Assembly (NCBI GenBank): GCA_033648345.1
Contig: GCA_033648345.1_4121.1
Length of the DNA: 64,000 nucleotides
Direction: 5' to 3' (one strand)
Source of the DNA: a phage
Position 1 is the stretch's first letter. The number at the start of each line of letters is the position of its first letter. Below the pieces are notes generated by a model. That model was not told the DNA's origin and did no database searches. It saw only the letters and a list, made by a program, of their open reading frames with translations. Below are positions 1 through 64,000 of the stretch, one piece after another. A program made the position numbers and the translations under genes.

Positions 1-405
1 TCCGTCTTTCATTAATATAAATGCTGTATAACCACATAACATTTTTTTAATTTGGGTAACATCTATACCAGTGAAATACACAGCCCAGTCAGTATATCCT
101 TGTTGGAAAGTATTAGAATTCGTGAATGCATATGTTGAACCTGAACCATATATTTTATCACCTTTAATAACAACGGAAAACGATCCTAACCATAAGTCAT
201 CAACTTCAGTTGTGATTTGTTGAACTGCTCCTAACGATACAAACTGTGTACTTAAACCCGCATTATAGTTTGAATCTTCACCGTGTGCATATACAGTGCC
301 ATCTTGCATTAGAAACATTTCAAGAGTGTAACTAACAACACTTTTCTTTATATTATTAACTTCGATTATATTCCCATAATCAAACATTCTAACAAAAGGT
401 AACAT
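1..405 (-). CDS. RCC1-repeat (beta-propeller-like) protein, paralog 1, C-terminus outside window
   Basis: Open frame to window edge; N-terminus MLPFVRMFDYGN shared with the two downstream paralogs; AAGGAGG SD 5 nt upstream. Confidence 0.6.
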   Translation of the reverse strand, partial: MLPFVRMFDYGNIIEVNNIKKSVVSYTLEMFLMQDGTVYAHGEDSNYNAGLSTQFVSLGAVQQITTEVDDLWLGSFSVVIKGDKIYGSGSTYAFTNSNTFQQGYTDWAVYFTGIDVTQIKKMLCGYTAFILMKDG

Positions 406-477
406 AATTCCCTCCTTTATTCATTATACTTTATTTAATACAAATAAGAATTCCTGTATCGAGTACTGGCATTCAAT

Positions 478-1626
478 TTATTGTAAAAAGGACATATCTA
501 CTTCTGTATAACTAAGAATGTTTTGACCAGCAATTCCACCCATTACTACTATTGCATACCCACAATAATATAATTTCCCAGTGTCCGTAAGTATAAGTGA
601 ACCAGAAGGTGTTCTTACCAAATTACACGAACTATTAAAAGAAGTATACGAAGGAGTATAGGAGTACTGATTAATATTATTACCAACACCTAATTGACCA
701 CCCCTATTCGAACCAGATGCATAAAGTACTTCATCTGCTTTGACAATATGTGATGCCATGTTAGCAACACATGCATATACACCATATACCCCTGTACTCA
801 ATAATGTAGGAGTCTTGTATTGAATATCAGTACTAGTAGATGTTCCACCTGTGCCAAATTCATTACCATATTGTGCTCCGTACTGCTTCCCACATGCGTA
901 CAAATTATTATCCGATTTGATAAAAAATGTACTCTGATAACTTACATCAAAATCTATAACATCCGAAGAAATCATCGTTACCCCAGTAATCGAAGTTTGA
1001 TTACCAGTACCCAACTGGTAGTAATAGTTAAAACCACAACCCCATAAAGTATTATCTTCTCGCAAATAAATGTTACCAACAGCCTTTTTAACAGATGTTA
1101 TAGTACTGACCTTCTTGAATGTATTAAATGAATCAATGTTAGTACCATCTCCAAAGGAGGATATGTTCGATGCGTTATTAGCACCACAACAATATAATGT
1201 CCCATCCTTCAGTACTAAATTTACCTTCATATCATTAAAACTGCTCATGTACTCAATATCAGATACACTAATACCACCTGATGTTATCCACGTAGTACAG
1301 TCCGTCCATAACGTCTTCCTATCAGTTACCCCAGTAAATGCCTTCGTGTTACCAGTGATAAACACTTTACCAGTACCCTTTTCTTCATACAATTGACAAT
1401 CACTACTGTTATCTTCCAATAAAACCCTCTGTACATTCTCTGCACAAAGAATAAATTTACTCGATGCTACACCTGTTCCAGTACCCCAATTCGTCGCAGA
1501 AGATGCATACAACTTATGTGTTAGTGTATCATGCAAATACATAGAACCACTAGAATATATTTTAAAACGCCCTTCTTTCTCAGGTATAATATTCCCATAA
1601 TCAAACATTCTAACAAAAGGTAACAT
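478..1626 (-). CDS. RCC1-repeat protein, paralog 2
   Basis: Track ORF 478..1644 trimmed to internal Met (MNKGGN is the SD AAGGAGG); repeated G-x-x-GQLG-x-G motifs typical of RCC1 blades. Confidence 0.65.
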   Translation of the reverse strand: MLPFVRMFDYGNIIPEKEGRFKIYSSGSMYLHDTLTHKLYASSATNWGTGTGVASSKFILCAENVQRVLLEDNSSDCQLYEEKGTGKVFITGNTKAFTGVTDRKTLWTDCTTWITSGGISVSDIEYMSSFNDMKVNLVLKDGTLYCCGANNASNISSFGDGTNIDSFNTFKKVSTITSVKKAVGNIYLREDNTLWGCGFNYYYQLGTGNQTSITGVTMISSDVIDFDVSYQSTFFIKSDNNLYACGKQYGAQYGNEFGTGGTSTSTDIQYKTPTLLSTGVYGVYACVANMASHIVKADEVLYASGSNRGGQLGVGNNINQYSYTPSYTSFNSSCNLVRTPSGSLILTDTGKLYYCGYAIVVMGGIAGQNILSYTEVDMSFLQ

Positions 1627-1654
1627 ATTCCCTCCCTTATTCATTATACTATAT

Positions 1655-1690
1655 TTAATACAAATAAGAAAGCCAGTACAGAGTACTGGC
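1655..1690 (-). terminator. Rho-independent terminator (minus strand)
   Basis: Perfect hairpin GCCAGTAC-nnn-GTACTGGC at 1672-1690 followed on the minus strand by UUUCUUAUUUG, just downstream of the 1698..2864 stop. Confidence 0.5.
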
Positions 1691-1697
1691 CTATCAA

Positions 1698-2864
1698 TTA
1701 CGAAAAACGTGGATCATCAAGAACAAACACTGTACTACTTGGACCACCTTGTGTGGTGACAGCACTAGTACTGTAAAGAAAGTTACCATCCGTCATATAA
1801 GTTCTACGATTCGTACAAATAACTCTTACTTTATTCATATCGATATCAGGATTAGGTAATGGACATGAAGTATACACTGATACATCAGTACTTGTTCCTA
1901 TCCCCAGCGTACCTTCATTTGTGGTTGAACCGCTATTCAACCCACTAGCATATATACCACTGCTTGTAATAACAAAAGTGGCGTAGAATGGAGAACCTTC
2001 ACCTATATTTAATTTAGTTCCAGGTGGTTGTCTTGCCGCAGCAACCGCACCATATGCTTTCCCACCAGATGTGGCAAGATTACCAAGAGCACCATACTGT
2101 TGTTGTCCACCATTATACACTGTGTTAGTGCCATCACTGTTAGTGTGGATACCAATAGAATTATAGTTACTGTTGCTATATACTAACGCGGTATTCGAAG
2201 TAACTGTATTTCGTGTATATACTTTATATTGTTGGGTAAAATTACCACTAGTGGACGTACCCTGTACAGTTCCAGTGTAGTATATATATCCGTCTGTACC
2301 AATGAATGAGTGCATAACACTACCTGCAAAAATTTTTTCGGGAGTAACACCTGACGGTATTGTTGATTGTACAAATCTACCCACTACATTTGTTGTTGTA
2401 TTATTTCCCAATTGACCGGAGTCACCATAACCACTTGACCATATGGTATTGTTCTCAAGAAGAACACTAATTGATAATCTTGATAAAGCTATTTCTTTAA
2501 CATCACTTTCTAATGTATCAAAAAATGAAGTACAATTTGTCCAAGTGTTCACTACGCTAGAACTAACACCAATTTGTTTATTATCACCAGAACTATAATA
2601 ATTCCCATCATATGTTTGTATAAGTATAACAGAACTACCAACCCATACTTTATCAACTGAACCAAACGTTCTTGTCCATGTGGTAACTATATCCCCGCTA
2701 TTATTACCCAATCCAAAGCAACCACTACTATCTACACCTCGTACATATAAATCTCCTGAAGTCATCAGAACTGCACAGAATGATTGTGCACCTTTAACAT
2801 CTTTAATTGGCTCTGGTTCAGGTGCAACATTCCCATAATCAAACATTCTAACAAAAGGTAACAT
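1698..2864 (-). CDS. RCC1-repeat protein, paralog 3
   Basis: Track ORF 1698..2882 trimmed to Met after SD; SGYGDSGQLGNN and GGQQQYGALGN RCC1-like blades. Confidence 0.65.
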   Translation of the reverse strand: MLPFVRMFDYGNVAPEPEPIKDVKGAQSFCAVLMTSGDLYVRGVDSSGCFGLGNNSGDIVTTWTRTFGSVDKVWVGSSVILIQTYDGNYYSSGDNKQIGVSSSVVNTWTNCTSFFDTLESDVKEIALSRLSISVLLENNTIWSSGYGDSGQLGNNTTTNVVGRFVQSTIPSGVTPEKIFAGSVMHSFIGTDGYIYYTGTVQGTSTSGNFTQQYKVYTRNTVTSNTALVYSNSNYNSIGIHTNSDGTNTVYNGGQQQYGALGNLATSGGKAYGAVAAARQPPGTKLNIGEGSPFYATFVITSSGIYASGLNSGSTTNEGTLGIGTSTDVSVYTSCPLPNPDIDMNKVRVICTNRRTYMTDGNFLYSTSAVTTQGGPSSTVFVLDDPRFS

Positions 2865-2912
2865 ATTTCCTCCTTTATTCATTATATCATATTTACCCCA
2901 TAAACAAAACCC

Positions 2913-2941
2913 TTGACAACCTTCCAGTACTGATGTACTAT
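2913..2941 (+). promoter_or_regulatory. sigma70-type promoter driving the FamA array
   Basis: TTGACA-17-TACTAT in the divergent intergenic region. Confidence 0.5.
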
Positions 2942-2966
2942 AGAAGGAATATAAGGAGAACTACAC

Positions 2967-3194
2967 ATGACAAATACTCTTAAGTACTACCTCAATACTC
3001 TAAATGAACTAGAGTACGCGAAGTTTCTCGCGGATAGTTCGTGGCTAATTGAGCTAAAAACACATAACAGTACTGGATGTAACCTTATGCTGAACAATGC
3101 ACTTGATACCCTTGTAGTGAGTATTTTACACAGCACCATCTGCGGGGATAGCAATAAACAATTATCAAAAATCTTAGTACTGGTAGCTCTATGA
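2967..3194 (+). CDS. FamA-like small protein (divergent first member)
   Basis: 75 aa ORF with SD AAGGAG; LKYYLNTL N-terminus. Confidence 0.5.
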   Translation: MTNTLKYYLNTLNELEYAKFLADSSWLIELKTHNSTGCNLMLNNALDTLVVSILHSTICGDSNKQLSKILVLVAL

Positions 3195-3403
3195 ACACTA
3201 TGAACATTGAACAGTACTACATTGATGCACTACCAACAAAAGGTCTACGAGAAAGCCTACTGTATACACAAAATAATTATATAAACCTCAAACATTGTCC
3301 TAAACTCTTGAACTCGTACAGGAATAATAAAATAAGAAATGCTGTACAAGGGGTAGAAAGTATGCAATACTATTACATCCTAACCCTTTTAATCGAGCAC
3401 TAA
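3191..3403 (+). CDS. FamA small paralog
   Basis: ATGA overlap with upstream gene; EQYYID N-term motif. Confidence 0.6.
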   Translation: MNTMNIEQYYIDALPTKGLRESLLYTQNNYINLKHCPKLLNSYRNNKIRNAVQGVESMQYYYILTLLIEH

Positions 3404-3404
3404 T

Positions 3405-3590
3405 ATGTATAAAGAATTCTACTGTAGTAAGCTGCACAAACAATACAGAGATTCATTTCCCAATGAACCTATGGATATGAATAGTCCCTTTTATAAATTT
3501 GACTTCAGACTGGAGACACGTTATGCAATAGAACATCAATTTCCTGAAACTAAGTACTTATCTATCATGAACCTCATCTTTAAGTTCTAA
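3405..3590 (+). CDS. FamA small paralog
   Basis: MYKEFY N-term, LIFKF C-term; TAATATG junction. Confidence 0.6.
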   Translation: MYKEFYCSKLHKQYRDSFPNEPMDMNSPFYKFDFRLETRYAIEHQFPETKYLSIMNLIFKF

Positions 3591-3601
3591 AAGAGTACTA
3601 T

Positions 3602-3814
3602 ATGAAAACTATGAACATACACCAGTACTACTTAGATATTCTCCCTAAAGATGTACAGTTCATCCTTAAACAAGAATACAGTACTTTAAAAAACCTTAAA
3701 AGAACCGCACCGAATGTATTAATCCTGCACCAAGAAAATGTAGTTGATAATATTCTACAAGGTGTACCAGGGACCGAGTACTTTAACATAATAAGGCTAA
3801 TTACATTACCATGA
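3602..3814 (+). CDS. FamA small paralog
   Basis: Near-duplicate architecture of 3191..3403 (MxTMNIxQYY...LQGV). Confidence 0.6.
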   Translation: MKTMNIHQYYLDILPKDVQFILKQEYSTLKNLKRTAPNVLILHQENVVDNILQGVPGTEYFNIIRLITLP

Positions 3815-3996
3815 ATCATATATTATACTATTACCAAAATCTATCCGACAGGGACAAGTACACCCACAACTCCAATGTATGGTACTACAAACGCGGTAGT
3901 ATAAGAGACAAACAACATTACTTCTGTATTGCTATAAAAGAAGCACTAACAACTAAGTACACGTACAGAGCAGTACTGAAACTTATTGATATGTAA
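3811..3996 (+). CDS. FamA small paralog
   Basis: ATGA overlap; C-term VLKLIDM. Confidence 0.55.
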   Translation: MNHILYYYQNLSDRDKYTHNSNVWYYKRGSIRDKQHYFCIAIKEALTTKYTYRAVLKLIDM

Positions 3997-4006
3997 AGAG
4001 AATACT

Positions 4007-4192
4007 ATGAATACATTTGAGTACTATACAAATAAACTATCTATGCCAGAAAGATCTCATCTCTATGTGTGGAGAAATGCGTATAAAAGCGGCAATAAAC
4101 TTATACAAAGAAATTCCCTTACAGTGTGTACAAATTTAATTAAAGCAGAGTACCGCACATATATTGAAGTACTCAAACTGATAGCAATATAA
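4007..4192 (+). CDS. FamA small paralog
   Basis: Start moved to MNTFEYY after upstream stop; C-term VLKLIAI. Confidence 0.55.
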   Translation: MNTFEYYTNKLSMPERSHLYVWRNAYKSGNKLIQRNSLTVCTNLIKAEYRTYIEVLKLIAI

Positions 4193-4200
4193 GGTACTCT

Positions 4201-4380
4201 ATGCAAGAATTCTATATCTATAACCTCCAGCACAAAGATAGATACAACTATAATAAATTCCAAAGGTACTACACAGTCGGAAACAAAAGAGATAAAAAAC
4301 GATACTTTCTATCATGTACAGTAGAAGCACAAAACGAAAAGTACAGGTACAGAGAAGTACTTAAACTAATCTCTATGTAA
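4201..4380 (+). CDS. FamA small paralog (59 aa, absent from ORF track)
   Basis: MQEFYIYNL...VLKLISM by manual translation. Confidence 0.5.
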   Translation: MQEFYIYNLQHKDRYNYNKFQRYYTVGNKRDKKRYFLSCTVEAQNEKYRYREVLKLISM

Positions 4381-4388
4381 GGAATAAT

Positions 4389-4568
4389 ATGCAAGAATAC
4401 TATATAGAACACATAAACATTAAAGACCGTTTCATGTACGACACCTTCGTGAAGTACTACAACCTGGCAACTAACAGTACTAAAAATATTAATCTCAATA
4501 GCTGCATTCATCACGCACTAACAAAAGATAATCCCTTCAGGGAAATCCTCGCACTCGCATCTGTATAA
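4389..4568 (+). CDS. FamA small paralog (59 aa, absent from ORF track)
   Basis: MQEYYIEHI... by manual translation. Confidence 0.5.
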   Translation: MQEYYIEHINIKDRFMYDTFVKYYNLATNSTKNINLNSCIHHALTKDNPFREILALASV

Positions 4569-4578
4569 AGGAAACCAA

Positions 4579-5238
4579 ATGAAACTTAATGCACACAGCA
4601 AACAATACCTTAAGCACTTTAAGTACCTCAACAGTATTCAAGCAGAATCTTTTACACCAGCATATACGTATCACCCAAATGTACTAAAGAAACGAAATAA
4701 AAAGAAAAAATCCAGAAATGTTCTCGTATCTAAGAACCTCAAATCGTACTTGAAGAAAAATAATATAGCTCTTGCTTTTATTAATATCTATCATACTGAT
4801 TTAAAAGTATTGAGTACTAATACCAGCACAAAAGCACTAAAGAATGCATCTATCTATATACACATGGATAATATCCCGTGCACTATAATTCTATCTTTCG
4901 GGAATGTATACTTCTTCGGGAATTGTAATAGCACCCATGATATCAGTACTGCACAATTCCAAATCGGAGATATGTACTGCATGGGTTCAGAAAAAATACA
5001 CGATAACATGCACTTCTTCCAAAAGCAACGTACTAACGAAACTGATACAGTACTGCAATTCCTCAAAGAACTACAAAACAAAGAATTAACACCAGAAGAA
5101 GAATTCATGTACAGTACTGTAATCGATAATCCAGAACTCTATAAAAACGCGTACAAACTAACAAAACATGTACAGGAACTTATCAGTACTGATAAGAAAT
5201 TTCATAACCTCATTACGTATATTACAAACTATGTATAA
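4579..5238 (+). CDS. 219-aa protein with FamC-like motif inside the FamA array
   Basis: Contains LTPEEEFMYSTVID, resembling the FamC EE-x-F-FQ-x-S-T-V motif. Confidence 0.55.
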   Translation: MKLNAHSKQYLKHFKYLNSIQAESFTPAYTYHPNVLKKRNKKKKSRNVLVSKNLKSYLKKNNIALAFINIYHTDLKVLSTNTSTKALKNASIYIHMDNIPCTIILSFGNVYFFGNCNSTHDISTAQFQIGDMYCMGSEKIHDNMHFFQKQRTNETDTVLQFLKELQNKELTPEEEFMYSTVIDNPELYKNAYKLTKHVQELISTDKKFHNLITYITNYV

Positions 5239-5413
5239 AGAATACTACAAAGATAAAATCCCAATGCATCTACAACACCATATACCAAACGTTGCATTGG
5301 GTATCAAAGATCACGCAAAGATAATGTTCCAACAATGTACTAAGTACACGCTCATATACGATGATAATCCATATATGCTGTACTACGTAGTAATGCTAAC
5401 ATTCAGGTACTAA
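5231..5413 (+). CDS. FamA small paralog
   Basis: Start moved to MYKEYY; C-term MLTFRY. Confidence 0.6.
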   Translation: MYKEYYKDKIPMHLQHHIPNVALGIKDHAKIMFQQCTKYTLIYDDNPYMLYYVVMLTFRY

Positions 5414-5415
5414 TA

Positions 5416-5613
5416 ATGAATATAAAAGAATACTACGTAAGTAAACTTGCAATTAATTACCAAATGCTTATTCCCCGCAATCCTGTAGATTTCAAAGATA
5501 AGAGCAAAACAATATACTACCGCCAGCATATAATGCATACAATAGAAGAAGATGATTATGATGATGATATGTATAACCTGTACAAAGTACTAACACTTAT
5601 ATTCAGGTACTAA
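5416..5613 (+). CDS. FamA small paralog
   Basis: MNIKEYY...LTLIFRY. Confidence 0.65.
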   Translation: MNIKEYYVSKLAINYQMLIPRNPVDFKDKSKTIYYRQHIMHTIEEDDYDDDMYNLYKVLTLIFRY

Positions 5614-5614
5614 T

Positions 5615-5800
5615 ATGTATAAAGAATACTACATAGAGAAACTCCCAATGTATCTCCAACACCTTGTACCAACAGAACCATTGGGTATAGAAAAAGACTA
5701 CGAAAAAGACTACTTCGTTAAGTGCACTAAATCCTCAATAGATATTGAGGACTATAATCGAGTACTGTATCACATCCTTTTACTAATATATAAGTACTAA
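5615..5800 (+). CDS. FamA small paralog
   Basis: MYKEYY...LLLIYKY. Confidence 0.65.
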   Translation: MYKEYYIEKLPMYLQHLVPTEPLGIEKDYEKDYFVKCTKSSIDIEDYNRVLYHILLLIYKY

Positions 5801-5801
5801 T

Positions 5802-5990
5802 ATGAATAACCACAAAGAATACTACACACAATTTCTCCCCAGCATTTTTGAACACTACGCCAGATATAAAGTCCCCCTGGATAACGATTTGGCAGTACTG
5901 GGATTCAATAACTGCATAGAACGAAGTATAGAAAATAGTAGTACTTATGACCAATTATATAACATCATACTACTCATATACAGGTACTAA
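5802..5990 (+). CDS. FamA small paralog
   Basis: MNNHKEYY...FNNCIERS...ILLIYRY. Confidence 0.65.
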   Translation: MNNHKEYYTQFLPSIFEHYARYKVPLDNDLAVLGFNNCIERSIENSSTYDQLYNIILLIYRY

Positions 5991-5991
5991 T

Positions 5992-6180
5992 ATGCATAAA
6001 GAATACTACACAAAATATTTCCCAATGTACCTCAGTACTAATCTATTAGATAAACCTCGCGGTATCAATGCTCAAAACGATAAAGTGTACTTTACTATGT
6101 GCACTAAAGCATGTATACTAGATTTTGATAGCTATCATCGAGTACTGTATCATACCCTGTACCTAGCTTTCGTGTACTAA
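5992..6180 (+). CDS. FamA small paralog
   Basis: Start moved to MHKEYY; C-term YLAFVY. Confidence 0.6.
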   Translation: MHKEYYTKYFPMYLSTNLLDKPRGINAQNDKVYFTMCTKACILDFDSYHRVLYHTLYLAFVY

Positions 6181-6190
6181 AGAGGCCAAT

Positions 6191-6397
6191 ATGAACGAAC
6201 AGAAAGAATTCTACACCAAATACCTCAGTGCATCAGAACAAATGTTTCTAAGGAGTGTATCACCTTTACGTTTAGATACACCACACGCCAGAGATTGTTT
6301 TAATAATTGTATACGTATTACTCTAGAAGCTTTAGAAAACAATAACAAAAATATTCAGTACTCAGGCGTAATGGGACTAATATTCTTCTATGAATAA
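6191..6397 (+). CDS. FamA small paralog
   Basis: MNEQKEFY...FNNCIRIT...LIFFYE. Confidence 0.65.
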   Translation: MNEQKEFYTKYLSASEQMFLRSVSPLRLDTPHARDCFNNCIRITLEALENNNKNIQYSGVMGLIFFYE

Positions 6398-6578
6398 CAA
6401 AGAATTCTACATAAACCATCTGGAACTAAACTCCCAAATGCTTATACCACTAAACCCAATAGATATCAAGGATAAGAAAAATACCAAACAATTCCACTAC
6501 CACACACTATGTGCTATCAACCCTGATTATAATACATATAAACTGTACTACATTCTCGCCCTAATATATAGGTACTGA
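6390..6578 (+). CDS. FamA small paralog
   Basis: MNNKEFY...LALIYRY. Confidence 0.65.
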   Translation: MNNKEFYINHLELNSQMLIPLNPIDIKDKKNTKQFHYHTLCAINPDYNTYKLYYILALIYRY

Positions 6579-6579
6579 T

Positions 6580-6765
6580 ATGCATAGAGAATACTATATA
6601 CAATTTGTTAAAGGGAACTACAAACACGCCGTCCCCGTAAACCCCTTAAATTCTAATGACCCAAGTACTATATTCTTGTTCCATGACGCAATACGTACAG
6701 TACTCAATACTAAAGATGAACAGGTGCAGTACGTATTCTTACTATTACTTATATACAGACACTAA
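6580..6765 (+). CDS. FamA small paralog
   Basis: MHREYY...LLLIYRH. Confidence 0.65.
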   Translation: MHREYYIQFVKGNYKHAVPVNPLNSNDPSTIFLFHDAIRTVLNTKDEQVQYVFLLLLIYRH

Positions 6766-6782
6766 AGCACTAAGGTACTAAC

Positions 6783-6986
6783 ATGTATAAAGACTTCTAC
6801 ATAAATCATCTTAGTCCCGCAAAACAATCATTCTATAAAGCAAAACCAATGAAAATGAAATTACAAAATAATTTCACAAAAATATGCTATAATAACTGTA
6901 TACGTAGTACTATACAAGCACTGCAAGAAAATGACAACAATAAACTATACTCCAACATAATGGCACTCCTATATATCTATGAATAA
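6783..6986 (+). CDS. FamA small paralog
   Basis: MYKDFY...YNNCIRST...LLYIYE. Confidence 0.65.
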   Translation: MYKDFYINHLSPAKQSFYKAKPMKMKLQNNFTKICYNNCIRSTIQALQENDNNKLYSNIMALLYIYE

Positions 6987-7188
6987 TGAACATAAAGAAT
7001 TCTACTCCAAACACCTCAGCCCCTCAGAACAAATGTTTCTAAGGACTACAGCACCTTTAAATACTGATACATATTTCGGCAGATTATGCTACAATAATTG
7101 TATTCAAATGACTTTAAACGCAAACGACAATAATAACAGTACTAACATGTACTCAGGCATCATAGGTATACTATTCCTATATGAATAA
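6979..7188 (+). CDS. FamA small paralog
   Basis: MNNEHKEFY...YNNCIQMT...LFLYE. Confidence 0.65.
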   Translation: MNNEHKEFYSKHLSPSEQMFLRTTAPLNTDTYFGRLCYNNCIQMTLNANDNNNSTNMYSGIIGILFLYE

Positions 7189-7369
7189 TTACAAAGACTT
7201 CTATTTGAATACACTACCTACTGTACTTTCTCTAAGTGCTCAATGTAAAATCCCGCTGGATAATCCTTACGCCAGATATAACTATTCCATAACTGTTAAT
7301 CGATGTATAGAGAATCATTGCAGTACTAACCAGTACTATAACATAATCCTACTTATATTCAGGTACTAA
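7181..7369 (+). CDS. FamA small paralog
   Basis: MNNYKDFY...ILLIFRY. Confidence 0.65.
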   Translation: MNNYKDFYLNTLPTVLSLSAQCKIPLDNPYARYNYSITVNRCIENHCSTNQYYNIILLIFRY

Positions 7370-7370
7370 T

Positions 7371-7550
7371 ATGAACGAACACAAAGACTTCTATATAAGA
7401 AAACTAACATTCGTCCCCGTAAAAATATATAAAGAATGCGACCCAAGATTATACCTATGGCACTTCAATGAGTGCATAAAAGATTCTATATACCCTAAGA
7501 ACTATAAAGAACAATTGTGCTCAGTACTAACACTAGTACTATCATATTAA
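7371..7550 (+). CDS. FamA small paralog (59 aa, absent from ORF track)
   Basis: MNEHKDFYIRKL... by manual translation. Confidence 0.5.
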   Translation: MNEHKDFYIRKLTFVPVKIYKECDPRLYLWHFNECIKDSIYPKNYKEQLCSVLTLVLSY

Positions 7551-7563
7551 TAGAGATAATACT

Positions 7564-7755
7564 ATGCATAAAGACTATAAAGAGTACTATATAAGTAAAC
7601 TCAAAGAGAATGAACAAGCATGGGTTAACAATTTAATCCCCCTGGCAATGACTCAATACGAATTTAATATGTGTACAAAGATTGTTTTAACTAGTAATGA
7701 TATCTCTAATACGTACTACTTCCTATTAAGAGTACTATATGGTACTTTGAAATAA
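7564..7755 (+). CDS. FamA small paralog
   Basis: MHKDYKEYYISKL... Confidence 0.6.
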   Translation: MHKDYKEYYISKLKENEQAWVNNLIPLAMTQYEFNMCTKIVLTSNDISNTYYFLLRVLYGTLK

Positions 7756-7766
7756 TAAGGTATACT

Positions 7767-7973
7767 ATGCAGAACATAAAAAACTATAAAGAGTACTATA
7801 TAAGTAAACTACCACCGACTGACCAAGCATGGATTAGATCTATAATAGTACTGGCATTTAATAGATATGCATTTAACAGATGTACCGAGATTGCTATAGA
7901 CCCTTATAATATTAAAGAGAATGTACAGCATAATCAGTACTACTATATGTTAATGCTTATATATAGGAAGTAA
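7767..7973 (+). CDS. FamA small paralog
   Basis: MQNIKNYKEYYISKL...LMLIYRK. Confidence 0.6.
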   Translation: MQNIKNYKEYYISKLPPTDQAWIRSIIVLAFNRYAFNRCTEIAIDPYNIKENVQHNQYYYMLMLIYRK

Positions 7974-8320
7974 TTCAACATATAGACAGGGGAAGCTCCG
8001 CAGGGAAAGCATTGGACAGGCTTTAACATATGTTATATATGTTAAAATTCAGCCTGCTCGACGTCTGAATTGTTAAAATTCAGCCTGGACAAATGCGATC
8101 ACTAGGATTCTCCCCAGGCTAAACCCCGTAATCATATGTAGTCATAAGTAATCATATATAAACATTTATGTAATCATTTATAATCATTGTAGTGATTAGT
8201 ATTGAGTACTAGAGTGTAATAGAGTGTAATAGAGTACAGGAATGTGCACGTTTAATCAAGAACGTAGCAGTACTGCCCCAAAAGTATTCAGTACTGAAGG
8301 TGTCGATATCCCACTAAGTA

Positions 8321-8346
8321 GGCAGAGGAAGTCTGCCGTACTTTTT
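8321..8346 (+). terminator. Terminator-like hairpin
   Basis: GGCAGA-GGAAG-TCTGCC followed by GTACTTTTT. Confidence 0.4.
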
Positions 8347-8681
8347 AGTTTCCAAGCTCCTTTTCCATTTTGCAAATTACATCAAATGTAATCAAAAGTA
8401 ATCACGCAATGATTAGTACTGAATTATTACTTTCACCTTAATTTCAATTACCCCTTTACCCTTCGGGGTAAAATTCCATTACCCCTTGAGGCTCCAGCAA
8501 AAAGTTGGTTAGTACTCCATCCTAAATCTCGATCCTAAAAATTTTGGAGTACCTATGAAATAAAAGTTGGATCTTCGAAAGTTGAAATTTACGTTGGGAC
8601 GTTTGTGATTTGTGGGATATAATGATGTTTGTAGTCGGGTAGTTCTCAAGAATATCAGTACTGAATGGTGAAAGAAAGTTA

Positions 8682-8709
8682 TTGACATTATGATTCAGTA
8701 CTGTATAAT
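8682..8709 (+). promoter_or_regulatory. Orphan sigma70-type promoter in non-coding region
   Basis: TTGACA-16-TATAAT followed by GTTTTACAT; no long ORF downstream. Confidence 0.45.
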
Positions 8710-9096
8710 GTTTTACATAGAGAGATGAGTTGCCGCAAACAATTCATTCACTCTACTTCCTGTCGTGAGACAGTACAGAAAGATAGTTCCTCCTATGGGT
8801 GGTACATCTTTTAGAACCTCTTTTTTCGTAATATGAACAGTACTGATATTAACAGAATGGTGTCAATACTGATTTTAATCTAAAGCATTATGCCACCAGC
8901 TTGTGCTGGTGGATTCCCTCTAACAGTATTCAGTACTACATGATAGTCTTCATCCTCCTAGGGTAACATAGTGAGGGCTATGATGGCAGTACTGAATACT
9001 CCTTTCACAAGATAGATCTATGGTATAGTACTGACGTATTTTGGGCGTAGTTACCCTGGATGGATTTTGGACGTAGATATGTCTAGCCCTCCAGAA

Positions 9097-9240
9097 GTCT
9101 GGAAGTAAATATGGCTATCCATCTAGACGGCTAAACGGCTAGATTTCTGGATGGCTGGGTGGCTGGGTGGCTGGGTGGCTAGACGTTTGGACGGCTAAAC
9201 GGCTAGATGGTTACACGTCTGGAAGTATAGACGGCTAAAT
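9097..9240. repeat. Iteron cluster with near-symmetric architecture
   Basis: (GGCTGGGT)x3.5 tandem at 9153-9180 flanked by two copies of TAGACGGCTAAACGGCTAGAT and outer GTCTGGAAGTA repeats. Confidence 0.65.
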
Positions 9241-9998
9241 CAAAATTTTATTTTGTTTTTTCCAATAGTTCCCCTACCGCGTGGGGATAGTTTCCCCGCA
9301 GTATCTGGAGTTAGATTTTTCTGAATCTGGAATCATTATCTTATAAACTGGGGGCAATGTCAACAGCCTGGACGGATATTTTTAAAAATTTTTTCAGTAC
9401 TGAATTTTGGGCGTAACTATGCACCCGGTGGGCTTGAGTCTTTCTCGACTTGATGGAACTATTATACAGTACTGGAAAAATAAAGCAATACCCTGGAAGC
9501 AAAAAAGTTTTAATTAATTTGCTTGCTATCCTGGGCCGGACTATGGTACTATATTTCAGTACTGAGAAAGTGCGTTTACCTGCTAGGGTGCGGGAGTGTA
9601 TCCTTTTTTTATATCTTGAATTTTGGGCGTAATTCCGCACCCTCTGGGGTTTCCGCTTTCTCGCGTCTATGTAGTAATTATACGCTTTTTCAGGATCAAG
9701 TCAATACCTAAAAACAAAATAATTGAAAATAATTTAACGCGTTTAAACGGCCAGTAAAGCCCTGGAATGATTGGAATGGTGCAAATGTATAGCTTAGGTG
9801 TATTAATGCGTTAGAATGCGTCTGAGGCCGTTTTATGGGGTATAGGGATGATTTGGTGGATTGATTCAGTACTGAATAATAGTACTACTATATAGAAAGA
9901 TAGTTCCCCTGGATGGTTGCAGTACTGAATGATAGTACTGAATAATAGTTCCCCTATATAGAAAGAAAACTATTTTAAAAAGTATTTGTAGAAAGTAC

Positions 9999-10026
9999 TT
10001 GCAAACTAAGTTTAACGGCGTATAAT
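9999..10026 (+). promoter_or_regulatory. Class-I early promoter
   Basis: AAAGTACTTGCAA-16-TATAAT-GTTTTACATC consensus. Confidence 0.6.
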
Positions 10027-10081
10027 GTTTTACATCGAGAGCGGGAACACTTCCCGCTACATATTACGAGAGATTAAAACG

Positions 10082-10444
10082 ATGGCGACTCAAATCACTA
10101 AAATTATTGCTAACCTGGTTAACTTCCGCGACGAGATGAAAGGTCTTCCGGCTGAAACGGTAAAAATTCACATCGCAGCTTATCGGGAACTTATTGCAAT
10201 GTTGCCGCTTAAGCGTGAACAATACGCCGCGACCGTGATGCTTGATGCGATGATCCATAAGATGATCGCCAGTGATTTGACGATGGCGTATCAGTATATG
10301 GGTGAATTGTTCGCGGTGTATAGTAAACCAGTACCAGGAATGGAAAGTACAGAAGTATTACACGGTTTAAATTTAAAACAAGATGCATGGGATAATATGC
10401 CTCGTTTCCTGGTATGGGCTGACAGTGGCAAGATTTACGAATAA
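10082..10444 (+). CDS. Hypothetical early protein (120 aa)
   Basis: Start moved from track ORF 10025 to Met after the 5'UTR hairpin GCGGGAACACTTCCCGC. Confidence 0.65.
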   Translation: MATQITKIIANLVNFRDEMKGLPAETVKIHIAAYRELIAMLPLKREQYAATVMLDAMIHKMIASDLTMAYQYMGELFAVYSKPVPGMESTEVLHGLNLKQDAWDNMPRFLVWADSGKIYE

Positions 10445-10458
10445 GTTTTAGAAAGTAC

Positions 10459-10486
10459 TTGCAAACTAAGTTTAAAAGCGTATAAT
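10459..10486 (+). promoter_or_regulatory. Class-I early promoter
   Basis: TTGCAA-16-TATAAT. Confidence 0.6.
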
Positions 10487-10536
10487 GTTTTACATCAGGT
10501 GGGGAATAGTTCCCCACTATATAAGAGGATTAAAAA

Positions 10537-10776
10537 ATGGCTAAATCAAAAATGTTCTTAGGTCACAAAAACAAAACTCATTGGAATGTAAGCCTTTGGA
10601 TTAATAACGATGAGTCATTGTACCGGTTGGCCCTGGACTTTATTGCCGCCAATACTAATCGCAATGATGCGGCCCGTCATATGATGTTATTTTTAGAACA
10701 GACTGGACAAGATAAAACACCGGACGGATTCAAATATAGCACTACTGCGATCCGTGCGGCGATGGTTGGAATGTAA
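10537..10776 (+). CDS. Hypothetical early protein; paralog of 12576..12815
   Basis: Shared GHKNKTxWNVSLWINN...TPDGFKYSTTAIRAAMVGM; SD AAGAGGA. Confidence 0.7.
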   Translation: MAKSKMFLGHKNKTHWNVSLWINNDESLYRLALDFIAANTNRNDAARHMMLFLEQTGQDKTPDGFKYSTTAIRAAMVGM

Positions 10777-10861
10777 TAGAATTTATTTAAAGTACTATCG
10801 CAAAAAATGATAGTACTTTATAATAGTGTTTTATTCATACACCAACGATAAGGGCAACAGC

Positions 10862-11128
10862 ATGAATATTAAGTATTTTGCGACGCGTGAACAAGCTCGG
10901 ATCGCCGCACGCCAGGACGGGGCAACGTTTAAAGATATGGGCGTACAATCGGAACGTGGTAAACGTTGGGCCATTATAAAGCGTAGTACCGCCAGATCAT
11001 TACAGTACTGGTTAGCGGCGTTAAAAAGTCCCGATAGTGTATCGCGTCGAGTGGTAGAAATAAAGCTCGACCGAAAGGGCAACCGCGTGACCGTGTACCG
11101 TACTAAAAAGATTGCAGTACTTGAATAA
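10862..11128 (+). CDS. Hypothetical early protein; paralog of 23885..24280
   Basis: Shared KYFATREQARIAARQDGATFKDMG and DRKGNRVTVY motifs; start moved to MNIKYF. Confidence 0.65.
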   Translation: MNIKYFATREQARIAARQDGATFKDMGVQSERGKRWAIIKRSTARSLQYWLAALKSPDSVSRRVVEIKLDRKGNRVTVYRTKKIAVLE

Positions 11129-11135
11129 AAAGTAC

Positions 11136-11163
11136 TTGCAAACTATGTTTAATGGCGTATAAT
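11136..11163 (+). promoter_or_regulatory. Class-I early promoter
   Basis: TTGCAA-16-TATAAT. Confidence 0.6.
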
Positions 11164-11215
11164 GTTTTACATCGAGAGCGGGAACACTTCCCGCCTATAA
11201 CCTGGAGTAATAAAA

Positions 11216-11446
11216 ATGACTAATATGTATATGACTGAAGTTAAAACCGTAAAAGATACTACCACGAATAAAACTACTTACTTACAGCGGATCTGCGGTG
11301 TATGGCAACGTATCAGCAAATCAAAGTACTTTAAATTAACATCATATGCAAACCGTTCGGATTCATTCAGTACTGAAATAAAAGGTAATAAAGTACACCA
11401 ATACGGCACTTATTATTATTATAGCCTGGACGCGATTGCAGTATAA
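11216..11446 (+). CDS. Hypothetical early protein (76 aa)
   Basis: ORF after promoter, hairpin and SD GGAGT. Confidence 0.6.
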   Translation: MTNMYMTEVKTVKDTTTNKTTYLQRICGVWQRISKSKYFKLTSYANRSDSFSTEIKGNKVHQYGTYYYYSLDAIAV

Positions 11447-11476
11447 GCAGTTTACAAATCTTTACAATTGCCGGTA

Positions 11477-11505
11477 TTGACTTATTTTGTCAGTACTGGC
11501 ATAAT
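11477..11505 (+). promoter_or_regulatory. Promoter of convergent pair (candidate small-RNA promoter)
   Basis: TTGACT-17-CATAAT; no ORF downstream, followed by the conserved CCCA-GGGTGC leader motif. Confidence 0.5.
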
Positions 11506-11620
11506 GTATTCATTGGCAGATAAGCCGTAGCCCATAGGGTGCGGGAGTGTATCTATAGAAAAAGTAGTTTATTACAGTTACAATTGTGCACCCGGTGGGT
11601 TAGCTGTTGTCATGGGGTAT

Positions 11621-11649
11621 ATTATGCCAGTACTTGATAATGCTGTCAA
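11621..11649 (-). promoter_or_regulatory. Convergent minus-strand promoter
   Basis: Reverse complement reads TTGACA-17-CATAAT and faces the promoter at 11477. Confidence 0.5.
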
Positions 11650-11695
11650 TACTTTTTTTTACTATTCAGTACTGAAAACTATTTTTAAAAAGTAC

Positions 11696-11723
11696 TTGCA
11701 AACTATGTTTAAAGGCGTATAAT
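11696..11723 (+). promoter_or_regulatory. Class-I early promoter (P1 of tandem pair)
   Basis: TTGCAA-16-TATAAT followed by structured leader ACATCAGGACGGGGAACG... Confidence 0.55.
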
Positions 11724-11813
11724 GTTTTACATCAGGACGGGGAACGAAATAAGTAACTCCCCGTTAAGTAGCCCAGGAGTAAGGCACACGAAAAACTCCC
11801 CTGATAAAATAGT

Positions 11814-11841
11814 TTGACAAATGTTTTTAAAAGCGTATAAT
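11814..11841 (+). promoter_or_regulatory. Promoter P2 of tandem pair
   Basis: TTGACA-16-TATAAT. Confidence 0.55.
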
Positions 11842-11873
11842 ACTTACATCAACTACTGAATGAGGGTTACAAA

Positions 11874-12485
11874 ATGAAAACTATCACTACTACTACTTTC
11901 GTTATGGATTTTTCTGAATTGAACGCAGAACAAAAAACGTCAGCTATCGAACTGGTTCGGGAACGTGAAAAAAACTCAAACGACAATTATTTTTCTGAAA
12001 GTGAAATTGAATACTATAAAGAAACAGTACTACCGGAATATGGCATTAATGACGCTGAAATACAATTCAGTGGTTTTTGGTCCCAGGGTGACGGTGCATC
12101 AATCAGTACTGACCACGTTGACGGTGTGAAGTTTTTACGCAAGGTAAGAGCATTAACTAAGTATCGCTCAATCCGTCACTTGCTGAATGAAGATGATTTG
12201 GCGATGAGTGTAAAGCGTTCTCATTCTTTGTACTTGCATGAGAATACTGTAAGCGGGTACATTGAATCGGCTTACACTGATTTAACCGCAAAACAAGAAA
12301 CGTTAGTTAATGAGCTTGAGGAACTACTCACTGAAACTATTCGTGAATTATCCCGCAAGTTGTACCGTGATTTAGAGAATGCATATGAGGATCAATTCAC
12401 TACTGAAAACATCGTATCACTGATTGAGGGTAACGAATATCAATTCAATGTTATTGATGGCGTAGTAGAATCAATCGAATATTAA
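11874..12485 (+). CDS. Hypothetical acidic early protein (203 aa)
   Basis: ORF with upstream tandem promoters; SD GAGGG. Confidence 0.7.
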   Translation: MKTITTTTFVMDFSELNAEQKTSAIELVREREKNSNDNYFSESEIEYYKETVLPEYGINDAEIQFSGFWSQGDGASISTDHVDGVKFLRKVRALTKYRSIRHLLNEDDLAMSVKRSHSLYLHENTVSGYIESAYTDLTAKQETLVNELEELLTETIRELSRKLYRDLENAYEDQFTTENIVSLIEGNEYQFNVIDGVVESIEY

Positions 12486-12497
12486 TTCAAAAAGTAC

Positions 12498-12525
12498 TTG
12501 CAAACTAAGTTTAAAAGCGTATAAT
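12498..12525 (+). promoter_or_regulatory. Class-I early promoter
   Basis: TTGCAA-16-TATAAT. Confidence 0.6.
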
Positions 12526-12575
12526 ACTTTATATCGAGGCGGGGAGTGGTTCCCCGCTCAAACGAGGATTTAAAA

Positions 12576-12815
12576 ATGGCTAGTACTAAAACTTATAACG
12601 GACACAAAAACAAAACTCAATGGAATGTAAGCCTTTGGATTAATAACGGTGAGTCATTGTATCGGCTTGCACAAAGTTGTATCGCACAAAGTAGAACTAA
12701 AGATATTGCAGCGGAATGCATGTACCGCAGATTAAAAGCCAACGGTACTACTACAACGCCGGACGGCTTTAAGTATAGCACTACTGCGATCCGTGCTGCA
12801 ATGGTTGGAATGTAA
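12576..12815 (+). CDS. Hypothetical early protein; paralog of 10537..10776
   Basis: Start moved to MASTKTYNGHK after hairpin GGCGGGGAGTGGTTCCCCGC. Confidence 0.7.
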   Translation: MASTKTYNGHKNKTQWNVSLWINNGESLYRLAQSCIAQSRTKDIAAECMYRRLKANGTTTTPDGFKYSTTAIRAAMVGM

Positions 12816-12873
12816 TATTCAGTACTGTAACAATGGCGGGGAATGGTTCCCGCCTTTATTGAGGGTTTATCTA

Positions 12874-13134
12874 ATGAGTAAAGTAATTAACTATACAGTA
12901 CTAAGCAAGTCATTGTCTATCAGTGAATGCACCGATGGTTTTTGGCTTTATGATGAAACGCGTGGAATGAATTTAGCTATGCGTGTAAAAACTGCTGAGG
13001 CGGCGTATCTTGAGGCACTGGAATACTACCAGGAACGTTTAACGGAAGTAGAAGAAGATTATAAAAGCCTCAAAGCGAAAGTAGATCATTTCGTCGGTCA
13101 ATTCATCGAGGAAGACGACGATAAACAATACTGA
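12874..13134 (+). CDS. Hypothetical early protein (86 aa)
   Basis: Start moved to MSKVINY after hairpin GGCGGGGAATGGTTCCCGCC and SD GAGGG. Confidence 0.6.
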   Translation: MSKVINYTVLSKSLSISECTDGFWLYDETRGMNLAMRVKTAEAAYLEALEYYQERLTEVEEDYKSLKAKVDHFVGQFIEEDDDKQY

Positions 13135-13222
13135 AAAAAAGTACTTGCAATTAGTTTTCAGTACTGTATAATAGTTTACATCAAGTGGAGAAATGGTTCT
13201 CCCTGGTAATGAGGAAAATAAA

Positions 13223-13444
13223 ATGGCTAATATCACTACTCTTTCCCAACTGGAAGCACTGGTTAAATCTATGCGGGAACATGCCGACAAAATCGGCGTA
13301 CAAGATCCAGCCGTTTGCTTCTGCGACGAATTGAATGATGATACCCTTGTAATAGCAGAAGTCCAGGACGTTTCTAACTATTCCTCGCGTTACACTGGCG
13401 GCGTAGCAAATAAAGGCGACTTCTGTTTATACCTTACAAAATAA
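13223..13444 (+). CDS. Hypothetical early protein (73 aa)
   Basis: Start moved to MANITT after hairpin and SD. Confidence 0.6.
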   Translation: MANITTLSQLEALVKSMREHADKIGVQDPAVCFCDELNDDTLVIAEVQDVSNYSSRYTGGVANKGDFCLYLTK

Positions 13445-13449
13445 CAACG

Positions 13450-13480
13450 CGGGGAGATAATAACTCCCCGTTACTTTTTC
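13450..13480 (+). terminator. Rho-independent terminator
   Basis: CGGGGAGATAATAACTCCCCG followed by TTACTTTTT. Confidence 0.6.
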
Positions 13481-13550
13481 AGTACTGAATCATTTAATAG
13501 ACGGATCTATGCACCCGGTGGGTTAGTGACTGTTTCGTCTTGATGTAGTA

Positions 13551-13579
13551 ATTATGCCAGTACTGGATGCAGTTGTCAA
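13551..13579 (-). promoter_or_regulatory. Minus-strand promoter with conserved leader (candidate small RNA)
   Basis: Reverse complement TTGACA-17-CATAAT followed by ACATCAAGACG...CCCACCGGGTGCAT; no ORF. Confidence 0.45.
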
Positions 13580-13612
13580 CAACTATTTTTCAAATACTTT
13601 TTATTAAAATAC

Positions 13613-13640
13613 TTGCAATTAGTTTTTAAACGCGTATAAT
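13613..13640 (+). promoter_or_regulatory. Class-I early promoter
   Basis: TTGCAA-16-TATAAT. Confidence 0.55.
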
Positions 13641-13687
13641 GTTTTGCATAGGGGGAGCGGTTCCCCTGGTAACTAAGGAATAATAAA

Positions 13688-13924
13688 ATGCTTGAACAAA
13701 TCAAATCAACGTCTGCGAATGTAACGGGAACGGTAGCACACTTTACTAGTGATGAATCGCGGGGCGTTCCCTATTGTGCTGTACATGTAAACACTGATGG
13801 CAACTACTGGTTTACGGTTTACGGATCATATTCATTTGGACGGCCTGGGCATCAAAAAATTCTGGATAAAGTACAACCAACGGGTAAAAATATCACTGCC
13901 GAAATGTTTTATAAAAAATCATAA
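13688..13924 (+). CDS. Hypothetical early protein (78 aa)
   Basis: Hairpin GGGGGAGCGGTTCCCC then SD AAGGAA. Confidence 0.65.
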   Translation: MLEQIKSTSANVTGTVAHFTSDESRGVPYCAVHVNTDGNYWFTVYGSYSFGRPGHQKILDKVQPTGKNITAEMFYKKS

Positions 13925-13929
13925 AGTAC

Positions 13930-13957
13930 TTGATAATAGTTTTTAGTACTGTATAAT
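13930..13957 (+). promoter_or_regulatory. Early promoter
   Basis: TTGATA-16-TATAAT. Confidence 0.5.
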
Positions 13958-14008
13958 ATTTTACATCGCAAGGGGGAGCGGTTCCCCCTAGTAACTAAGG
14001 ATAATCAA

Positions 14009-14308
14009 ATGAAAATTGCAATCATCGCCCTGGCTTTATCTGTTTCCTCTTTCGCTGTTAATGCGTCATTAGATGTAAGTAGTGAAAAATTCATTCAGTG
14101 CACTGTTGCAATGACCGATGAAAGAACTGGCGAGATTGTATTAAAGGATTTAGAGATCCAGCCGGAAGCATTTAAAAACGGCCCGTTCCATGAAGAAGAC
14201 GAAAACGGTAGCACAACAATTTATTATGATGCCAGTACTAAACGCGGTTCGGTCACTGTAATGGATACTGAGAAAGTAACTCATACTGGCGTTATTAATT
14301 GCCGTTGA
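14009..14308 (+). CDS. Small secreted/periplasmic protein
   Basis: N-terminal signal-peptide-like MKIAIIALALSVSSFAVNA. Confidence 0.65.
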   Translation: MKIAIIALALSVSSFAVNASLDVSSEKFIQCTVAMTDERTGEIVLKDLEIQPEAFKNGPFHEEDENGSTTIYYDASTKRGSVTVMDTEKVTHTGVINCR

Positions 14309-14329
14309 TAGATACTACGGGGTAACATC

Positions 14330-14560
14330 ATGACTAAGCGAATTGTTTTACTTAACGAAAGCAGTACTACACAACTACTTAACGCCGTGCATTATGATAT
14401 TGAAACGAGCGTTAATCTTATCAGTACTGTAGTACTGTTGGACACTGGAAAGGTCGCCAATGATAAAGCGATTGCAGGTATATTAACGGATCTTGAGCCT
14501 GGTAGCAGTGCACCAATAACGTTAAATGGTAAAGTGTTTAATATTTTACTCACTGATTAA
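14330..14560 (+). CDS. Hypothetical protein (76 aa)
   Basis: ORF closely following upstream gene. Confidence 0.55.
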   Translation: MTKRIVLLNESSTTQLLNAVHYDIETSVNLISTVVLLDTGKVANDKAIAGILTDLEPGSSAPITLNGKVFNILLTD

Positions 14561-14566
14561 GTACAT

Positions 14567-14594
14567 AGCCCACCTGGTGGGCTTTTTTGTTTTT
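14567..14594 (+). terminator. Rho-independent terminator
   Basis: AGCCCACC-TGGTGGGCT followed by TTTTTTGTTTTTG. Confidence 0.75.
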
Positions 14595-14642
14595 GTAGTA
14601 TCGTAGTACTGAGATACTTTGAAAATAGTTTTAAAAAAGTAG

Positions 14643-14670
14643 TTGACATTACCGCAGAAAAGCGTAGAAT
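14643..14670 (+). promoter_or_regulatory. Early promoter
   Basis: TTGACA-16-TAGAAT followed by conserved leader ACATCAAGACGGGGAGC. Confidence 0.5.
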
Positions 14671-14793
14671 GTATTACATCAAGACGGGGAGCACTAAGTA
14701 GACCGCCAGTAAGTCGAACGAAAAACTGGACACGTCGAGAAAACTTTGATACACTAATAAACGTAAACTAAACTTTAATTGAGGATTTATAAA

Positions 14794-15276
14794 ATGGCTA
14801 ATGTAAAATCATTCATCAAAGCACTGGTAGCAAATGAAACTAACGTCGCGGCAGAGATCCTGGCTGAACTGGATAACGATACCATGAAAGCGGTACGCAA
14901 TAATTTTAACATCGCGTACAGTACTGCGAAAGAACTACAAGCAAATAAAGCAGCAGAGATCGAGGCAGCAAAGGCGGCCCGTGAAGCAGAACTACAAGCA
15001 ACAATTGAAAGTATTCAGGCGGCAGTAGTTGGATTGGATCTGGAAGTAGTTACAGAGATGGCACAAAAAGCCCTGGCGAAAAAGTACGGGGAAGACAAGC
15101 CAGAAGTAAAAGCCAAAAAATGGATTCAAGAACGTGTAGCGGTAGTACTTGATAATGGGGAAGAATATCTGATTCCGGTGCGTGGTAACTGCATTGCTGT
15201 AGTACTGGATGCGATTAACTCCAGCGGTATGACTCGCGAGGAATGGATCGAAGCTCATCGCAAAGTGGAAGCATAA
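14794..15276 (+). CDS. Hypothetical protein with Ala/Glu-rich helical segment (160 aa)
   Basis: Start moved to MANVKSF after SD GAGGA. Confidence 0.65.
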   Translation: MANVKSFIKALVANETNVAAEILAELDNDTMKAVRNNFNIAYSTAKELQANKAAEIEAAKAAREAELQATIESIQAAVVGLDLEVVTEMAQKALAKKYGEDKPEVKAKKWIQERVAVVLDNGEEYLIPVRGNCIAVVLDAINSSGMTREEWIEAHRKVEA

Positions 15277-15297
15277 CAATTAAAGTACTGAATCACT

Positions 15298-15325
15298 AGC
15301 CCACTGTATAAGTGGGCTTTTTTGT
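15298..15325 (+). terminator. Rho-independent terminator
   Basis: AGCCCAC-TGTATAA-GTGGGCT followed by TTTTTTG. Confidence 0.75.
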
Positions 15326-15477
15326 GTTTATCGTTTACCAGGCCACCAGCACCGCCTAGAATCGATTCTAACGCATTAAACTGATTATCTGATGCATCGC
15401 CCTAGCTGGTGGAGTTAAGGCCGTTAGAATGCGATTTAGAGCGTTTAAAGTATTTTGCAAAAAGTAATAAAAAGTAC

Positions 15478-15505
15478 TTGCACGATTCAGAGATTAGCGT
15501 ATAAT
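15478..15505 (+). promoter_or_regulatory. Class-I early promoter
   Basis: TTGCAC-16-TATAAT. Confidence 0.5.
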
Positions 15506-15550
15506 GTTTTACATCAAGGCGAAACACCTTAACTAACTGAGGATATAAAG

Positions 15551-15703
15551 ATGAATACTTATGAACTGGATTGTTTCACTATGCAAGTAATGTTAGTATG
15601 CAGTAAAAAAGAATGGTCATCAAAGGAATTTAAAGCAGTTATTGCGTGTGCAAAACACGGCAAGACTATCAATGAAACGGCATCAATCATTGATAAACTT
15701 TAA
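15551..15703 (+). CDS. Small hypothetical protein (50 aa, absent from ORF track)
   Basis: Manual translation MNTYELDCFTMQ... with SD GAGGA. Confidence 0.45.
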   Translation: MNTYELDCFTMQVMLVCSKKEWSSKEFKAVIACAKHGKTINETASIIDKL

Positions 15704-15711
15704 AAAATAGT

Positions 15712-15740
15712 TTGACAATAGTTTTAAGTACTGACATAAT
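15712..15740 (+). promoter_or_regulatory. Class-II early promoter
   Basis: TTGACA-17-CATAAT with AGTACTG before the -10. Confidence 0.6.
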
Positions 15741-15773
15741 ACATACATCAACTACTGAATAGGAATCAAAACA

Positions 15774-16001
15774 ATGGCTATCGTAATCACTCGCGTATCT
15801 GGTACTACTGGCAATTCTTCTACTGTTGCTGTAATTACTAATAAGAAAGGTGCGGAATTACATTTTGCAATGAATACCTGGGCGGTGAATGAGTTCGGTC
15901 AGTGGGCTAGTGTAGAATACATTGAAACCTATCAAGTGCCAACCATTAGCTTAACGGATCTCGGCGTAGATCGTATCTTATGCCTGGATGAATTAAATTA
16001 A
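15774..16001 (+). CDS. Hypothetical early protein (75 aa)
   Basis: ORF after promoter; SD AGGAA. Confidence 0.65.
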   Translation: MAIVITRVSGTTGNSSTVAVITNKKGAELHFAMNTWAVNEFGQWASVEYIETYQVPTISLTDLGVDRILCLDELN

Positions 16002-16008
16002 AAAAGTA

Positions 16009-16037
16009 CTTGCAAAGTAAATCAAATAAAGTATAAT
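16009..16037 (+). promoter_or_regulatory. Class-I early promoter
   Basis: TTGCAA-17-TATAAT; hairpin GGGGAGAAATGGTTCTCCCC at 16050-16069. Confidence 0.6.
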
Positions 16038-16086
16038 ACATTACATCAAGGGGAGAAATGGTTCTCCCCACTACAAGGAAACTAAA

Positions 16087-16230
16087 ATGAAAACTTGTCA
16101 ATGTGGTCAGAAATCTATTACGGGTTTAAAGCGGGGCGTTGCTCTTTGCCAGTACCATTATAATTTACAAGTATGGGGTAAAGAATGGGCCGACCAGGTG
16201 GAAGCAGCAAAGAAAGCAAAAAGTAAGTAA
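16087..16230 (+). CDS. Small Cys-containing (zinc-ribbon-like) protein (47 aa, absent from ORF track)
   Basis: Manual translation MKTCQCGQKS...CQYH with SD AAGGAA. Confidence 0.5.
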   Translation: MKTCQCGQKSITGLKRGVALCQYHYNLQVWGKEWADQVEAAKKAKSK

Positions 16231-16311
16231 AAATATTATCACAGTACTATTGACATAGTTTGATAGTACTGGCATAATAGATTTTATCAAGACAACTAAG
16301 AGGAAACAATA
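16221..16311 (+). repeat. Duplicated ~91-bp promoter cassette (copy 1)
   Basis: Near-identical to 16515..16605; contains TTGACA-17-CATAAT and SD AAGAGGAAA. Confidence 0.8.
16250..16278 (+). promoter_or_regulatory. Class-II early promoter
   Basis: TTGACA-17-CATAAT. Confidence 0.6.
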
Positions 16312-16524
16312 ATGGCTATCATCACAAAAATCAAAGTAAACAAATCACTGGTTAAGCTGGAAGAAGTGAAAGAAGGTTATAAAGTATCGTGGTGCGGCAT
16401 GTATCGGATTTTTACAGATGTTGACGATGCAATCAATTACTACACTGACACGGTAAAAAACTTTGTTCGTGCTGATGTGGTTATGGCAGTGGCAACACAC
16501 AAAGCATCGAAAGAAAGTAAGTAA
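16312..16524 (+). CDS. Hypothetical early protein (70 aa)
   Basis: ORF downstream of duplicated promoter cassette. Confidence 0.65.
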   Translation: MAIITKIKVNKSLVKLEEVKEGYKVSWCGMYRIFTDVDDAINYYTDTVKNFVRADVVMAVATHKASKESK

Positions 16525-16605
16525 AAATATTATCACAGTACTATTGACATAGTTTGATAGTACTGGCATAATAGATTTTATCAAGACAACTAAGAGGAAA
16601 TTAAA
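16515..16605 (+). repeat. Duplicated ~91-bp promoter cassette (copy 2)
   Basis: Near-identical to 16221..16311. Confidence 0.8.
16544..16572 (+). promoter_or_regulatory. Class-II early promoter
   Basis: TTGACA-17-CATAAT. Confidence 0.6.
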
Positions 16606-16950
16606 ATGGCTAACATCAACACTATCGCAGCACAAAATATCAACCTGTCTTCTGTTGAAGTTGTACATATTGCCGCTCGGCGTTGGTTCCAGGCTTCATA
16701 TGGTAACACTTATTTCTCTTTAAGTGTAGACGTAGAAATTGATGGTAATTTTATTGAAGTAGTAAACGTGCCGTTCCAATATGGATACGGGGATCATTTT
16801 GACACTGTAGCAATGGAAGAATTTAGCAAGGTTATTAATATGGAAGGTAAAGAGTTTTTACGCGGTTCTTATCTTTCACGTTTTTGCCGTGATAATAATA
16901 TCACTGTTTACAGTTCGGTAACTGATGTTAAACGCAAAAAAGATCTTTAA
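16606..16950 (+). CDS. Hypothetical early protein; paralog of 23466..23789
   Basis: Shared GNTY...F.YGYG...DVKRKKD motifs. Confidence 0.7.
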   Translation: MANINTIAAQNINLSSVEVVHIAARRWFQASYGNTYFSLSVDVEIDGNFIEVVNVPFQYGYGDHFDTVAMEEFSKVINMEGKEFLRGSYLSRFCRDNNITVYSSVTDVKRKKDL

Positions 16951-17030
16951 TTAGCTTTACTTTATGCAGATACTTTGATATAGTGTCTGCATAGGGGAAA
17001 GAAATTAAATTAACTTAAGAGGATAGTATA

Positions 17031-17300
17031 ATGAAAAATATCAGTACTTTAATTGATGCAGGTACACATGTTCGGCGGTCTATGGTTGCAACCAGTACTA
17101 CAAAACAAGTAGCAAGCGGTTATCTTGTATTTGTGCACGATGGAAAACTCCTGGAACGTTCAATCAATTTTGATGTTAAAAACAATTGCCGTTTTATTAT
17201 TTTTAAGCGTGAACAATATAAAATTGATTTACCAGCGAAGCCCATTAGCGGGGCGTATAACGTCTATTCATTGTTTGAGCGTCAACCATACACCTATTAA
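17031..17300 (+). CDS. Hypothetical protein (89 aa)
   Basis: SD AAGAGGA; upstream inverted repeat TGCAGA...TCTGCA. Confidence 0.6.
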   Translation: MKNISTLIDAGTHVRRSMVATSTTKQVASGYLVFVHDGKLLERSINFDVKNNCRFIIFKREQYKIDLPAKPISGAYNVYSLFERQPYTY

Positions 17301-17351
17301 TCAAAACATCGTTAGCGGTCGATTTAGGCCGCTTATATTGGGGATTATACC

Positions 17352-17624
17352 ATGAACGTTAATCAAGTACTGAATGAGATCGAAAGCATCATTAAACCAA
17401 TGAAACGCATTGATGCTATGTTAACACCGGAAGAATGCCGCCTTTATGAGCGTTACAGCGTCGAACAAGTCCAGGCAATGGCTATGGCTACCCCAGCCGT
17501 TAAACAGCCTGAGAACGCGTTACAGGACGTTACAGGGGATTATATCATCAATCCAGTACTAGGGAAGATGGCGGCAATCACCGAAGATCAACAAGACTAC
17601 TTAAGCCAGTACTTAAAAGGTTAA
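17352..17624 (+). CDS. Hypothetical protein (90 aa)
   Basis: ORF with SD GGGGA. Confidence 0.6.
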   Translation: MNVNQVLNEIESIIKPMKRIDAMLTPEECRLYERYSVEQVQAMAMATPAVKQPENALQDVTGDYIINPVLGKMAAITEDQQDYLSQYLKG

Positions 17625-17629
17625 TTAAT

Positions 17630-17839
17630 ATGCTTACTGTACAGGATAAGATCGACATCTTAAAGGTTAATATGTATGTGATTGATGCCGTACCTGGTAA
17701 AGTATTTGCATACGATGACACTACTGTAAGCGATTTCTACTATAGCCAGGCCGTGGGGGATCTTTCTGTACAGTCGGTTATTGAAAACGTAGTTAATGCA
17801 GCGTATGAGCATTTACTTTCAAATAGTACTTGCAATTAG
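17630..17839 (+). CDS. Hypothetical protein (69 aa)
   Basis: ORF whose 3' end overlaps the next promoter. Confidence 0.55.
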   Translation: MLTVQDKIDILKVNMYVIDAVPGKVFAYDDTTVSDFYYSQAVGDLSVQSVIENVVNAAYEHLLSNSTCN

Positions 17840-17857
17840 TTTTTAAACGCGTATAAT
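17830..17857 (+). promoter_or_regulatory. Class-I early promoter
   Basis: TTGCAA-16-TATAAT; hairpin GGGGAGAAATGATTCTCCCC follows. Confidence 0.6.
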
Positions 17858-17908
17858 GTTTTACATGAAGGGGAGAAATGATTCTCCCCACTAATTAAGG
17901 AATATGAA

Positions 17909-18055
17909 ATGAAAGCATCAAAAAAGAGTAATACTAAGAAAGCACGTTCACCTTTCGCTGGGGTATTCCCTTTACGTTTCGTTGATGAAGTGGTTTCCTA
18001 CCCGCCGGGCCTTACTCCTGAGATGGTAGAAAGTTTGCGTAAATCTAAAAAATAG
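17909..18055 (+). CDS. Small basic protein (48 aa, absent from ORF track)
   Basis: Manual translation MKASKKSNTKKARSPFAG... with SD AAGGAA. Confidence 0.5.
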   Translation: MKASKKSNTKKARSPFAGVFPLRFVDEVVSYPPGLTPEMVESLRKSKK

Positions 18056-18058
18056 TAC

Positions 18059-18086
18059 TTGCAATTAGTTTTTAAACGCGTATAAT
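18059..18086 (+). promoter_or_regulatory. Class-I early promoter
   Basis: TTGCAA-16-TATAAT; hairpin at 18099-18118. Confidence 0.6.
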
Positions 18087-18136
18087 GTTTTACATAGAGG
18101 GGAGAAATGGTTCTCCCCAATAACAGGAGAATCAAA

Positions 18137-18289
18137 ATGAAACAATACAATGCTCGGTTTGATGTTACTATCGGCAACGGCAAAGGTCAATTTTCTTTCA
18201 GTACTCGCCGCAGTTATACAGAAAACTTCCTGCGTAATTGTGCACTGACCGCCGCACAAATTAAACATTACTTCCAGGCTAAAAAATGA
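18137..18289 (+). CDS. Small hypothetical protein (50 aa)
   Basis: Start moved to MKQYNARF after SD AGGAGAA. Confidence 0.6.
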   Translation: MKQYNARFDVTIGNGKGQFSFSTRRSYTENFLRNCALTAAQIKHYFQAKK

Positions 18290-18375
18290 AATCATTAGCT
18301 TATTACAGTTCAGCGGTGATCGGTGCATTGATCGCGGCATTGTTAGTAACCTATCTATTCTTTATGGTGATTTAA
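18286..18375 (+). CDS. Tiny hydrophobic membrane peptide (29 aa)
   Basis: ATGA-coupled ORF MKSLAYYSSAVIGALIAALLVTYLFFMVI; a single TM-length hydrophobic stretch. Confidence 0.45.
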   Translation: MKSLAYYSSAVIGALIAALLVTYLFFMVI

Positions 18376-18510
18376 ATGAATCCTAACGGTTTAATTTACA
18401 GTACTCCTAAAACGAAAGCAGATAAAGCGAAAGCACGTAAAGCGAAAGTAAAGGAGTACATTAAGCAAGGCATGACGCGAAAGGCGGCAGTACTGAAAGC
18501 TAAAAAATAA
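18376..18510 (+). CDS. Small Lys-rich basic protein (44 aa)
   Basis: Manual translation MNPNGLIYSTPKTKADKAKARKAKVKEY... Confidence 0.45.
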   Translation: MNPNGLIYSTPKTKADKAKARKAKVKEYIKQGMTRKAAVLKAKK

Positions 18511-18520
18511 ATGAAAAAAG

Positions 18521-18550
18521 TGGTTGACTTCGGTCAGCCATTTTGCTATT
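18521..18550 (+). terminator. Rho-independent terminator
   Basis: TGGTTGAC-TTCG-GTCAGCCA followed by TTTTGCTATTAT. Confidence 0.7.
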
Positions 18551-18645
18551 ATATATTCATTGAGAGATAGCTCACTAGCCCACCGGGTGCATAAGTGTAT
18601 CTATTATATAAGTATTGAGTACTGAAAACTATTTTTAAAAAGTAC

Positions 18646-18673
18646 TTGCAAACTATCTCAATAAGCGTATAAT
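18646..18673 (+). promoter_or_regulatory. Class-I early promoter
   Basis: TTGCAA-16-TATAAT. Confidence 0.6.
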
Positions 18674-18724
18674 GTTTTACATCGAAAGGGGAAACGGTTT
18701 CCCCTGGTAATAAGGAAACAAATC

Positions 18725-19066
18725 ATGACTATTGCAATTGCTCAATCTAACTTTGAAAATGAAATCATCGCCCAGGCACTGCGTTTAAATGATGGTCGGG
18801 CCGAAATTAATTACGGTTTCAATTCAGGCGGTTGTGAAAAATATCAGTACTTTGTAACTGCTGATGGCGGTGTCCTGGGCATCAATACCGTTATTGTAAA
18901 CATTCAGAAAATTAATTTCAATGATCCAGACGATAGCCAGTTTTACATTGTAGGCGTAGACGTGAACTATGAGGATGACTCACTAACTGATGATCACACT
19001 GGCGAGCGGTTAGAAAGTGCATACGGTGAAGATGATTATCAGTCCGGTCCAGAAGATTTCGAATAA
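18725..19066 (+). CDS. Hypothetical acidic protein (113 aa)
   Basis: ORF after promoter, hairpin GGGGAAACGGTTTCCCC and SD AAGGAA. Confidence 0.7.
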   Translation: MTIAIAQSNFENEIIAQALRLNDGRAEINYGFNSGGCEKYQYFVTADGGVLGINTVIVNIQKINFNDPDDSQFYIVGVDVNYEDDSLTDDHTGERLESAYGEDDYQSGPEDFE

Positions 19067-19079
19067 TATAAAAAATAGT

Positions 19080-19107
19080 TTGACAATAGATTATAGTACT
19101 GTATAAT
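19080..19107 (+). promoter_or_regulatory. Class-II early promoter
   Basis: TTGACA-16-TATAAT. Confidence 0.6.
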
Positions 19108-19157
19108 TAATTACATCAAGGGGAGAATAGTTCTCCCCAACTAAGAGGAAAAAGAAA

Positions 19158-19340
19158 ATGGCTGAATTAATCGCTCGGAATACAATTGCAGGCGTTGAAG
19201 ATGTAACATTATCATATGATTCAGATAAACAAGTTTACGTCGTTCGTTATGGTCTGATTGGTGTTAACGTTGATTATATTGATGAAGCCTTTGAAAAATA
19301 CTTTGAATTTATTAATATGGCTTATAATGATTATCGTTAA
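19158..19340 (+). CDS. Hypothetical early protein (60 aa)
   Basis: Promoter, hairpin GGGGAGAATAGTTCTCCCC, SD AAGAGGA. Confidence 0.65.
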   Translation: MAELIARNTIAGVEDVTLSYDSDKQVYVVRYGLIGVNVDYIDEAFEKYFEFINMAYNDYR

Positions 19341-19348
19341 AAAATAGT

Positions 19349-19376
19349 TTGACAATAGATTATAGTACTGTATAAT
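19349..19376 (+). promoter_or_regulatory. Class-II early promoter
   Basis: TTGACA-16-TATAAT. Confidence 0.6.
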
Positions 19377-19430
19377 AGTTTACATCAAGGGGAGAAAAAC
19401 TTCTCCCCACTAACAGAGAGAGAAAACAAA

Positions 19431-19643
19431 ATGGCTAATATCTGCACTGTACTGAAAAATGCAAAACAAGTTTTATTTTCTGATCACGATCATTTAAACA
19501 AGGATATTACGGGCGTTCGGAATATCAAAGATGTAAAAAGTGTTATGGGTATCTATTGCAATATGAAACGTGTCGGCACGTTCGGCGATAAAGTACTATA
19601 CCAGGCAGGGGATTATAACTTCACATTAACCATCATCAATTAA
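19431..19643 (+). CDS. Hypothetical early protein (70 aa)
   Basis: Promoter, hairpin GGGGAGAAAAACTTCTCCCC, SD. Confidence 0.65.
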   Translation: MANICTVLKNAKQVLFSDHDHLNKDITGVRNIKDVKSVMGIYCNMKRVGTFGDKVLYQAGDYNFTLTIIN

Positions 19644-19733
19644 AATATATTACCAGTACTATTGACAACGTTTGATAGTACTGTATAATAAGTTTTATAA
19701 ACAGTAGTTAACTTAACCTAAGAGAGAAACAAA

Positions 19734-19877
19734 ATGATCGCACTGGATTCATTCATCGACGCAGTACTGGCAAAAACTGGCGAGGATCTGACCGCAGAAC
19801 AATACGCGATGATCGAGCAATGTCAGCAAAACGGTAAATCGGTGAAAGATACTGTTAAGATTATCCGCAAGATGTAA
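19734..19877 (+). CDS. Small hypothetical protein (47 aa, absent from ORF track)
   Basis: Manual translation MIALDSFIDAVLAKTGEDL... after class-II promoter near 19663. Confidence 0.5.
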   Translation: MIALDSFIDAVLAKTGEDLTAEQYAMIEQCQQNGKSVKDTVKIIRKM

Positions 19878-19883
19878 TATTAT

Positions 19884-19912
19884 AGCCCACTGGTTAACGC
19901 TGGTGGGCTTTA
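19884..19912 (+). terminator. Terminator-like hairpin
   Basis: AGCCCAC-12 nt-GTGGGCT followed by TTTAATCATTT. Confidence 0.5.
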
Positions 19913-19976
19913 ATCATTTACCCTATACAATGCCAGTACTCAACCGTTTATCTCGTTAGAATGCGTTACAGGACGT

Positions 19977-20180
19977 TTGACAATGATTAGCATGAAATCA
20001 GTACAAAAACAAATAGAAACATTATCAAAAATTAAACGTAAACAATACTCCTTAGAATATACAATCAATGGTAACTATCATCTAATGAAAGAAAATAATT
20101 TTATAGTCATTGATGAATCATTGCAAATTATTAGTATAGTACTGAAAGCATTAATCAATGACAGAAAAAAATTAAAATAA
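19977..20180 (+). CDS. Hypothetical AT-rich ORF (67 aa)
   Basis: Track ORF; weak SD, so low confidence. Confidence 0.35.
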   Translation: MTMISMKSVQKQIETLSKIKRKQYSLEYTINGNYHLMKENNFIVIDESLQIISIVLKALINDRKKLK

Positions 20181-20183
20181 TTG

Positions 20184-20212
20184 TTGACATACAATGCCAG
20201 TACTGGCATAAT
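20184..20212 (+). promoter_or_regulatory. Promoter with conserved leader (candidate small RNA)
   Basis: TTGACA-17-CATAAT followed by ACATCAAGACGAGAACGTCACTAACCCATAGGGTGCACAAATGTAACTAT; no ORF for ~300 bp. Confidence 0.5.
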
Positions 20213-20274
20213 ACTTACATCAAGACGAGAACGTCACTAACCCATAGGGTGCACAAATGTAACTATATAATATC

Positions 20275-20347
20275 GATCAATAAATGATCAAAAAAGTACT
20301 GGATCAATTTAGCATAAGGAGTATAATTCTGATCAATTCTTGATCAA
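20275..20347. repeat. Cluster of five GATCAA sites including palindrome TTGATCAA
   Basis: GATCAA at 20275, 20286, 20302, 20331, 20342 upstream of the TraR-like gene. Confidence 0.7.
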
Positions 20348-20508
20348 AGGCAATATACGCAGTTGAATTTATATAGACAGTACAAAGGCGTTACTATCCG
20401 TGGTAATGCTGGTGGATATGTAGTATCATATGGTTTGAATAAGATTAGCACTAGTAGTATTATTGTAGCATTACAGTACTATAGTATTTTTATAATGAGG
20501 TTAAAATA

Positions 20509-20766
20509 ATGGCTGTTGGATTCGCGAAGGACGGGGCCGAGCAAGACGAGATTAACGCAGTGATTCAGGCCGCTGTAAACCACGCTAGAAAGCAAATTAA
20601 CGCACAAAGAGAATCACTGGTACATTGCCTCGACTGCGGCGATAAAATCCCTGAGAATCGACGCCAGGCCGTTATAGGGTGCATGTATTGTATTACTTGC
20701 CAGGAGGATCATGATAGTACTTTTAAAAGAGATCCGCGTAATTGTTGGCATAGATCTATGAGATAA
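20509..20766 (+). CDS. TraR/DksA-family C4 zinc-finger protein
   Basis: RKQINA...HCLDCGDKIPENRR...CMYCITCQ fits the TraR pattern C-x2-CG-x-IPE-x-RR ... C-x2-CQ. Confidence 0.8.
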   Translation: MAVGFAKDGAEQDEINAVIQAAVNHARKQINAQRESLVHCLDCGDKIPENRRQAVIGCMYCITCQEDHDSTFKRDPRNCWHRSMR

Positions 20767-20773
20767 AAAGTAA

Positions 20774-20801
20774 TTGACAGTACTGAAAGATAGTGTATAA
20801 T
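20774..20801 (+). promoter_or_regulatory. Early promoter with extended -10
   Basis: TTGACA-16-TGTATAAT. Confidence 0.6.
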
Positions 20802-20830
20802 GTTTTATATCTTAACTGAGGATTGAAATC

Positions 20831-21187
20831 ATGGGTATTCAACACATCACGCGTACTACTGACAATGGCGAGATCACTGGTTATCAGGTACAGGGCAAAG
20901 TAGCACAATTGCAGTACTGGTTTGTTAAACGTGGAATCATTGCACCGGATCTTGATTATGACCGTGTAGCGTTTATTGATTCTCTTTATGTTGATCCTGA
21001 TAGTCGGGGCAATGGTGAAGGTAACGAATTAATGAATGCCTTTATTGATGCCGCCGATGATTCAGATTGTATCATCTTAGAATGCGATACGGGAGAAGAT
21101 AACGCCTTTAATCTTAAAGAATGGTACGAAGGCTTCGGATTCGAGGTATTGATAGATAGTGAATATCCTATCATGATTTTATCATAG
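20831..21187 (+). CDS. Putative GNAT-like acetyltransferase (weak)
   Basis: VDPDSRGNGEGNELMNAF resembles the GNAT acetyl-CoA-binding motif; 118 aa. Confidence 0.45.
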   Translation: MGIQHITRTTDNGEITGYQVQGKVAQLQYWFVKRGIIAPDLDYDRVAFIDSLYVDPDSRGNGEGNELMNAFIDAADDSDCIILECDTGEDNAFNLKEWYEGFGFEVLIDSEYPIMILS

Positions 21188-21190
21188 TAC

Positions 21191-21219
21191 TTGCATTTAG
21201 TTTTCAGTACTGTTATAGT
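21191..21219 (+). promoter_or_regulatory. Early promoter
   Basis: TTGCAT-17-TATAGT; hairpin GGGGAAACATCTTCCCC follows. Confidence 0.5.
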
Positions 21220-21266
21220 ACTTGCATCAAGGGGAAACATCTTCCCCTACTAAGAGGAAATAAAAA

Positions 21267-21455
21267 ATGGAAAACTTATCAAGTATTTTAGTACAAGATG
21301 ATTTCGGTAATCCTGGAAGTGCTATCATTGTTCGGGGCAATAAAGCAACGTTTGTTATTGCTGGTGGACCCGTACAGCGTAGCATTAAAAATAATGCTGT
21401 TACCATTAATAATGTACGCTATCGCTTAGATAAAGAATTAATTCATAAACTGTAA
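21267..21455 (+). CDS. Hypothetical early protein (62 aa)
   Basis: ORF with SD AAGAGGAAA. Confidence 0.6.
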   Translation: MENLSSILVQDDFGNPGSAIIVRGNKATFVIAGGPVQRSIKNNAVTINNVRYRLDKELIHKL

Positions 21456-21482
21456 TATTAATTTAATAGAGGATAACAATAA

Positions 21483-21806
21483 ATGTACATTCATACTACT
21501 ATCACAAAGGAAGTCCGTTGCCAGTTCGAAAGTATTCCGGGCGTATGTTTCATCACTGGTACGTTTTCCCCTGGTGATCGTGATAATCCAGTACTGTTAC
21601 AATTACGCCATCCATCATGGGATAAAGCATTTGATCTACCGTTGAATGAATTCGCAACTACTGCTGAAAAGTACATTAAAAATATTCGCGAGAATGATCG
21701 ACTATTCATTAATGCTTTTAGTGATTCCGCGTTAAGCGAGATCCACGGCGTATTGGTTGCAATCATGGAATCAATGCAGAAAACTAAATTCAAACAAGGT
21801 GAATAA
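21483..21806 (+). CDS. Hypothetical protein (107 aa)
   Basis: ORF with SD AGAGGA. Confidence 0.6.
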   Translation: MYIHTTITKEVRCQFESIPGVCFITGTFSPGDRDNPVLLQLRHPSWDKAFDLPLNEFATTAEKYIKNIRENDRLFINAFSDSALSEIHGVLVAIMESMQKTKFKQGE

Positions 21807-21812
21807 AAACTA

Positions 21813-21840
21813 TTGACAATGCAATCCAGTACTGTATAAT
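21813..21840 (+). promoter_or_regulatory. Class-II early promoter
   Basis: TTGACA-16-TATAAT; hairpin GGGGAGAAATGATTCTCCCC follows. Confidence 0.6.
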
Positions 21841-21889
21841 AGTTTACATGAAGGGGAGAAATGATTCTCCCCACTAAGAGGAAAGAAAA

Positions 21890-22102
21890 ATGCAAGGTCA
21901 ACTAATCGTTCGTAAATGGTCTGATACTAACGAAAAACCGTGGGATGTACAATACATCGCCCCAAATGGTGAATCCAGATATCAACCAGGTGTAACGCAT
22001 AGTACTGAGCAATTCGCCGCCGCTCATCGCGAACGTCTGTTACAATCAATGCAGCAAGGTTCCGGTGAAAAATTCATTCAGGATCATTGGCTGAAAGATT
22101 AA
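21890..22102 (+). CDS. Hypothetical early protein (70 aa)
   Basis: ORF with SD AAGAGGAAA. Confidence 0.65.
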   Translation: MQGQLIVRKWSDTNEKPWDVQYIAPNGESRYQPGVTHSTEQFAAAHRERLLQSMQQGSGEKFIQDHWLKD

Positions 22103-22108
22103 AAAGTA

Positions 22109-22137
22109 CTTGCACTGTACTGAATAAAGTGTATAAT
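22109..22137 (+). promoter_or_regulatory. Class-I early promoter
   Basis: TTGCAC-17-TATAAT. Confidence 0.55.
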
Positions 22138-22188
22138 GTTTTATATCGGAAGGGGAATAGTTCCCCTCCGAACAAAGAGGAAAGTATA

Positions 22189-22362
22189 ATGGTCCAGGTA
22201 GAATTAACAGTACTGAAAGATCTGTTTTATCGGATTGGTACTACTGGCGAATATCCGAAGGGTGATAATGCAAAACTTTACGTATCACTCGACTTATGGC
22301 AACGCGAACAATTAGCAACGGCCTGGCGTAAAGGCAAAGCAGATCGAGAGGTGAAAGCATGA
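22189..22362 (+). CDS. Hypothetical early protein (57 aa)
   Basis: Start moved to MVQVEL after hairpin GGAAGGGGAATAGTTCCCCTCC and SD. Confidence 0.55.
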   Translation: MVQVELTVLKDLFYRIGTTGEYPKGDNAKLYVSLDLWQREQLATAWRKGKADREVKA

Positions 22363-22508
22363 AAGAATTCTTATTTGAAGTAGTGTTTCAAGGTGTCGGC
22401 AATAACCAACTGATTCGATCAAGTGGTTATAATGTTAACCAGGCATGGAATAACATTAAACAAATGTACCCGAACGCTATCACATATCGCAACCCGAAAG
22501 AAGTTTAA
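22359..22508 (+). CDS. Small hypothetical protein (49 aa, absent from ORF track)
   Basis: ATGA-coupled ORF MKEFLFEVVFQGVGNN... Confidence 0.45.
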   Translation: MKEFLFEVVFQGVGNNQLIRSSGYNVNQAWNNIKQMYPNAITYRNPKEV

Positions 22509-22518
22509 AAATAATTGA

Positions 22519-22555
22519 AAAAGGGATTGACTCCGGTCAGTCCCTTTGCTATTAT
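22519..22555 (+). terminator. Terminator hairpin with embedded promoter-like TTGACT
   Basis: AAGGGATTGAC-TCCG-GTCAGTCCCTT followed by TGCTATTATAT. Confidence 0.7.
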
Positions 22556-22655
22556 ATACGCATAGAAACAAATTAGCCCACCGGGTGCATAAATGTATCT
22601 ATTGTTTGCTGGTGGCTAGTACTATCAAGTACTGAAAACTATTTTTAAAAAGTAC

Positions 22656-22683
22656 TTGCAAAGTATCACGATAAGCGTATAAT
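22656..22683 (+). promoter_or_regulatory. Class-I promoter P1 with structured leader
   Basis: TTGCAA-16-TATAAT followed by ACATCAGGACGGGGAACGAAACAAGTAACCCCG... Confidence 0.55.
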
Positions 22684-22771
22684 GTTTTACATCAGGACGG
22701 GGAACGAAACAAGTAACCCCGTTAAGTAGTCCAGGAGTAAGACATACGAAAAACTCCCCTGATAAAATAGT

Positions 22772-22799
22772 TTGACAATAGAAAGTAAACGAGTATAAT
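22772..22799 (+). promoter_or_regulatory. Promoter P2
   Basis: TTGACA-16-TATAAT. Confidence 0.55.
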
Positions 22800-22832
22800 A
22801 CTTACATCAACCACTGATAAGGAAACATTAAA

Positions 22833-23108
22833 ATGCGGATTCTACTGACAGCTAACGAAATCGAACAAGTACTGACTACTAACCTGGAAGACTGGAAACG
22901 TGAAGCAGATATCCAGGCGGTTCAATGGCTTAACGATAAGTTAACGCCGGATGACTTAAGCAAGATTGTAGATCCTCAATTCTACGAAGATATTCACGAC
23001 ACCGCGTTAAGCGTCGAGGATGTACTTGATAAGCACTACATTGATACTGATTTACATGTTTACGGTCGTAAAAACTTTATCACTATTCACGACATTTACA
23101 ATACTTAA
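22833..23108 (+). CDS. Hypothetical acidic early protein (91 aa)
   Basis: ORF after tandem promoters; SD AAGGAAA. Confidence 0.7.
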   Translation: MRILLTANEIEQVLTTNLEDWKREADIQAVQWLNDKLTPDDLSKIVDPQFYEDIHDTALSVEDVLDKHYIDTDLHVYGRKNFITIHDIYNT

Positions 23109-23111
23109 GTA

Positions 23112-23139
23112 TTGACAAAGTATCTTAGTACTGTATAAT
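23112..23139 (+). promoter_or_regulatory. Class-II promoter (duplicated cassette, copy 1)
   Basis: TTGACA-16-TGTATAAT; whole ~90-bp cassette repeated at 23377..23468. Confidence 0.6.
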
Positions 23140-23196
23140 AGTTTACATCAAGTGAGGGGAAACGGTTCCCCTCCTAACAAAGAGAGAGAAATAAAA

Positions 23197-23379
23197 ATGG
23201 CTAAGTGCACTATCTGCAAGAAAGAAATAGTATTAGTTCCAAGTGCCCGTGAACGTGCCGCTCGGTTTGGTGGCAAAGCGTCAGACTATACAAAAATGTT
23301 TACTGCCCATACAGCTTGCCAGGTAGCAAAACGTTCACAAGAAAGCGTAGAATTAATGCGTAAACTTTCCAAAAAATAA
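23197..23379 (+). CDS. Small CxxC protein (60 aa)
   Basis: Start moved to MAKCTICKKE; second Cys pair near the C-terminus. Confidence 0.6.
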   Translation: MAKCTICKKEIVLVPSARERAARFGGKASDYTKMFTAHTACQVAKRSQESVELMRKLSKK

Positions 23380-23381
23380 GT

Positions 23382-23409
23382 ATTGACAAAGTATCTTAGT
23401 ACTGTATAA
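23382..23409 (+). promoter_or_regulatory. Class-II promoter (duplicated cassette, copy 2)
   Basis: Identical to the promoter at 23112. Confidence 0.6.
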
Positions 23410-23465
23410 TAGTTTACATCAAGTGAGGGGAAACGGTTCCCCTCCTAACAGAGAGAGAAATAAAA

Positions 23466-23789
23466 ATGGCTATGATCCTTACCCAGAAAGTGGAATTGAA
23501 AATTGTAACCTCCTTTGACATTAAAGTTAATCGGTGGACTGATTCACACGGCAATACTTACCACTCTTGCTACGTGTCTGCGTTAATTGGCGACCGCTGG
23601 GAAGACCTGGGACACGAAACCTTTACATACGGTTACGGTACGCAAGGCGAATACACTGGTTTGGAGATCATTAAAGAAACCGTTATAGGTTTCAACCCGA
23701 AAGAAAAAGTTATTCACCGCATCGAAAAAGAGATTAACAAAGAAATAACAGTTCGCTACTACGATGTAAAACGTAAGAAAGACATGTAA
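23466..23789 (+). CDS. Hypothetical early protein; paralog of 16606..16950
   Basis: Shared GNTY...YGYG...DVKRKKD motifs. Confidence 0.7.
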   Translation: MAMILTQKVELKIVTSFDIKVNRWTDSHGNTYHSCYVSALIGDRWEDLGHETFTYGYGTQGEYTGLEIIKETVIGFNPKEKVIHRIEKEINKEITVRYYDVKRKKDM

Positions 23790-23811
23790 TAGAATCCATT
23801 TAAAGTACTAT

Positions 23812-23840
23812 TTGACATTGCCCAGATAGTACTTTATAAT
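23812..23840 (+). promoter_or_regulatory. Class-II early promoter
   Basis: TTGACA-17-TATAAT. Confidence 0.6.
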
Positions 23841-23884
23841 AGACTCTAACTTGTAGTACTAACTCAACTAATAGGATGTATACC

Positions 23885-24280
23885 ATGATTACTAAATTCT
23901 ACGCTACCCGTGAAGCTGCCCGTATTGTTGCACGCGAGGAAGGAGCAGCATTTAAAGACATGGGAACGACAGCACCGAAAGGTCAACGCTGGGCCGTACA
24001 GTTCAAAGAAATCTCTGATATTGTGAATTCACCTGAGCCAGTACTGACAGCAGCAGAACTAAAACGAGCGGATATGCTGGCGGCAATACTTGACGCACAA
24101 GATGAGTTTATCGCTGATTCTGATATCAAAGTACAGGTAAACCACACCGCATGGACTCACGCGGATCACCTGGCAAACCTTAAGCGTCCAAGTGAACTGA
24201 TTCGCAACCAGAAAGAGATCCGACATGATCGTAAGGGTAATCGTGTAACAGTATACAGTAAACGCCGCCAGGTTATCTAA
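23885..24280 (+). CDS. Hypothetical protein; paralog of 10862..11128
   Basis: Start moved to MITKFYATREAARIVAREEG. Confidence 0.65.
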   Translation: MITKFYATREAARIVAREEGAAFKDMGTTAPKGQRWAVQFKEISDIVNSPEPVLTAAELKRADMLAAILDAQDEFIADSDIKVQVNHTAWTHADHLANLKRPSELIRNQKEIRHDRKGNRVTVYSKRRQVI

Positions 24281-24302
24281 TAACTTGCAGTACTAACAAC
24301 AC

Positions 24303-24328
24303 GGCGGGATCAGTTCCCGCCTTTTTTA
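24303..24328 (+). terminator. Rho-independent terminator
   Basis: GGCGGGATCAGTTCCCGCC followed by TTTTTT. Confidence 0.75.
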
Positions 24329-24341
24329 TAGGACAAACAAA

Positions 24342-24596
24342 ATGATTAAGGTTCAACTATATAAAGATAACATCTTACGGGTACACTATAAAGCACCGAA
24401 GAGAATCATCACAAAGGCCGTACAGCTTGCTAATGAGTTTATTAATGGTAACCTATTACCGAGGAAGTTAAGCAACGGGAAACTGCGTGTAATCGACGTG
24501 GACACTAACAACAGGATAGTAATCGAGAACACAGGAAAGATAAACCTTTATGAGCATCAACAATACAATAAGAAAATAAAACTAATATCACGTTGA
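24342..24596 (+). CDS. Hypothetical protein (84 aa)
   Basis: ORF with SD GGACAAACAAA. Confidence 0.55.
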   Translation: MIKVQLYKDNILRVHYKAPKRIITKAVQLANEFINGNLLPRKLSNGKLRVIDVDTNNRIVIENTGKINLYEHQQYNKKIKLISR

Positions 24597-24621
24597 CAGT
24601 ACTCAATTGTTTTAGTATTAT
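24593..24621 (+). promoter_or_regulatory. Promoter (duplicated cassette, copy 1)
   Basis: TTGACA-17-TATTAT; cassette repeated at 24869. Confidence 0.5.
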
Positions 24622-24649
24622 GTACACATACCAACACGGGAGAAACAAA

Positions 24650-24868
24650 ATGAAATTATCTAAAATCGAAAAGAAAACTATTGATGAAGCAGTTAAGCAC
24701 GGTTATACCTTTCGTAATGATTCACATTTTACCAATTATCAACAAGGGTATCGTACTATTAAAAAACTTATTGACAAAGGTTTATTAGTTGAAGTCAATA
24801 ACGGCAATGGCATTGAGTATCAACCAACACAGGACGCATTTTATTTTAAGAAATATAATATTATCTAA
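24650..24868 (+). CDS. Hypothetical protein (72 aa)
   Basis: Start moved to MKLSKIEKK after SD GGGAGAAA. Confidence 0.6.
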   Translation: MKLSKIEKKTIDEAVKHGYTFRNDSHFTNYQQGYRTIKKLIDKGLLVEVNNGNGIEYQPTQDAFYFKKYNII

Positions 24869-24898
24869 TTGACAGTACTCAAATGTTTTAGTACTATA
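24869..24898 (+). promoter_or_regulatory. Promoter (duplicated cassette, copy 2)
   Basis: TTGACA-18-TACTAT. Confidence 0.45.
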
Positions 24899-24926
24899 TG
24901 TACATACCAACACGGGGGAAAACAAA

Positions 24927-25169
24927 ATGATTACTTTAGAAAAACGTATCAAAGAAACTACATCGCTGGTGGAATTGTTAACAGTACTCAAATGTAAAAC
25001 AACACCATTCAGCACGCCGGACTTTATTAATATGGTTGATGTTAACGGTCGTTATCGCATTGCAGTAGAACATGGAACAGCGAAAGTATTCAGTACTAAA
25101 AACACTAAGGAAGTGATTCACGCGGTTAGTGTGAAAAAAGTGGTTGCCATTGATAGTAAAGTACTGTAA
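24927..25169 (+). CDS. Hypothetical protein (80 aa)
   Basis: ORF after duplicated promoter cassette. Confidence 0.6.
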   Translation: MITLEKRIKETTSLVELLTVLKCKTTPFSTPDFINMVDVNGRYRIAVEHGTAKVFSTKNTKEVIHAVSVKKVVAIDSKVL

Positions 25170-25200
25170 TATAGTTTCATTAACTCAAGGAGTAAATGCA

Positions 25201-25785
25201 ATGCGTAATTATACTAAATTCATCCGTACACTGTCAGAAATGGAAACCAACAAAGAGATCCTTTCAGCTTGTCGGTTAGCTGGCCTGGAGATCATCGGTG
25301 CTGGTTCTTCCCGTATAGTATTCGCTTTAAATGATCGGTTAGTGATTAAGGTCGCGAATTGTGATGCGGGTGTAGAACAAAATGAAACTGAATGTAAGGT
25401 ATGGAATTTTTTAGACTATGACCGCCCTCAGTTGAAACAGTACTTTGCAAAGGTGCATATGCATTTATGCGATCCTGATAATATGTTTATCGTTATGGAT
25501 CGGTTGAGTACTGCAAGCAAAGGCAGTGTGAAGCACGTTAACGCGTGCAATGAATTAAAGTACAATATTAAACGTAATGCAATCGAACGCCAGCACCGCT
25601 TTGCTGATGCACTACAACACGTTGATGATACATTATCAACACTAACGATAAGAGATATCAGAAAACAGAATATCGGCCAGGATCGTAATGGCCTTATTAA
25701 AGTACTTGATTACGGTTTAACCAGCAATATCTGGAATCAGTACTATAAAAAGCGTGATGTGGCAGCAAGTAAAGTAACACGATAA
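25201..25785 (+). CDS. Protein-kinase-like protein (Ser/Thr kinase fold motifs)
   Basis: Gly-rich loop IGAGSSRIV plus Lys VIKVA; catalytic-loop-like RDIRKQNIG; DYG in place of DFG. Start moved to MRNYTKF after SD AAGGAG. Confidence 0.5.
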   Translation: MRNYTKFIRTLSEMETNKEILSACRLAGLEIIGAGSSRIVFALNDRLVIKVANCDAGVEQNETECKVWNFLDYDRPQLKQYFAKVHMHLCDPDNMFIVMDRLSTASKGSVKHVNACNELKYNIKRNAIERQHRFADALQHVDDTLSTLTIRDIRKQNIGQDRNGLIKVLDYGLTSNIWNQYYKKRDVAASKVTR

Positions 25786-25796
25786 AAAAAGATTAA

Positions 25797-25833
25797 AAAA
25801 GGGATTGACTCCGGTCAGTCCCTTTGCTATTAT
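25797..25833 (+). terminator. Terminator hairpin with embedded promoter-like TTGACT
   Basis: Same element as 22519. Confidence 0.7.
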
Positions 25834-25925
25834 ATATTCATTGAGAGATAACTCACTGACCCATAGGGTGCGGAAGTGTATCTATTATATAAGCATTCAG
25901 TACTGAAAACTATTTTAAAAAAGTA

Positions 25926-25954
25926 CTTGCATTGTACTTAGAATCAAGTATAAT
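25926..25954 (+). promoter_or_regulatory. Class-I early promoter
   Basis: TTGCAT-17-TATAAT. Confidence 0.6.
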
Positions 25955-26008
25955 GTTTTATATCGAGAGGGGGAAATGGTTCTCCCTGGTACATTAAGGA
26001 ATAAAATC

Positions 26009-26416
26009 ATGACTACTACTAATCAAGCTCGGTCCATCGCCAACGATAAAAATCATGCTGCAATGGTCGCTGGTTACATTGAAGCTATGCAATTCAGTAC
26101 TGTACACAATGAGAACGGCGAATACCTGGAAGATTATGAATTATCAGAGCAAGCCCATCAAGCGGCAGTGATTGCATGTTCACGTTTCCTTGCTGTACAT
26201 GGTGAAGATATGGAAACAGTACAAAAACACCATAATCCTGATTATACTTATAGTCATGCAGGTCATGATCTCTTTCTTACTCGCGAAGGTCACGGCACTG
26301 GTTTTTGGGATCGTGATATCGGTCACTATGATGATATATTCACTAAGTACTGCGAAGAAATCAACGTTTGCGATCCCTATGTAGGCGATGATAATCTAAT
26401 CTATATGGGCGAATAA
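26009..26416 (+). CDS. Hypothetical His-rich protein (135 aa)
   Basis: Start moved to MTTTNQ after hairpin and SD AAGGAA. Confidence 0.65.
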   Translation: MTTTNQARSIANDKNHAAMVAGYIEAMQFSTVHNENGEYLEDYELSEQAHQAAVIACSRFLAVHGEDMETVQKHHNPDYTYSHAGHDLFLTREGHGTGFWDRDIGHYDDIFTKYCEEINVCDPYVGDDNLIYMGE

Positions 26417-26422
26417 AAGTAT

Positions 26423-26450
26423 TTGACAAAGTATATCAGTACTGTATAAT
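26423..26450 (+). promoter_or_regulatory. Class-II early promoter
   Basis: TTGACA-16-TATAAT. Confidence 0.6.
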
Positions 26451-26504
26451 AGTTTACATCAAGGGGAGAATAGTTCTCCCCCACCAATAAAAGGAAACAA
26501 AATT

Positions 26505-26777
26505 ATGTCCAGCTACTCCGCTACTATGATCATTAAAGATATGAACGGTAATCCTACTTCTGCTGGTGGATCATTTGGAAACATTAATTTAGATGGTCGG
26601 TTATCCATGCAATCAGCCATCGATGCAGCGAAAGAAGTTTTTAAGAATGAATGTACTGTAAGTAAGCTGGATTATATGGGATTCGCTATCGAAAAAACTA
26701 ATCGTTTTGTGAACTACAAAAATCCACTGATGATCGATACTAACCTGAAAGCAAACGAAGTGGGGTACTTATTATGA
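26505..26777 (+). CDS. Hypothetical protein (90 aa)
   Basis: ORF after hairpin GGGGAGAATAGTTCTCCCCC. Confidence 0.65.
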   Translation: MSSYSATMIIKDMNGNPTSAGGSFGNINLDGRLSMQSAIDAAKEVFKNECTVSKLDYMGFAIEKTNRFVNYKNPLMIDTNLKANEVGYLL

Positions 26778-26965
26778 CAGTTGAAGAAGTTAAAAAAGTA
26801 CTGGCAGTACTACGCTATCATAATCATTGCAAGGTGAAGAATGATCCTGATTATCTCGATTCATCCCTGGAAGAGGATACACTACAAGCAATAAGCCATA
26901 TGCAAAAAATGCTTAAGCGTATGACCGAAAAGAATAGGCCGGACTATATCGGAAATAAAATTTAA
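26774..26965 (+). CDS. Hypothetical protein (63 aa)
   Basis: ATGA-coupled ORF. Confidence 0.55.
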   Translation: MTVEEVKKVLAVLRYHNHCKVKNDPDYLDSSLEEDTLQAISHMQKMLKRMTEKNRPDYIGNKI

Positions 26966-26972
26966 AAAGTAC

Positions 26973-27000
26973 TTGCATTGTAGTTAGATTAACGTATAAT
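26973..27000 (+). promoter_or_regulatory. Class-I early promoter
   Basis: TTGCAT-16-TATAAT. Confidence 0.6.
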
Positions 27001-27052
27001 GTTTTATATCGAGAGGGGGAAATGGTTTCCCCTCAAGTCCAGGAGATACACC

Positions 27053-27316
27053 ATGAACACTATCGAAATCACTATCAATGCACACGTATACGACAACGTA
27101 GTACTGCAAACTACTATGACCGCTAATGATACCAGTACTTTGCGGAATACTGTTATTAGTGCCGTATGTGCTGCAATCGGTGATGTATCCCTGGAAAATG
27201 CAGAACATATCAACAACGGTTTCACTATGTGCAAGCGTGATAACGCAAAACATATCATCGTGGAAGGTTACGGCGGTGTAGAATTTAATGTTTATATGAA
27301 AAAAGTACTTGCATAA
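27053..27316 (+). CDS. Hypothetical protein (87 aa)
   Basis: Start moved to MNTIEIT after hairpin GAGGGGGAAATGGTTTCCCCTC and SD AGGAGA. Confidence 0.65.
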   Translation: MNTIEITINAHVYDNVVLQTTMTANDTSTLRNTVISAVCAAIGDVSLENAEHINNGFTMCKRDNAKHIIVEGYGGVEFNVYMKKVLA

Positions 27317-27335
27317 TAACTAAAACAAAGTATAA
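27308..27335 (+). promoter_or_regulatory. Class-I early promoter
   Basis: TTGCAT-16-TATAAT. Confidence 0.55.
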
Positions 27336-27383
27336 TGTTTTGCATAGGGGGAGATATCCTCCCCCACTAAAAGGAGTAATAAA

Positions 27384-27608
27384 ATGGCTAACTTTGATGA
27401 ACTGATGCGGGAAGTAGCTAACCTGGCAGAAGAGAAGAAATCATTCGATTCTATCTATAACACCGCTCACCGTGATTCAGTACTGGCATGTAACCAGGAT
27501 CAAAAAGATGAACTAATCGCCACCTATCATGAAGCATGGAAGTACTACCGACAATGGGAGAAAGAAGAAAGTGAGTCTACCATTGACGGCCTCAATAATC
27601 TAATCTAA
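27384..27608 (+). CDS. Hypothetical acidic protein (74 aa)
   Basis: ORF after hairpin GGGGGAGATATCCTCCCCC and SD AAGGAG. Confidence 0.65.
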   Translation: MANFDELMREVANLAEEKKSFDSIYNTAHRDSVLACNQDQKDELIATYHEAWKYYRQWEKEESESTIDGLNNLI

Positions 27609-27684
27609 AAGTTTTATTTCAGTACTATTGACATAGCTTGATAGTACTGATGTAATAACTTTACTAACTACAAGGGGAAACATA

Positions 27685-27942
27685 ATGGAACAGTTCACAC
27701 AATATCGGGTAAATCCACAAGCTATGGCCTACGTAGAAGACCATAAAACGTTACCAGTACTGCAACCAGTTAAAGGCCGTATCTATCGTGGCCTTGCCTG
27801 GGATACGGCCCAGGATGGATATAAAACCGTCGCCGTGGGGATGTATTGCGGGAATGGTGAATGGTTTGATCCTAGCAATCCGATTGCACTTGACAGTACT
27901 GAAAAAATGAAATGGGCCGACTACATCGAAGATATTTCATAA
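27685..27942 (+). CDS. Hypothetical protein (85 aa)
   Basis: ORF with upstream TTGACA promoter-like element. Confidence 0.6.
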   Translation: MEQFTQYRVNPQAMAYVEDHKTLPVLQPVKGRIYRGLAWDTAQDGYKTVAVGMYCGNGEWFDPSNPIALDSTEKMKWADYIEDIS

Positions 27943-27949
27943 AAACTAT

Positions 27950-27977
27950 TTGACAGTACTAACCAGTAATGTATAAT
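27950..27977 (+). promoter_or_regulatory. Class-II early promoter
   Basis: TTGACA-16-TATAAT. Confidence 0.6.
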
Positions 27978-28032
27978 GTTTTACATAGAGCGGGGGAATA
28001 GTTCTCCCGCCAATAGTTTGGAGTTAAACATT

Positions 28033-28233
28033 ATGTCTATCGCTATCGCCCTGGTTGAAGTACTGAAAGAAGCTAAAGCCAACCAGATCGACGTAAAGAT
28101 CCAGGAACTACAAAACGGCTTAATCGGCTGTACTTGTACCGCTGGTGGAGCGGCAGACTATCGAGAACACGAATCACTCGAATCACTGGTTCGGTATCTT
28201 ACCATGATCGTTGATGATTGGAGAATCATCTAA
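28033..28233 (+). CDS. Hypothetical protein (66 aa)
   Basis: Start moved to MSIAIALVEV after hairpin GCGGGGGAATAGTTCTCCCGC and SD GGAG. Confidence 0.6.
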   Translation: MSIAIALVEVLKEAKANQIDVKIQELQNGLIGCTCTAGGAADYREHESLESLVRYLTMIVDDWRII

Positions 28234-28247
28234 CAAAAAAAGAATAA

Positions 28248-28284
28248 AAAAGGGATTGACTCCGGTCAGTCCCTTTGCTATTAT
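28248..28284 (+). terminator. Terminator hairpin with embedded promoter-like TTGACT
   Basis: Same element as 22519. Confidence 0.7.
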
Positions 28285-28480
28285 ATACGCATAGACAAAA
28301 ACTAGCCCACAGGGTGCATAGGTGTATCTAAAATATATAGTTAATAACGGTGAGTAACTATCTGCTGGTGGAGTGAAAACTATTAATAAAAAAAACTATT
28401 GACAAAGTATATCAGTACTGCAATAATGTATCTCGTAGGGCGGCAATGGTGCGACGGCCCACAAAGTTAGGAGATTCAAA

Positions 28481-28813
28481 ATGAGTACTTCAATCGCTAT
28501 CGTTAAAGCTTTCATCCGTACCAATGTTTCATCTGTATTCATCGACGGTCTGGATCGGGAAGTAGAATACTCAATCATTATCGCACAGACTGCAAACGGT
28601 GCTCGGTATATCCTTAATAATAGTGAAGCAAATCACTACTACTTCACTAAAGCTACTGGCTTTAAACGCATCGATGCTGACGTAGTATACACTAAGATGA
28701 ATAAGCTGGTAGACAAGATTAACGCGAAAGGTACTATCGATTTACAGTACTGGACCGAAACCGATCCAGAATATGGATCTCACCGCTACCTGAATCCAGG
28801 TATTAAAATGTAA
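28481..28813 (+). CDS. Hypothetical protein (110 aa)
   Basis: ORF with SD AGGAGA. Confidence 0.65.
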   Translation: MSTSIAIVKAFIRTNVSSVFIDGLDREVEYSIIIAQTANGARYILNNSEANHYYFTKATGFKRIDADVVYTKMNKLVDKINAKGTIDLQYWTETDPEYGSHRYLNPGIKM

Positions 28814-28820
28814 AAAGTAC

Positions 28821-28848
28821 TTGCATAGTACTTAGATTCATGTATAAT
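28821..28848 (+). promoter_or_regulatory. Class-I early promoter
   Basis: TTGCAT-16-TATAAT. Confidence 0.6.
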
Positions 28849-28902
28849 GTTTTACATAGAGAGGGGGAAATGGTTCTCCCTCCTAAATTAAGGAGTTTTA
28901 TC

Positions 28903-29304
28903 ATGACCTTCTCAATCACTTCCTTCGCTGACGTTTTAGTACTGGCTCGGACTTTTGGTAAAGCTGGCCTTGAGCACGCTGTAAGTAATGGTCATATGCA
29001 CCCTGAATATTGCCGCATCATTGGAAGCTGTAAACGTTGGGCTGTGTCCCGTAACATTGAGATTGAAAACTTCAATGACGGTAACAACGAATATACAGTT
29101 GATGCAGTATTCGAAGTCGTTGATCTCGGCGGTATCTATAACACTAACCTGAATGATGTGCGTATCGTTCGCACGGGGTTCGGTGCTTATGATGTATCTA
29201 TCCGTGAAGCTATGGACAAGGGATACATTAGCAAGGACCAGTTAGCTTACATCATGCAGCAAACTAAGGAACGTAACGAAGCACGCACTATCTTAGGACT
29301 GTAA
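28903..29304 (+). CDS. Hypothetical protein (133 aa)
   Basis: Start moved to MTFSITSF after hairpin and SD AAGGAG. Confidence 0.65.
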   Translation: MTFSITSFADVLVLARTFGKAGLEHAVSNGHMHPEYCRIIGSCKRWAVSRNIEIENFNDGNNEYTVDAVFEVVDLGGIYNTNLNDVRIVRTGFGAYDVSIREAMDKGYISKDQLAYIMQQTKERNEARTILGL

Positions 29305-29372
29305 GCGTTACACATCACCAAACATCATAGGCCGCCTTGTAGCGGCCTTAACTATATCAGGAGGGCATACAT

Positions 29373-29582
29373 ATGTTCTATACAGTATACAGCGTTCTAG
29401 GTACTATTGCAGGCGTACATGATAACGTCAATGATGCTATGCGTACAGTACTGCAACAGGTTCCACTAAAGCCTAAGACCATTAAGCAGATGACAGCACG
29501 ACTAACCAGGGCGACGGCTGGCGTGGAAGTATGGCAGGACTATGGGGATACACAGATAATCGTAAGCGTAACGAAGGATTAA
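29373..29582 (+). CDS. Hypothetical protein (69 aa)
   Basis: ORF with SD AGGAGGG. Confidence 0.6.
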   Translation: MFYTVYSVLGTIAGVHDNVNDAMRTVLQQVPLKPKTIKQMTARLTRATAGVEVWQDYGDTQIIVSVTKD

Positions 29583-29865
29583 TGCGTAAAAGGATTTAGT
29601 ACTGAATCATAAAAAAGTCAAGGCATTTTTAAACTTCAGCGTTAAAAAAATGCATAGGTAATCCCTTGACTTTTATGAATAAAAAGGGATTGGACTATGG
29701 CAAAATGCGTAGGGGGCTTAACTGCGGGTAACCTTAGCGACTTCGAAAAAAGGAGTGATAGGGGCTTGACTTTTTATATAATTCTGATAATATATAGTCT
29801 ATATTATATTTCATTCATATTTTATATGTTAGTTACATTAACTCAACATTAGAGGTCACAGAACT

Positions 29866-30231
29866 ATGAATCCATCATCTAATAAATGTGGTACTTCCTT
29901 TAATGTAGAATGGTTATTTTTTAAACCCACATCTACTATAAAATCATTCATTGCTGATATCACTGAAGCACCTGACACCCTTGTATCAGTTGTTAACAAC
30001 AATAACGAAATGGTATTTTCTATTGATGAAAATCAATATGCAGATATCTATTCATTGAGTCGTATAAAAAACTTAGTTGTACTGTCCGAGAAAGCGTTCG
30101 CAAAAGAAGCGAAGAAATGGGATTTTAAACTTCCTATTGAATTGGTACGTGAAATACAAAAATTGGGATGTACTACTATTGAGAATTGTAAAGACTCACG
30201 TGCTACTGGGAATATTTCATTTGAAGTATAA
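29866..30231 (+). CDS. Hypothetical AT-rich protein (121 aa)
   Basis: Track ORF; SD AGAGG; first gene of the AT-rich right-hand zone. Confidence 0.55.
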   Translation: MNPSSNKCGTSFNVEWLFFKPTSTIKSFIADITEAPDTLVSVVNNNNEMVFSIDENQYADIYSLSRIKNLVVLSEKAFAKEAKKWDFKLPIELVREIQKLGCTTIENCKDSRATGNISFEV

Positions 30232-30317
30232 TGCATTTATATGAACAAAACATCTTGACATCATGCCTCACATGGGGTATGATGTTTTTTCACATATGAA
30301 CCTATGGATTTTATCCT

Positions 30318-30515
30318 ATGCGTATTTTAACTAAAGAACAGCACCACGAAAGACTTATCAATAACATGGCTATGATAATGTATAAGTCCCATGACCGTGG
30401 TATTGCATATAAGCGTGAATTGGTTATGGCACTATTCATTGGAACTAACTTTCAGGAAAGGTATGTCAAGGATTGGATTTGGTATTTAATTGAAGATATA
30501 ACGAGTAAACTATGA
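30318..30515 (+). CDS. FamB small paralog
   Basis: C-terminal IGTNFQERYVKDWIWYLIEDI. Confidence 0.65.
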   Translation: MRILTKEQHHERLINNMAMIMYKSHDRGIAYKRELVMALFIGTNFQERYVKDWIWYLIEDITSKL

Positions 30516-30712
30516 AAATGCGTATTTTAAATAAAGAAGAATATCAATCACTGTTACGTAAAAACTACGTAAAGATTTACAACACAGACACACACGTAGA
30601 ACGAATGGAGTTATACCTTTTGATTACATTGGGAACAAACTATCAGGGTAGATGGGTGTGGCAATATATGGATACATTGAAAAATAAAATATTGTCCACG
30701 AGGAAACAATGA
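30512..30712 (+). CDS. FamB small paralog
   Basis: LGTNYQGRWV; ATGA overlap. Confidence 0.65.
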   Translation: MKMRILNKEEYQSLLRKNYVKIYNTDTHVERMELYLLITLGTNYQGRWVWQYMDTLKNKILSTRKQ

Positions 30713-30918
30713 AAACTATAACACGAACCCAATCATTAGGTCTTATCTTGAAATACATGGACTTAATGTTGGATATCAGCAAAGACCTTCCTAAAACTGA
30801 AATCCAAGTTGCAAGAGCAGAGATCCGCATGTTAGCTGTACTGAACACAAACCATCAGGAAGAGTATGTTGACGATTGGATTCGATTTTTAATAGAAGAT
30901 ATTAAGAGTAAACTATGA
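30709..30918 (+). CDS. FamB small paralog
   Basis: LNTNHQEEYVDDWIRFLIEDI. Confidence 0.65.
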   Translation: MKTITRTQSLGLILKYMDLMLDISKDLPKTEIQVARAEIRMLAVLNTNHQEEYVDDWIRFLIEDIKSKL

Positions 30919-31130
30919 ATATCATTACAAACTCAAATCAATATACCGAACGCGTCGCTGCCAGACAACTTGAAATTCTCATAGTATATGAAGAGACTGA
31001 TGATTTGAACTTAGCATTAGTATTGGAAAATGATATACTATTGGGTGCATTCCTCGGCACAGATTATCAGGAGCACTTCTTGAATGAGTATATAATTGCA
31101 CTCCAGAAATACATTAAGAGCAAACTATGA
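30915..31130 (+). CDS. FamB small paralog
   Basis: LGTDYQEHFL. Confidence 0.65.
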   Translation: MNIITNSNQYTERVAARQLEILIVYEETDDLNLALVLENDILLGAFLGTDYQEHFLNEYIIALQKYIKSKL

Positions 31131-31345
31131 AACATTTAAGTAACTCCGAGAAGAATAAAATTATCATTGCTGCAATAAACAAATATTTTACACTTCCTCA
31201 CACAGAAGGTTTATGTGTAAGGGAACACAGGATAAACACCACCGATATACGCATGATGGCTGTACTGGGGACGAACTTTCAGGAAGAGTATGTTGTTGCA
31301 CACATAGTTGCCCTCACTGATCTAATAAGGGACAAATGCAAATGA
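31127..31345 (+). CDS. FamB small paralog
   Basis: LGTNFQEEYV. Confidence 0.65.
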   Translation: MKHLSNSEKNKIIIAAINKYFTLPHTEGLCVREHRINTTDIRMMAVLGTNFQEEYVVAHIVALTDLIRDKCK

Positions 31346-31560
31346 AAGACATAAACACTCAAGAATATCTTAAACGATTAGAACAAGGGAAGAACTTTAG
31401 ACTTCAAGTTTACGATGATGAATCACTAACATCCAATGAAAAGTATGTTATACTAACAGACTCAACATTAATACCATTTGTAGGAACAAACTATCAGGAG
31501 GTTATGGTAGACAACCACATCACGGCCTTAAAATGTCATGTCAGGGATTTAGGTAAATGA
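31336..31560 (+). CDS. FamB small paralog
   Basis: VGTNYQEVMV. Confidence 0.65.
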   Translation: MQMKDINTQEYLKRLEQGKNFRLQVYDDESLTSNEKYVILTDSTLIPFVGTNYQEVMVDNHITALKCHVRDLGK

Positions 31561-31814
31561 GACGCTTAACACAAGATGAATATGAAACTATAGTTCGTAA
31601 ACTAACCCCCGTCGCCAGTATAGTCTACGATGACCCCAGCCTTACATGGAACCAAATGCGAGCTAAAGTTAATGAGCTATGGTTGCTGTACTTTATGGGG
31701 ACTCAATATCAAGATAAGTTTTGCACAGAATATGTCGAACAATTAATGAATGTTATACAGGATAAACTAGATGATTATTGGCTCACAAAACATGAAGACT
31801 TTATCAGGAGTTGA
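31557..31814 (+). CDS. FamB small paralog
   Basis: MGTQYQDKFC. Confidence 0.65.
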   Translation: MRRLTQDEYETIVRKLTPVASIVYDDPSLTWNQMRAKVNELWLLYFMGTQYQDKFCTEYVEQLMNVIQDKLDDYWLTKHEDFIRS

Positions 31815-32043
31815 GTATCAAACTGCCCTATTCTCTTTAATCCATACCCTTAGAAAAAACAATGCCTTACATGGTGCACCTGAAGTGGATGTTATCAACG
31901 GTGAACTTTATCTTATGAAATTCATTGGAACAAACTATCAAGATCTGTTCATTCAACGATACTTGGCAGCATTAAGAAACCAAATCCAATATAAAACCCA
32001 GAGAGCCAAAAAAGAATGGAATAAACAATGCGACAAAGAATGA
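31792..32043 (+). CDS. FamB small paralog
   Basis: IGTNYQDLFI; start uncertain (track 31771). Confidence 0.55.
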   Translation: MKTLSGVEYQTALFSLIHTLRKNNALHGAPEVDVINGELYLMKFIGTNYQDLFIQRYLAALRNQIQYKTQRAKKEWNKQCDKE

Positions 32044-32279
32044 ACCACAAAATGTATTGTAAACTATTGCAGACACTGGCACAGAAACACTATGACACGG
32101 TATCTGAAATATTACCCTATGATATCATGCGTTTACTTCACTGTGAGGCCGAGATGCTTGTACTGATGACAGGCACTGATAAAAAAGCAATTGCCAAATC
32201 AATAGATATGTTCATCGAAGCACAATGTCAACACATTAGAACCGAGATATGGAGACGAGAGAATGATAACACTAAATGA
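32028..32279 (+). CDS. FamB-like small paralog (divergent)
   Basis: TGTDKKAIAKSIDMFIE variant of the motif. Confidence 0.5.
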   Translation: MRQRMNHKMYCKLLQTLAQKHYDTVSEILPYDIMRLLHCEAEMLVLMTGTDKKAIAKSIDMFIEAQCQHIRTEIWRRENDNTK

Positions 32280-32478
32280 GTTTCAGTATCATTGGAGGTT
32301 ACAAGCTATAAGAAGGAAAGTTGTTAGTATTTCTTTAGACAAGTCTATTGCACAAGAGGACAAATGTGTTATAATAGCTGAAATGAAGTTGGGTGTATTC
32401 GTAGGAACAAACTATCAAAACATCTACACTGACGTATTGTTAAGTGCCTTACGTAACAAGGTGATATCAAAAGAATGA
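32263..32478 (+). CDS. FamB small paralog
   Basis: VGTNYQNIYT. Confidence 0.65.
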   Translation: MITLNEFQYHWRLQAIRRKVVSISLDKSIAQEDKCVIIAEMKLGVFVGTNYQNIYTDVLLSALRNKVISKE

Positions 32479-32693
32479 GAAAATTAATAGGTTACGAATA
32501 TGTTAAGCTTCTGAAAACATGTGCCAACAGAAGAGTAAAGATTCAATCTGATAAGAGCATCCCTGCCAACCTAAAACATGCAATGGTAGCTGAACTCTAT
32601 GCAGGGGCACTCATAGGAACAAACTATCAACAAATGTATATAGACATGTGGGTTGATGCATTAGTCAAGGTGATCCAAAGTAAATGCAAATGA
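32475..32693 (+). CDS. FamB small paralog
   Basis: IGTNYQQMYI. Confidence 0.65.
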   Translation: MRKLIGYEYVKLLKTCANRRVKIQSDKSIPANLKHAMVAELYAGALIGTNYQQMYIDMWVDALVKVIQSKCK

Positions 32694-32932
32694 TTAATTT
32701 AAGTAAATCTGAATATAAAGAACGCCAAGCAAAAATCTTACCTAAACTTAATGAAATCCATTTCGGTGAAGTAAACAAACACGAAAATAAGATGATTATG
32801 AAGCGTGAGACAAAGCTATGTGCATTCTTAGGAACTAACTATCAGGAGTATTATGTAGAGGAATATATAATTACACTTAAGAAATACATTGGGAGTAAAC
32901 TAAGTAAATGTACGAGAAATGCAAATGATTAA
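32684..32932 (+). CDS. FamB small paralog
   Basis: LGTNYQEYYV; MQMINLSK N-terminus. Confidence 0.65.
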   Translation: MQMINLSKSEYKERQAKILPKLNEIHFGEVNKHENKMIMKRETKLCAFLGTNYQEYYVEEYIITLKKYIGSKLSKCTRNAND

Positions 32933-33137
32933 TTTAAGTAAAGATGAATATTATGATCGTCTTGCAAAAACTTATCCAGCACGTAACGCCGTTTATAATA
33001 GTAACATTATTGAACGCTCAAAGAAGTTGATTGTAGTAAATGAGATTAAGATGCTTTCAGTCTTAGGAACAAACTATCAAGAGAATGCTGTACTGTTGTT
33101 AATTGATGCCCTCAAGAGAGAGATACAAAGTAAATGA
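32919..33137 (+). CDS. FamB small paralog
   Basis: LGTNYQENAV; MQMINLSK N-terminus. Confidence 0.65.
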   Translation: MQMINLSKDEYYDRLAKTYPARNAVYNSNIIERSKKLIVVNEIKMLSVLGTNYQENAVLLLIDALKREIQSK

Positions 33138-33358
33138 TTAATTTATCTTTCCATGAATATCAAAAACGTTTAAATGCATCCAGAGATATAAGGATTCAAA
33201 TATTCAATAACAAAAGATTGAAGCCTGATATCAGAAAAATCAAAATTATAGAAGCAGAGTTATGCAACTTTCTAGGGACCAACTATCAGGCAGGTAAGGT
33301 AAAAAACTATCTTAGAGAACTAATGAATAGTATTGAAAATAAATGCGAGGGTAATTAA
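33134..33358 (+). CDS. FamB small paralog
   Basis: LGTNYQAGKV. Confidence 0.65.
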   Translation: MINLSFHEYQKRLNASRDIRIQIFNNKRLKPDIRKIKIIEAELCNFLGTNYQAGKVKNYLRELMNSIENKCEGN

Positions 33359-33359
33359 C

Positions 33360-33623
33360 ATGAAAATGATTAATTTAAGTAAAGATGAATATACCGAGCG
33401 TATGACAAAAATTACGCACAAACGTAATACAATCTATCACAACCCAGAAATTCAACACAGTAAGAAGATGATTATGATGCGTGAGTTAAAGATGGGTGTA
33501 TTCTTAGGAACAAACTATCAAGATACAGAAGTAAATCGCTTAATCGCGGAGTTACTACTGGAAATCAAAGGTAAGCTGTACTTTTATCAAATGACCCGTC
33601 CACTAAGGTGTACTGATCGATGA
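33360..33623 (+). CDS. FamB small paralog
   Basis: LGTNYQDTEV; start moved to MKMINLSK. Confidence 0.6.
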   Translation: MKMINLSKDEYTERMTKITHKRNTIYHNPEIQHSKKMIMMRELKMGVFLGTNYQDTEVNRLIAELLLEIKGKLYFYQMTRPLRCTDR

Positions 33624-33862
33624 ATATTGTGAATAACATCAGAATAGCAGAAAGATTTGATAGAATTGGGGAAGCTCTGAGAAGATACGATAAAGAATAT
33701 GGTCATTTAAGCTTTTCTATAGAAAAGAGATATGAACTTGAAGCAGAGTTTAAAATGCAGTTCCTCTTAGGTACACAGTATCAAAACCAATATGTAGAAA
33801 AATGGATTTCACTTTTAATCCAGACAATTTACGTAAGGAACATTAAATGCAAAATGAAATGA
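33620..33862 (+). CDS. FamB small paralog
   Basis: LGTQYQNQYV. Confidence 0.65.
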   Translation: MNIVNNIRIAERFDRIGEALRRYDKEYGHLSFSIEKRYELEAEFKMQFLLGTQYQNQYVEKWISLLIQTIYVRNIKCKMK

Positions 33863-34107
33863 TATACTTAACACATGATGAGTTAACAGAAAGACTAGAT
33901 AAATCCAAAAAACTTACAAATAAACTTCCTCACAACACAAACCAAACCCCAGCGGAAAGGAGTGCAGAAGTTTTATTCCAAACATTACCATACCTTCTTG
34001 GAACTGATAGGCAAGAGTATCACATTGAACGTATAATTAAATATCTCAAAATTACTATTAAGGAAAAAGTAAATGCAAATGCAAATGAAATACTTAACAG
34101 ACGATGA
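33847..34107 (+). CDS. FamB small paralog
   Basis: LGTDRQEYHI. Confidence 0.65.
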   Translation: MQNEMIYLTHDELTERLDKSKKLTNKLPHNTNQTPAERSAEVLFQTLPYLLGTDRQEYHIERIIKYLKITIKEKVNANANEILNRR

Positions 34108-34330
34108 GTTAAAAGAACGATTAATTAAATCCAGAAAACTTACAAATCAACTTCCAATCGACACAAACAAGTCACATGCCGAAAGGAGTGCAGAAGTTTT
34201 ATACATTCAACTCCTGTACTTTCTTGGAACTGACAGACAAGAGTATTACATTGAAAGTATGCTTCGATATCTTAAATTCTCTATAAAGGAAAAGATACAT
34301 GCTCAAGAATTTAAAAATCCTAACAGTTAA
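34073..34330 (+). CDS. FamB small paralog
   Basis: LGTDRQEYYI; near-duplicate of 33847..34107. Confidence 0.65.
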   Translation: MQMQMKYLTDDELKERLIKSRKLTNQLPIDTNKSHAERSAEVLYIQLLYFLGTDRQEYYIESMLRYLKFSIKEKIHAQEFKNPNS

Positions 34331-34556
34331 TGAATATCATAAGATTGTAATGAAAACTAATAGTGCAATTTCTAAAAAATCAAACCCAAAGTACATACTG
34401 GAACACACATTCGAAGAACGCCAATTAGCTCTAGTTGAAGCAAAACTTCTTGCACTCCTAGGAACAAACTATCAGGAAGAATACATTAGAAAACTAATAT
34501 ACCTTTTAACTAAACACATCAGGAAAAGAAAAAAGCATGAAGCACTTGACAGATGA
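34299..34556 (+). CDS. FamB small paralog
   Basis: LGTNYQEEYI. Confidence 0.65.
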   Translation: MLKNLKILTVNEYHKIVMKTNSAISKKSNPKYILEHTFEERQLALVEAKLLALLGTNYQEEYIRKLIYLLTKHIRKRKKHEALDR

Positions 34557-34767
34557 TGAACATGGGCTTATAGTAATGGATGTAATCAACATCGAATACA
34601 AAAAGTTGATACGCTACCGTTGTTATGAAGATAAGCAACTCGTTCTAGCAGAACAGAAGTTGTTTCGACTCTTAAACACAAACTTCCAAGCACAATACGA
34701 AGAATCGTATTTGTACCTACTGTCGAGGAAAGCAAAAAGAGATTATGAAAATTTTAAGCCACAGTGA
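34537..34767 (+). CDS. FamB small paralog
   Basis: LNTNFQAQYE. Confidence 0.6.
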   Translation: MKHLTDDEHGLIVMDVINIEYKKLIRYRCYEDKQLVLAEQKLFRLLNTNFQAQYEESYLYLLSRKAKRDYENFKPQ

Positions 34768-34960
34768 ACAAACAGAATTGTTAATCTTTAATACAAGTAA
34801 ATTCTTAAACATAACATTGTCTGATATAGATGATGATGAAAAAGAGTTACTTAGAGCAGATTTAAGAGTTCTTTTATATATTGGAACTAACTTCCAAGAG
34901 CAATTCGTTGAGGACTACATCGATGAACTTAAAGAATCTGTACTGAGAACATGCAAATGA
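34745..34960 (+). CDS. FamB small paralog
   Basis: IGTNFQEQFV. Confidence 0.65.
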   Translation: MKILSHSEQTELLIFNTSKFLNITLSDIDDDEKELLRADLRVLLYIGTNFQEQFVEDYIDELKESVLRTCK

Positions 34961-35184
34961 AAATCCTTTCACCAAGTGAATACCACGAACTATTAAGTAG
35001 TTTAATTCTAAAATTGTATATAGCAAAGACCACAGATTTACCTGATGAAGAAAAAAATATTCTAATGAGTGAAATCTATGTTAATTCTACCCTAGGGACT
35101 AACTATCAAGAATGTAATATTAATGATTACATCAAAGAACTAAAAAGGTTTATCCAATGCAAATGCGAATCATTACCGAAGTAG
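34951..35184 (+). CDS. FamB small paralog
   Basis: LGTNYQECNI. Confidence 0.65.
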   Translation: MQMKILSPSEYHELLSSLILKLYIAKTTDLPDEEKNILMSEIYVNSTLGTNYQECNINDYIKELKRFIQCKCESLPK

Positions 35185-35408
35185 AATACCTAACAATCAT
35201 AAATGGACTGTTTTCGAAGTTATTTGCCATTAACACATCAAAACTTCCAGATACTGATAAAATTATTAAGTTAAATGAAATCTACGTTCAAGCTACTCTA
35301 GGAACAAACTATCAAGAAGCCAATGTGTATAATTACATTAATACACTCAAAAGGGTAATAAAATTAAAATGCACAGACAGCACAAACAGCCAATACACAA
35401 ACCCCTAG
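35157..35408 (+). CDS. FamB small paralog
   Basis: LGTNYQEANV. Confidence 0.65.
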   Translation: MQMRIITEVEYLTIINGLFSKLFAINTSKLPDTDKIIKLNEIYVQATLGTNYQEANVYNYINTLKRVIKLKCTDSTNSQYTNP

Positions 35409-35608
35409 GAACAGCAGAATACATTGAACTAATGGCTGCAAACTTCTCATCCTTTAAGAAACTGATGCAAGAATCAAATAATGATTTAGAATATCATATC
35501 AAAAGTTCAGATTTAAGAATGCTTCTCACCCTAGACACAGATTCCCAAGAGCGATTTGTCAATGAGCATATTAGAGCACTTTTAAATGGCATCAGGGATA
35601 AACTATGA
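35369..35608 (+). CDS. FamB small paralog
   Basis: LDTDSQERFV. Confidence 0.6.
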   Translation: MHRQHKQPIHKPLGTAEYIELMAANFSSFKKLMQESNNDLEYHIKSSDLRMLLTLDTDSQERFVNEHIRALLNGIRDKL

Positions 35609-35820
35609 AGGAAATATCAAATCAAGAGTACTTGGCACTATTCAGGAAGAATAATCACAAATATATGGCACTTGATTCAAGAACTGATATAAGTGAACTT
35701 GAAAAAAATCTTTTGCGTTCAGAGATGATAGTACTGACACTCTTAGGAACACAGCATCAAGAGAGAACTGTTAATTCACACATAGAGATTCTTATGCAGA
35801 TAGTACAGGAAAAGATATGA
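35605..35820 (+). CDS. FamB small paralog
   Basis: LGTQHQERTV. Confidence 0.65.
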   Translation: MKEISNQEYLALFRKNNHKYMALDSRTDISELEKNLLRSEMIVLTLLGTQHQERTVNSHIEILMQIVQEKI

Positions 35821-36038
35821 GAATCATAACACAACAAGATATGCTTAAGTTCGCAAGGGTTCATGCATCTGAATTTGATGCTATATTATCAAAAAGTTAC
35901 AACAACCCTTATACACAAGATGTACATTACAGTGAATTATGGATGTATATACTTTTAGGTACAGATCATCAAGAGCAAGCAGTACAGAAGTATTTGACAG
36001 CTTTACGTGATGCTACAGCTAATGGAGTACGTGTTTAA
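35817..36038 (+). CDS. FamB small paralog
   Basis: LGTDHQEQAV. Confidence 0.65.
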   Translation: MRIITQQDMLKFARVHASEFDAILSKSYNNPYTQDVHYSELWMYILLGTDHQEQAVQKYLTALRDATANGVRV

Positions 36039-36039
36039 T

Positions 36040-36282
36040 ATGAAAGTACTGACAGAACTAGAAATGTATCATAGATTTAATAAGTACTATCATTTACTTA
36101 AGCCTATACAGAGGATTAAATGTCCATTTGAAGAGAAACAGGTTTTAATCTATGAGCACAAGTTCTTTGTATCATTAGGTACAGATCAACAAGAGTACTA
36201 TTTGACGTTGTACTTGATTACATTAATAGATTTCATTCACTATAAAACCACACAATCTAATAAAGAGAAATATGAAAACTAA
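36040..36282 (+). CDS. FamB small paralog
   Basis: LGTDQQEYYL; start moved to MKVLTELEMY. Confidence 0.6.
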   Translation: MKVLTELEMYHRFNKYYHLLKPIQRIKCPFEEKQVLIYEHKFFVSLGTDQQEYYLTLYLITLIDFIHYKTTQSNKEKYEN

Positions 36283-36616
36283 TATACAACTCAAGGTATA
36301 TAAATCCTATGAACATATATATATCAAAAGTAGTCTATGTAGAGATGTAATGGACTACAAGGGTAAGCCATTCACAATTACGTATGATTCTTATATTAAT
36401 GATTTATATATATCATTTGTTAATTACGAAAATAAAATATACAAGCACGTTGATATTAAAGATTTAAGTACTTTATCACCAGAGGAATACTTTCAAGAAT
36501 CATTAGTATGGGATTTAGAATTTCCTATGCCATTAGTACATAAAATGATAGTACTAATGAAAGAAGCTAAACAGGAGCCTAATGGTGATTATGAAGAACA
36601 CATTATTGAGTACTGA
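36272..36616 (+). CDS. FamC paralog (short form) at the FamB/FamC border
   Basis: SPEEYFQESLVWD motif. Confidence 0.65.
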   Translation: MKTNIQLKVYKSYEHIYIKSSLCRDVMDYKGKPFTITYDSYINDLYISFVNYENKIYKHVDIKDLSTLSPEEYFQESLVWDLEFPMPLVHKMIVLMKEAKQEPNGDYEEHIIEY

Positions 36617-36619
36617 ACA

Positions 36620-36835
36620 ATGAAAAGATTATCATACAAAGATTACACCAATCTTATCAGGACTTTACAACCAGAAATTAGAAGAATTAATTCTCTTCCT
36701 ATATCTAATGAAGAATGTTCAGTACTGAAAGATGAGTTAATCTTAAAACACACAGTAGGAACAAACTATCAAGCTGATAGTGTTCGATATTTAATTTGGG
36801 GGTTGATGTGTCAAATAAAGTCCAGACAAGCTTGA
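36620..36835 (+). CDS. FamB small paralog
   Basis: VGTNYQADSV. Confidence 0.65.
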   Translation: MKRLSYKDYTNLIRTLQPEIRRINSLPISNEECSVLKDELILKHTVGTNYQADSVRYLIWGLMCQIKSRQA

Positions 36836-36860
36836 CAGTACTCTTCATTACTGCTATAGT
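36832..36860 (+). promoter_or_regulatory. sigma70-type promoter
   Basis: TTGACA-17-TATAGT. Confidence 0.5.
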
Positions 36861-36890
36861 ACACTAACGTTAATCATTAGGGTAAAAATT

Positions 36891-37136
36891 ATGTTAAATT
36901 TTTTAAATTTCCTTATCGTCTTGTGTATTGTTCTTGGGATTGCACCATTTGTATTGTATTTCATGGATTCAGATGAAATGCAGAAGATGAATTGCACAAA
37001 GACAGGACAGAGTAGAGTAGAGACGATTCTTATGCCTGTTACCGTTATTGTTAATAATATGCCCATTACAAACATGGTCCCTACCCTAACGACAACGTAC
37101 CAGTACTCTTGTACAGACGGAGAGAGGTGGAGATAA
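36891..37136 (+). CDS. Small membrane protein (N-terminal TM helix)
   Basis: MLNFLNFLIVLCIVLGIAPFVLYF hydrophobic N-terminus. Confidence 0.55.
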   Translation: MLNFLNFLIVLCIVLGIAPFVLYFMDSDEMQKMNCTKTGQSRVETILMPVTVIVNNMPITNMVPTLTTTYQYSCTDGERWR

Positions 37137-37459
37137 TGCGTAAGTTCAATTGTATTGTACGTAAGAATTCATGTTACATTGTAGTAGCTGATTTTAATAC
37201 AGGTTCTGGGTTGAAGATATTTGAGTACAGAAAATGCAATAATTCTTTTCATTGGAAATTGGGTGCAAGAAAAGCAAAAACAATTTCAGTACCGAATTTA
37301 TGTTCTATCTCTGAAGAAGAAGAGTTTCAGTACTTGTTAGTACATGATGATTCTTTAGGATTTACATTCGAAGATATGAAGGAAGTACAAAAGCAGATGA
37401 TTGCACATTGTCATCTTCCAAAGAATTTTGTTCAACGCGTATGTGAATTCTACATATAA
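37136..37459 (+). CDS. FamC paralog (short form)
   Basis: SEEEEFQYLLVHDD; start moved to MRKFNC. Confidence 0.6.
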   Translation: MRKFNCIVRKNSCYIVVADFNTGSGLKIFEYRKCNNSFHWKLGARKAKTISVPNLCSISEEEEFQYLLVHDDSLGFTFEDMKEVQKQMIAHCHLPKNFVQRVCEFYI

Positions 37460-37468
37460 GAGAAGAAT

Positions 37469-37780
37469 ATGAAATTTAATATAGCAAAAACATCGAGTAT
37501 ATGTATTTTTGGTTATGCAGAAGAGTTAGGTGATATTGACATTCTTTTGTACAAAAAGGATGGTGTTATGCATTTCAAGTACCAGGATGAAGAGGCAGAC
37601 AATTATCTTTTACCTAATTTAGTACACATGCAGGAAGAGGAATTATTCCAGTACAGCCTTGTGTACGACATTGATATTTGCACGATGCCAGTATTAATTA
37701 GTATTCAAAAAGTGATGCTCGATATGTATGATAAGCTAATACAAGGTATGTCAGGGAGGATCATTGAAATTGATATATAA
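37469..37780 (+). CDS. FamC paralog (short form)
   Basis: QEEELFQYSLVYD. Confidence 0.65.
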   Translation: MKFNIAKTSSICIFGYAEELGDIDILLYKKDGVMHFKYQDEEADNYLLPNLVHMQEEELFQYSLVYDIDICTMPVLISIQKVMLDMYDKLIQGMSGRIIEIDI

Positions 37781-37808
37781 GAATTTACCTAAAGGAGATG
37801 CAATATAA

Positions 37809-38060
37809 ATGTACAAAAAAATAAACCGTTATTTGTATGCATCAAAGTACAGGGATTTTTGTTTACAAGGGGGAGATGACGATTTTGCTCTGAGGTTATC
37901 GGAATTTAATATGTTATTTTATCTTGGTACATCAGTACAAGAAGAAATGGTACAGAAATTTCTCAATCACCTTGGACGAAAAATTAATATACAAATTTTG
38001 ATGCTTAAGTTACAGAATGAGATAAATGAATATGAATCCAGAAATAGTTCAGGATCTTAA
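37809..38060 (+). CDS. FamB-like gene embedded in the FamC array
   Basis: YLGTSVQEEMVQKFLNHL. Confidence 0.55.
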   Translation: MYKKINRYLYASKYRDFCLQGGDDDFALRLSEFNMLFYLGTSVQEEMVQKFLNHLGRKINIQILMLKLQNEINEYESRNSSGS

Positions 38061-38436
38061 AAAAGTAATATTTCTTTTGAATACAAGAAGCTCTTTATAT
38101 AAGGAGTTCAAGGATATTAAAACATCGTGTAATATAGATTTTTTTGAAACCATACATGCGGAGTTTCGTGATTTAATTGCAGATGCATTGTTTGAATTTT
38201 CCGAGAAATATCAAGGTACAGTCTTCGGTGTTAAGAATGTTCTTCGTCCAAGTACAGGTACAAGGAAGATTGAGTTATCACATTTTACAATTGGTAACAA
38301 CGATTTATTCAGTTATAACCCCAGTACATCTTTATATTTTATTCCTGTTTCAGACAAAAATCATCCTATTCATTACGGATGGATTATATCTTATACAATA
38401 AATGGGACGGAGTATCCTATTAAATGGCACGATTAG
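38026..38436 (+). CDS. Hypothetical protein (136 aa), no family motif
   Basis: Track ORF. Confidence 0.5.
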   Translation: MNMNPEIVQDLKKVIFLLNTRSSLYKEFKDIKTSCNIDFFETIHAEFRDLIADALFEFSEKYQGTVFGVKNVLRPSTGTRKIELSHFTIGNNDLFSYNPSTSLYFIPVSDKNHPIHYGWIISYTINGTEYPIKWHD

Positions 38437-38453
38437 GGTGTGAAGATTATAAT

Positions 38454-38576
38454 ATGAATATATTATTAAGAAATATTAATGCAGATTATTGTGTATGGGT
38501 TAAGAATAGAGATATGATGTATTATGATTTTTATTTAGATTGTGCCATTAAGCGTTTTTTAAGAGAAGAACATTAA
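38454..38576 (+). CDS. Small hypothetical ORF (40 aa)
   Basis: Manual translation; overlaps the next start; low confidence. Confidence 0.3.
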   Translation: MNILLRNINADYCVWVKNRDMMYYDFYLDCAIKRFLREEH

Positions 38577-38758
38577 TGAAAACCGTTAATACAAAAGCAA
38601 TAAATGATTTAAATGATTCTTTATTAGTAAGTATCAAGATGTATTACAATATACATTTAAAGGGTGGTATAGATAATTACAATTATTATCTTTCATTAGT
38701 TACAATAGAACATTTAAATTATATAGATCAGTTATTACATCCAAATCCACCAAATTAA
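38576..38758 (+). CDS. Small hypothetical protein (60 aa)
   Basis: Track ORF. Confidence 0.45.
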   Translation: MKTVNTKAINDLNDSLLVSIKMYYNIHLKGGIDNYNYYLSLVTIEHLNYIDQLLHPNPPN

Positions 38759-38769
38759 GGAATACCAAT

Positions 38770-39330
38770 ATGAATGATATTGAGTTATTGGTACATAAGA
38801 TTTGCACAATATCGTTTGTGCTGAACAATTCGAATACAGTACAGAGTTCCCTTTTAAGAATTAATAAAGTTGGGAGTAGTTTATATTTGGAAGTAAAAGC
38901 TGGTTTTGCAGGACAGTACAATGATAAAATCAAAGAAGAAGTTAAGGGAAGTGAAGATGCTTACATTGAGGTTTGTGCAACAGTTGGTTCAAATCCAATT
39001 TCAGTATCACCGTTAATGCGAAATGAAAATTCAGAATTTGATTCCAGTTTTGAAGGTTATTTGTGGTACAATTATGGTGATGATTATTTTATATATCAAA
39101 ATTCCAAAACGGATTATAGTGAAGAAGGTATAAAATTCATTGATCCTTACAATGAAGCAGAAGTATTTCAGACATCCCTAATATACAATACAAATCAAAT
39201 GAAGTATCTTATGTTGTTTAGTACAATGCATTTGAATCCATTGAAAGATAATTTAAAATTTTTCATTCGTTTAGAATTAGTTGATATTGCTTATGATCTT
39301 TTAATGCAAGGATATAGTTATGAAGTATAA
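38770..39330 (+). CDS. FamC paralog (long form)
   Basis: NEAEVFQTSLIYN. Confidence 0.65.
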   Translation: MNDIELLVHKICTISFVLNNSNTVQSSLLRINKVGSSLYLEVKAGFAGQYNDKIKEEVKGSEDAYIEVCATVGSNPISVSPLMRNENSEFDSSFEGYLWYNYGDDYFIYQNSKTDYSEEGIKFIDPYNEAEVFQTSLIYNTNQMKYLMLFSTMHLNPLKDNLKFFIRLELVDIAYDLLMQGYSYEV

Positions 39331-39631
39331 AATGCTGTATACATTAACATTAATATATGTAGAATTAGAATCCGATTCAGATGCATGGAATTTGGTTAAA
39401 GAGGTCGATACCAATCAATGGTACATGGCAAATTTAGACGAACATGTTGTTACGGATTATTTTATAGATTTTAATACATTATCTGAAGAAGAATTTTTCC
39501 AAATGCAATTGGTGGTTGACATGTACGGACATGACATGGTAACATTAAGAAATATACAGAAAGTAGTTAATGAATTCCAAAGCAAGAAAGATTATGAGGT
39601 AGGAGCGTATTATGACATCGACGTACAGTGA
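39320..39631 (+). CDS. FamC paralog (short form)
   Basis: LSEEEFFQMQLVVD. Confidence 0.65.
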   Translation: MKYKMLYTLTLIYVELESDSDAWNLVKEVDTNQWYMANLDEHVVTDYFIDFNTLSEEEFFQMQLVVDMYGHDMVTLRNIQKVVNEFQSKKDYEVGAYYDIDVQ

Positions 39632-39978
39632 AAGCAATGAGTACAATAGTTATGATATATAAAATGCTTTATACAGTATCGGGGATATATGTAGAATTAG
39701 AACCCGATTATCCAGATGGATGGAATTTTATTAAACGCTCCGAAAGAAATACATGGCACATGGCACATTTGGATAATGACGTAATATTAGACAATTTTGT
39801 GGATTTTAATACATTATCAGAAGAAGAATTCTTCCAAATGCAATGTGTGCTTGACACAAAAGGATTTGATGTGCTATTATTAAAGAATATACAAAAAGCT
39901 GTTAACGAATTAATATCCAATGACGAGTTAGGCAAAGTGAGGCTGTTCCATGATCTCGAAGTACCGTACCAGCAATGA
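39628..39978 (+). CDS. FamC paralog (short form)
   Basis: LSEEEFFQMQCVLD; near-duplicate of 39320..39631. Confidence 0.65.
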   Translation: MKAMSTIVMIYKMLYTVSGIYVELEPDYPDGWNFIKRSERNTWHMAHLDNDVILDNFVDFNTLSEEEFFQMQCVLDTKGFDVLLLKNIQKAVNELISNDELGKVRLFHDLEVPYQQ

Positions 39979-40519
39979 AATTCAGTACACCTACGCTAAT
40001 GCCATTCTTATGGGACAAAAGTTAGCTTGTATTGTTGCAGCCTTATATAATGTACAGAAAGCAGCACATAATAAAAAACCATATACAAGAATCATTAACG
40101 CATTCATGGGGTTTAAACCATCTGATTTTGATTCACATATTGCGTGCACAAGTTATTTTGACAAACGATTCAATACACCTGATACCCCAAATGCCCGTAG
40201 TGTTATTAGTCTTTTACAGTTTAATCCAACACCAGTTATATCAAAGAATGATTTGGATTACACATGGTACAATTCAAATCAAGATTCATTTTATTCTAAT
40301 GATCAATCGATTGAATATAATAAAATTAAATCAGAGGAAGCATTTTTTCAGGAATCATTATTTACACATGAACGTTCTTTGTTTTATAGTGTTATGTTGA
40401 GTACAGTATACAATAGTCCATTACACAAGAATAACAAAATTAATTTCAGTTTTTGTGCTTATGCGATTGATGGTGTTTATGAGTGCTTAATGGAGGTATT
40501 GAGTTATGAAGCTGAATAA
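39950..40519 (+). CDS. FamC paralog (long form)
   Basis: SEEAFFQESLFTHE. Confidence 0.6.
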   Translation: MISKYRTSNEIQYTYANAILMGQKLACIVAALYNVQKAAHNKKPYTRIINAFMGFKPSDFDSHIACTSYFDKRFNTPDTPNARSVISLLQFNPTPVISKNDLDYTWYNSNQDSFYSNDQSIEYNKIKSEEAFFQESLFTHERSLFYSVMLSTVYNSPLHKNNKINFSFCAYAIDGVYECLMEVLSYEAE

Positions 40520-40847
40520 TACATTTGATATTAAGAAGTTAAGAGAATGGTTTTATAGTATTGAAATTGAAGCCATTCCTTATCATACATATGAACAAAG
40601 TGATTTACAAAGTATTGATATCAGAGAGTTGTACAAATATTATCAGAGTGCATTAGAGATGCATAAGTTATTTTTGAGTACAAATTTCATTCTAAATTAC
40701 AATTTTGAGGAATTTAATAATTATAATTTAGTACAGAAATATGTAGTAGCAAAGTACATGTACAATCAAGGTATCAAAGGTTGCCTCGAATTCAATACCG
40801 TTCTTATTTTAGTTGAGGTAATTTTATGCACCGCATGTCTGATTTAG
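40506..40847 (+). CDS. Hypothetical protein (degenerate FamC-like)
   Basis: Track ORF; motif not evident. Confidence 0.45.
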   Translation: MKLNNTFDIKKLREWFYSIEIEAIPYHTYEQSDLQSIDIRELYKYYQSALEMHKLFLSTNFILNYNFEEFNNYNLVQKYVVAKYMYNQGIKGCLEFNTVLILVEVILCTACLI

Positions 40848-41323
40848 AGTTCAGTTTAGATGCAGCCTTTAAATTTGTTCACAAAATAGAAACAATATAT
40901 CGTACATTATGTGCAATAACATCAGTATCAAAAGAGTTTGATGTTGGTGAAAGGTATCAGGTGTGGAATAATTCATTTTATAATAAAGAACATTCTGCGA
41001 CGGCATTTTATATTTTAGCATTTAATCCCAGCAATTGTTACCCTGAGAAGCATGAACGTTATCCAAATGACGACATGTGGTTTGAGTACAAAGAAGATGC
41101 TGATATGTCGTCAATTGTAGTTCCTGATGATTTTAATGCACAAGATTTAACAGAAGAGTGGTGGTTCCAGCAGAATTTAGTACATGATGATATTGATTTA
41201 TTTTTCTATATTGCATTTAAAATGCTTTATCACAACAATATAGTTAAAGAAAGTTTATCGTTTTCATGTCTATATATTGATGATTTGTACAATGAAATTC
41301 AAATAAACATGCCTGTATCGTAA
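40826..41323 (+). CDS. FamC paralog (long form)
   Basis: TEEWWFQQNLVHDD. Confidence 0.65.
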   Translation: MHRMSDLEFSLDAAFKFVHKIETIYRTLCAITSVSKEFDVGERYQVWNNSFYNKEHSATAFYILAFNPSNCYPEKHERYPNDDMWFEYKEDADMSSIVVPDDFNAQDLTEEWWFQQNLVHDDIDLFFYIAFKMLYHNNIVKESLSFSCLYIDDLYNEIQINMPVS

Positions 41324-41341
41324 GATATGGGCTTTTTTTGT

Positions 41342-41370
41342 TTGACACGAGTACAAATGCATGGTACAAT
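41342..41370 (+). promoter_or_regulatory. sigma70-type promoter inside the FamC array
   Basis: TTGACA-17-TACAAT. Confidence 0.5.
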
Positions 41371-41396
41371 GTGTAATCATTTTTAAGGAGATACCT

Positions 41397-41972
41397 ATGG
41401 AAAATTTTAAAATACCAGATGATTTCAATTCAGTACAAGAGATTGTACACAAGGTTCATTATATTTTTAATGAATTAATTATTGCCAATTCATCCGGTAT
41501 GCAAATTGAGTTAAAGGATATTGATAGAGAAGAAGTTTTTTTGGGTTCCCCAAATTCAATCATTCCTTTTTATGGACAAGATCGTTTATGGTTCATGAGA
41601 GATACCCCAATTGACAAATACAAAATACAAACAAAATCAGAGTTTTATTCTATTTTTGAATATCTTAATATTACATTACAAACACAAGATATAAATGCAA
41701 TGAGTGCCATGAGTGCAGAGGATTATTTTCAGTACAGTACAGTGTATAGTCCAGAAGAAATCTTTGTTGTTATGCTCGTTGCAAAATTGAGTACAGTTGA
41801 TTTTGGGACGTACCCAAATAAATCATTCAAGATTATTATTCCTGCATTCGTCGATCTTTATGATTTCATTGTGCACAAGAAAGAAAGTACAGTGTACGAT
41901 ATGTATCGTTCAAATATCAGTTTATTTGCATCAAGTGCAGTAAATGCAGTGATTACAGGGGAATTAAAATGA
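41397..41972 (+). CDS. FamC paralog (long form)
   Basis: SAEDYFQYSTVYSPEE; start moved to MENFKIPDDF after SD AAGGAG. Confidence 0.65.
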   Translation: MENFKIPDDFNSVQEIVHKVHYIFNELIIANSSGMQIELKDIDREEVFLGSPNSIIPFYGQDRLWFMRDTPIDKYKIQTKSEFYSIFEYLNITLQTQDINAMSAMSAEDYFQYSTVYSPEEIFVVMLVAKLSTVDFGTYPNKSFKIIIPAFVDLYDFIVHKKESTVYDMYRSNISLFASSAVNAVITGELK

Positions 41973-42577
41973 ACATAGACCAATTAATGAAGTACAGTAC
42001 AAATACAATTCCAGTGCTAAGTAAAGCATTAGATGCATTCAATGCTAAGTACCCTGAAGGTTCAGAGTTAAATATTCCTTTTACCACAGAAGGAATTGTT
42101 GATACGTACATTGTAAACATCAGTAGTACAGGTATTGTTTTGAAGCAAAAGTACGGCGAAAGTGAATATTATGGATTGAAGCTGGATAATATTTCAGGAG
42201 AGAAGACACCTTATGAGTTTTGGGTTCCGAATAACATTGAGTCATGGAAAACAAATATTAATAAGAGAGACGAAAGAAATTTACCTCTTGTACAAAATAA
42301 TGAAAAAAGAATTGACGTATTTTATTATTACAGTACAGCCCAGTTTCCAGAAGAGATTTATTTAAATTCAGAGGTGCATGAAGATATTGAATCATTTTTC
42401 TTTCAGTTATCATTGGTACAGGATATCATGCCTGTGCAAATGTTCAGGGATGAAATAAATTTAGCGAAAGAGATTTCGGATATGTTACCTGAATTTAGTG
42501 TTCTTTATGGTAGTAGAGCTTTACCTGAAAATGTATACAAAGAATTTATTTCCATTGTTAAAGGGTTGAATATATAA
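41969..42577 (+). CDS. FamC paralog (long form)
   Basis: ESFFFQLSLVQD. Confidence 0.65.
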   Translation: MNIDQLMKYSTNTIPVLSKALDAFNAKYPEGSELNIPFTTEGIVDTYIVNISSTGIVLKQKYGESEYYGLKLDNISGEKTPYEFWVPNNIESWKTNINKRDERNLPLVQNNEKRIDVFYYYSTAQFPEEIYLNSEVHEDIESFFFQLSLVQDIMPVQMFRDEINLAKEISDMLPEFSVLYGSRALPENVYKEFISIVKGLNI

Positions 42578-42578
42578 T

Positions 42579-42773
42579 ATGACCGCCTATGATATCAAAC
42601 AAAGGCATACGAAGTTTGATTTGTTCACATACCAATTCCACAATGATATAGTGAATTTTAACATCAATGCGTCATTGCATCCTACATCACAAGATGATTT
42701 TGACAACAGAGTGCTTAACATCGTGGTGCTTTTGTGTTATAATCATTTCAGTGAATATTTTAACACAAGATAA
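42579..42773 (+). CDS. Small hypothetical protein (64 aa)
   Basis: Track ORF. Confidence 0.45.
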   Translation: MTAYDIKQRHTKFDLFTYQFHNDIVNFNINASLHPTSQDDFDNRVLNIVVLLCYNHFSEYFNTR

Positions 42774-42786
42774 GGTTGAGGCACAC

Positions 42787-43305
42787 ATGTATCAGGCCAA
42801 GTACAATACATCATATGCATTTGCACACAACATTTTGAAGATCATCAAAGCGTTAGAGGGTGGATTGCTTAGTCATAAGTACACCAAAGTAGGTGACAAT
42901 TGGTTCAGAAATGATGATGAGTTCAGAAGTCATAAGATTGTTTACAGCAATAATTACAGTGCCAATTACCTTCAGGATGTTGCTATGTGCTTCGAATACG
43001 TGTTACAGTTCAGGGGTTCCATCAGTCCAGAGCTAAGAGAACACATGTACATTCGATACCTACCAATGCTTAAGGATGAGAAAACAATATTCAATTCAGT
43101 ACACCACAGAGTACGAGAGAGAACATTCAGGGATATTTTAGAAGATGAAGCTGCATATTTCCAGCAATCATTGATTGATGCTCCTGATGTGTTACAGATG
43201 CAGAATTTGTATAATGTATTAGATGCGAACATCGATACGGATATCTTTTTTTCCTTAAGTGATTATGAAACATTTTTGGAAGATTTAAAGGAAATAGGAT
43301 TATGA
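42787..43305 (+). CDS. FamC paralog (long form)
   Basis: DEAAYFQQSLIDAPD; start moved to MYQAKYNT. Confidence 0.6.
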   Translation: MYQAKYNTSYAFAHNILKIIKALEGGLLSHKYTKVGDNWFRNDDEFRSHKIVYSNNYSANYLQDVAMCFEYVLQFRGSISPELREHMYIRYLPMLKDEKTIFNSVHHRVRERTFRDILEDEAAYFQQSLIDAPDVLQMQNLYNVLDANIDTDIFFSLSDYETFLEDLKEIGL

Positions 43306-43646
43306 GTAGATTTTCAGTTTATATAGTAAACGTCAGTAAAGATGGTAGTTTAATTGAATTTGATGTAGTTGATGACAATGATAATTCATATTGTATTAAG
43401 GTACAGGACAATGATGTACAGTTCAGTACAAGGACAAATTTTGAAAATCCAGTCCAAGTTCCGAATTTCATAGAAGATGAAGCTGCACGATTCCAATACG
43501 AAACGGCCTTTGATAATTTAGCGATGCATATTATTATGCAACAGAGTTTAGTTCAATTGCTTCAGGTATTCAGACAAAATATATATGTACACGAAGTGTC
43601 GATTAATGGCATTCAAAGTTCCGTTTTGTTCAGTACAAATATGTAA
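43302..43646 (+). CDS. FamC paralog (short form)
   Basis: DEAARFQYETAFD. Confidence 0.6.
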   Translation: MSRFSVYIVNVSKDGSLIEFDVVDDNDNSYCIKVQDNDVQFSTRTNFENPVQVPNFIEDEAARFQYETAFDNLAMHIIMQQSLVQLLQVFRQNIYVHEVSINGIQSSVLFSTNM

Positions 43647-43656
43647 GGAAAGTACA

Positions 43657-44211
43657 ATGAGTTCAATGAGTTTATTAGATACATTAGAAAAAGACAGAAG
43701 TGCCATTAAGAGATTAAAAAATCTTGTCCAGAGCATTGCGAACAACGCTGAGAAGTTCAGTGACAATCTTAGTATAGGTGATATAACCAGTACAGGAATA
43801 AAATCCCTGAAGTCAGATTTATTAATTCATAAGGAAGATAAATTATTATTTGTATTGAGTTCAGATTTAATGGTTGCAAGTAATGGTTTCAATTCGATAT
43901 CAACACAAGATGGTAGCACAGGATTATATCTATCACAGGGTGTCCAGACGAACGAACAAAAGTGTTTTAGTTCAGGAGTACAGAATCCCTTTAAGTTCAG
44001 TACAGAACAAGCTACAGAGCTTTTAGATGCTTCAGAAGAGATGTTATTTCAGTACAAAACGGTTCATACAGATTTTGAATTACGATGCATGTACGCTGTT
44101 AAGCATTATGTTCAGGAGTTCGAGAATTTAAGTTATCTTTTAGTTCGAACGAATACAAAGAACATTGGTGCATTAGAAGATTACATTTCAAAAGTTGTTA
44201 AAGGGTGCTAA
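43657..44211 (+). CDS. FamC paralog (long form)
   Basis: SEEMLFQYKTVHTD; start moved to MSSMSLL. Confidence 0.6.
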   Translation: MSSMSLLDTLEKDRSAIKRLKNLVQSIANNAEKFSDNLSIGDITSTGIKSLKSDLLIHKEDKLLFVLSSDLMVASNGFNSISTQDGSTGLYLSQGVQTNEQKCFSSGVQNPFKFSTEQATELLDASEEMLFQYKTVHTDFELRCMYAVKHYVQEFENLSYLLVRTNTKNIGALEDYISKVVKGC

Positions 44212-44220
44212 AGGGTGCTG

Positions 44221-44382
44221 ATGAAAGAGTTATTTGAAGAACAGTTCGATACATATGTGGATAATATTCTTTATTCCAGTCGTGCTAGTCAACGAGGAAA
44301 TCGTGCTTACAACATAGATTACCTATTAACGGTGCTGAGTTCACAGTACACCTACGCTGTGCAGAGGACATATTATGGATAA
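44221..44382 (+). CDS. Small hypothetical protein (53 aa)
   Basis: Manual translation MKELFEEQFD... Confidence 0.4.
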   Translation: MKELFEEQFDTYVDNILYSSRASQRGNRAYNIDYLLTVLSSQYTYAVQRTYYG

Positions 44383-44578
44383 TTTTAGAGATGTTGCTAA
44401 GGAGAAGTTCAAGTGCAGTTTAGATTACGGTTTAAATGATTTTCTTACATGCACAATGTACAGGAATGATGATTATGAGCAATCCGTAATTTCGTTGCAC
44501 AGATATTTCGAAATAATTTACGCAAGATATCTTAGAAGGTTAGATGGGATAGGGGATTGGAATTATGATTACGTTTGA
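44375..44578 (+). CDS. Small hypothetical protein (67 aa)
   Basis: Track ORF. Confidence 0.5.
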   Translation: MDNFRDVAKEKFKCSLDYGLNDFLTCTMYRNDDYEQSVISLHRYFEIIYARYLRRLDGIGDWNYDYV

Positions 44579-44789
44579 AGAGCCGGAAGTAGTATATTGC
44601 TATAGTGTGAAAGGTTTTGAATACATGATGGATTCGATTTTGAAGGATACATATTTGGTTCAGATTGCAGTTACAGATAATACAGATAATGCATTACAGC
44701 GAGTATTGAATATATACGAGAGGACGAGTCGAAGGCTTTGTGCATTGAAAAGGATTGAAGAAATCAAGCTTTCTAGGCTGAATAAATAG
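44565..44789 (+). CDS. Small hypothetical protein (74 aa)
   Basis: Track ORF. Confidence 0.5.
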   Translation: MITFEEPEVVYCYSVKGFEYMMDSILKDTYLVQIAVTDNTDNALQRVLNIYERTSRRLCALKRIEEIKLSRLNK

Positions 44790-44986
44790 AGACGTTTCGT
44801 TTTCACAGGCCGCAGGGGGGGGTCAAAAAAAATTTTCGCTGAAAAACATGTTAAGGTATATGTTTAATATAAAGTTTTAAAATGTGTTCACAGAGTACAG
44901 TTCATGTTTCCTGAAACAAAAAATACCCCGCCGCGAACGTTCTCCTTATATTGGAGTTTACCTTATTAATTACAGTTGAGATTAAG

Positions 44987-45364
44987 ATGGAAATAAAATA
45001 TAATGATTTTTGTGCAAGGACATGGATGTACACTGGTGAGTTAGTTACGCACTCTAACTTATACAAGGGTGATTTAAACTACGCAAGGGACAAGATTTTA
45101 AAGTACTGGAATTCTGACTTTTATTTGATGGATTTTAGTACTGGGTTTAGGGGTAAAGCAACCGAGATGTTGGACTATACAGTACTTGATGATGCGGCAC
45201 TGTTTCAGGAGGCATTAGTATTTGATAAGAAGTACATCTGTACATTAGAAGAGATGATTGAAATCCAGCGTAGAATTAAATGTATTCACAGAGAATGTAT
45301 AGACATCTGGTGCAGTACTGGTGAGGCTGATTTCTGGAAATTTTTTAATCTAGGGGAAGAGTGA
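44987..45364 (+). CDS. FamC paralog (short form)
   Basis: DAALFQEALVFDKKYICTLEE; start moved to MEIKYNDF. Confidence 0.6.
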   Translation: MEIKYNDFCARTWMYTGELVTHSNLYKGDLNYARDKILKYWNSDFYLMDFSTGFRGKATEMLDYTVLDDAALFQEALVFDKKYICTLEEMIEIQRRIKCIHRECIDIWCSTGEADFWKFFNLGEE

Positions 45365-45720
45365 TGGAATTTGATTTTGTAATATCAGTACATTCTTTTA
45401 AGAACAGTTTTCAGTACTTTTGTAATTTAAACAAAGGTGATTTAATGCACAGTGCAAATGAGTATATTCATTACACTCAGGGTAAATTTACATTCATTGA
45501 TTACAGTTCATTACAGTATCCGCATCAGGATATGCCGGATTATACAGTACTTGATGAGGCTGAACTATTTCAGGAGTCATTAGTATTTGATAAGAAGTAC
45601 TTGTGTACATTTGAAGAAGTAATTGCAATACAAAATGAAATGAAAGAGTATGACTCTTTGAATAAAGGCAATGTCAGTATTAATCAAGAATACAAATTCA
45701 ATATAGGAATTCCAGAATGA
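45361..45720 (+). CDS. FamC paralog (short form)
   Basis: EAELFQESLVFDKKYLCTFEE. Confidence 0.7.
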   Translation: MMEFDFVISVHSFKNSFQYFCNLNKGDLMHSANEYIHYTQGKFTFIDYSSLQYPHQDMPDYTVLDEAELFQESLVFDKKYLCTFEEVIAIQNEMKEYDSLNKGNVSINQEYKFNIGIPE

Positions 45721-46061
45721 CATTTGATTTTTCTATGTTTATACCTAAGATTAGTACTTCACTGGAAGTGTATTGCAATCTTAACAAAGGTGATTATGAA
45801 CACAAAATGGATCAGTACATTAAATTTAATGGTTCTTACTTTAGCTTCATTGATTATCAGGCCAAAGGAACAGTTGTAGAAAATATGAAAGACTATGCAA
45901 CTGTACATGGTGAGGCTGAAATATTTCAAGAGTCATTAATATTTGACAAGAAGTACTTGTGTACACTAGAGGAAGTTATTGAACTCCAACAGAAGATGAA
46001 AGAATATAGAAGAATCTGCATAGAGACTGATTCCAAAGATAGGTATTGTTTTAAGCTATGA
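45717..46061 (+). CDS. FamC paralog (short form)
   Basis: EAEIFQESLIFDKKYLCTLEE. Confidence 0.7.
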   Translation: MTFDFSMFIPKISTSLEVYCNLNKGDYEHKMDQYIKFNGSYFSFIDYQAKGTVVENMKDYATVHGEAEIFQESLIFDKKYLCTLEEVIELQQKMKEYRRICIETDSKDRYCFKL

Positions 46062-46243
46062 ATAAAAAAGAACAAATGGAATCATTCATGAATACAATAC
46101 TTCGACGATTCGTAATTGATATTAGACATAACAACAGCATTAGGAATGATATGTACTTCGGTACATATGATATTAGTGAATTGTATATAGCTAATATTCA
46201 CATGGTTTACCGAGATTATATCAAGACACAACACAGGAGTTGA
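46058..46243 (+). CDS. Small hypothetical protein (61 aa)
   Basis: Track ORF. Confidence 0.45.
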   Translation: MNKKEQMESFMNTILRRFVIDIRHNNSIRNDMYFGTYDISELYIANIHMVYRDYIKTQHRS

Positions 46244-46244
46244 T

Positions 46245-46715
46245 ATGAGTTTTGCAAGAGCATTAGAAATTGCTAAGTTAATTGATTTATGTAAAAAGGA
46301 AATAGTACTCAATCGTCTCAATGGGTATCTATTCAAGGAAGGTAAAGCTTATTGTCGAATGATATACGATGACAGTAGTGAGTACATTCACATGTACGAA
46401 GAAAACTTAGATTCTTCTGAAACAACACTCACTGGGTGTGATGTTAATCTGGAAGATAATTACATGTACTTCTGTCGTGATGCTGATATTTTAATACAAT
46501 ATACTGACATTATAACTGGTACAGCAGAAAAACATCTTCCGTATTCAGTACTGGATAATGACTGGGGAAGTGAAGAGTTCTACTTCCAGCAGAATACTAT
46601 CTACGAGGAAGATGTGCTTGACAAGCTTGTCATTCTGTGGTACTTTAATAATACCGATTGTCCTAGCTTCTATCTGGACTTGGATCTACTACGAGTTATT
46701 AAAGAGGATATATGA
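46245..46715 (+). CDS. FamC paralog (long form)
   Basis: SEEFYFQQNTIYEEDVLDKLVILWYF. Confidence 0.7.
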   Translation: MSFARALEIAKLIDLCKKEIVLNRLNGYLFKEGKAYCRMIYDDSSEYIHMYEENLDSSETTLTGCDVNLEDNYMYFCRDADILIQYTDIITGTAEKHLPYSVLDNDWGSEEFYFQQNTIYEEDVLDKLVILWYFNNTDCPSFYLDLDLLRVIKEDI

Positions 46716-47152
46716 GTTTAGCAAGTGCACTTAAACTGGCACACAAAATACATCACTTCCACGATAACATAAAAAGTGGTTTCTATGGTGATAAAGTAAG
46801 TGCATTTGGTAATGAGTATTATCTATCAGGTATAAAGACATACTCTGATGATATTTTACTTATGGGCCATGATAAAGACAATACTATACAGTACTCTTCA
46901 TGTAGTCAATATACTAGTTTTTTTGTATATATTCCAGGTACTAAGATTACTTTTGACACATCAAATACACCTGTTGACTTCGGGGTACTTGATGGGCCGT
47001 GGGGTACTGAAGAGTATTACTTCCAACAGAGTCTTATTTTTAACCAAGAAATGCTTGATTCCTTGGTTGTTTTGTGGTACTTTAAGGAATTGAATTTTGA
47101 ACCCTTCTTCCTTGACTGGGGAGCATGTGAATATTTAAGTACAGGGGATTAG
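46712..47152 (+). CDS. FamC paralog (long form)
   Basis: TEEYYFQQSLIFNQEMLDSLVVLWYF. Confidence 0.7.
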   Translation: MSLASALKLAHKIHHFHDNIKSGFYGDKVSAFGNEYYLSGIKTYSDDILLMGHDKDNTIQYSSCSQYTSFFVYIPGTKITFDTSNTPVDFGVLDGPWGTEEYYFQQSLIFNQEMLDSLVVLWYFKELNFEPFFLDWGACEYLSTGD

Positions 47153-47154
47153 TA

Positions 47155-47643
47155 ATGTCATTACAAAGTGCATTGAAAGAAGCAAAGAAGATTCATGAGT
47201 ACATGATTATGGTACAAGAAGGTTCAGTTCCTGGGGTGTATAAAACATCTGATACTGAATTTTTTGTAAAAGACCGCGACGATTATGATGAGTCAGAGAT
47301 ACATGCAGAAACGTTAGTACTACACACTGATACGGGTGATACTGATGACTGTGAATATCATATGTACAATCAATACATTAGTTATTGTAGAGATGAAGAT
47401 ATTATAATTTACAGCCCTGATTACGATGATTATGACACAATTATTCCGTATTCAGTACTGGATGGTCCGTGGGACAGTGAGGAATATTACTTCCAGAACA
47501 GTACTGTGTACAATGAAGAAGAATTAGATGTTATTGTAATTATGTGGTACTTTAAAAGTATTGGTTCTGGTAGTTTCTATTTCGATTATGAATACGTAGA
47601 GAATACTGTAGGGGAAGATAATGTCATTACGAAGTGCTCTTGA
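47155..47643 (+). CDS. FamC paralog (long form)
   Basis: SEEYYFQNSTVYNEEELDVIVIMWYF. Confidence 0.7.
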   Translation: MSLQSALKEAKKIHEYMIMVQEGSVPGVYKTSDTEFFVKDRDDYDESEIHAETLVLHTDTGDTDDCEYHMYNQYISYCRDEDIIIYSPDYDDYDTIIPYSVLDGPWDSEEYYFQNSTVYNEEELDVIVIMWYFKSIGSGSFYFDYEYVENTVGEDNVITKCS

Positions 47644-48064
47644 TAAAGCAAAAGAACTACAGGCATATATTGAAGATATTAAGGCTGGGAAGTTCGAAGA
47701 AGTATACAAAGCCGAGAATGGTAACTACTACAAGGATTGTGATTTTGCTACAACTACAGTTATTCTTGGGTTGAATTCCAAAAGTCCCGCAGATTTTTCA
47801 CAATACAATCCAGATGCAGAATTTATCAGTTATGCTTATGGTGGTGAAATCCGTTTTTATAATCGCAGCAGACCTTTAAAATTGAACTTTGAAGTACTGA
47901 AAGGTCCGTGGGATAGTGAAGAGTATTACTTCCAGAATAGTACTTTGTATGATGATGAAGTACTAGATACTTTAGTTATTATGTGGTACTTTAAAAGTAT
48001 TGATAGTACAAGATTTTATTTGGATTATGAATATGTACGTGAAGCATATAAGGGCAAACGATGA
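47621..48064 (+). CDS. FamC paralog (long form)
   Basis: SEEYYFQNSTLYDDEVLDTLVIMWYF. Confidence 0.7.
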   Translation: MSLRSALDKAKELQAYIEDIKAGKFEEVYKAENGNYYKDCDFATTTVILGLNSKSPADFSQYNPDAEFISYAYGGEIRFYNRSRPLKLNFEVLKGPWDSEEYYFQNSTLYDDEVLDTLVIMWYFKSIDSTRFYLDYEYVREAYKGKR

Positions 48065-48375
48065 AATTCTTATACAGTATTCAGTACATTCCAGGTACAA
48101 TTAGTTTAATGTATTTCTTCGATCATGATAATTTCCAGCAACTTGCCGTTAGAAGATGTAATGAATCTTTAATGATTGAATATCTTCACGATTGTGATTA
48201 TATTCCCGACTTTCTTGAATGCGATTACAGTGATGATCATGAAACATTTCTTTTTCAGGAATCACTTATATGGGATAAGAGAATTAATTTTCATGCCTTA
48301 ATTGAGATACAAAAACAAGTGAAGTACTACTGGGATTACTTAATTACCCAAAAATATATAGAGATTGAAATATAA
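48061..48375 (+). CDS. FamC paralog (short form)
   Basis: HETFLFQESLIWDKR. Confidence 0.65.
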   Translation: MKFLYSIQYIPGTISLMYFFDHDNFQQLAVRRCNESLMIEYLHDCDYIPDFLECDYSDDHETFLFQESLIWDKRINFHALIEIQKQVKYYWDYLITQKYIEIEI

Positions 48376-48818
48376 TGTACGAAAGTGATCTTAAGCACGC
48401 TGAGGAATTAGTTAATATAGTAAAGTTCTTTCAAAATAATGTAAAGTACTTAGACGACAAAGGGGCATATATTAGTACTATAAGTGTTGGTACAGATATT
48501 CTAGGATTAGGTAATGAATATAAGTACGAGTCCCATGATTATGATTTGGAATTCAAGTACTTCGAATGGAATTCTGGGACTTTCTATTCAATCGATGAAA
48601 GTGGGGGATACATTGAATTCACAGAAGAAGAAGTACTATTCTTAAATTCAGAATATGCTTACTTCCAGTACAGTACTATATACCCAAGTAGTGCATTAAG
48701 AGCTTTAGTAGTTTTTAATGCATTTCTGAAAGAGAACTTTAATAATTCTATATTCATTGATTTAAATTATGTATATGAACTAAATCAGGTGATATATATG
48801 GAGTCCAGAAAAAAATGA
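48375..48818 (+). CDS. FamC paralog (long form)
   Basis: SEYAYFQYSTIY. Confidence 0.65.
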   Translation: MYESDLKHAEELVNIVKFFQNNVKYLDDKGAYISTISVGTDILGLGNEYKYESHDYDLEFKYFEWNSGTFYSIDESGGYIEFTEEEVLFLNSEYAYFQYSTIYPSSALRALVVFNAFLKENFNNSIFIDLNYVYELNQVIYMESRKK

Positions 48819-49270
48819 GTTACGAAAGTGCAATCAAGAAAGCAAATGATATTCTAAAAGTTGTTAAGTTCTTCAAAGAAAATCCTGAATACGTAGATGA
48901 TGAACGAAGAGAAGTTTCTAATGGCACGAAGATTACAATTGATTCTTTATTTGACACTAGCAACAACAACTGTAGTACTATTGAATTAGCATACGATTAT
49001 ATTTCATTGAACAGAAAATATGATGAAGTTACGATAGAGCGTCATGAGAATGAAGAATCTTTTAAAATTTCTGATATTTTATCTCTGAGTACAGAAGAAG
49101 GGTACTTTCAGGGAAGTACTGTTTATAATGAAGGAACACTTGACAATCTATGTACATTTAGTGTACTATATCAGAAGTCAGTACTGGATATATTTTATCT
49201 AGACACTGAAAAACTTGATAGGTTAGTTGATTTCGTTACTATAGAAGAGGCATCCTTTGAGAAAAATTAA
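48815..49270 (+). CDS. FamC paralog (long form)
   Basis: TEEGYFQGSTVY. Confidence 0.65.
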   Translation: MSYESAIKKANDILKVVKFFKENPEYVDDERREVSNGTKITIDSLFDTSNNNCSTIELAYDYISLNRKYDEVTIERHENEESFKISDILSLSTEEGYFQGSTVYNEGTLDNLCTFSVLYQKSVLDIFYLDTEKLDRLVDFVTIEEASFEKN

Positions 49271-49793
49271 TATTAATGATTATGATGCATTACAAGATTT
49301 ATCAAAAAAGATTCGCACTATCGTACCAGTACTGAAAAAATGCAGTACTGGATTAATCGATCCTAGTACTGTTGTTAATGAGAAGTACAATTTTCATTAT
49401 GTATTACAGGGTACTGGGGCATTCCAGAAGTGTGAGGTGCGTGAGAAACACGTAATTGATACATCATTGTTTTCTATTGGTGCACCTATGTCGAATAATA
49501 CTATTTTCCTGGATGACGCAGGAAATATTCAACAATTAACATTTAAGAAAAGGAAAAAGAACAATAACATTGGTGTGTACGCGATGAAGTGGGGTCAACC
49601 TGATTTGAAGCGTGAAATTCACATCCCTAAGTACAATTACAATTCATTTGAAGAACAGTGCTTTCAACTATCTTGTACTGATCCTGACTATGCTATTATT
49701 CAGTTCTATATGGAATTGCAGATTGCATTTAACAGTAATTTGTATATTAACTTATTGGCGATGAACATCGATGAAGTATTCAAAAACATTTAA
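49257..49793 (+). CDS. FamC paralog (long form)
   Basis: FEEQCFQLSCTD. Confidence 0.6.
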   Translation: MRKININDYDALQDLSKKIRTIVPVLKKCSTGLIDPSTVVNEKYNFHYVLQGTGAFQKCEVREKHVIDTSLFSIGAPMSNNTIFLDDAGNIQQLTFKKRKKNNNIGVYAMKWGQPDLKREIHIPKYNYNSFEEQCFQLSCTDPDYAIIQFYMELQIAFNSNLYINLLAMNIDEVFKNI

Positions 49794-49989
49794 TCGAATT
49801 GAATACATGAGAACTGTGAGTGCAGTGTGGGACATATGGTTCACTACTAAACCAAAAATGGATTACCATGACTTTAAGCTATTGTTCTTCGTTGGTTCTA
49901 ATAAACAGGACGTTGCAATGAAGGGTTATATTGAGCACTTACAGGAACTAATACAGAAGAGGATTTATGAAAATAATAGACCAAAGTGA
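49771..49989 (+). CDS. FamB-like gene embedded in the FamC array
   Basis: FFVGSNKQDVAMKGYIEHLQELI; start uncertain. Confidence 0.5.
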   Translation: MKYSKTFNRIEYMRTVSAVWDIWFTTKPKMDYHDFKLLFFVGSNKQDVAMKGYIEHLQELIQKRIYENNRPK

Positions 49990-50161
49990 CATTGATAAAC
50001 TCTTCGGTATATACTCTAAAAGAATGATGCAAATATCAGACTCATTTAGTACTGAATTCAAAGAATTAAAAGTACTGATGTATTTGGGCACACAGTATCA
50101 GGAACAAGTTGTTAAAGAATATATTGATTCTTTACAGAAGGATATCCGTTATGTACAATGA
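49967..50161 (+). CDS. FamB-like gene embedded in the FamC array
   Basis: YLGTQYQEQVVKEYIDSL. Confidence 0.6.
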   Translation: MKIIDQSDIDKLFGIYSKRMMQISDSFSTEFKELKVLMYLGTQYQEQVVKEYIDSLQKDIRYVQ

Positions 50162-50705
50162 ACTTGACTTGACATTTGAGCGTGTAAAAATCTTCATTGA
50201 AACTTATCTTATGCATGAAACTATACTGAAAACAAAAGGAATATGGTTCACTGATAAATTTCTTACTCTAGCTATGAGAGGTGGAATGAAACATCTGTAC
50301 TGCACAGATAATGCAAGAATTTCAGTACTGAATTATGATGAAAGTGTAGCATCCAGTACCAGTTTAATTTCTACATACAATGATAATGTTATTAGTATTA
50401 TGTGCAATATGAATGTCCCATCTATTTCTGTATATAAAAACTGTGATAGTTCATTGGGGTACAAGATTGAGCAGTACTTATATCCTAACACAGAAGAAAA
50501 CATCTTTCAAAATAGTCTTATGTGGGATGATACATCTACTAAGTGCATATATCTTTATAATAAATTAAAAGAGTACATTGTTGATAGTTCAATTAGTACT
50601 GCTGTATTCAGTGTTACTGTTTTTAATGATAATCGTGAAGATATGAGTTATTACAGAGACATTGTAAGAATACATGCAATGTATAAGGATCTACTATGTT
50701 ATTAA
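50151..50705 (+). CDS. FamC paralog (long form)
   Basis: TEENIFQNSLMWDD; start moved to MYNELDL. Confidence 0.6.
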   Translation: MYNELDLTFERVKIFIETYLMHETILKTKGIWFTDKFLTLAMRGGMKHLYCTDNARISVLNYDESVASSTSLISTYNDNVISIMCNMNVPSISVYKNCDSSLGYKIEQYLYPNTEENIFQNSLMWDDTSTKCIYLYNKLKEYIVDSSISTAVFSVTVFNDNREDMSYYRDIVRIHAMYKDLLCY

Positions 50706-51298
50706 ATGCAAATAAATGTTGTAGTACTGAGGTTCATTTGTATTTTAAGAAATTAGTAAATGATATTATCTATATGCAAGAAATCATTTATCACAAAAGA
50801 ATGGACTTAGAAAAAGCATTAGTTCAGTTCTCTTTTAATCTCGATGGTGATATATCGTTAGATGGTGATGGATTGCGTATAGCATTTGACGGTAATACAA
50901 ATAGGGTTTTCTTTTGGATAGATAATAAATTATGTTCATCAATATGTCGTACTTTTTATAACCCTATTTCGGACTTATATCAATTGGTGTATTCTAAAGG
51001 TGCAGTTGAAGCATCATACGGTGATAGCTTTGCACTAGGAAAGAGTATCCCATATATGCAATCATTTGATATTGAATTAGTCAGTACTGATGAAGATGCA
51101 ATGTTCACAAATGATATAACAATGCAGCGTGAATCTGCAATGAGATATATTACAAATTCTATGCATACATTCTTCGAAAGAACAGAATTTGATAATGTGT
51201 ATATAGCAAATGTAAATATTTTTACTGACCTTTGTCAGTTCTTGAGAAGTATTTTTGATTTCGATGAAAGCTATTGTAAGCTTTATACTGAGGTTTAA
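50696..51298 (+). CDS. FamC-like protein (degenerate motif)
   Basis: 200 aa; TDEDAMFTNDITMQ in motif position. Confidence 0.5.
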   Translation: MLLNANKCCSTEVHLYFKKLVNDIIYMQEIIYHKRMDLEKALVQFSFNLDGDISLDGDGLRIAFDGNTNRVFFWIDNKLCSSICRTFYNPISDLYQLVYSKGAVEASYGDSFALGKSIPYMQSFDIELVSTDEDAMFTNDITMQRESAMRYITNSMHTFFERTEFDNVYIANVNIFTDLCQFLRSIFDFDESYCKLYTEV

Positions 51299-51303
51299 AT
51301 GCC

Positions 51304-51663
51304 ATGAATACCATTAGTATTACGTACTACACAACGAAAAAATACGTTTGTTGTTTACTTTCGTTAAAGACAAATGATGATATGTTTGAAATGGCGGCAT
51401 ATACATTAGAATTGTCAGAAGATGGATTTCAATGTCATGAAGCGTACTCAAATACACGTGAAGATACAATTGATACTACGCTAATGCAAGAAGATGAGTT
51501 ATTTCAAGAAAGTTTAGTATGGGATAAAAAATACTATTGTGATTTTGATTTTCTTTGTTTAATCCAGAAAGAAATGAAAAGGATCTTCGACAATTATCCG
51601 GTGAAGAGATTGAGTACTAAGCCGGAGCAGTACAGGAGAATTTTATTCCGTTATGAAGACTGA
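51304..51663 (+). CDS. FamC paralog (short form)
   Basis: QEDELFQESLVWDKKYYCDF. Confidence 0.7.
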   Translation: MNTISITYYTTKKYVCCLLSLKTNDDMFEMAAYTLELSEDGFQCHEAYSNTREDTIDTTLMQEDELFQESLVWDKKYYCDFDFLCLIQKEMKRIFDNYPVKRLSTKPEQYRRILFRYED

Positions 51664-51991
51664 ATTAGTAAAAATAATGTACGCAACTCACACTAAGTTA
51701 TTATTGGTTAAAATGGATTATAACAGAAAACATAATGAATTCTGTACATTAATCCGAAATGAGGAATCATTTACATTGCGTACCAATGATAAGCCAATGC
51801 TAACTATAAATGATTTTTCATGTTTAGATACAGGTGAATTGTTCCAGGAGTCATTAGTACTGGATAGTAGTATACATTTGGAAATTGAAGTACTACAACA
51901 GTACCAGATACTTTTGAATCGTATTATGGAAAATTATCCATGTGAAGTTGGTGGACCAATGCAATTCAAATCAAAGATGTATGAATTATGA
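51653..51991 (+). CDS. FamC paralog (short form)
   Basis: DTGELFQESLVLDSS. Confidence 0.65.
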   Translation: MKTELVKIMYATHTKLLLVKMDYNRKHNEFCTLIRNEESFTLRTNDKPMLTINDFSCLDTGELFQESLVLDSSIHLEIEVLQQYQILLNRIMENYPCEVGGPMQFKSKMYEL

Positions 51992-51998
51992 GGTTAGT

Positions 51999-52532
51999 AT
52001 GTTAGATAAAATAAAGAACAAGGGTACACAATACAATCATCTTAAGTTGGATACGTTCGAGGCAGCAATCAGTACTGCACAAGATATAATTGATATTATC
52101 AAGTACATTAAAGAAAATAAGTTAAAATGTGTGAAAACGCCAGAACGTACAATGTACAAAGATGACGACCTTCACGTATCAGTTGTTAAGCCAAAAGATA
52201 AGGATGGTAATAGAGATTTCTATAATAACAGTGGACAGTATGAATGTGAATATGATCCCGAATTTAGAGGTGGATTCATGTGCTTCAGTAAAACAGATAC
52301 TTCACATGTTGAGATACGTACATTAAAAGGTCTAGGTAGATTTGAGTTCATGGATATAGAACTAAATGAAGAAAACTACTTCCAACAATCATTACTTAAT
52401 ACTGAATACAATTTAGGTGTACTATTCATGTACAAGTACTTATATGAGCACTTAAATGAAGACTTCTATCTGGACTTAGAAGATTACCATTTAGTATGGA
52501 AAGAAATGGTAGAACTTCGTGAGAACTCTTGA
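51999..52532 (+). CDS. FamC paralog (long form)
   Basis: NEENYFQQSLLNTE; start moved to MLDKIKNK. Confidence 0.6.
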   Translation: MLDKIKNKGTQYNHLKLDTFEAAISTAQDIIDIIKYIKENKLKCVKTPERTMYKDDDLHVSVVKPKDKDGNRDFYNNSGQYECEYDPEFRGGFMCFSKTDTSHVEIRTLKGLGRFEFMDIELNEENYFQQSLLNTEYNLGVLFMYKYLYEHLNEDFYLDLEDYHLVWKEMVELRENS

Positions 52533-52591
52533 CACCCTCCAAATCTTTGTGATATAATCTCTTTATATTAATTGTAAAGGGTTATATCACA

Positions 52592-53071
52592 ATGTCCAAA
52601 GACCTATCATTTAGCAATGCACAAAAAATCGCACAAAATATCATTAAACTTCATAAGTTCCTTTTAACAGTTAAAGAGAATATAATTCTCCCACGATGCA
52701 CACTTTATGCGTACAAAAATTATTTGTCAATGAATAGCAATTTGTTGCATACTACAGATGAGAATTTCTGTGGTATTCGTGTACTTGACGATGCACCATC
52801 AGGGGATTTTATCTCATATTGTTTCCATACATCTGATAGTTTTAAGTACTATCATCCTAGATCTGATGATGATGATGAATATGACACATTTAATGTTAGA
52901 TCAGAAGAAGAATTCTTCCAGTACAGTACTTTGTACAATGAGAGAATCGTGTTTAGTTCTACAATTTTTACAGTACTTAAAGATGAACTCAATGACGCAA
53001 ATGATAGATTCTATATGGATTTAAACTTCGTAGATGAAATCATTGAGTACATGGAGAAAAATGGTCTATGA
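52592..53071 (+). CDS. FamC paralog (long form)
   Basis: SEEEFFQYSTLYNE; SD AAAGGG. Confidence 0.65.
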   Translation: MSKDLSFSNAQKIAQNIIKLHKFLLTVKENIILPRCTLYAYKNYLSMNSNLLHTTDENFCGIRVLDDAPSGDFISYCFHTSDSFKYYHPRSDDDDEYDTFNVRSEEEFFQYSTLYNERIVFSSTIFTVLKDELNDANDRFYMDLNFVDEIIEYMEKNGL

Positions 53072-53550
53072 TTACAACAGAATATGATTACGATGGTGTT
53101 TTAGAATTTGCATCTAACATTCATCGCATTGCAAAGGAGTTCAGAAGTCCCCAACCTTTCGGTGGAATGCCTTTTGGTGGAATGTTCCAATATGACCAAT
53201 TCAGTTCAACCAAAGGAAGACTTGCCTTTAAAAATAATAGGGACAATCAAGTATATGCTGAGTACTTTGACGATAATGACTTTCATTACAGAGGTGAATA
53301 TATTTCATATTGCCAAGGGTCCGATTTGAAGATTAACATTGATACATTTAGAGATTCAGTGTTTATCCCTTATAGTGAGTTAGTTTTCATGACAGAAGAA
53401 ATGTACTTCCAAGAGTCTTGTATTCATGATGCAAAAGTACTTAATGCTATATTACTTTATGGTGCACTACTTCATCATTACAAATACAAACAACGATTCT
53501 TTTTAGATTTAGATGTATACCATAAATGCGTGGATTATTTGAATGCATAA
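53068..53550 (+). CDS. FamC paralog (long form)
   Basis: TEEMYFQESCIHD. Confidence 0.65.
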   Translation: MITTEYDYDGVLEFASNIHRIAKEFRSPQPFGGMPFGGMFQYDQFSSTKGRLAFKNNRDNQVYAEYFDDNDFHYRGEYISYCQGSDLKINIDTFRDSVFIPYSELVFMTEEMYFQESCIHDAKVLNAILLYGALLHHYKYKQRFFLDLDVYHKCVDYLNA

Positions 53551-53905
53551 TACAACAACAATTCAGTACATGACGGATGGCAATGATTGCTTTGCTTCAA
53601 GATATGAATTCATCAAGAACCATTTCGTAACCTATATCCCTGAATATAATCAGTTTTATCTACAGATTTACCAAAATGATTCATATATGAATGAGATATA
53701 TTCTGAAATAAAAATCCCTGATTATAGTACTTTATCAGAAGAGGAATTGTTTCAGGAGAGCACTGTCAATACTGAAGATGTGTACGAACTAATGGAATAC
53801 CAGAAGGTACTTAAATATTTCCATGAAGTTCAGGATATACAAATGGATAGTGTTAAAACGTGGAATTATAACACATACGAGGTAAATTATGTTCGAAATG
53901 ATTAA
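53543..53905 (+). CDS. FamC paralog (short form)
   Basis: SEEELFQESTVNTED. Confidence 0.65.
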   Translation: MHNTTTIQYMTDGNDCFASRYEFIKNHFVTYIPEYNQFYLQIYQNDSYMNEIYSEIKIPDYSTLSEEELFQESTVNTEDVYELMEYQKVLKYFHEVQDIQMDSVKTWNYNTYEVNYVRND

Positions 53906-54302
53906 AATTATGCAACGATGCATTGTTGACCAACATGGAATATATGGATATAGTTTAAGTGCAGCTATTGACAAAAACAAAACAACCTATGTAAGCTATA
54001 ATGCAGTACTTGGATTTGATATATTCATTAATGCCAACAATAAAATCAAACAAGCCAAAGATGTATCTATAATGACCCCTGATGAGCTATTTCAGTACAG
54101 CTTAGTTCTGCCGGGCTGTATTGATTTACAACGCCTAGGAGCTATACAGAAGGTTTTACGCGAACATAAAGTACAACCAAATAAAATTACACACATTCCA
54201 GAAACATTCTACAAACCCATAGAAGTAGAAACACCTGATTATATGTTAAGTGATGATGAGTTCTACAAGAAACACTTCCCTGGTAAAGTTTGGAGAGACT
54301 AA
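53889..54302 (+). CDS. FamC paralog
   Basis: TPDELFQYSLVLPG. Confidence 0.65.
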   Translation: MFEMIKIMQRCIVDQHGIYGYSLSAAIDKNKTTYVSYNAVLGFDIFINANNKIKQAKDVSIMTPDELFQYSLVLPGCIDLQRLGAIQKVLREHKVQPNKITHIPETFYKPIEVETPDYMLSDDEFYKKHFPGKVWRD

Positions 54303-54784
54303 TGAACCGAAAGTACAGAGAAACTATGAAGTTCGCTAAGGAGTGTTTAGAGACAGTTGATTTCATTTTCGATAACAAAGACTCACTGGGTCATCACTTC
54401 GTAATTACAAAGAAAGAAGATAAGAGATACAAGTGTCAAAGATTAGGATACAGTATTGAGTTCTCCTTAATGATTGATGGAATGATAAACTCCTTATATG
54501 AATGTGGTAAGACTGATTACCTTTCATTTAGATCATGGAGTGAAGGTATCATGTTCTTGAGAACAAATGGAGTTTTATATCCGTTTCTTGATGATTTATC
54601 AGAAGAAAGTTACTTTCAAAATAGTTTAATTTACACAGAAAAAGAACTCAAGATGCTATTCATTATGTCGTACTTTAAAAAGTACTGCAATTTTAAATCA
54701 TTATCTTTTGAGATCTCTGCAATGAAAGTATTCATTAAAAATGTAAAAGAATTAAAGAGGATTTACGATGTACATAGAAAATGA
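54290..54784 (+). CDS. FamC paralog (long form)
   Basis: SEESYFQNSLIYTEKELKMLFIMSYF. Confidence 0.65.
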   Translation: MERLMNRKYRETMKFAKECLETVDFIFDNKDSLGHHFVITKKEDKRYKCQRLGYSIEFSLMIDGMINSLYECGKTDYLSFRSWSEGIMFLRTNGVLYPFLDDLSEESYFQNSLIYTEKELKMLFIMSYFKKYCNFKSLSFEISAMKVFIKNVKELKRIYDVHRK

Positions 54785-55310
54785 TAATGTAAAATGCATT
54801 GCCGACATTTGTATAAAATTAATGAAAATTTTCATTAACCCAAAATACAAGACTCGTTCTTTACGTCATAATATTGATGATCATTGTGTAATTACTATTC
54901 TAGGTAGTATGCTTGATGTAAAGTACGATGGTAAATTGTTATTCGGTATACGAGAAGAGAAGATAGATGATGTCTTCTTTTCTCCTAAAGATAAGTTTGA
55001 ACCTTCTGATTATAAAGTAATTATTCGTGATGATAGTATCTACATTAGTAGTGACTATTCAAATTACGTCGAACAGATATACACTGAAAATGTTGACTAC
55101 AACCATGAACTACTAGATTTACCAACATCAGACATAGATATGGAGAGAATCAAATTTTCATTATCAAATAATGAGTACTTAGGTATACAAACATATTATG
55201 CACTTCAGGGAAAGATTCCACCTGCGATGTATATAAGAATTGAGATTGGTAATGTATTCAGTGATACGGTTATATCAATTGCTGATAAAATATTGAAGGT
55301 ACAATTATGA
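54768..55310 (+). CDS. FamC-like protein (degenerate motif)
   Basis: 180 aa track ORF in array context. Confidence 0.5.
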   Translation: MYIENDNVKCIADICIKLMKIFINPKYKTRSLRHNIDDHCVITILGSMLDVKYDGKLLFGIREEKIDDVFFSPKDKFEPSDYKVIIRDDSIYISSDYSNYVEQIYTENVDYNHELLDLPTSDIDMERIKFSLSNNEYLGIQTYYALQGKIPPAMYIRIEIGNVFSDTVISIADKILKVQL

Positions 55311-55864
55311 ATTTTACTAATTATAATTTACATAGACTTGAATTACGTCATTGTATTGCATTTGCAAAAACATTAATGTGCATCATTGATACACTATCAT
55401 CTAAAACTTTTCGAAAGGATAATGATTTATGCCTTAAAAAAGGTAAAGTACAAAAATACGATTATACAGATGAAACGTATTTTGATATCTTTTTGGGAAC
55501 AAATGATAGTACAAGAGTAGGATGTTTGGGAACAGTTGGGACACATTGCTTTACATGGAATCCAAATTCAAGTACAGTACGAATTGACACCAACGATACA
55601 TGTTATGCTGACCTTAGTACTGAATCTGATTTAGAATCAGTTATGTTCCAACACATGTTAATCCATAAACCAAATGAAATTCTTTATCTTGTTGCTTTTA
55701 GTTATCTCTTACAAAATTATAAATCAGGTTTTACTATTGAAACTGATATCGATGAGATTATGGATGAGATTCCTAGTTTAAAAGATATTCTTGAAGAAAA
55801 AGATTTCTATCAGGACTTTAGAGATTTATACAACATGCACAGGGAGTTATCTGATAATGAATAA
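55307..55864 (+). CDS. FamC paralog (long form)
   Basis: TESDLESVMFQHMLIHK. Confidence 0.6.
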   Translation: MNFTNYNLHRLELRHCIAFAKTLMCIIDTLSSKTFRKDNDLCLKKGKVQKYDYTDETYFDIFLGTNDSTRVGCLGTVGTHCFTWNPNSSTVRIDTNDTCYADLSTESDLESVMFQHMLIHKPNEILYLVAFSYLLQNYKSGFTIETDIDEIMDEIPSLKDILEEKDFYQDFRDLYNMHRELSDNE

Positions 55865-56375
55865 AGATGATATTCTAATCAGACTAATCAACAGTCTGTT
55901 AAAATTCGTGAATAGTGATAGTGATACACACAATGTAGGTGACATTGAATTCAAATCATTTGGAATGTACGGTGAGGACAAAACATATTATGCATCAATG
56001 AAATTCCAAGATTATTATGAAATGTTAATTGCGTTAACATACGAAGATGTGGACCCAAGATGGAGTTCCAGTATTTCTCTGTCGAGAATGGTAATTCGTA
56101 GTAAACATCGTTACATTTCGTCAAAGAATACTCCTAATTTGTTTGATATTGTTTTGAATGAAAATACCAACCCCCCATCTAAACATGATATCGTACCTTT
56201 AACTGATGAAGTACAGTTTCAATTGAGTACCATTTGTGATGAAGATGTGATATCATGTATGAAAATTTACGAGAAGATTGGTAGTGATATCCCTAAGAAC
56301 TATTACATAACAATAGATGGAACGTACCTCCGAGATGAGGCTCTAGCGTACATTGACAGCGTTTTACCAAAATAA
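55857..56375 (+). CDS. FamC paralog (long form)
   Basis: TDEVQFQLSTICDED; start moved to MNKDDIL. Confidence 0.6.
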   Translation: MNKDDILIRLINSLLKFVNSDSDTHNVGDIEFKSFGMYGEDKTYYASMKFQDYYEMLIALTYEDVDPRWSSSISLSRMVIRSKHRYISSKNTPNLFDIVLNENTNPPSKHDIVPLTDEVQFQLSTICDEDVISCMKIYEKIGSDIPKNYYITIDGTYLRDEALAYIDSVLPK

Positions 56376-56400
56376 AGACCCTTATGGGTCTTTTTGTGTT
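56375..56400 (+). terminator. Rho-independent terminator
   Basis: AAGACCC-TTAT-GGGTCTT followed by TTTTGTGTTT. Confidence 0.7.
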
Positions 56401-56406
56401 TAGTGC

Positions 56407-56435
56407 TTTACATGAGCATTCAGGTGTGTTATAAT
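56407..56435 (+). promoter_or_regulatory. sigma70-type promoter with extended -10
   Basis: TTTACA-17-TGTTATAAT. Confidence 0.55.
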
Positions 56436-56462
56436 CGCTTTTAACAGAGTACAGGAGAAGAT

Positions 56463-57026
56463 ATGAGTACTGAATTAATTAAAGAAATCACATTGTTGGT
56501 AAAGCATTGTTTTAAGTTCATTGATGATAATGGTTCACGCCAGTACATTAAAGTTAATGAGAAATATAACATTAACGTCCTAAAGAATGAAACCGTTAAC
56601 AGTTATGCAAACATTGAGTTAGATGTTGAGGACAAATACACAGCATTACACATCATTTCGTCCGGCGATAGAAAACAAGATTATCGTTCTACATTTTATG
56701 ATGATAGTGTTACTGTTGGTTATAAATTTCATAAAAATAAAATTGCCTATAAGAATACATACACACATGAAGTAATTGAAGAGTACAATTATAAAATTAA
56801 AAAAGACGAGTACGATGTACTTTTATTCAATGCGAACCTCATACACAACGCTGGTACTGTTCGCAATCTTATGTTAGCATATGAAATTCCAAAGATTATA
56901 GAAAGAAATGAATTGATAATCTTTAAAACTATATTAAAATTCAGTACAGAAGAATTAGAAGATCTAGTACTGGCTCTTAAGACGTTCATCAATGAACATG
57001 TACCTGTTAAATTAGAGGACTTATAA
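56463..57026 (+). CDS. FamC-like protein (degenerate motif)
   Basis: 187 aa ORF after promoter and SD AGGAGAAG. Confidence 0.55.
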   Translation: MSTELIKEITLLVKHCFKFIDDNGSRQYIKVNEKYNINVLKNETVNSYANIELDVEDKYTALHIISSGDRKQDYRSTFYDDSVTVGYKFHKNKIAYKNTYTHEVIEEYNYKIKKDEYDVLLFNANLIHNAGTVRNLMLAYEIPKIIERNELIIFKTILKFSTEELEDLVLALKTFINEHVPVKLEDL

Positions 57027-57610
57027 TGCAAGCTGAACACATTCAAATTATGAAATTGATGCATGACATTGCAGAACTATCTGAAAAGCACAACATTACT
57101 GAACATGAGCCTATTGGAAATTATCGTCTTAAAGTTGAATGCAAATCACCATATCGTTTTGGTTCAGTAGTACTGGAGTCTTATAAAGTTTACGATTATG
57201 GAACGACGAAAAAAGGTTCATGGGATACTATGGCAATGTATATCCGAACATCAAGGCATAGTGAGCAAATCGGTTCCATTACTCCAAACATGATATTTGT
57301 CAATGCTTTACACGAAGATATTAATCGAATTGTTGAATCTAATTTTGATGACGTAGAGAATGATACATATTTGGAAATTCCACCAGAACTAGATCAATGT
57401 GAAGACATTCGCGAAGGATACATTTTTCAGAGATCAGTACTTGACAACTTCAAGGAATTTGAGTACATGATGCTTTGCTATGAAACTGCAAAAGCTATTG
57501 ACACTGGTGAATTGGTAATGTATAGTAAGTTCATTAACTGTGAATCCGATACATTAAAAGAGCTACACACGGCAATCAAAAACATCAAGGATACATATGA
57601 ACGCTTATAG
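57026..57610 (+). CDS. FamC paralog (long form)
   Basis: REGYIFQRSVLDNF. Confidence 0.65.
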   Translation: MQAEHIQIMKLMHDIAELSEKHNITEHEPIGNYRLKVECKSPYRFGSVVLESYKVYDYGTTKKGSWDTMAMYIRTSRHSEQIGSITPNMIFVNALHEDINRIVESNFDDVENDTYLEIPPELDQCEDIREGYIFQRSVLDNFKEFEYMMLCYETAKAIDTGELVMYSKFINCESDTLKELHTAIKNIKDTYERL

Positions 57611-58175
57611 TTATATGACAGCCCGACACCAACAGCTATATGATATCAGTACAAAAATGTTATCAATTGTTAGTAGTGCAAAAGAAATTGAAAAACAATA
57701 CCTCATCCGTGATGTAGCAATTTCATCTAAATGTTGGTCCAATGAATATTACGATCACGGTATTCTTACTATTTCTGGGGCTAGAAATATTTGTATTGTA
57801 AAAAATAAAAATAAAAGTAATGAAGAGTGTGAGATTAGAACCGATATACAAATTAAGGATGATGGAAGTTTTTCACACCACCCATTCCATATTAGTACTA
57901 TTGGTGTTTTATATAATATTAAAGTACTATTCGGTGATGAAGAGTATGTGTTAAAAGCTATCAATCCAGATTCAAGTACAGTTGAAGAAGAACTGTTCCA
58001 GATGAGCACTGTTATACCTGAAGAGGTTCTTAGTACTGTTATTTTTTGTAGTTTAATTTATCACACATACAAAAAGTACCAGTTCGATTTCCACATTTTA
58101 GGAACGTACATCTTCAATACTTTGAATGTTGATCGTTTAAAAGCATTAAATGCAGCAATGGATAAGGTGCTATAA
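57597..58175 (+). CDS. FamC paralog (long form)
   Basis: VEEELFQMSTVIPEE. Confidence 0.65.
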   Translation: MNAYSYMTARHQQLYDISTKMLSIVSSAKEIEKQYLIRDVAISSKCWSNEYYDHGILTISGARNICIVKNKNKSNEECEIRTDIQIKDDGSFSHHPFHISTIGVLYNIKVLFGDEEYVLKAINPDSSTVEEELFQMSTVIPEEVLSTVIFCSLIYHTYKKYQFDFHILGTYIFNTLNVDRLKALNAAMDKVL

Positions 58176-58603
58176 TGACAAGAGATGAATGCTTATACAT
58201 ATGGGATATAATTGAAACTACACTTTCAAATCCAGAAAATTATAAAACAAAAAAAAGACAACGACACAAAATATGGATAGATTTGTTCGTTGAGGGCATA
58301 CACGCAGTGACTATTTGGGATTCACCGAGGGCATCATCATCTACTCTGTTGGACAATGAATGCATTGATTGCATTAATTCCACTTTTCATCTCCACGGTA
58401 CTACATATTTCGGCACATTTCTGGATATTGAAAGTAAAGATGATATTGATTCACTTGCTTTACAATACGGAGTACTGTATGATACTAAATTAATTTACGA
58501 TTTAGTACTAGCTTCTTATGTGTATAAATTAATGATGAAATATAATCATATTTCAGTTTCAGTTTATACTAAGGATATTCTTTCATTAAGAGACAAAACA
58601 TGA
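58175..58603 (+). CDS. FamC-like protein (degenerate motif)
   Basis: SLALQYGVLYD in motif position. Confidence 0.5.
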   Translation: MTRDECLYIWDIIETTLSNPENYKTKKRQRHKIWIDLFVEGIHAVTIWDSPRASSSTLLDNECIDCINSTFHLHGTTYFGTFLDIESKDDIDSLALQYGVLYDTKLIYDLVLASYVYKLMMKYNHISVSVYTKDILSLRDKT

Positions 58604-59106
58604 GTTTATTAAATGCACGAGAATTAGTTGAGATGTATGAGATCTTATCTTCATATAAAAATTCTCCAAAAGATGTAATTCTCAACAAAAAGTTCCATGT
58701 CAATGTTGATCATATGAAAAATATAGATATGATTTCTTTAGTGGAAAGTCGTAAATCGGGTCTTGAGCGTGATATCATGCGTTTGATTTATATTACCAAA
58801 CCATCATATACTAATGATAGTTCAATTAGTAATGAGACGTTTTTGTACACTCCTTATACTGATTGTACTTTAGTTTCAATGTCTAATCAGAAACAAGATA
58901 CTATCCAATTCATCAATACCAGTACTGATAACATTGAAGAAAATGAATTCCAAAACAATACATTAAGTTCATGTAGTAGTGTTATAACCTTTATGTCATA
59001 TCTGTGGTCAATCAAATCAAATGCAATTGTATATAGTTCTAATTACACACAAGATAGTATTGTTGAATCATTTAAAGTTCTAAAGGAATACTATGAAAAT
59101 AACTAA
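58600..59106 (+). CDS. FamC paralog (long form)
   Basis: IEENEFQNNTLSS. Confidence 0.6.
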   Translation: MSLLNARELVEMYEILSSYKNSPKDVILNKKFHVNVDHMKNIDMISLVESRKSGLERDIMRLIYITKPSYTNDSSISNETFLYTPYTDCTLVSMSNQKQDTIQFINTSTDNIEENEFQNNTLSSCSSVITFMSYLWSIKSNAIVYSSNYTQDSIVESFKVLKEYYENN

Positions 59107-59674
59107 TGATTTTATTAGAAGCTTAGTGCACCCTATGCTTGGTGTTATGAAAAAACTACAGACTCTACCTGAAGACAACGATTACAAGTTTAATCGTTTT
59201 GATTCGGATGTGTTTTGTATTGAAATGGAAATTAATAACAATCGTTATTTTCATTTAAAATTCAAAGAATCGTCGAGTTCGCACTACAACTTTGACATGA
59301 ATTTTAAAATAAGCAATGATATTGAAGAAAACGCAATATCAAATCATATTAGCAGAAATGGTTTCATGCATAGAACTAATATGTTCAATAATAAAAACAG
59401 TATTATATCTAAATGGAATCATCAATTCACTAAAATTTGTGATATTGATTGCAGTACATTTGGTGAAGAACAATACTTTCAGTTAAGTACAATACATGAA
59501 CTTCCACCATATGATTGTGTAAAAACATGGTTTGATATTCATAATATAATTGATGATGCAATCGTACTTCCATTTGGGTTGTCAATATCATATACTGCAC
59601 CTAAAACGTTTGTTTTTACTGAAGATATGATTATGAAAAAGATATGGGCGATGATCCCACTTATGCTTGATTAA
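59093..59674 (+). CDS. FamC paralog (long form)
   Basis: GEEQYFQLSTIHEL. Confidence 0.65.
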   Translation: MKITNDFIRSLVHPMLGVMKKLQTLPEDNDYKFNRFDSDVFCIEMEINNNRYFHLKFKESSSSHYNFDMNFKISNDIEENAISNHISRNGFMHRTNMFNNKNSIISKWNHQFTKICDIDCSTFGEEQYFQLSTIHELPPYDCVKTWFDIHNIIDDAIVLPFGLSISYTAPKTFVFTEDMIMKKIWAMIPLMLD

Positions 59675-59685
59675 CGGAGAACTAC

Positions 59686-60237
59686 ATGAATCAAAGTCAT
59701 GATCTTTTTAAATTATGTGCATCCAAAGATGTGGAAGGATGGGCAGATAAAATCAATACAATTATTAACCGTTATCTTGGCTTCTGTGCACGATCACGAA
59801 GTGAAGGTTCAATGCGTTTCCAAATAACCATGACAATCGATGGTGTTACGATTTATGTCAACGAAGAACGTCTTGGTATTAATCTCTATGATAGTTGTGT
59901 CTTTGCTATTCACCAGAAAATGGGGGCAGGTTGGGGTTGTAATAATATGAACACCAATGCATTTTTCTGGGTAGGTCATAGCAACACAGTACTTGATCCT
60001 TCAAAGAAATCAAACCTTTTAGATGATAATTTGGTATATGATTTAGCTTACTCTGAAGAACAACATTTCCAGTTAAGTACATTGCATAATTTAGTCAAAT
60101 ATGAAGATTGTATCAAAGCATTAGAATTATGCCATTCACTTGAACTTAAAGAAAAATTGATACAAATTTACCCATTGTTCTTCCATGAAGAAGTACAATG
60201 CACACTAGATCATATTTTATATGGGTACGACAAATGA
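59686..60237 (+). CDS. FamC paralog (long form)
   Basis: SEEQHFQLSTLHNL. Confidence 0.65.
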   Translation: MNQSHDLFKLCASKDVEGWADKINTIINRYLGFCARSRSEGSMRFQITMTIDGVTIYVNEERLGINLYDSCVFAIHQKMGAGWGCNNMNTNAFFWVGHSNTVLDPSKKSNLLDDNLVYDLAYSEEQHFQLSTLHNLVKYEDCIKALELCHSLELKEKLIQIYPLFFHEEVQCTLDHILYGYDK

Positions 60238-60836
60238 GAAAAAGTTATCAAGAAGCTATTGACCTAATTCGAGAAGTTATTAAGGCGGCTCCAGGTGCGA
60301 TAGCATTCAAGAAGTCCCTATATAAAAAGTATGGTCCCATGTCAAGTATGTGCTGTCAAAAGAAACGTAGTAAATTTACTACGCAGTACTGGCATGATTC
60401 TATTATCCTGAGTAATGAACATCAGCGTATTTTAACAATCGAATCAGTAGATAATCAATATGGTGAAGGAATGATTTGTGTTCCTGACTATGATGAAATT
60501 AATTTCAATTGTGGAGATTATGAGACAACATTATTATTACACGAGGGTTACCCTGAAGGTGATGTAATGGCAGAGTATAATCCAAAAACCAAAATACTGA
60601 AACGTGGTATGCAGTTCAAAATCAATAACAAAGATGATGTGGAAGCAGCACTAATGCAACTTAGTACTAGTGAACCTATCACTATTGATGTAGAAGAGTT
60701 ATGGGGCATCATTTCAGTACTTAATGAGTGTTATAAAATTAAATCATTACATAAGTACTCTATCATTTTACATACTAATTGTGCAATGATAAAATGCAAG
60801 AACATACAAGAGATGGTGGTTCCAGATGAACTTTAA
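60234..60836 (+). CDS. FamC paralog (long form, divergent motif)
   Basis: VEAALMQLSTSEP; start moved to MRKSYQ. Confidence 0.55.
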   Translation: MRKSYQEAIDLIREVIKAAPGAIAFKKSLYKKYGPMSSMCCQKKRSKFTTQYWHDSIILSNEHQRILTIESVDNQYGEGMICVPDYDEINFNCGDYETTLLLHEGYPEGDVMAEYNPKTKILKRGMQFKINNKDDVEAALMQLSTSEPITIDVEELWGIISVLNECYKIKSLHKYSIILHTNCAMIKCKNIQEMVVPDEL

Positions 60837-61410
60837 AGAAATAGAAAGTAAAATTAAGTACTTCAAAGATATTAAAAAACTTTGGGAAAAGTATAAAATT
60901 GATTATCAGTTCCAAGATGATGATACTGTTCAAAGCATTGATATTAATATTCGTGTGAAGTTTAAGAATGGCAATTATGGCGAAGTTAAATTGAATGCTA
61001 TTGGTGTATTCCTTAAGGATTATGATGGTTCTTCACTCGCTCAATTCGATTTCACACCTGATCCTGATGATATGTTATTGAGTGAAGTCAATGCATATGA
61101 CCTTGAGATGTTTAATGGTAAACCTTTACTATTCCGCTTATCAGATGAATGGGATGAGGTTTACTACACATACAAAGATGGTGTGATTCGAGACGTAAAT
61201 GATGAAGTAGTAAATGATATGGAAGAACGTCTATTTCAAGAATCATGTGTGTCATCGGAGTCATATACATATCAATATCTACTTGACATGTTCGATTTGT
61301 ATAGTAAAATAGATTCAGAAATGAGTACATTGGGTATTCATTATCTTACAATCAACGACTTTGCACAACTTGAAACAGCGGTTAAAGCACTGGTCAAAGT
61401 ACTGAAATAG
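60826..61410 (+). CDS. FamC paralog (long form)
   Basis: MEERLFQESCVSSE. Confidence 0.65.
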   Translation: MNFKEIESKIKYFKDIKKLWEKYKIDYQFQDDDTVQSIDINIRVKFKNGNYGEVKLNAIGVFLKDYDGSSLAQFDFTPDPDDMLLSEVNAYDLEMFNGKPLLFRLSDEWDEVYYTYKDGVIRDVNDEVVNDMEERLFQESCVSSESYTYQYLLDMFDLYSKIDSEMSTLGIHYLTINDFAQLETAVKALVKVLK

Positions 61411-61419
61411 GAATGAATA

Positions 61420-61833
61420 ATGAAACTGTATCATGCGAGTACTGTAAAAATTGATAACTTTTATATCCCGTATGGTGGCCTTCATATGGGAGGTAAACAC
61501 AGTGCTTTAGAAGCTGCATTACGCAAACTGAGAAGCCCACTAAACGTCGTTGACGCTGATACAGTATACTTGCATACCTTAGAAGTTGATGTTGATAACG
61601 TGCTTCTATGGACGGATATGGGCAGTGATGATGAATGGCGTGGAGTGATTGAGTACTGCGAAATTAACGGCTATGATGCAGTTCAGTACCAAAACGATTA
61701 CGAACCAGATACAGTTCCTAGCTATATGATTTGGGATACGTCTAAGGTTCGCATTATTGAAGTTGATGCGATGCATATGGATGAAGCTGAAATGATCATC
61801 GAAGATTTCCTTGATGAATATGAAGGTGTATAA
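61420..61833 (+). CDS. Hypothetical protein (137 aa), no family motif
   Basis: Track ORF; locally higher GC than neighbours. Confidence 0.55.
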   Translation: MKLYHASTVKIDNFYIPYGGLHMGGKHSALEAALRKLRSPLNVVDADTVYLHTLEVDVDNVLLWTDMGSDDEWRGVIEYCEINGYDAVQYQNDYEPDTVPSYMIWDTSKVRIIEVDAMHMDEAEMIIEDFLDEYEGV

Positions 61834-62351
61834 TGATTGAACCTATGACAGTACTAGCACGTACTAAATTATTATTGAAGATTGGTGAGATATTCACTGA
61901 TATTTTGTACAGTGGGATTGATATACATGAATTAGGCATTAAGCAACCGTGGGAAATAACCAAGTTCTCTGCGTTCTATCGTTTATCATATAAAGGGGAA
62001 ACGGTTCTGGACTGGAACCCCAAAGCCAAATTCATGGAATATGCGGCGTTATATGGAAGCAATGGTGGTATAACAAATAATTTTAAAGAAATTAAAGTCC
62101 TAATTGGGTCAAAGGAATTTAATGATCTACTATATCCAGAATTTAAGTTAACAGAAGAATTAATATTTCAGTACTCTTTGATTTTAAAAGATCTTAATGA
62201 TTTAGAGTACTACAAAGAGTTAGTAGATATTTTTATTAATACTCGACTTTCAAAAGATATTGTGATATTCTGGTATGTTGAGTATGTTACAGAGGAATTG
62301 CTTGAAGAATTTCTTCTAAATATGACAGCAATCAAGGAGAAGTTATGTTAG
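61833..62351 (+). CDS. FamC paralog (long form)
   Basis: TEELIFQYSLILKD. Confidence 0.65.
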   Translation: MIEPMTVLARTKLLLKIGEIFTDILYSGIDIHELGIKQPWEITKFSAFYRLSYKGETVLDWNPKAKFMEYAALYGSNGGITNNFKEIKVLIGSKEFNDLLYPEFKLTEELIFQYSLILKDLNDLEYYKELVDIFINTRLSKDIVIFWYVEYVTEELLEEFLLNMTAIKEKLC

Positions 62352-62818
62352 ACATTTTAGGAAACATCGATACAGCAAATTATTTTATTCAAGATGCACT
62401 GTTCAATACAGTACAGAAAGGGTTGGATGTACGATGTAATATCCATCAGGGAGATGGGTATTTTGTTGATATCACAGAAACACGCAAGAACGTGTTCAAT
62501 TTAAACATTACCACATTAGCACGTCAGAACATTGCACGCATTCTGGTTAATAAAGATGAAATAGTTCTTCGTTATAATTCCAAATTCTTATTCACATACA
62601 AGAAGAAGACTGACATGTTCAGTACTAATTTGTTTGATGAACCCTTCAATCTGGAAGACTTAGAAGCAACTTTCTTTACACAGAACACTATGCTGAAATT
62701 CAATGATGTTGAATTTTCATCAGAAGTAATGTCTGAAACACTACAAATGGTTAAGGTAGTATTCTATGCTTTTCAACAGTTTAACGAAGAACGAAACAAG
62801 GTTAACAACAACAGATGA
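62345..62818 (+). CDS. FamC paralog (divergent motif)
   Basis: LEATFFTQNTMLKF. Confidence 0.55.
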   Translation: MLDILGNIDTANYFIQDALFNTVQKGLDVRCNIHQGDGYFVDITETRKNVFNLNITTLARQNIARILVNKDEIVLRYNSKFLFTYKKKTDMFSTNLFDEPFNLEDLEATFFTQNTMLKFNDVEFSSEVMSETLQMVKVVFYAFQQFNEERNKVNNNR

Positions 62819-63179
62819 ACTAATCGCGGCGATGGGAGCCAATGAGAAATACTTCAATGGGATTCATTTTTTTAAAACAGATCTTAGTGAAAGTAAAGTA
62901 CTATATGTGTATGGTTCCCAGTACTGCATTGTCACAAAGCACCCAGATTCGATTTCACTAAAATTTAACACTTATTCAAAAAACTTCTTGACGATTAATA
63001 AAAGCAATGTTACTATGTCTGGTATAGGGAATCAGGTTGTTGAGATTCCTTTGGACTCAATTGATTCTATTGAGTTCTTTCAATACGAGTGCTTAGGTGT
63101 TGATTTTGGTACTGTCAGTACTGAATCTATGCGAACATTAATTAATTTACTTAAAGGTAAAGTTCATGCTTTTAACTAA
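62766..63179 (+). CDS. FamC paralog
   Basis: DSIEFFQYECLGVD; start uncertain (52-nt overlap with upstream gene). Confidence 0.5.
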   Translation: MLFNSLTKNETRLTTTDELIAAMGANEKYFNGIHFFKTDLSESKVLYVYGSQYCIVTKHPDSISLKFNTYSKNFLTINKSNVTMSGIGNQVVEIPLDSIDSIEFFQYECLGVDFGTVSTESMRTLINLLKGKVHAFN

Positions 63180-63666
63180 TTCGATGAAGAATTCATTTAA
63201 AATTATCAAAGAAATACTAAATGGGTCTAAAACTTCTAGTGGGTCTTCCTTTACTAGTGACCAGATCCAACACAGTACAAAGGATTGTACTGTAATCTTT
63301 GGGTTACATAGTCTGCGTTTGACAATAGTAAATAATATTGATAACACAGCAATTGTAATCACCCCATGTCATATTCAGAATGAAACAGGTGCATACTTAC
63401 ACCACATGGGGACTGTATTCTACATCTTCAATACTGAAGAAAACATTGTTAAAGAATACAACACACTCAATGTTGATGCAGGTGAGTTATTCCAATTGAG
63501 TACTGTCAATGATTGTAACTTCAGTGACAATGCAGAAGTACTTCCATTGTTTCTAAGTCTTCTCAATAACATGGAAAAACTAACCATTGCATACAACAAA
63601 AGTGACGTACCGCAAGCAGTATTGAATATCACCGAAGCAATGGAGAAATACAAAGCTGTGACCTAA
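63166..63666 (+). CDS. FamC paralog
   Basis: DAGELFQLSTVNDCN. Confidence 0.65.
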   Translation: MLLTNSMKNSFKIIKEILNGSKTSSGSSFTSDQIQHSTKDCTVIFGLHSLRLTIVNNIDNTAIVITPCHIQNETGAYLHHMGTVFYIFNTEENIVKEYNTLNVDAGELFQLSTVNDCNFSDNAEVLPLFLSLLNNMEKLTIAYNKSDVPQAVLNITEAMEKYKAVT

Positions 63667-63708
63667 TATATGTGCACATGGAGTGCCTTTGAAGATCAAG
63701 GATAGATC

Positions 63709-64000
63709 ATGGAGATTAAAACTGTTGAGAATGGAAAGATAGATGACATTTTAGAGTTGGACGCATTCAAAGTTCATGATATAATGTTCAATGTAAAGGA
63801 CATAATTCAGTGCTTGTTTTTATGCAGTAAAACTATGCACGACTTCTTTCACAATCCAAATACTAATGTTTTCATACTAACAATCAGTACTAGCAATTCG
63901 TTTATCATGGGTATGCCTATGAGTACAAATGACGAGTACATTGATTGTGTTATTCGTAACAATGATAATATTACCCCACAATCTGAAGTACGTAAGAAAA
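63709..64000 (+). CDS. Hypothetical protein, 3' end outside window
   Basis: Open frame from ATG 63709 to window edge by manual translation. Confidence 0.45.
   Translation, partial: MEIKTVENGKIDDILELDAFKVHDIMFNVKDIIQCLFLCSKTMHDFFHNPNTNVFILTISTSNSFIMGMPMSTNDEYIDCVIRNNDNITPQSEVRKK

What the first reader, a model, noticed from the sequence alone, without database searches (positions are those of the whole stretch)
7974..10020. 2-kb gene-free region separating the FamA array from the early block
In a genome otherwise packed at near 100% coding density this is the only long non-coding stretch. It holds direct repeats (TAATCAT x5, AGAGTGTAAT x2, GTTAAAATTCAGCCTG x2), the 12-bp palindrome TAACATATGTTA, a UUCG-tetraloop hairpin (TTTACCC-TTCG-GGGTAAA), a perfect hairpin CCACCAGC-TTGT-GCTGGTGG, orphan promoters in both orientations and the iteron cluster. 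It also marks a shift in base composition and codon usage. It may be a regulatory hub such as an origin or early/late switch, or a module boundary.
Basis: seen in the sequence. Interest (0 to 1): 0.5.

Follow-up and report, generated by a model that had tools for sequence, protein, structure and literature searches.

The report
Jumbo-phage genome end and leader
The 2-kb gene-free stretch holds the physical end of a giant E. coli phage chromosome, followed by a conserved non-coding leader that carries bacterial promoters, RecBCD 'Chi' signals and a long row of sites resembling the binding boxes of the host methionine repressor MetJ.

Summary
The window comes from an Asteriusvirus (121Q/PBECO4/G17-like jumbo coliphage).

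Four independently deposited, end-resolved genomes start their ~21-kb direct terminal repeat (DTR) at the base matching window 8317. They end it at 29734. The region is therefore 343 bp of variable unique DNA plus a 1,765-bp conserved non-coding DTR leader.

Several listed elements change meaning:
- The 'perfect hairpin' is two back-to-back Chi sites. All 12 Chi sites in the window lie inside the DTR, and 10 share one orientation.
- The 'iteron cluster' is a 21-slot, 8-bp-periodic array that scores like genuine E. coli MetJ operators.
- Arrays of the same kind sit in or beside the terminal repeats of unrelated DTR phages (T5-like, T7-like). Nearly all of these infect bacterial orders that have MetJ.
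- GTTAAAATTCAGCCTG x2 is a duplication found only in this genome.

The leader also carries sigma-70 promoters on both strands. Three point leftward; two of them head a promoter-plus-hairpin cassette conserved across the RaK2-like clade.

No ORF is conserved, and there are no DnaA boxes. The 'module boundary / regulatory hub' reading is supported. The 'origin' reading is not. MetJ binding, RecBCD response and transcription are inferred, not shown.

The parts
7974..8316 (.). Unique 'pre-terminus' spacer between the last FamA gene and the DTR. Contains the palindrome TAACATATGTTA (8024), a 31-bp tandem duplication (8040-8101), 10-bp TAATCAT-type repeats (8128-8188), the AGAGTGTAAT slippage repeat (8206-8235) and two CAGTACTG copies (8268, 8289).
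   Evidence: This is the most variable part of the 11-genome alignment. The 31-bp duplication is absent from all 10 relatives, and AGAGTGTAAT copy number varies. It aligns to BF17 right-end unique DNA, not to BF17 position 1 onward.
8317..8317 (.). Physical left terminus of virion DNA and first base of the direct terminal repeat. The DTR spans 8317-29734 (21,418 bp).
   Evidence: BF17, fEgEco12, vB_Ec-M-J and G17 all begin or end their DTR with AGTAGGCAGAGGAAGTCTGCC..., which maps to window 8317. The G17 repeat is 1-20668 = 350150-370817 at 100% identity. The BF17 repeat is 20,590 bp. BF17 and G17 share the right boundary ...GGGTAACCT, which maps to window 29734. For fEgEco12 the ends were found by PhageTerm and confirmed by restriction digests (PMC13070987).
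8321..8345 (+). Terminal hairpin GGCAGA-GGAAG-TCTGCC followed by a T-run, 5 nt inside the end. Possibly a terminator for FamA read-through, or part of the cleavage signal.
   Evidence: Terminator-like hit. The stem is conserved in 10 of 11 genomes; in most relatives the T-run reads TTTGT.
8455..8472 (.). UUCG-loop hairpin TTTACCC-TTCG-GGGTAAA.
   Evidence: Present at 8455. Kept in most relatives, duplicated in ph0011, expanded in A4, deleted in CMSTMSU. Function unknown.
8492..8558 (.). Block B1. Contains the inverted repeat GTACTCCA-N27-TGGAGTAC, which encloses two CCTAAA motifs 13 bp apart.
   Evidence: About 100% conserved within the genus. It is 82-93% identical at positions 54-192 from the DTR start of Klebsiella phage fENko-Kae01 and Xanthomonas phage XbC2. 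TCCATCCTAAA also occurs in the T7 left-end 13-bp CCTAAAG repeats.
8594..8623 (+). Promoter-like site TTGGGA-18-TATAAT, pointing rightward.
   Evidence: lies in a conserved stretch.
8682..8718 (+). Orphan consensus sigma-70 promoter TTGACA-16-TATAAT. CAGTACTG sits in its spacer, and it has the same TATAATGTTTTACAT -10 and start region as the early-gene promoters. No conserved ORF lies downstream.
   Evidence: 12/12 match. It is one of 26 TATAATGTTTTACAT-type sites, all on the + strand and all inside the DTR. The downstream 29-aa ORF is truncated or lost in the relatives.
8893..8912 (.). Back-to-back Chi sites CCACCAGC-TTGT-GCTGGTGG. The left arm lies 577 bp from the left end, in the orientation recognised by RecBCD entering at that end.
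   Evidence: Chi occurs 12 times in the window against 0.62 expected. All 12 lie in 8893-28371, with 10 on the + strand. One-mismatch variants are not enriched. The arms are invariant in the nine aligned genomes that keep both Chi octamers while the loop varies (TTGT, ACAA, TTAA). The orientation rule is taken from PMC12315714.
9069..9236 (.). Array of 21 in-register 8-mers, consensus AGACGGCT, with CTAG at unit junctions. It resembles tandem MetJ 'met boxes' (AGACGTCT).
   Evidence: 17 of 21 slots match AGACGTCT at 5/8 or better. The same criterion finds only the two intergenic sites upstream of metB and metF in a 5.9-kb E. coli met locus, and nothing else in the 64-kb window. The longest run in 300 simulations was 4 boxes. 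Homologous arrays occur in 96 phage records. None was found in 5,426 E. coli genomes.
9266..9363 (-). Leftward promoter TTGACA-17-GATAAT (9363-9335) and a downstream hairpin (about 9270-9300). Its transcript would run into the met-box array.
   Evidence: The promoter hexamers are conserved in fENko-Kae01, and the hairpin there shows changes on both sides of pairs, read directly from the alignment.
9380..9490 (-). Cassette B. Leftward promoter CAGTACTG-TATAAT, followed by a conserved ~60-nt start region with a small hairpin AGUC-GAGAAA-GACU.
   Evidence: A third copy lies at 13475-13567.
9566..9710 (-). Cassette A. Leftward promoter TTGACT-16-TATAAT (9704-9677). Its transcript start carries a 3-bp stem with a GAGAAA loop, and a long-range inverted repeat GGGTGCGG...CCGCACCC.
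   Evidence: The cassette, with its -35, -10 and start region, is conserved in Asteriusvirus, Mimasvirus, Eneladusvirus, Alcyoneusvirus and the 7t3/Kae01 group. The consensus fold has 10 pairs, 4 of them with compensatory changes. Strong long hairpins are predicted in most genera.
9740..9860 (.). Conserved block of unknown role. It shares words (TTAGAATGCG, GGCCGTT, GCGTTTAAA) with the intergenic region around 15360-15450.
   Evidence: Conservation of 0.9-1.0 in the genus alignment. The similarity to 15360-15450 was read from the sequence context.
9864..9960 (.). 13-bp repeats AGTACTGAATAAT containing CAGTACTG. Copy number varies between genomes.
9999..10081 (+). Promoter of the first early gene (AAAGTACTTGCAA-16-TATAATGTTTTACAT), a 5'-UTR hairpin GCGGGAACACTTCCCGC, and a ribosome-binding site. 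The ATG is at 10082.
   Evidence: BF17 and vB_Ec-M-J annotate the 363-nt CDS that starts here.

Best explanation
The stretch is the junction between right-end unique DNA and the ~21.4-kb direct terminal repeat of an Asteriusvirus jumbo phage.

Shown:
- The virion chromosome begins at window 8317.
- 7974-8316 is a fast-evolving spacer outside the repeat.
- 8317-10081 is a non-coding leader conserved in order across several genera of RaK2-like phages.

Inferred function: the leader is an end-management and early-control region that works through host machinery rather than through encoded proteins.
1. Terminase cuts at 8317, so cleavage and packaging signals should lie nearby.
2. The double Chi at 8893-8912 and the Chi-rich DTR turn RecBCD from a degrading into a recombining enzyme at both chromosome ends. 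This would protect the ends and promote RecA-driven joining of the two repeats.
3. Host sigma-70 RNA polymerase fires from consensus promoters in both directions. Rightward promoters lead toward the early genes. Two of the three leftward promoters head conserved cassettes that make short structured RNAs, or form DNA hairpins, of unknown role.
4. The 21-slot met-box-like array binds the host repressor MetJ.
5. The dense CAGTACTG palindromes, often placed just upstream of the -10 element, act as operators for an unidentified dimeric regulator.
For: Identity:
- Megablast finds the region at 87-96% identity in 42 Asteriusvirus records, mostly unannotated.
- The G17 ends are a 20,668-bp exact repeat.
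- Four end-resolved records start at the same base, window 8317.
- BF17 and G17 share the same right boundary, window 29734.
- The window is colinear with BF17 position 1 onward from 8317, and with BF17 right-end unique DNA before it.
- Experimental termini are published for relatives.

Non-coding: no ORF is intact across 11 genomes, and Rfam gives nothing.

Conservation: sequence conservation resumes about 12 nt before 8317, after the most variable stretch. Blocks keep the same order near the DTR start of fENko-Kae01, XbC2, fHe-Yen9-04 and Muenster.

Chi: with the orientation rule and the precedents of terminally clustered Chi in P1 and LLS from PMC12315714.

Met boxes. The MetJ consensus and its taxonomic range come from PMC4239095.

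Promoters.

CAGTACTG: 64 copies against 0.66 expected. Density is 5.3 per kb in the leader, 1.5 in the DTR genes and 0.44 elsewhere. It directly abuts the -10 element at many sites.
Against: - No reads from this genome were available, so 8317 is inferred from relatives.
- Nothing here shows transcription, MetJ binding or a RecBCD response.
- AGTACT and GTAC are over-represented across the whole window (286 against 21 expected), so part of the CAGTACTG excess is a general sequence signature.
- Phage A4 lacks both Chi octamers at this position, CMSTMSU keeps only one, and no Chi was found in the Muenster leader. The 7t3/Kae01 and Muenster leaders lack the met-box array. These two elements are therefore dispensable in some lineages.
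- The two cleavage sites (8317 and 29734) share no clear motif.
- Asteriusvirus variants with GGGTGGGG in one arm of the cassette A repeat show no compensating change in the other arm.
Confidence: 0.8

Rival explanations
1. Replication origin. Orphan promoters make primer RNAs next to AT-rich unwinding tracts, as at T4 oriF/oriG or T7 phiOL, and the repeat array acts as iterons.
For: The cumulative G-C minimum is at 8535. There are consensus promoters with no genes. AT-rich tracts lie at 9241-9262, 9379-9394 and 9712-9737. T7 has a gene-less promoter, phiOL, in its left-end leader.
Against: There are no DnaA boxes, strict or relaxed. No initiator gene is adjacent. The 'iterons' match the met-box consensus and vary in number. 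The skew minimum coincides with the physical end and with the peculiar FamA composition, so it does not point to an origin on its own.
Confidence: 0.15
2. T5-type injection-stop region. If the right end enters the cell first, the leader of the right DTR copy lies at the inner edge of the repeat. It could then pause DNA transfer, by binding host proteins, until the DTR early genes have been expressed.
For: T5 has a 1,662-bp untranslated region, rich in repeats and palindromes, at the inner end of its terminal repeat. It overruns 270 bp into unique DNA and carries host DnaA boxes (10.1101/866236). Here the region overruns by 343 bp. In the T5-like Vibrio phage Pontus the met-box array lies next to repeats like the T5 DRD repeat TGTGCAAATCCGACA. 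Ten of 12 Chi sites face RecBCD entering from the right end. In the related phage PA5oct, DTR genes are highly transcribed early (PMC7318152).
Against: Two-step transfer has not been reported for these phages. T5 itself has no met-box array. The same leader also sits at the extreme left end. Which end enters first is unknown.
Confidence: 0.15
3. A small-RNA locus. The main products of the region are structured non-coding RNAs made from the conserved leftward cassettes and from the orphan rightward promoter.
For: The cassette, with its promoter and ~50-nt start region, is conserved across five genus-level groups. Stem 1 covaries (CGC/GCG, GUC/GAC, CGA/UCG, GCC/GGC). One pair of the long stem covaries. 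Predicted hairpins reach -48 to -62 kcal/mol in several genera. PA5oct has two abundant non-coding RNAs in its DTR.
Against: There is no Rfam match and no convincing terminators. The core of the long stem is invariant, so it gives no covariation evidence. It could equally be a paired protein site ACCC-N4-GGGT, or a DNA hairpin. Some Asteriusvirus variants break a pair.
Confidence: 0.35
4. The region encodes small proteins that automatic annotation missed or only partly called. Several records annotate 5-8 'hypothetical proteins' here.
For: Automated annotation of several records (WPEC3, WPEC5, SHEFM2K, SD-6_S16, JP4, E9.1 and others) places 5-8 CDSs in the region, and fEgEco12 annotates one, g614, on the - strand.
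Against: Every ORF of 25 aa or more is broken by stops or frameshifts in at least 2 of 11 genomes. The 99-aa ORF that corresponds to g614 is broken in CMSTMSU, A4, UE-S1 and ph0011. Indels are not multiples of three.
Confidence: 0.03

Closest known systems
Left-end non-coding control region and concatemer junction of phage T7
   Same: Both are gene-free leaders at the chromosome end, ahead of the first early gene. Both have short periodic repeats, strong rightward E. coli promoters, a leftward E. coli promoter of unknown role (A0) and a gene-less promoter (phiOL). Both contain a TCCATCCTAAA motif with 13-bp spacing.
   Different: The T7 repeat is 160 bp, with most of the leader outside it; here the leader lies inside a 21-kb repeat. 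T7 uses its own RNA polymerase for phiOL. In the stretch examined, T7 has no Chi pair and no met-box array.
Untranslated repeat region 3 / injection stop signal of phage T5
   Same: Both are 1.6-2-kb untranslated stretches that straddle a boundary between a long terminal repeat and unique DNA. [quoted passage not shown]
   Different: The T5 region lies at the inner (right) end of the left repeat and carries paired DnaA boxes. This one starts at the outer (left) end of the repeat, has no DnaA boxes and carries met-box-like units. T5 lacks those units.
Terminally clustered Chi sites in phages P1 and LLS
   Same: All show exact GCTGGTGG far above chance, concentrated at or near the chromosome ends or terminal repeats, with a strong orientation bias toward RecBCD entering from an end.
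   Different: Here the phage is a virulent jumbo myovirus. The cluster is confined to the DTR: 12 of 12 sites in the DTR, and none in the other 42.6 kb of the window. It also includes two inverted Chi pairs (8893/8905 and 15343/15405).
E. coli MetJ operators (tandem met boxes)
   Same: Both have an 8-bp period, a consensus within one base of AGACGTCT, CTAG at box junctions, and per-box scores equal to those of the sites upstream of metB and metF.
   Different: The phage arrays have 15-29 units, against 2-5 in natural operators (the natural range is from my own knowledge). They do not control a methionine gene. Position 6 is G as often as T. They lie in or beside terminal repeats.

Membership tests
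Direct terminal repeat boundary / physical terminus of Asteriusvirus | The same sequence is present at both ends of linear, end-resolved genome records. | tested here: met
   G17 1-20668 equals 350150-370817 at 100% identity. The BF17 repeat is 20,590 bp.
Direct terminal repeat boundary / physical terminus of Asteriusvirus | The boundary is reproducible to the base in independent isolates and maps into the region. | tested here: met
   BF17, fEgEco12, vB_Ec-M-J and G17 all start at the base matching window 8317. BF17 and G17 share the right boundary at 29734.
Direct terminal repeat boundary / physical terminus of Asteriusvirus | Termini demonstrated for this very genome by read ends, doubled coverage or restriction fragments. 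| not testable with these tools
   No reads were available. Experimental support exists only for relatives (PMC13070987, PMC10059673, PMC6563267).
Chi recombination hotspot (RecBCD) | Exact octamer 5'-GCTGGTGG-3'. | tested here: met
   Twelve exact copies, including both arms of the hairpin at 8893-8912.
Chi recombination hotspot (RecBCD) | Over-representation, plus orientation toward a DNA end where RecBCD can enter. | tested here: met
   Twelve copies against 0.62 expected, and no shuffle reached 12. Ten face the right end and two face the left end. One-mismatch variants are not enriched.
Chi recombination hotspot (RecBCD) | RecBCD-dependent protection or recombination in vivo. | not testable with these tools
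   Requires infection of recB, recD and recA hosts with Chi-mutant phage.
MetJ operator | Two or more tandem 8-bp boxes resembling AGACGTCT. | tested here: met
   17 of 21 in-register slots match at 5/8 or better, with run means of 5.7-6.1. The same test recovers the sites upstream of metB and metF, with means of 6.0 and 5.5, and nothing else. Simulations never exceed 4 boxes.
MetJ operator | The host encodes MetJ. | tested here: met
   The arrays occur in phages of Escherichia, Salmonella, Erwinia, Pectobacterium, Cronobacter, Serratia, Providencia, Vibrio and Aeromonas. These are all MetJ-bearing orders. The one exception is the phage labelled as a Xanthomonas phage, XbC2.
MetJ operator | The site overlaps the promoter of a methionine or SAM gene and represses it. 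| tested here: not met
   No methionine gene is nearby. The array lies in a non-coding leader, downstream of the leftward promoter at 9363-9335. It is therefore not a classical operator, at most a MetJ-binding array.
MetJ operator | SAM-dependent MetJ binding. | not testable with these tools
   Requires EMSA, footprinting or ChIP.
Replication origin (DnaA / iteron type) | DnaA boxes, or iterons with an adjacent initiator gene, next to an AT-rich unwinding element. | tested here: not met
   No TTATCCACA or TTWTNCACA in 7974-10081. No gene lies in the region. AT-rich tracts are present, but on their own they are not diagnostic.
T5-type injection stop region | A conserved untranslated repeat region at a terminal-repeat/unique junction, with paired DnaA boxes and two-step DNA transfer. 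| tested here: inconclusive
   The junction position, the overrun into unique DNA and the conserved order are met. DnaA boxes are absent. Two-step transfer cannot be tested here.
Known RNA families (Rfam 15) | A match to a curated covariance model. | tested here: not met
   No hit at E up to 1 in 7000-11000.

The most novel reading that the evidence does not exclude
The 8-bp array is a MetJ-capturing element that phages place in or beside their terminal repeats, and the host repressor is part of how these chromosomes work.

Arrays of 9-29 met-box-like units occur in three unrelated lineages: RaK2-like jumbo myoviruses, T5-like Demerecviridae of Vibrio, Aeromonas and Providencia, and the T7-like phages phiKT, PGT2 and KPV811. 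With one exception their hosts belong to orders that have MetJ.

Two mechanisms are possible. The array may act as a decoy: as phage DNA replicates, it soaks up MetJ-SAM and switches on methionine and SAM synthesis. Alternatively, a cooperative MetJ filament may anchor, pause or shield the entering DNA end, in the way DnaA boxes are proposed to act at the T5 injection stop signal.

Together with the Chi-loaded repeat, and with the Fur-box-like palindromes in the Klebsiella relatives that lack the array, this would make the leader a panel of host-protein docking sites.
Probability: 0.4. Interest if true: 0.8.

Novelty: new variant of a known kind. Interest (0 to 1): 0.62.

Why it matters
Long terminal repeats are common in large virulent phages, but how their ends are protected, joined, cut and first expressed is poorly understood.

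This leader offers concrete handles that can be mutated: a mapped end, an oriented Chi pair within 0.6 kb of it, gene-less host promoters, and an array that looks like an oversized MetJ operator.

If MetJ binds the array, phages from three unrelated families would be using a host metabolic repressor at their chromosome ends. I found no description of this in the searchable literature.

The result also corrects annotation. The 5-8 'hypothetical proteins' called in this stretch in several GenBank records are not supported.

Tried and rejected
- Rfam scan of 7000-11000 at E up to 1 gave no hit.
- A degenerate pattern for the cassette, scanned against IMG/VR, returned 101 stretches. Only four of the new loci showed real similarity to the region, and three of those were copies of RaK2 or 121Q.
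- Small-ORF hypothesis: rejected.
- DnaA-box origin: rejected. IHF-core and GATC counts were unremarkable.
- Fur boxes: the TAATCAT repeats of this genome do not match the Fur consensus well. The best match in the window is outside the region, at 38672. Good Fur-like sites occur only in Klebsiella relatives.
- MetJ homologue encoded by the phage: tblastn of E. coli MetJ against the window gave only chance hits, E 0.28 or higher.
- A shared motif at the two DTR cleavage sites: none was convincing.
- T5 as a carrier of the met-box array: no. Its DRD repeats have a different sequence.
- E. coli chromosomes, prophages and plasmids as a source of the array: no match in 5,426 genomes.
- Literature on met boxes in phages: nothing found. 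A search for CAGTACTG returned only primer noise.
- Treating the perfect hairpin as a terminator (as ARNOLD does in G17): unlikely, because no T-run follows and the arms are exact Chi octamers.
Full report
**What the window is.** Megablast of 7974-10020 finds 42 phage records, 35 of which cover at least 80% of the query, at 87-96% identity. All are jumbo phages of E. coli or Salmonella, apart from one Erwinia record, and the records examined belong to the genus Asteriusvirus (121Q, PBECO4, G17, phAPEC6, BF17 and others). In most records nothing is annotated under the match.

**The key fact: a chromosome end lies inside the region.**
- G17 is deposited as a linear genome. Its first 20,668 bp are identical to its last 20,668 bp.
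- BF17, fEgEco12 and vB_Ec-M-J begin with AGTAGGCAGAGGAAGTCTGCCGTACTTT..., and the reverse complement of the G17 end reads the same. All four map to window 8317.
- BF17 and G17 also share the other repeat boundary...GGGTAACCT, which maps to window 29734.
- The window is colinear with BF17 position 1 onward from exactly 8317. The match continues through the repeat and into left-end unique DNA. Window 370-8316 matches the BF17 unique DNA that precedes its right repeat.

The window is therefore a map in which the repeat has been collapsed to one copy. The direct terminal repeat (DTR) is 8317-29734, or 21,418 bp.

Published work supports these ends for relatives. For fEgEco12, PhageTerm plus restriction digests gave a 20,993-bp repeat (PMC13070987). 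For BF17, the packaging pattern indicated about 20.5 kb (PMC10059673). For G17, sequence coverage indicated about 20 kb (PMC6563267). For this genome the end is inferred by homology.

**Checking the observation.** The stretch is the longest ORF-poor interval in the window.

I aligned 11 Asteriusvirus genomes over 7900-10160. Identity to the window is 87-98%, similar to the flanking genes, but indels are mostly not multiples of three. Each of the 10 ORFs of 25 aa or more is broken in at least two genomes. It extends to 10081, because the first early gene starts at ATG 10082, downstream of its promoter.

The composition shift is real, and it coincides with the DTR: GC is about 0.39 inside and about 0.32 on both sides.

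**Anatomy.**

*7974-8316* lies outside the repeat and is the least conserved part. The GTTAAAATTCAGCCTG x2 repeat is a 31-bp tandem duplication found in none of the 10 relatives. AGAGTGTAAT varies from zero to two copies. 8200-8305 is full of indels and replacements. Conservation resumes about 12 nt before 8317.

*8317-10081* is the DTR leader. Sensitive BLAST and pairwise alignment show that its blocks recur, in the same order, within the first 0.1-1.4 kb of the DTR or record start of distant relatives. These relatives are fENko-Kae01 and 7t3, XbC2 and Kaldavass (Mimasvirus), fHe-Yen9-04 and Serratia BF (Eneladusvirus), and Muenster and RaK2 (Alcyoneusvirus). A gene-free leader at the start of the repeat is thus a clade-wide feature, and not a local accident.

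**The 'perfect hairpin' is a double Chi site.** CCACCAGC-TTGT-GCTGGTGG consists of the RecBCD hotspot octamer and its reverse complement.
- Chi occurs 12 times in the window against 0.62 expected, and no shuffle reached 12.
- All 12 lie between 8893 and 28371, inside the DTR. None lies in the other 42.6 kb.
- Ten are on the + strand.
- One-mismatch variants are not enriched.
- The sites sit in unrelated coding and intergenic contexts.
- BF17 and G17 show the same pattern.

Top-strand GCTGGTGG is active for RecBCD entering from the right (PMC12315714). The ten + strand sites therefore face the right chromosome end, with the first at 28364, 1.4 kb in. The complement-strand sites at 8893 and 15343 face the left end, with the first 577 bp in.

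In the nine aligned genomes that keep both Chi octamers, the hairpin arms never change while the loop does: TTGT, its inversion ACAA, and TTAA in Kae01. This fits selection on the octamers rather than on a stem.

Terminally clustered Chi is known in P1 and in the lambdoid phage LLS. Finding it confined to the DTR of a virulent jumbo phage is a new instance of that phenomenon.

My inference is that RecBCD entering either end is converted to its recombination mode inside the repeat. This would protect the ends and help RecA pair the two repeats.

**The 'iteron cluster' looks like a giant MetJ operator.** Read in one register from 9069, the array is GGACGTAG ATATGTCT ... AGACGTTT GGACGGCT AAACGGCT AGATGGTT ACACGTCT GGAAGTAT AGACGGCT. 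MetJ operators are tandem 8-bp met boxes with consensus AGACGTCT (PMC4239095).

I used a plain criterion: at least three tandem 8-mers, each matching the consensus at 5 of 8 positions or better.
- In a 5.9-kb E. coli K-12 stretch it picks out exactly two sites, in the metJ-metB intergenic region and just upstream of metF. Each has four boxes, with means of 6.0 and 5.5. This is where MetJ operators are expected.
- In the 64-kb phage window it picks out only this array: 17 of 21 slots, with run means of 5.7-6.1.
- Only one of the eight registers scores (4.85 matches per slot, against 1.0-2.1 for the others).
- In 300 Markov simulations of 64 kb, the longest run was four boxes.
- All 11 Asteriusvirus genomes keep 15-18 boxes. 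The length differences visible in the alignment are multiples of 8.

The position frequencies give RGAHGKCT, with G2, A3, G5, C7 and T8 nearly fixed. The same profile appears in five independent arrays, and the Serratia BF consensus is AGACGTCT itself.

Arrays of this type also occur in XbC2 (15 boxes), Kaldavass (16), Serratia BF (13), fHe-Yen9-04 (9) and GAP32 (9). Outside the clade they occur in the T5-like phages Pontus (17) and AhSzq-1 (29), and in the T7-like PGT2 (3+4).

A database search with the AhSzq-1 array finds 96 phage records. By host these are Escherichia 36, Vibrio 33, Erwinia 7, Aeromonas 5, Salmonella 4, Providencia 4, Pectobacterium 2, Cronobacter 2, Serratia 2 and Xanthomonas 1. 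All but the last belong to orders that carry MetJ; Xanthomonadales and Pseudomonadaceae do not.

Where the record is end-resolved, the arrays lie in or beside terminal repeats: 670-925 bp from the DTR start in jumbo phages, and 38-101 bp in PGT2. In the Vibrio T5-like records they lie 12-450 bp from the record start.

No such array exists in 5,426 complete E. coli genomes, and no MetJ homologue is encoded in the window. I found no paper that links met boxes to phages.

What is shown is a sequence-level match and a host-range correlation. Binding and function are inference. The array is not a classical operator, because it controls no methionine gene.

**Promoters and cassettes.** The early-gene promoter type AAAGTACTTGCAA-N16-TATAATGTTTTACAT occurs 26 times, always on the + strand and only inside the DTR. 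One perfect-consensus copy (8682-8718) sits in the leader with no conserved ORF behind it.

Three leftward promoters follow, at 9363-9335, about 9474-9460 and 9704-9677. The last two head a cassette that is recognisable in every genus examined. The cassette consists of an A-rich upstream tract, a -35 element (TTGAC), a spacer ending in CAGTACT(G), a -10 element (TATAAT or CATAAT), and then ACATAGAC-GCG-AGAAAG-CGG...CCCnAGnGGGTGCGG.

In the consensus fold, the 3-bp stem around the GAGAAA loop covaries (CGC/GCG, GUC/GAC, CGA/UCG, GCC/GGC). A long-range pairing GGGTG(C/G)...(G/C)CACCC is kept, with one covarying pair. Single-sequence folds give long hairpins of -48 to -62 kcal/mol in several genera.

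The invariant core cannot distinguish between an RNA hairpin, a DNA hairpin and two inverted protein sites (ACCC-N4-GGGT). Some Asteriusvirus variants break one pair. A third copy lies at 13475-13567.

**CAGTACTG.** The palindrome occurs 64 times against 0.66 expected. Its density is 5.3 per kb in the leader, 1.5 in the DTR genes and 0.44 elsewhere. At many sites it directly abuts the -10 element.

This placement suits an operator for a dimeric regulator of early promoters. However, AGTACT is 13-fold over-represented across the whole window (286 against 21), so part of the signal is a general sequence signature.

**What it is not.**
- There are no DnaA boxes and no Rfam family.
- The cumulative G-C minimum (8535) sits beside the physical end and the FamA composition change, so it is not independent evidence for an origin.
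- Promoter-primed initiation of the T4 or T7 kind cannot be excluded.

**Closest known systems.**
- The T7 left end has a 925-bp gene-free leader with 13-bp-spaced CCTAAAG repeats, the leftward E. coli promoter A0, the gene-less phiOL, and the strong early promoters A1-A3. Block B1 of this leader even shares TCCATCCTAAA with 13-bp spacing, though with only two copies this may be chance.
- T5 has a 1,662-bp untranslated, repeat-crowded region that straddles the inner boundary of its terminal repeat. It carries host DnaA boxes and is proposed to be the injection stop signal (10.1101/866236). In the T5-like phage Pontus, the met-box array lies next to repeats like the T5 DRD unit, although T5 itself has no such array.
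- If the right end of the Asteriusvirus chromosome enters first, which the Chi orientation bias would fit, the leader of the right repeat copy would occupy the position that the T5 stop signal occupies. This is speculation.

The region as a whole is a new variant of a known kind, a terminal non-coding control region. The DTR and its ends were already known for relatives. The leader's content was not described in anything I could find: the DTR-confined, oriented Chi set, the met-box-like array shared with unrelated DTR phages, and the clade-wide promoter-hairpin cassettes.

Noticed in passing
window 8893-28371 (whole DTR): All 12 Chi octamers of the window lie inside the DTR, 10 of them on the + strand. 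A second inverted Chi pair sits at 15343/15405 in an intergenic gap. None lies in the other 42.6 kb of the window.
   Followed up: yes
whole window: AGTACT occurs 286 times against about 21 expected from base composition, and GTAC 669 times against 202. This is a window-wide over-representation of a palindrome, which is unusual for a phage. Its cause is unknown.
   Followed up: partly
window 13475-13567 (- strand): A third copy of the leftward promoter-plus-hairpin cassette lies among the DTR early genes. Related GGGTGCGGAAGTGTATC words occur near 25870.
   Followed up: partly
L011 (Muenster) 787, 1306, 2422; L010 (fENko-Kae01) 775, 2342: The leaders of the Klebsiella relatives, which lack the met-box array, carry palindromes matching the E. 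coli Fur box at 16-17 of 19 positions (for example GAGAATGATAATGATTCTC). One lies just downstream of the cassette promoter.
   Followed up: partly
It looks like a recent slippage event.
   Followed up: yes
window 8901-8904: The loop between the two Chi arms is TTGT in some genomes and its reverse complement ACAA in BF17, vB_Ec-M-J and ph0011. This is the signature of loop inversion at a DNA palindrome.
   Followed up: partly
window 8515-8540; L131 (T7) 175-345: Block B1 contains TCCATCCTAAA and a second CCTAAA 13 bp away. T7 has the same 11-mer and the same 13-bp spacing in its left-end CCTAAAG repeats.
   Followed up: partly
L127 (Pontus) about 1335-1400; L130 (T5) 9672-10409: In Pontus, repeats of the T5 DRD type (TGCAAATCCGACA) lie immediately next to the met-box array. 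This places the array in the equivalent of T5 repeat region 3.
   Followed up: partly
window 10025-10444: Some records annotate the first early gene from the upstream ATG at 10025 (420 nt). That start lies inside the -10 element of the gene's own promoter. ATG 10082, used in BF17 and vB_Ec-M-J, fits better.
   Followed up: partly
L012 (XbC2) and L124 (Kaldavass): XbC2 is labelled a Xanthomonas phage. Its leader is very similar to that of Erwinia phage Kaldavass, and it carries a 15-box met-box array, although Xanthomonadales lack MetJ. Either the host label or the host history deserves a look.
   Followed up: no
L011 (Muenster) 15-30: The motif GCACCCAGTGGGC, the same ACCC-N-GGGT word as in the cassette arms, lies within 30 nt of the Muenster physical terminus.
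   Followed up: no
window 11447-11873, 15280-15773, 22363-22832: The other long intergenic gaps of the DTR reuse leader-type elements: Chi sites at 15343, 15405 and 22608, and CAGTACTG promoters.
   Followed up: no

What the first reader, a model, noticed from the sequence alone, without database searches (positions are those of the whole stretch)
9097..9240. Near-symmetric iteron cluster centred on (GGCTGGGT)x3.5
Layout: GTCTGGAAGTA .. TAGACGGCTAAACGGCTAGAT .. (GGCTGGGT)x3.5 .. GACGGCTAAACGGCTAGAT .. GTCTGGAAGTA .. TAGACGGCTAAA. Ordered repeats of this kind in a long non-coding region are typical of replication origins, packaging signals or partition sites, where a protein binds cooperatively.
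Basis: partly seen in the sequence, partly recalled or inferred. Interest (0 to 1): 0.6.

Follow-up and report, generated by a model that had tools for sequence, protein, structure and literature searches.

The report
Host MetJ-box array near phage genome end
The "iteron cluster" is a run of about twenty back-to-back 8-bp copies of the binding site for the bacterial methionine repressor MetJ, sitting about 0.8 kb inside the physical end of a giant E. coli phage genome. The same kind of array recurs in the terminal repeats of unrelated phages, which suggests these viruses recruit a host metabolic sensor to their DNA ends.

Summary
The repeats are real. They form one uninterrupted 8-bp register of 20 units (9077-9236), the most 8-periodic stretch in the 64-kb window.

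The window is an Asteriusvirus (PBECO4/121Q-like jumbo coliphage). By homology to fEgEco12, whose termini were mapped experimentally, the array lies 760-920 bp inside the left end of a ~21.4-kb direct terminal repeat, in non-coding DNA.

The units match the E. coli MetJ "met box" (AGACGTCT). With the published matrix and thresholds, only this array stands out in the window: 6 boxes at 41 bits and 7 boxes at 53 bits. That is stronger than the genuine metJ/metB and metF operators.

Relatives differ by multiples of 8 bp and keep box quality despite about 30% divergence. Equivalent arrays occur in the terminal repeats of T5-like, T7-like and other jumbo phages. All but one of their hosts belong to orders that have MetJ.

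No phage MetJ or ribbon-helix-helix gene, DnaA box, rep gene or par gene was found.

Best reading: a cooperative MetJ·SAM loading pad near the genome end. Binding and function are inferred, not shown. Origin, pac-site and partition-site readings are not supported.

The parts
9077..9236 (.). Full 8-bp tandem array: 20 in-phase units, array consensus AGACGGCT (met-box-like; canonical met box AGACGTCT).
   Evidence: Unit list and scores. Lag-8 periodicity. Array consensus and r=0.88 against the MetJ matrix.
9077..9108 (.). Left fringe of the array: alternating good and poor units. ATATGTCT scores 8.6, AGCCCTCC 0.1, AGAAGTCT 8.6 and GGAAGTAA 0.3 bits.
9109..9156 (.). Run of 6 consecutive boxes that pass the published MetJ criteria, 41.2 bits in total.
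   Evidence: Thresholds are from PMC3228920.
9157..9180 (.). Each is a weak box of 1.1 bits. This is a derived, strain-specific expansion. Relatives have GGATGGCT or AGATGGCT (5.9-8.1 bits) here.
9181..9236 (.). Run of 7 consecutive passing boxes, 53.2 bits. It includes AGACGTTT, ACACGTCT and AGACGGCT. The near-identical motif AGACGTTTAGACGGCTAAA is shared with T5-like and T7-like phages.
8317..29734 (+). Direct terminal repeat (about 21.4 kb), placed by homology. Position 8317 corresponds to the physical left end of the virion DNA.
   Evidence: The records of vB_Ec-M-J (annotated repeat 1-21525) and fEgEco12 start at AGTAGGCAGAGG, which is window 8317. [quoted passage not shown] The right boundary was mapped.
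8392..10024 (.). Non-coding leader of the terminal repeat that contains the array. No credible ORF and no Rfam family.
8682..8709 (+). Perfect sigma-70 consensus promoter (TTGACA-16-TATAAT), 365 bp from the DNA end and pointing inward. The array lies about 360-520 bp downstream of it.
9335..9363 (-). Sigma-70-like promoter (TTGACA-17-GATAAT) pointing toward the array from the right. The array begins about 90 bp downstream of its predicted start.
   Evidence: The -10 region is invariant in 10 relatives.
8893..8912 (.). Hairpin made of two inverted Chi sites (CCACCAGC-TTGT-GCTGGTGG), 576 bp from the end and 165 bp before the array.
   Evidence: Annotated as a 'terminator' in G17.

Best explanation
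The array is a long tandem series of MetJ operator sites (met boxes). About 13-15 are good boxes out of 20 units here, and close relatives have 12-15 in an unbroken run. It lies in the non-coding leader of the phage's direct terminal repeat, 0.76-0.92 kb from the physical DNA end.

Proposed mechanism. Once this DNA is in the cytoplasm, host MetJ dimers charged with S-adenosylmethionine bind one per 8-bp box. Neighbouring dimers contact each other, as they do on natural met operators. On this array they would polymerise into a continuous filament over about 110-160 bp.

Proposed role. I take the filament to be a cis-acting host-protein pad at the genome end, dependent on the host's SAM/methionine state. 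It would act as a block or anchor on the terminal segment. It sits between the inward-facing end-proximal promoter (8682) and the early genes. It would be the counterpart of the host-factor site clusters, such as DnaA boxes, in the injection-stop region of T5-type phages.

Status of each step. Shown: the anatomy, the sequence match to MetJ sites, conservation, and the position relative to the terminus. Inferred: MetJ occupancy. Speculative: the downstream role.
For: (1) Published criteria are met. Using the MetJ matrix and thresholds of Augustus & Spicer, only four runs pass in 64 kb. Two are in the array (6 boxes at 41.2 bits, 7 boxes at 53.2 bits). The other two are marginal 2-box hits.

(2) The method is calibrated. 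On E. coli K-12 4126000-4134500 it finds exactly the metJ/metB operator (31.2 bits) and the metF operator (24.9 bits), and nothing else. In 200 shuffles of the window the maximum was 21.9 bits and 3 boxes.

(3) The frequency matrices agree. The matrix of all in-phase units from 11 phage lineages correlates with the MetJ matrix at r=0.93. Every other register gives r<=0.04. The consensus of three of the arrays is exactly AGACGTCT.

(4) The register is preserved. All indels among 10 Asteriusvirus genomes are multiples of 8 bp, apart from a 1-bp slip in an 'UNVERIFIED' record. fEgEco12 has 15 boxes in one unbroken run, 108.7 bits.

(5) Box quality is under selection. Neutral drift of 20-30% would leave 0.9 to -1.6 bits per unit. 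Diverged relatives keep 6.0-6.9 bits per unit, with 81-92% of units passing.

(6) Units occur in both orientations, for example AGATGGCT and AGCCATCT. That is expected for a two-fold symmetric binder.

(7) The arrays recur in unrelated phages. They are found in Mimasvirus and Eneladusvirus jumbo phages, in T5-family phages of Aeromonas, Vibrio and Providencia, in T7-family phiKT, and in Pseudoalteromonas PH1, which has 42 units.

(8) Host range fits. In one search, 90 of 91 hit records are phages of Enterobacterales, Vibrionales, Aeromonadales or Alteromonadales, which are four of the five orders that possess MetJ.

(9) No phage MetJ exists in 50,697 phage records. No ribbon-helix-helix family was found in 85 ORFs of the repeat and its flanks.

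(10) The geometry is shared. The array lies inside the terminal repeat, 36 bp to about 0.8 kb from a physical end, with the same polarity, in all three phage families. In the T5-likes it sits next to the DnaA boxes of the injection-stop region.
Against: No binding data exist. Everything rests on sequence.

Position 6 of the unit is G as often as the preferred T. That costs 1.3 bits and removes one predicted base contact per box.

The context is unlike any known MetJ operator. There is no methionine gene, the array does not overlap a promoter, and it is 3-4 times longer than the two genuine E. coli operators scored here.

One carrier, XbC2, was isolated on Xanthomonas vesicatoria, whose order lacks MetJ.

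The conserved polarity and a shared 19-mer across phage families point to horizontal transfer of a module. The match to MetJ may therefore have arisen fewer times than the number of lineages suggests.

The other proteins restricted to the same bacterial clade were not excluded by any test other than sequence specificity.

T5 and XaC1 lack the array, so it is dispensable for this lifestyle.
Confidence: 0.55

Rival explanations
1. MetJ sponge. The array does bind MetJ, but its job works in trans. Amplified by phage replication, and doubled by the terminal repeat, it would titrate the repressor. That would de-repress the host met regulon, including metK, and raise methionine and SAM supply for the phage.
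For: The array is much longer than a promoter needs. It has 13-21 boxes, against the 4 found by the same method in the metJ/metB and metF operators. Box number drifts freely between relatives. The array does not overlap a promoter. Decoy arrays for transcription factors are an established principle (PMC3322331).
Against: A sponge needs no particular location. Yet the array is always inside the terminal repeat, close to a physical end, with conserved polarity, in three phage families. In T5-likes it neighbours other host-factor sites, the DnaA boxes. There is only one array per unique genome.
Confidence: 0.15
2. A phage-encoded protein, not MetJ, binds the array. It might be a small ribbon-helix-helix or terminase small-subunit-like protein. 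The array would then be a packaging, end-recognition or partition element, and its likeness to met boxes would be coincidental.
For: The array lies 760 bp from the cut site and inside the terminal repeat in every family examined. From general knowledge, short tandem arrays are classic targets of ribbon-helix-helix proteins such as omega and ParG. Many small ORFs here have no assignable function.
Against: By general knowledge, jumbo myoviruses, T5-like siphoviruses and T7-like podoviruses share no terminase small subunit, yet they carry the same units and even the same 19-mer. No MetJ, Arc, CopG, ParG or Omega family hit was found in 85 ORFs. No MetJ homologue exists in any phage record. A coincidental r=0.93 match to the MetJ matrix, in one register only, is improbable. 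No such arrays occur in plasmids.
Confidence: 0.18
3. Replication-origin iterons.
For: A 30-bp AT-rich stretch follows the array at 9238-9268. The cumulative GC-skew minimum lies within about 1 kb. In T5-likes the equivalent array neighbours DnaA boxes.
Against: The period is 8 bp rather than helical-phase iterons. No DnaA box lies within kilobases. No initiator gene is detected nearby. The skew flip is at 7.5-8.3 kb, on the repeat boundary, not on the array. T5 origins map elsewhere, according to the review read.
Confidence: 0.05
4. A neutral minisatellite produced by replication slippage, with no function.
For: Copy number varies between close relatives by whole units, and a mutated unit (GGGTGGCT) has expanded in this genome.
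Against: Box quality is held at 6-7 bits per unit across about 30% divergence, where drift predicts about 0. Independent arrays with different unit mixes converge on AGACGTCT. Location and polarity are conserved across families.
Confidence: 0.05
5. An RNA-level element. The array would be transcribed from the 8682 or 9363 promoter and act as a repeat-rich non-coding RNA, for example a protein sponge like CsrB.
For: It lies downstream of two sigma-70-type promoters and contains no ORF.
Against: No Rfam family matches at E<=1. The conserved positions follow the palindromic MetJ DNA matrix, and units occur in both orientations. That fits double-stranded DNA recognition, not an RNA motif.
Confidence: 0.03

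Closest known systems
E. coli MetJ operators (metJ/metB, metF, metA, metE/R, metK, metNIQ): tandem 8-bp met boxes bound cooperatively by MetJ·SAM ribbon-helix-helix dimers
   Same: The period is 8 bp with no spacers. The base preferences per position are the same (r=0.93). The published box and site thresholds are passed, and individual boxes are as good as or better than natural ones.
   Different: There are 13-21 boxes instead of 2-5 (the 2-5 range is from memory; this method found 4 boxes in each of the two operators scored). The array is not at a methionine gene and does not overlap a promoter. G is frequent at position 6. It is carried by virulent phages inside their terminal repeats.
T5 'Repeat Region 3' / injection-stop-signal region of Demerecviridae (Davison, bioRxiv 10.1101/866236)
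   Same: Both are untranslated, repeat-dense regions at a terminal-repeat boundary carrying clustered host-protein sites (DnaA boxes). In Aeromonas, Vibrio and Providencia T5-likes, the same met-box array sits directly beside those DnaA boxes.
   Different: T5 itself has no met-box run. The Asteriusvirus region has no DnaA boxes. Two-step DNA transfer has not been reported for Asteriusvirus, as far as the papers read here show. The array is near the left end in the jumbo phages but near the inner boundary of the left repeat in T5-likes.
Host transcription-factor boxes in virulent phage genomes: Spo0A boxes of phi29/Nf (PMC2731898) and CtrA boxes of alphaproteobacterial phages (PMC9437464)
   Same: A lytic phage carries binding sites for a host regulator that reports cell state, and so couples infection to host physiology (abstracts seen).
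   Different: Those are scattered single sites at promoters and origins with demonstrated effects. Here there is one long contiguous array, a metabolic (SAM) sensor, and no functional data.
Ribbon-helix-helix centromere/operator arrays (omega heptads of pSM19035; ParG sites of TP228), cited from general knowledge
   Same: Contiguous short repeats of 7-8 bp, in direct and inverted orientation, coated by a protein filament.
   Different: Those are bound by a protein encoded next to the site and belong to partition operons. No such gene was found here, and no plasmid has a similar array.
T7 short-repeat arrays flanking its terminal repeat (CCTAAAG series), from general knowledge; not tested here
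   Same: Arrays of short direct repeats adjacent to or inside the terminal repeat of a phage with direct terminal repeats, of unknown function.
   Different: Different motif and spacing (about 12-13 bp), and no link to a known host protein. The T7-family phage phiKT carries the met-box type instead.

Membership tests
MetJ operator (tandem met boxes) | 8-bp units in immediate tandem, in one register | tested here: met
   20 units at 9077-9236 in a single phase. Lag-8 identity is 0.61. Indels among relatives are multiples of 8.
MetJ operator (tandem met boxes) | Each box scores at least 1/4 of the consensus, at least 2 boxes are adjacent, and the site total is at least the consensus score (12.58 bits), per Augustus & Spicer 2011 | tested here: met
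   6 boxes at 41.2 bits and 7 boxes at 53.2 bits. Relatives have 12-15 boxes at 89-109 bits. Control operators score 24.9-31.2 bits and the shuffle maximum is 21.9 bits.
MetJ operator (tandem met boxes) | Base preferences per position match the MetJ matrix | tested here: met
   r=0.93 pooled and 0.88 for this window. Other registers give r<=0.04. The only deviation is G alongside T at position 6.
MetJ operator (tandem met boxes) | The host possesses MetJ | tested here: met
   E. coli metJ is annotated. Hosts of array-bearing phages fall in MetJ-bearing orders. The one exception is XbC2 on Xanthomonas.
MetJ operator (tandem met boxes) | Positioned at the promoter of a methionine-pathway gene | tested here: not met
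   There is no ORF in the leader between 8.7 and 9.3 kb. No methionine-pathway family was found among 85 ORFs. The nearest promoter hexamer is about 95 bp away.
MetJ operator (tandem met boxes) | SAM-dependent binding of MetJ and repression | not testable with these tools
   Needs gel shift or footprinting, ChIP, or reporter assays.
Origin iterons | 17-22-bp repeats in helical phase, with an adjacent unwinding element, DnaA boxes and an initiator gene | tested here: not met
   The period is 8 bp. There are no DnaA boxes within kilobases. No initiator family was found. Only a 30-bp AT-rich stretch is present.
Terminase recognition (pac/cos) site | Bound by the phage's own terminase small subunit, next to the cut site | tested here: inconclusive
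   The array is 760 bp from the mapped end. The same array in phages of three families argues against a terminase-specific site. Binding was not testable.
Plasmid-type centromere (parC/parH/omega sites) | Repeat array adjacent to a parA/parM gene plus an adaptor (often ribbon-helix-helix) gene | tested here: not met
   No such Pfam families in 85 ORFs covering 31 kb. No similar array in 72,556 plasmids.
T5-type injection-stop region | Untranslated repeat region at a terminal-repeat boundary, paired DnaA boxes, and cis-acting arrest of DNA transfer | tested here: inconclusive
   An untranslated repeat region at the repeat boundary is present. A homologous array is present in the T5-like injection-stop regions. 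DnaA boxes are absent here. Arrest of transfer is not testable.

The most novel reading that the evidence does not exclude
Virulent phages of at least three unrelated families (jumbo Asterius-, Mimas- and Eneladusviruses; T5-like Demerecviridae of Vibrio, Aeromonas and Providencia; T7-like phiKT), plus Pseudoalteromonas phage PH1, have placed long arrays of host MetJ operator boxes in non-coding DNA, inside the terminal repeat wherever the ends are known. They would use MetJ·SAM as a structural and regulatory component of genome-end biology: a SAM-gated nucleoprotein block or anchor that controls DNA entry and early transcription. If so, MetJ would be a host factor for the T5-type injection-stop signal, whose host factor is still unidentified. 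It would also reveal a class of phage 'host-protein landing pads' that read host metabolic state.
Probability: 0.3. Interest if true: 0.85.

Novelty: new variant of a known kind. Interest (0 to 1): 0.68.

Why it matters
If MetJ really coats these arrays, lytic phages would be reading the host's methionine/SAM status, or exploiting an abundant cooperative DNA binder, right at their genome ends. No paper found in five literature searches links MetJ to phage terminal repeats.

It gives a concrete, cheap-to-test candidate for the unidentified host component of the injection-stop region in T5-like phages. It also offers a functional handle on the large, unannotated non-coding leader of the terminal repeat in Rak2/PBECO4-type jumbo phages.

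It also matters for phage engineering and therapy. The array is a conserved, unit-variable marker at a fixed distance from the physical terminus.

Tried and rejected
- Rfam scan of 8000-10500 at E<=1 found nothing.
- DnaA-box search found no site within kilobases of the array, and the window count is below chance.
- tblastn of E. coli MetJ against all phage records returned only three bacterial contaminants.
- Pfam scan of 85 ORFs (window 1-31 kb) found no ribbon-helix-helix, MetJ, Par or initiator family.
- BLAST of the array against 5,426 E. coli genomes found no match. Against 72,556 plasmids it found only a trivial (GGCTGGGT)n hit in an actinomycete. The array is therefore not a host repetitive element or a plasmid centromere.
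- A scan of species-representative bacterial genomes with RGANGNCT x4 was meant to test taxonomic restriction.
- I looked for a Fur box overlapping the 9363 promoter. The window has no match of at least 14 of 19 positions there, so this was dropped.
- The right boundary of the terminal repeat (about 29734) has no comparable repeats.
- XaC1, the second 'Xanthomonas' jumbo phage, has no met-box run in its first 40 kb. That fits an accessory element but does not settle the XbC2 exception.
- Literature searches for MetJ together with phage, terminal repeats or host-factor screens found no prior report.

Full report
**1. What genome this is and where the finding sits**

The 1.6-kb stretch around the finding matches 42 phage records at 91-96% identity. 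All are PBECO4/121Q/G17-type jumbo coliphages of the genus Asteriusvirus.

Several records begin 84 bp before window 8400. The vB_Ec-M-J record annotates 1-21525 as 'Direct Terminal Repeats', and its first bases (AGTAGGCAGAGGAAGTCTGCC) are window 8317. For fEgEco12, the 20,993-bp repeat and the linear ends were determined with PhageTerm and confirmed with restriction digests. Mapping its repeat end onto the window puts the right boundary at about 29734.

So the finding lies 760-920 bp inside the left physical end of the virion DNA. It sits in a roughly 1.7-kb leader without credible ORFs and without any Rfam match.

**2. The observation**

They are facets of one object: 20 consecutive 8-bp units in a single register, 9077-9236.

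- Self-identity is 0.61 at lag 8 and stays at 0.56-0.61 at lags 16, 24 and 32. Other lags give about 0.2.
- This is the most 8-periodic 160-bp stretch in the whole window, more than 8 sd above the mean.
- All copies are direct. The 'near symmetry' is only in the order of the unit variants.

**3. What the units are**

Read from 9125, the units are AGACGGCT, AAACGGCT, AGATTTCT, GGATGGCT, (GGGTGGCT)x3, AGACGTTT, GGACGGCT, AAACGGCT, AGATGGTT, ACACGTCT, GGAAGTAT and AGACGGCT.

From memory this resembled the E. coli MetJ 'met box' (AGACGTCT, 8 bp, bound in immediate tandem), so I tested it. I took the published information matrix and site criteria (PMC3228920).

- In the 64-kb window, four runs pass. 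Two are in the array (6 boxes at 41.2 bits, 7 boxes at 53.2 bits). The other two are marginal 2-box hits of 13.6 and 15.7 bits, which is the level shuffles produce.
- As a calibration, the same script on 8.5 kb of E. coli K-12 found exactly the metJ/metB operator (31.2 bits) and the metF operator (24.9 bits), and nothing else.
- In 200 shuffles of the window, the maximum was 21.9 bits and 3 boxes.
- The frequency matrix built from all in-phase units, weak ones included, of 11 phage lineages correlates with the MetJ matrix at r=0.93. The seven other registers give r<=0.04. The only systematic difference is G as often as T at position 6.

**4. Variation in close relatives**

In 10 Asteriusvirus genomes every indel in the array is a multiple of 8 bp. 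The only exception is a 1-bp slip in a record flagged 'UNVERIFIED'.

Relatives have GGATGGCT or AGATGGCT there. This gives unbroken runs of 12 boxes (G17), 14 (PBECO4, vB_Ec-M-J) and 15 (fEgEco12, 108.7 bits). The most divergent member, EJP2, has 21 passing boxes.

**5. Selection**

A simulation of neutral substitution on the window's array gives 0.9 bits per unit at 20% divergence and -1.6 at 30%. The maxima over 5000 runs were 4.5 and 3.3. EJP2, XbC2, GAP32, Serratia BF and fHe-Yen9-04 align to the window at only 70-78% identity here. They retain 6.0-6.9 bits per unit, with 81-92% of units passing.

**6. The same array in unrelated phages**

A sensitive BLAST with the region, and then with arrays found that way, hit only the array portion in the following phages:

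| Group | Examples | Array |
|---|---|---|
| Mimasvirus | XbC2, Kaldavass, GAP32, CBB | 13-14 passing boxes |
| Eneladusvirus | Serratia BF, fHe-Yen9-04, Erwinia pEa_SNUABM phages | 11-13 passing boxes (BF, fHe-Yen9-04) |
| T5 family (Demerecviridae) | Aeromonas AhP_Mru1; Vibrio Pontus; Providencia PR1 | 15 consecutive boxes, about 110 bits, in AhP_Mru1 and Pontus |
| T7 family (Autographiviridae) | E. coli phiKT | 9 boxes |
| Unclassified | Pseudoalteromonas PH1 | 42 units, consensus exactly AGACGTCT |

- Units occur in both orientations (AGATGGCT and AGCCATCT). That fits a two-fold symmetric binder.
- In the search, 90 of 91 hit records are phages of Escherichia, Salmonella, Erwinia, Serratia, Cronobacter, Pectobacterium, Vibrio, Aeromonas or Pseudoalteromonas. 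These hosts fall in four of the five orders that have MetJ.
- The exception is XbC2, isolated on Xanthomonas vesicatoria. In this region it is nearly identical to the Erwinia phage Kaldavass.
- No phage record encodes a MetJ homologue.
- T5 itself and XaC1 have no array.
- Neither E. coli genomes nor plasmids contain anything similar.

**7. Shared geometry**

| Phage | Terminal repeat | Array position |
|---|---|---|
| fEgEco12 | 20,993 bp, ends verified | 795-914 from the end |
| CBB | 1-22456 | 685-804 |
| XbC2 | 17,581 bp (PhageTerm) | 648-775 |
| Providencia PR1 (T5-like) | left repeat 1-10461 | 9620-9691 |
| phiKT-like contig, 42,686 bp | first 259 nt repeated at the other end | 36-107 |

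In PR1, the array is about 770 bp from the right physical end in the right-hand repeat copy. Its polarity reading inward is the same as in the jumbo phages.

In the Aeromonas, Vibrio and Providencia T5-likes, the array lies directly beside DnaA boxes. In Aeromonas and Vibrio it also precedes GTGCAAATCCGAC-type repeats. That is the place that in T5 is 'Repeat Region 3', the candidate cis-acting injection-stop signal. The Davison preprint does not mention MetJ.

**8.

- Origin. The period is 8 bp. No DnaA box lies within kilobases and no initiator family was found in 85 ORFs. GC skew does flip sign, but at 7.5-8.3 kb, on the repeat boundary and the end of a block of small genes, not on the array.
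- Packaging. The cut site is 760 bp away and is itself flanked by 10-bp-phased GTAATCA repeats. A terminase-specific site would not be shared by three phage families.
- Partition. No par genes were found and there is no plasmid counterpart.

**9. Mechanism**

Shown:
- A phase-locked array of MetJ-type boxes.
- It is maintained by selection.
- It sits at a fixed place near the genome end.
- It recurs in phages of MetJ-bearing hosts.

Inferred from established knowledge of MetJ: the MetJ dimer binds one box with SAM as co-repressor, and adjacent dimers contact each other. Repression requires at least two adjacent boxes. On 12-15 contiguous boxes this should give a continuous filament over 100-120 bp.

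Role (speculative). I favour a cis-acting, SAM-dependent nucleoprotein block or anchor on the terminal segment, for three reasons.
- Location and polarity are conserved. A trans-acting sponge does not require that.
- The array lies between a perfect inward-facing sigma-70 promoter 365 bp from the end and the first genes at 10025.
- In T5-likes it is embedded among other host-protein sites in the genetically defined stop region.

A MetJ sponge and plain SAM-responsive control of the neighbouring promoters remain live alternatives.

**10. Comparison and novelty**

By sequence and architecture, this meets the tested defining features of a MetJ operator, except genomic context. It is not at a methionine gene or on a promoter.

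It works like the Spo0A boxes of phi29 or the CtrA boxes of alphaproteobacterial phages, which are host-state sensors on lytic phage DNA. It also works like the DnaA-box cluster of the T5 stop region. No paper found in five literature searches links MetJ to phage DNA ends.

I rate it a new variant of a known kind. The main caveat is that binding and function are untested.

Noticed in passing
window 8893-28371 (all inside the terminal repeat 8317-29734): There are 12 perfect Chi sites (GCTGGTGG) where 0.62 are expected, and none lies outside the repeat. Eight are on the + strand at 19899-28371, so they face a RecBCD enzyme entering from the right end. One minus-strand site lies 576 bp from the left end. 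XaC1 shows the same enrichment (9 plus-strand and 3 minus-strand sites in 40 kb). T5 has two plus-strand sites in its left repeat.
   Followed up: partly
window 8893-8912: A hairpin annotated as a terminator in G17 is in fact two inverted Chi sites (CCACCAGC-TTGT-GCTGGTGG). It is conserved in vB_Ec-M-J. XbC2 has a minus-strand Chi site at 216, before its array.
   Followed up: partly
whole window; dense in 8260-10000: AGTACT occurs 286 times, about 5 per kb, in coding DNA as well. It is often extended to the palindrome CAGTACTG (64 times). It is absent from 30-36 kb and 38-44 kb. It is equally dense in XaC1 (276 in 40 kb). It could be a genome-wide binding or modification motif or a promoter element.
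   Followed up: partly
window 8128-8235 and 8381-8404: 10-bp-phased GTAATCA / GTAATAGAGT / ATCAAAAGTA repeats flank the physical terminus (8317) on both sides. They are better candidates for the terminase recognition site than the array.
   Followed up: no
window ~7500-8300: GC skew switches sharply from about -0.25 to about +0.1, exactly at the junction between the unique right end and the terminal repeat. Genes are on the + strand on both sides of the switch.
   Followed up: partly
window 9038-9078, 9404-9470, 9620-9680: ATTTTGGGCGTA occurs four times. Two longer paralogous units (…GCACCC..GGG…TTTCTCG…) lie downstream of minus-strand sigma-70-like promoters at about 9497 (read by eye) and 9704. 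They are conserved in Mimasvirus, Eneladusvirus and XaC1. They may be small non-coding RNAs.
   Followed up: no
L009 (T5 AY587007) 9468-9640; L140 (Serratia BF) 1034; L138 (fHe-Yen9-04) 344: T5's DRC/DRE repeats in the injection-stop region match the Fur-box consensus at 15-16 of 19 positions. The same element (GCGAATGAGAATCATTAC) lies about 250 bp after the met-box array in Eneladusvirus jumbo phages, and one copy precedes the array in Aeromonas AhP_Mru1. The evidence is weak, because matches of at least 14 of 19 arise about 9 times per 64 kb by chance.
   Followed up: partly
L006 2640-2660; L007 2625-2650; T5 9661-9668: In Aeromonas and Vibrio T5-likes the array ends about 10-20 bp before CCCTCCTGCGCC. 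That aligns with the T5 'major single-stranded nick 1, 7.9%' site (CCCTGCGC), which marks the boundary of first-step DNA transfer.
   Followed up: no
window 478-2879 (minus strand) and scattered ORFs up to 31 kb: Two RCC1-repeat proteins lie just before the block of small genes. Single hits to a ParE-like toxin, a DksA/TraR zinc finger and a GNAT acetyltransferase occur among the ORFs of the repeat and its flanks.
   Followed up: no
window 30248-30263 and 45293-45308: Two isolated 2-box met-box pairs score 13.6 and 15.7 bits. This is the level expected by chance (mean 1.9 such runs per shuffle), so they are probably not functional.
   Followed up: yes
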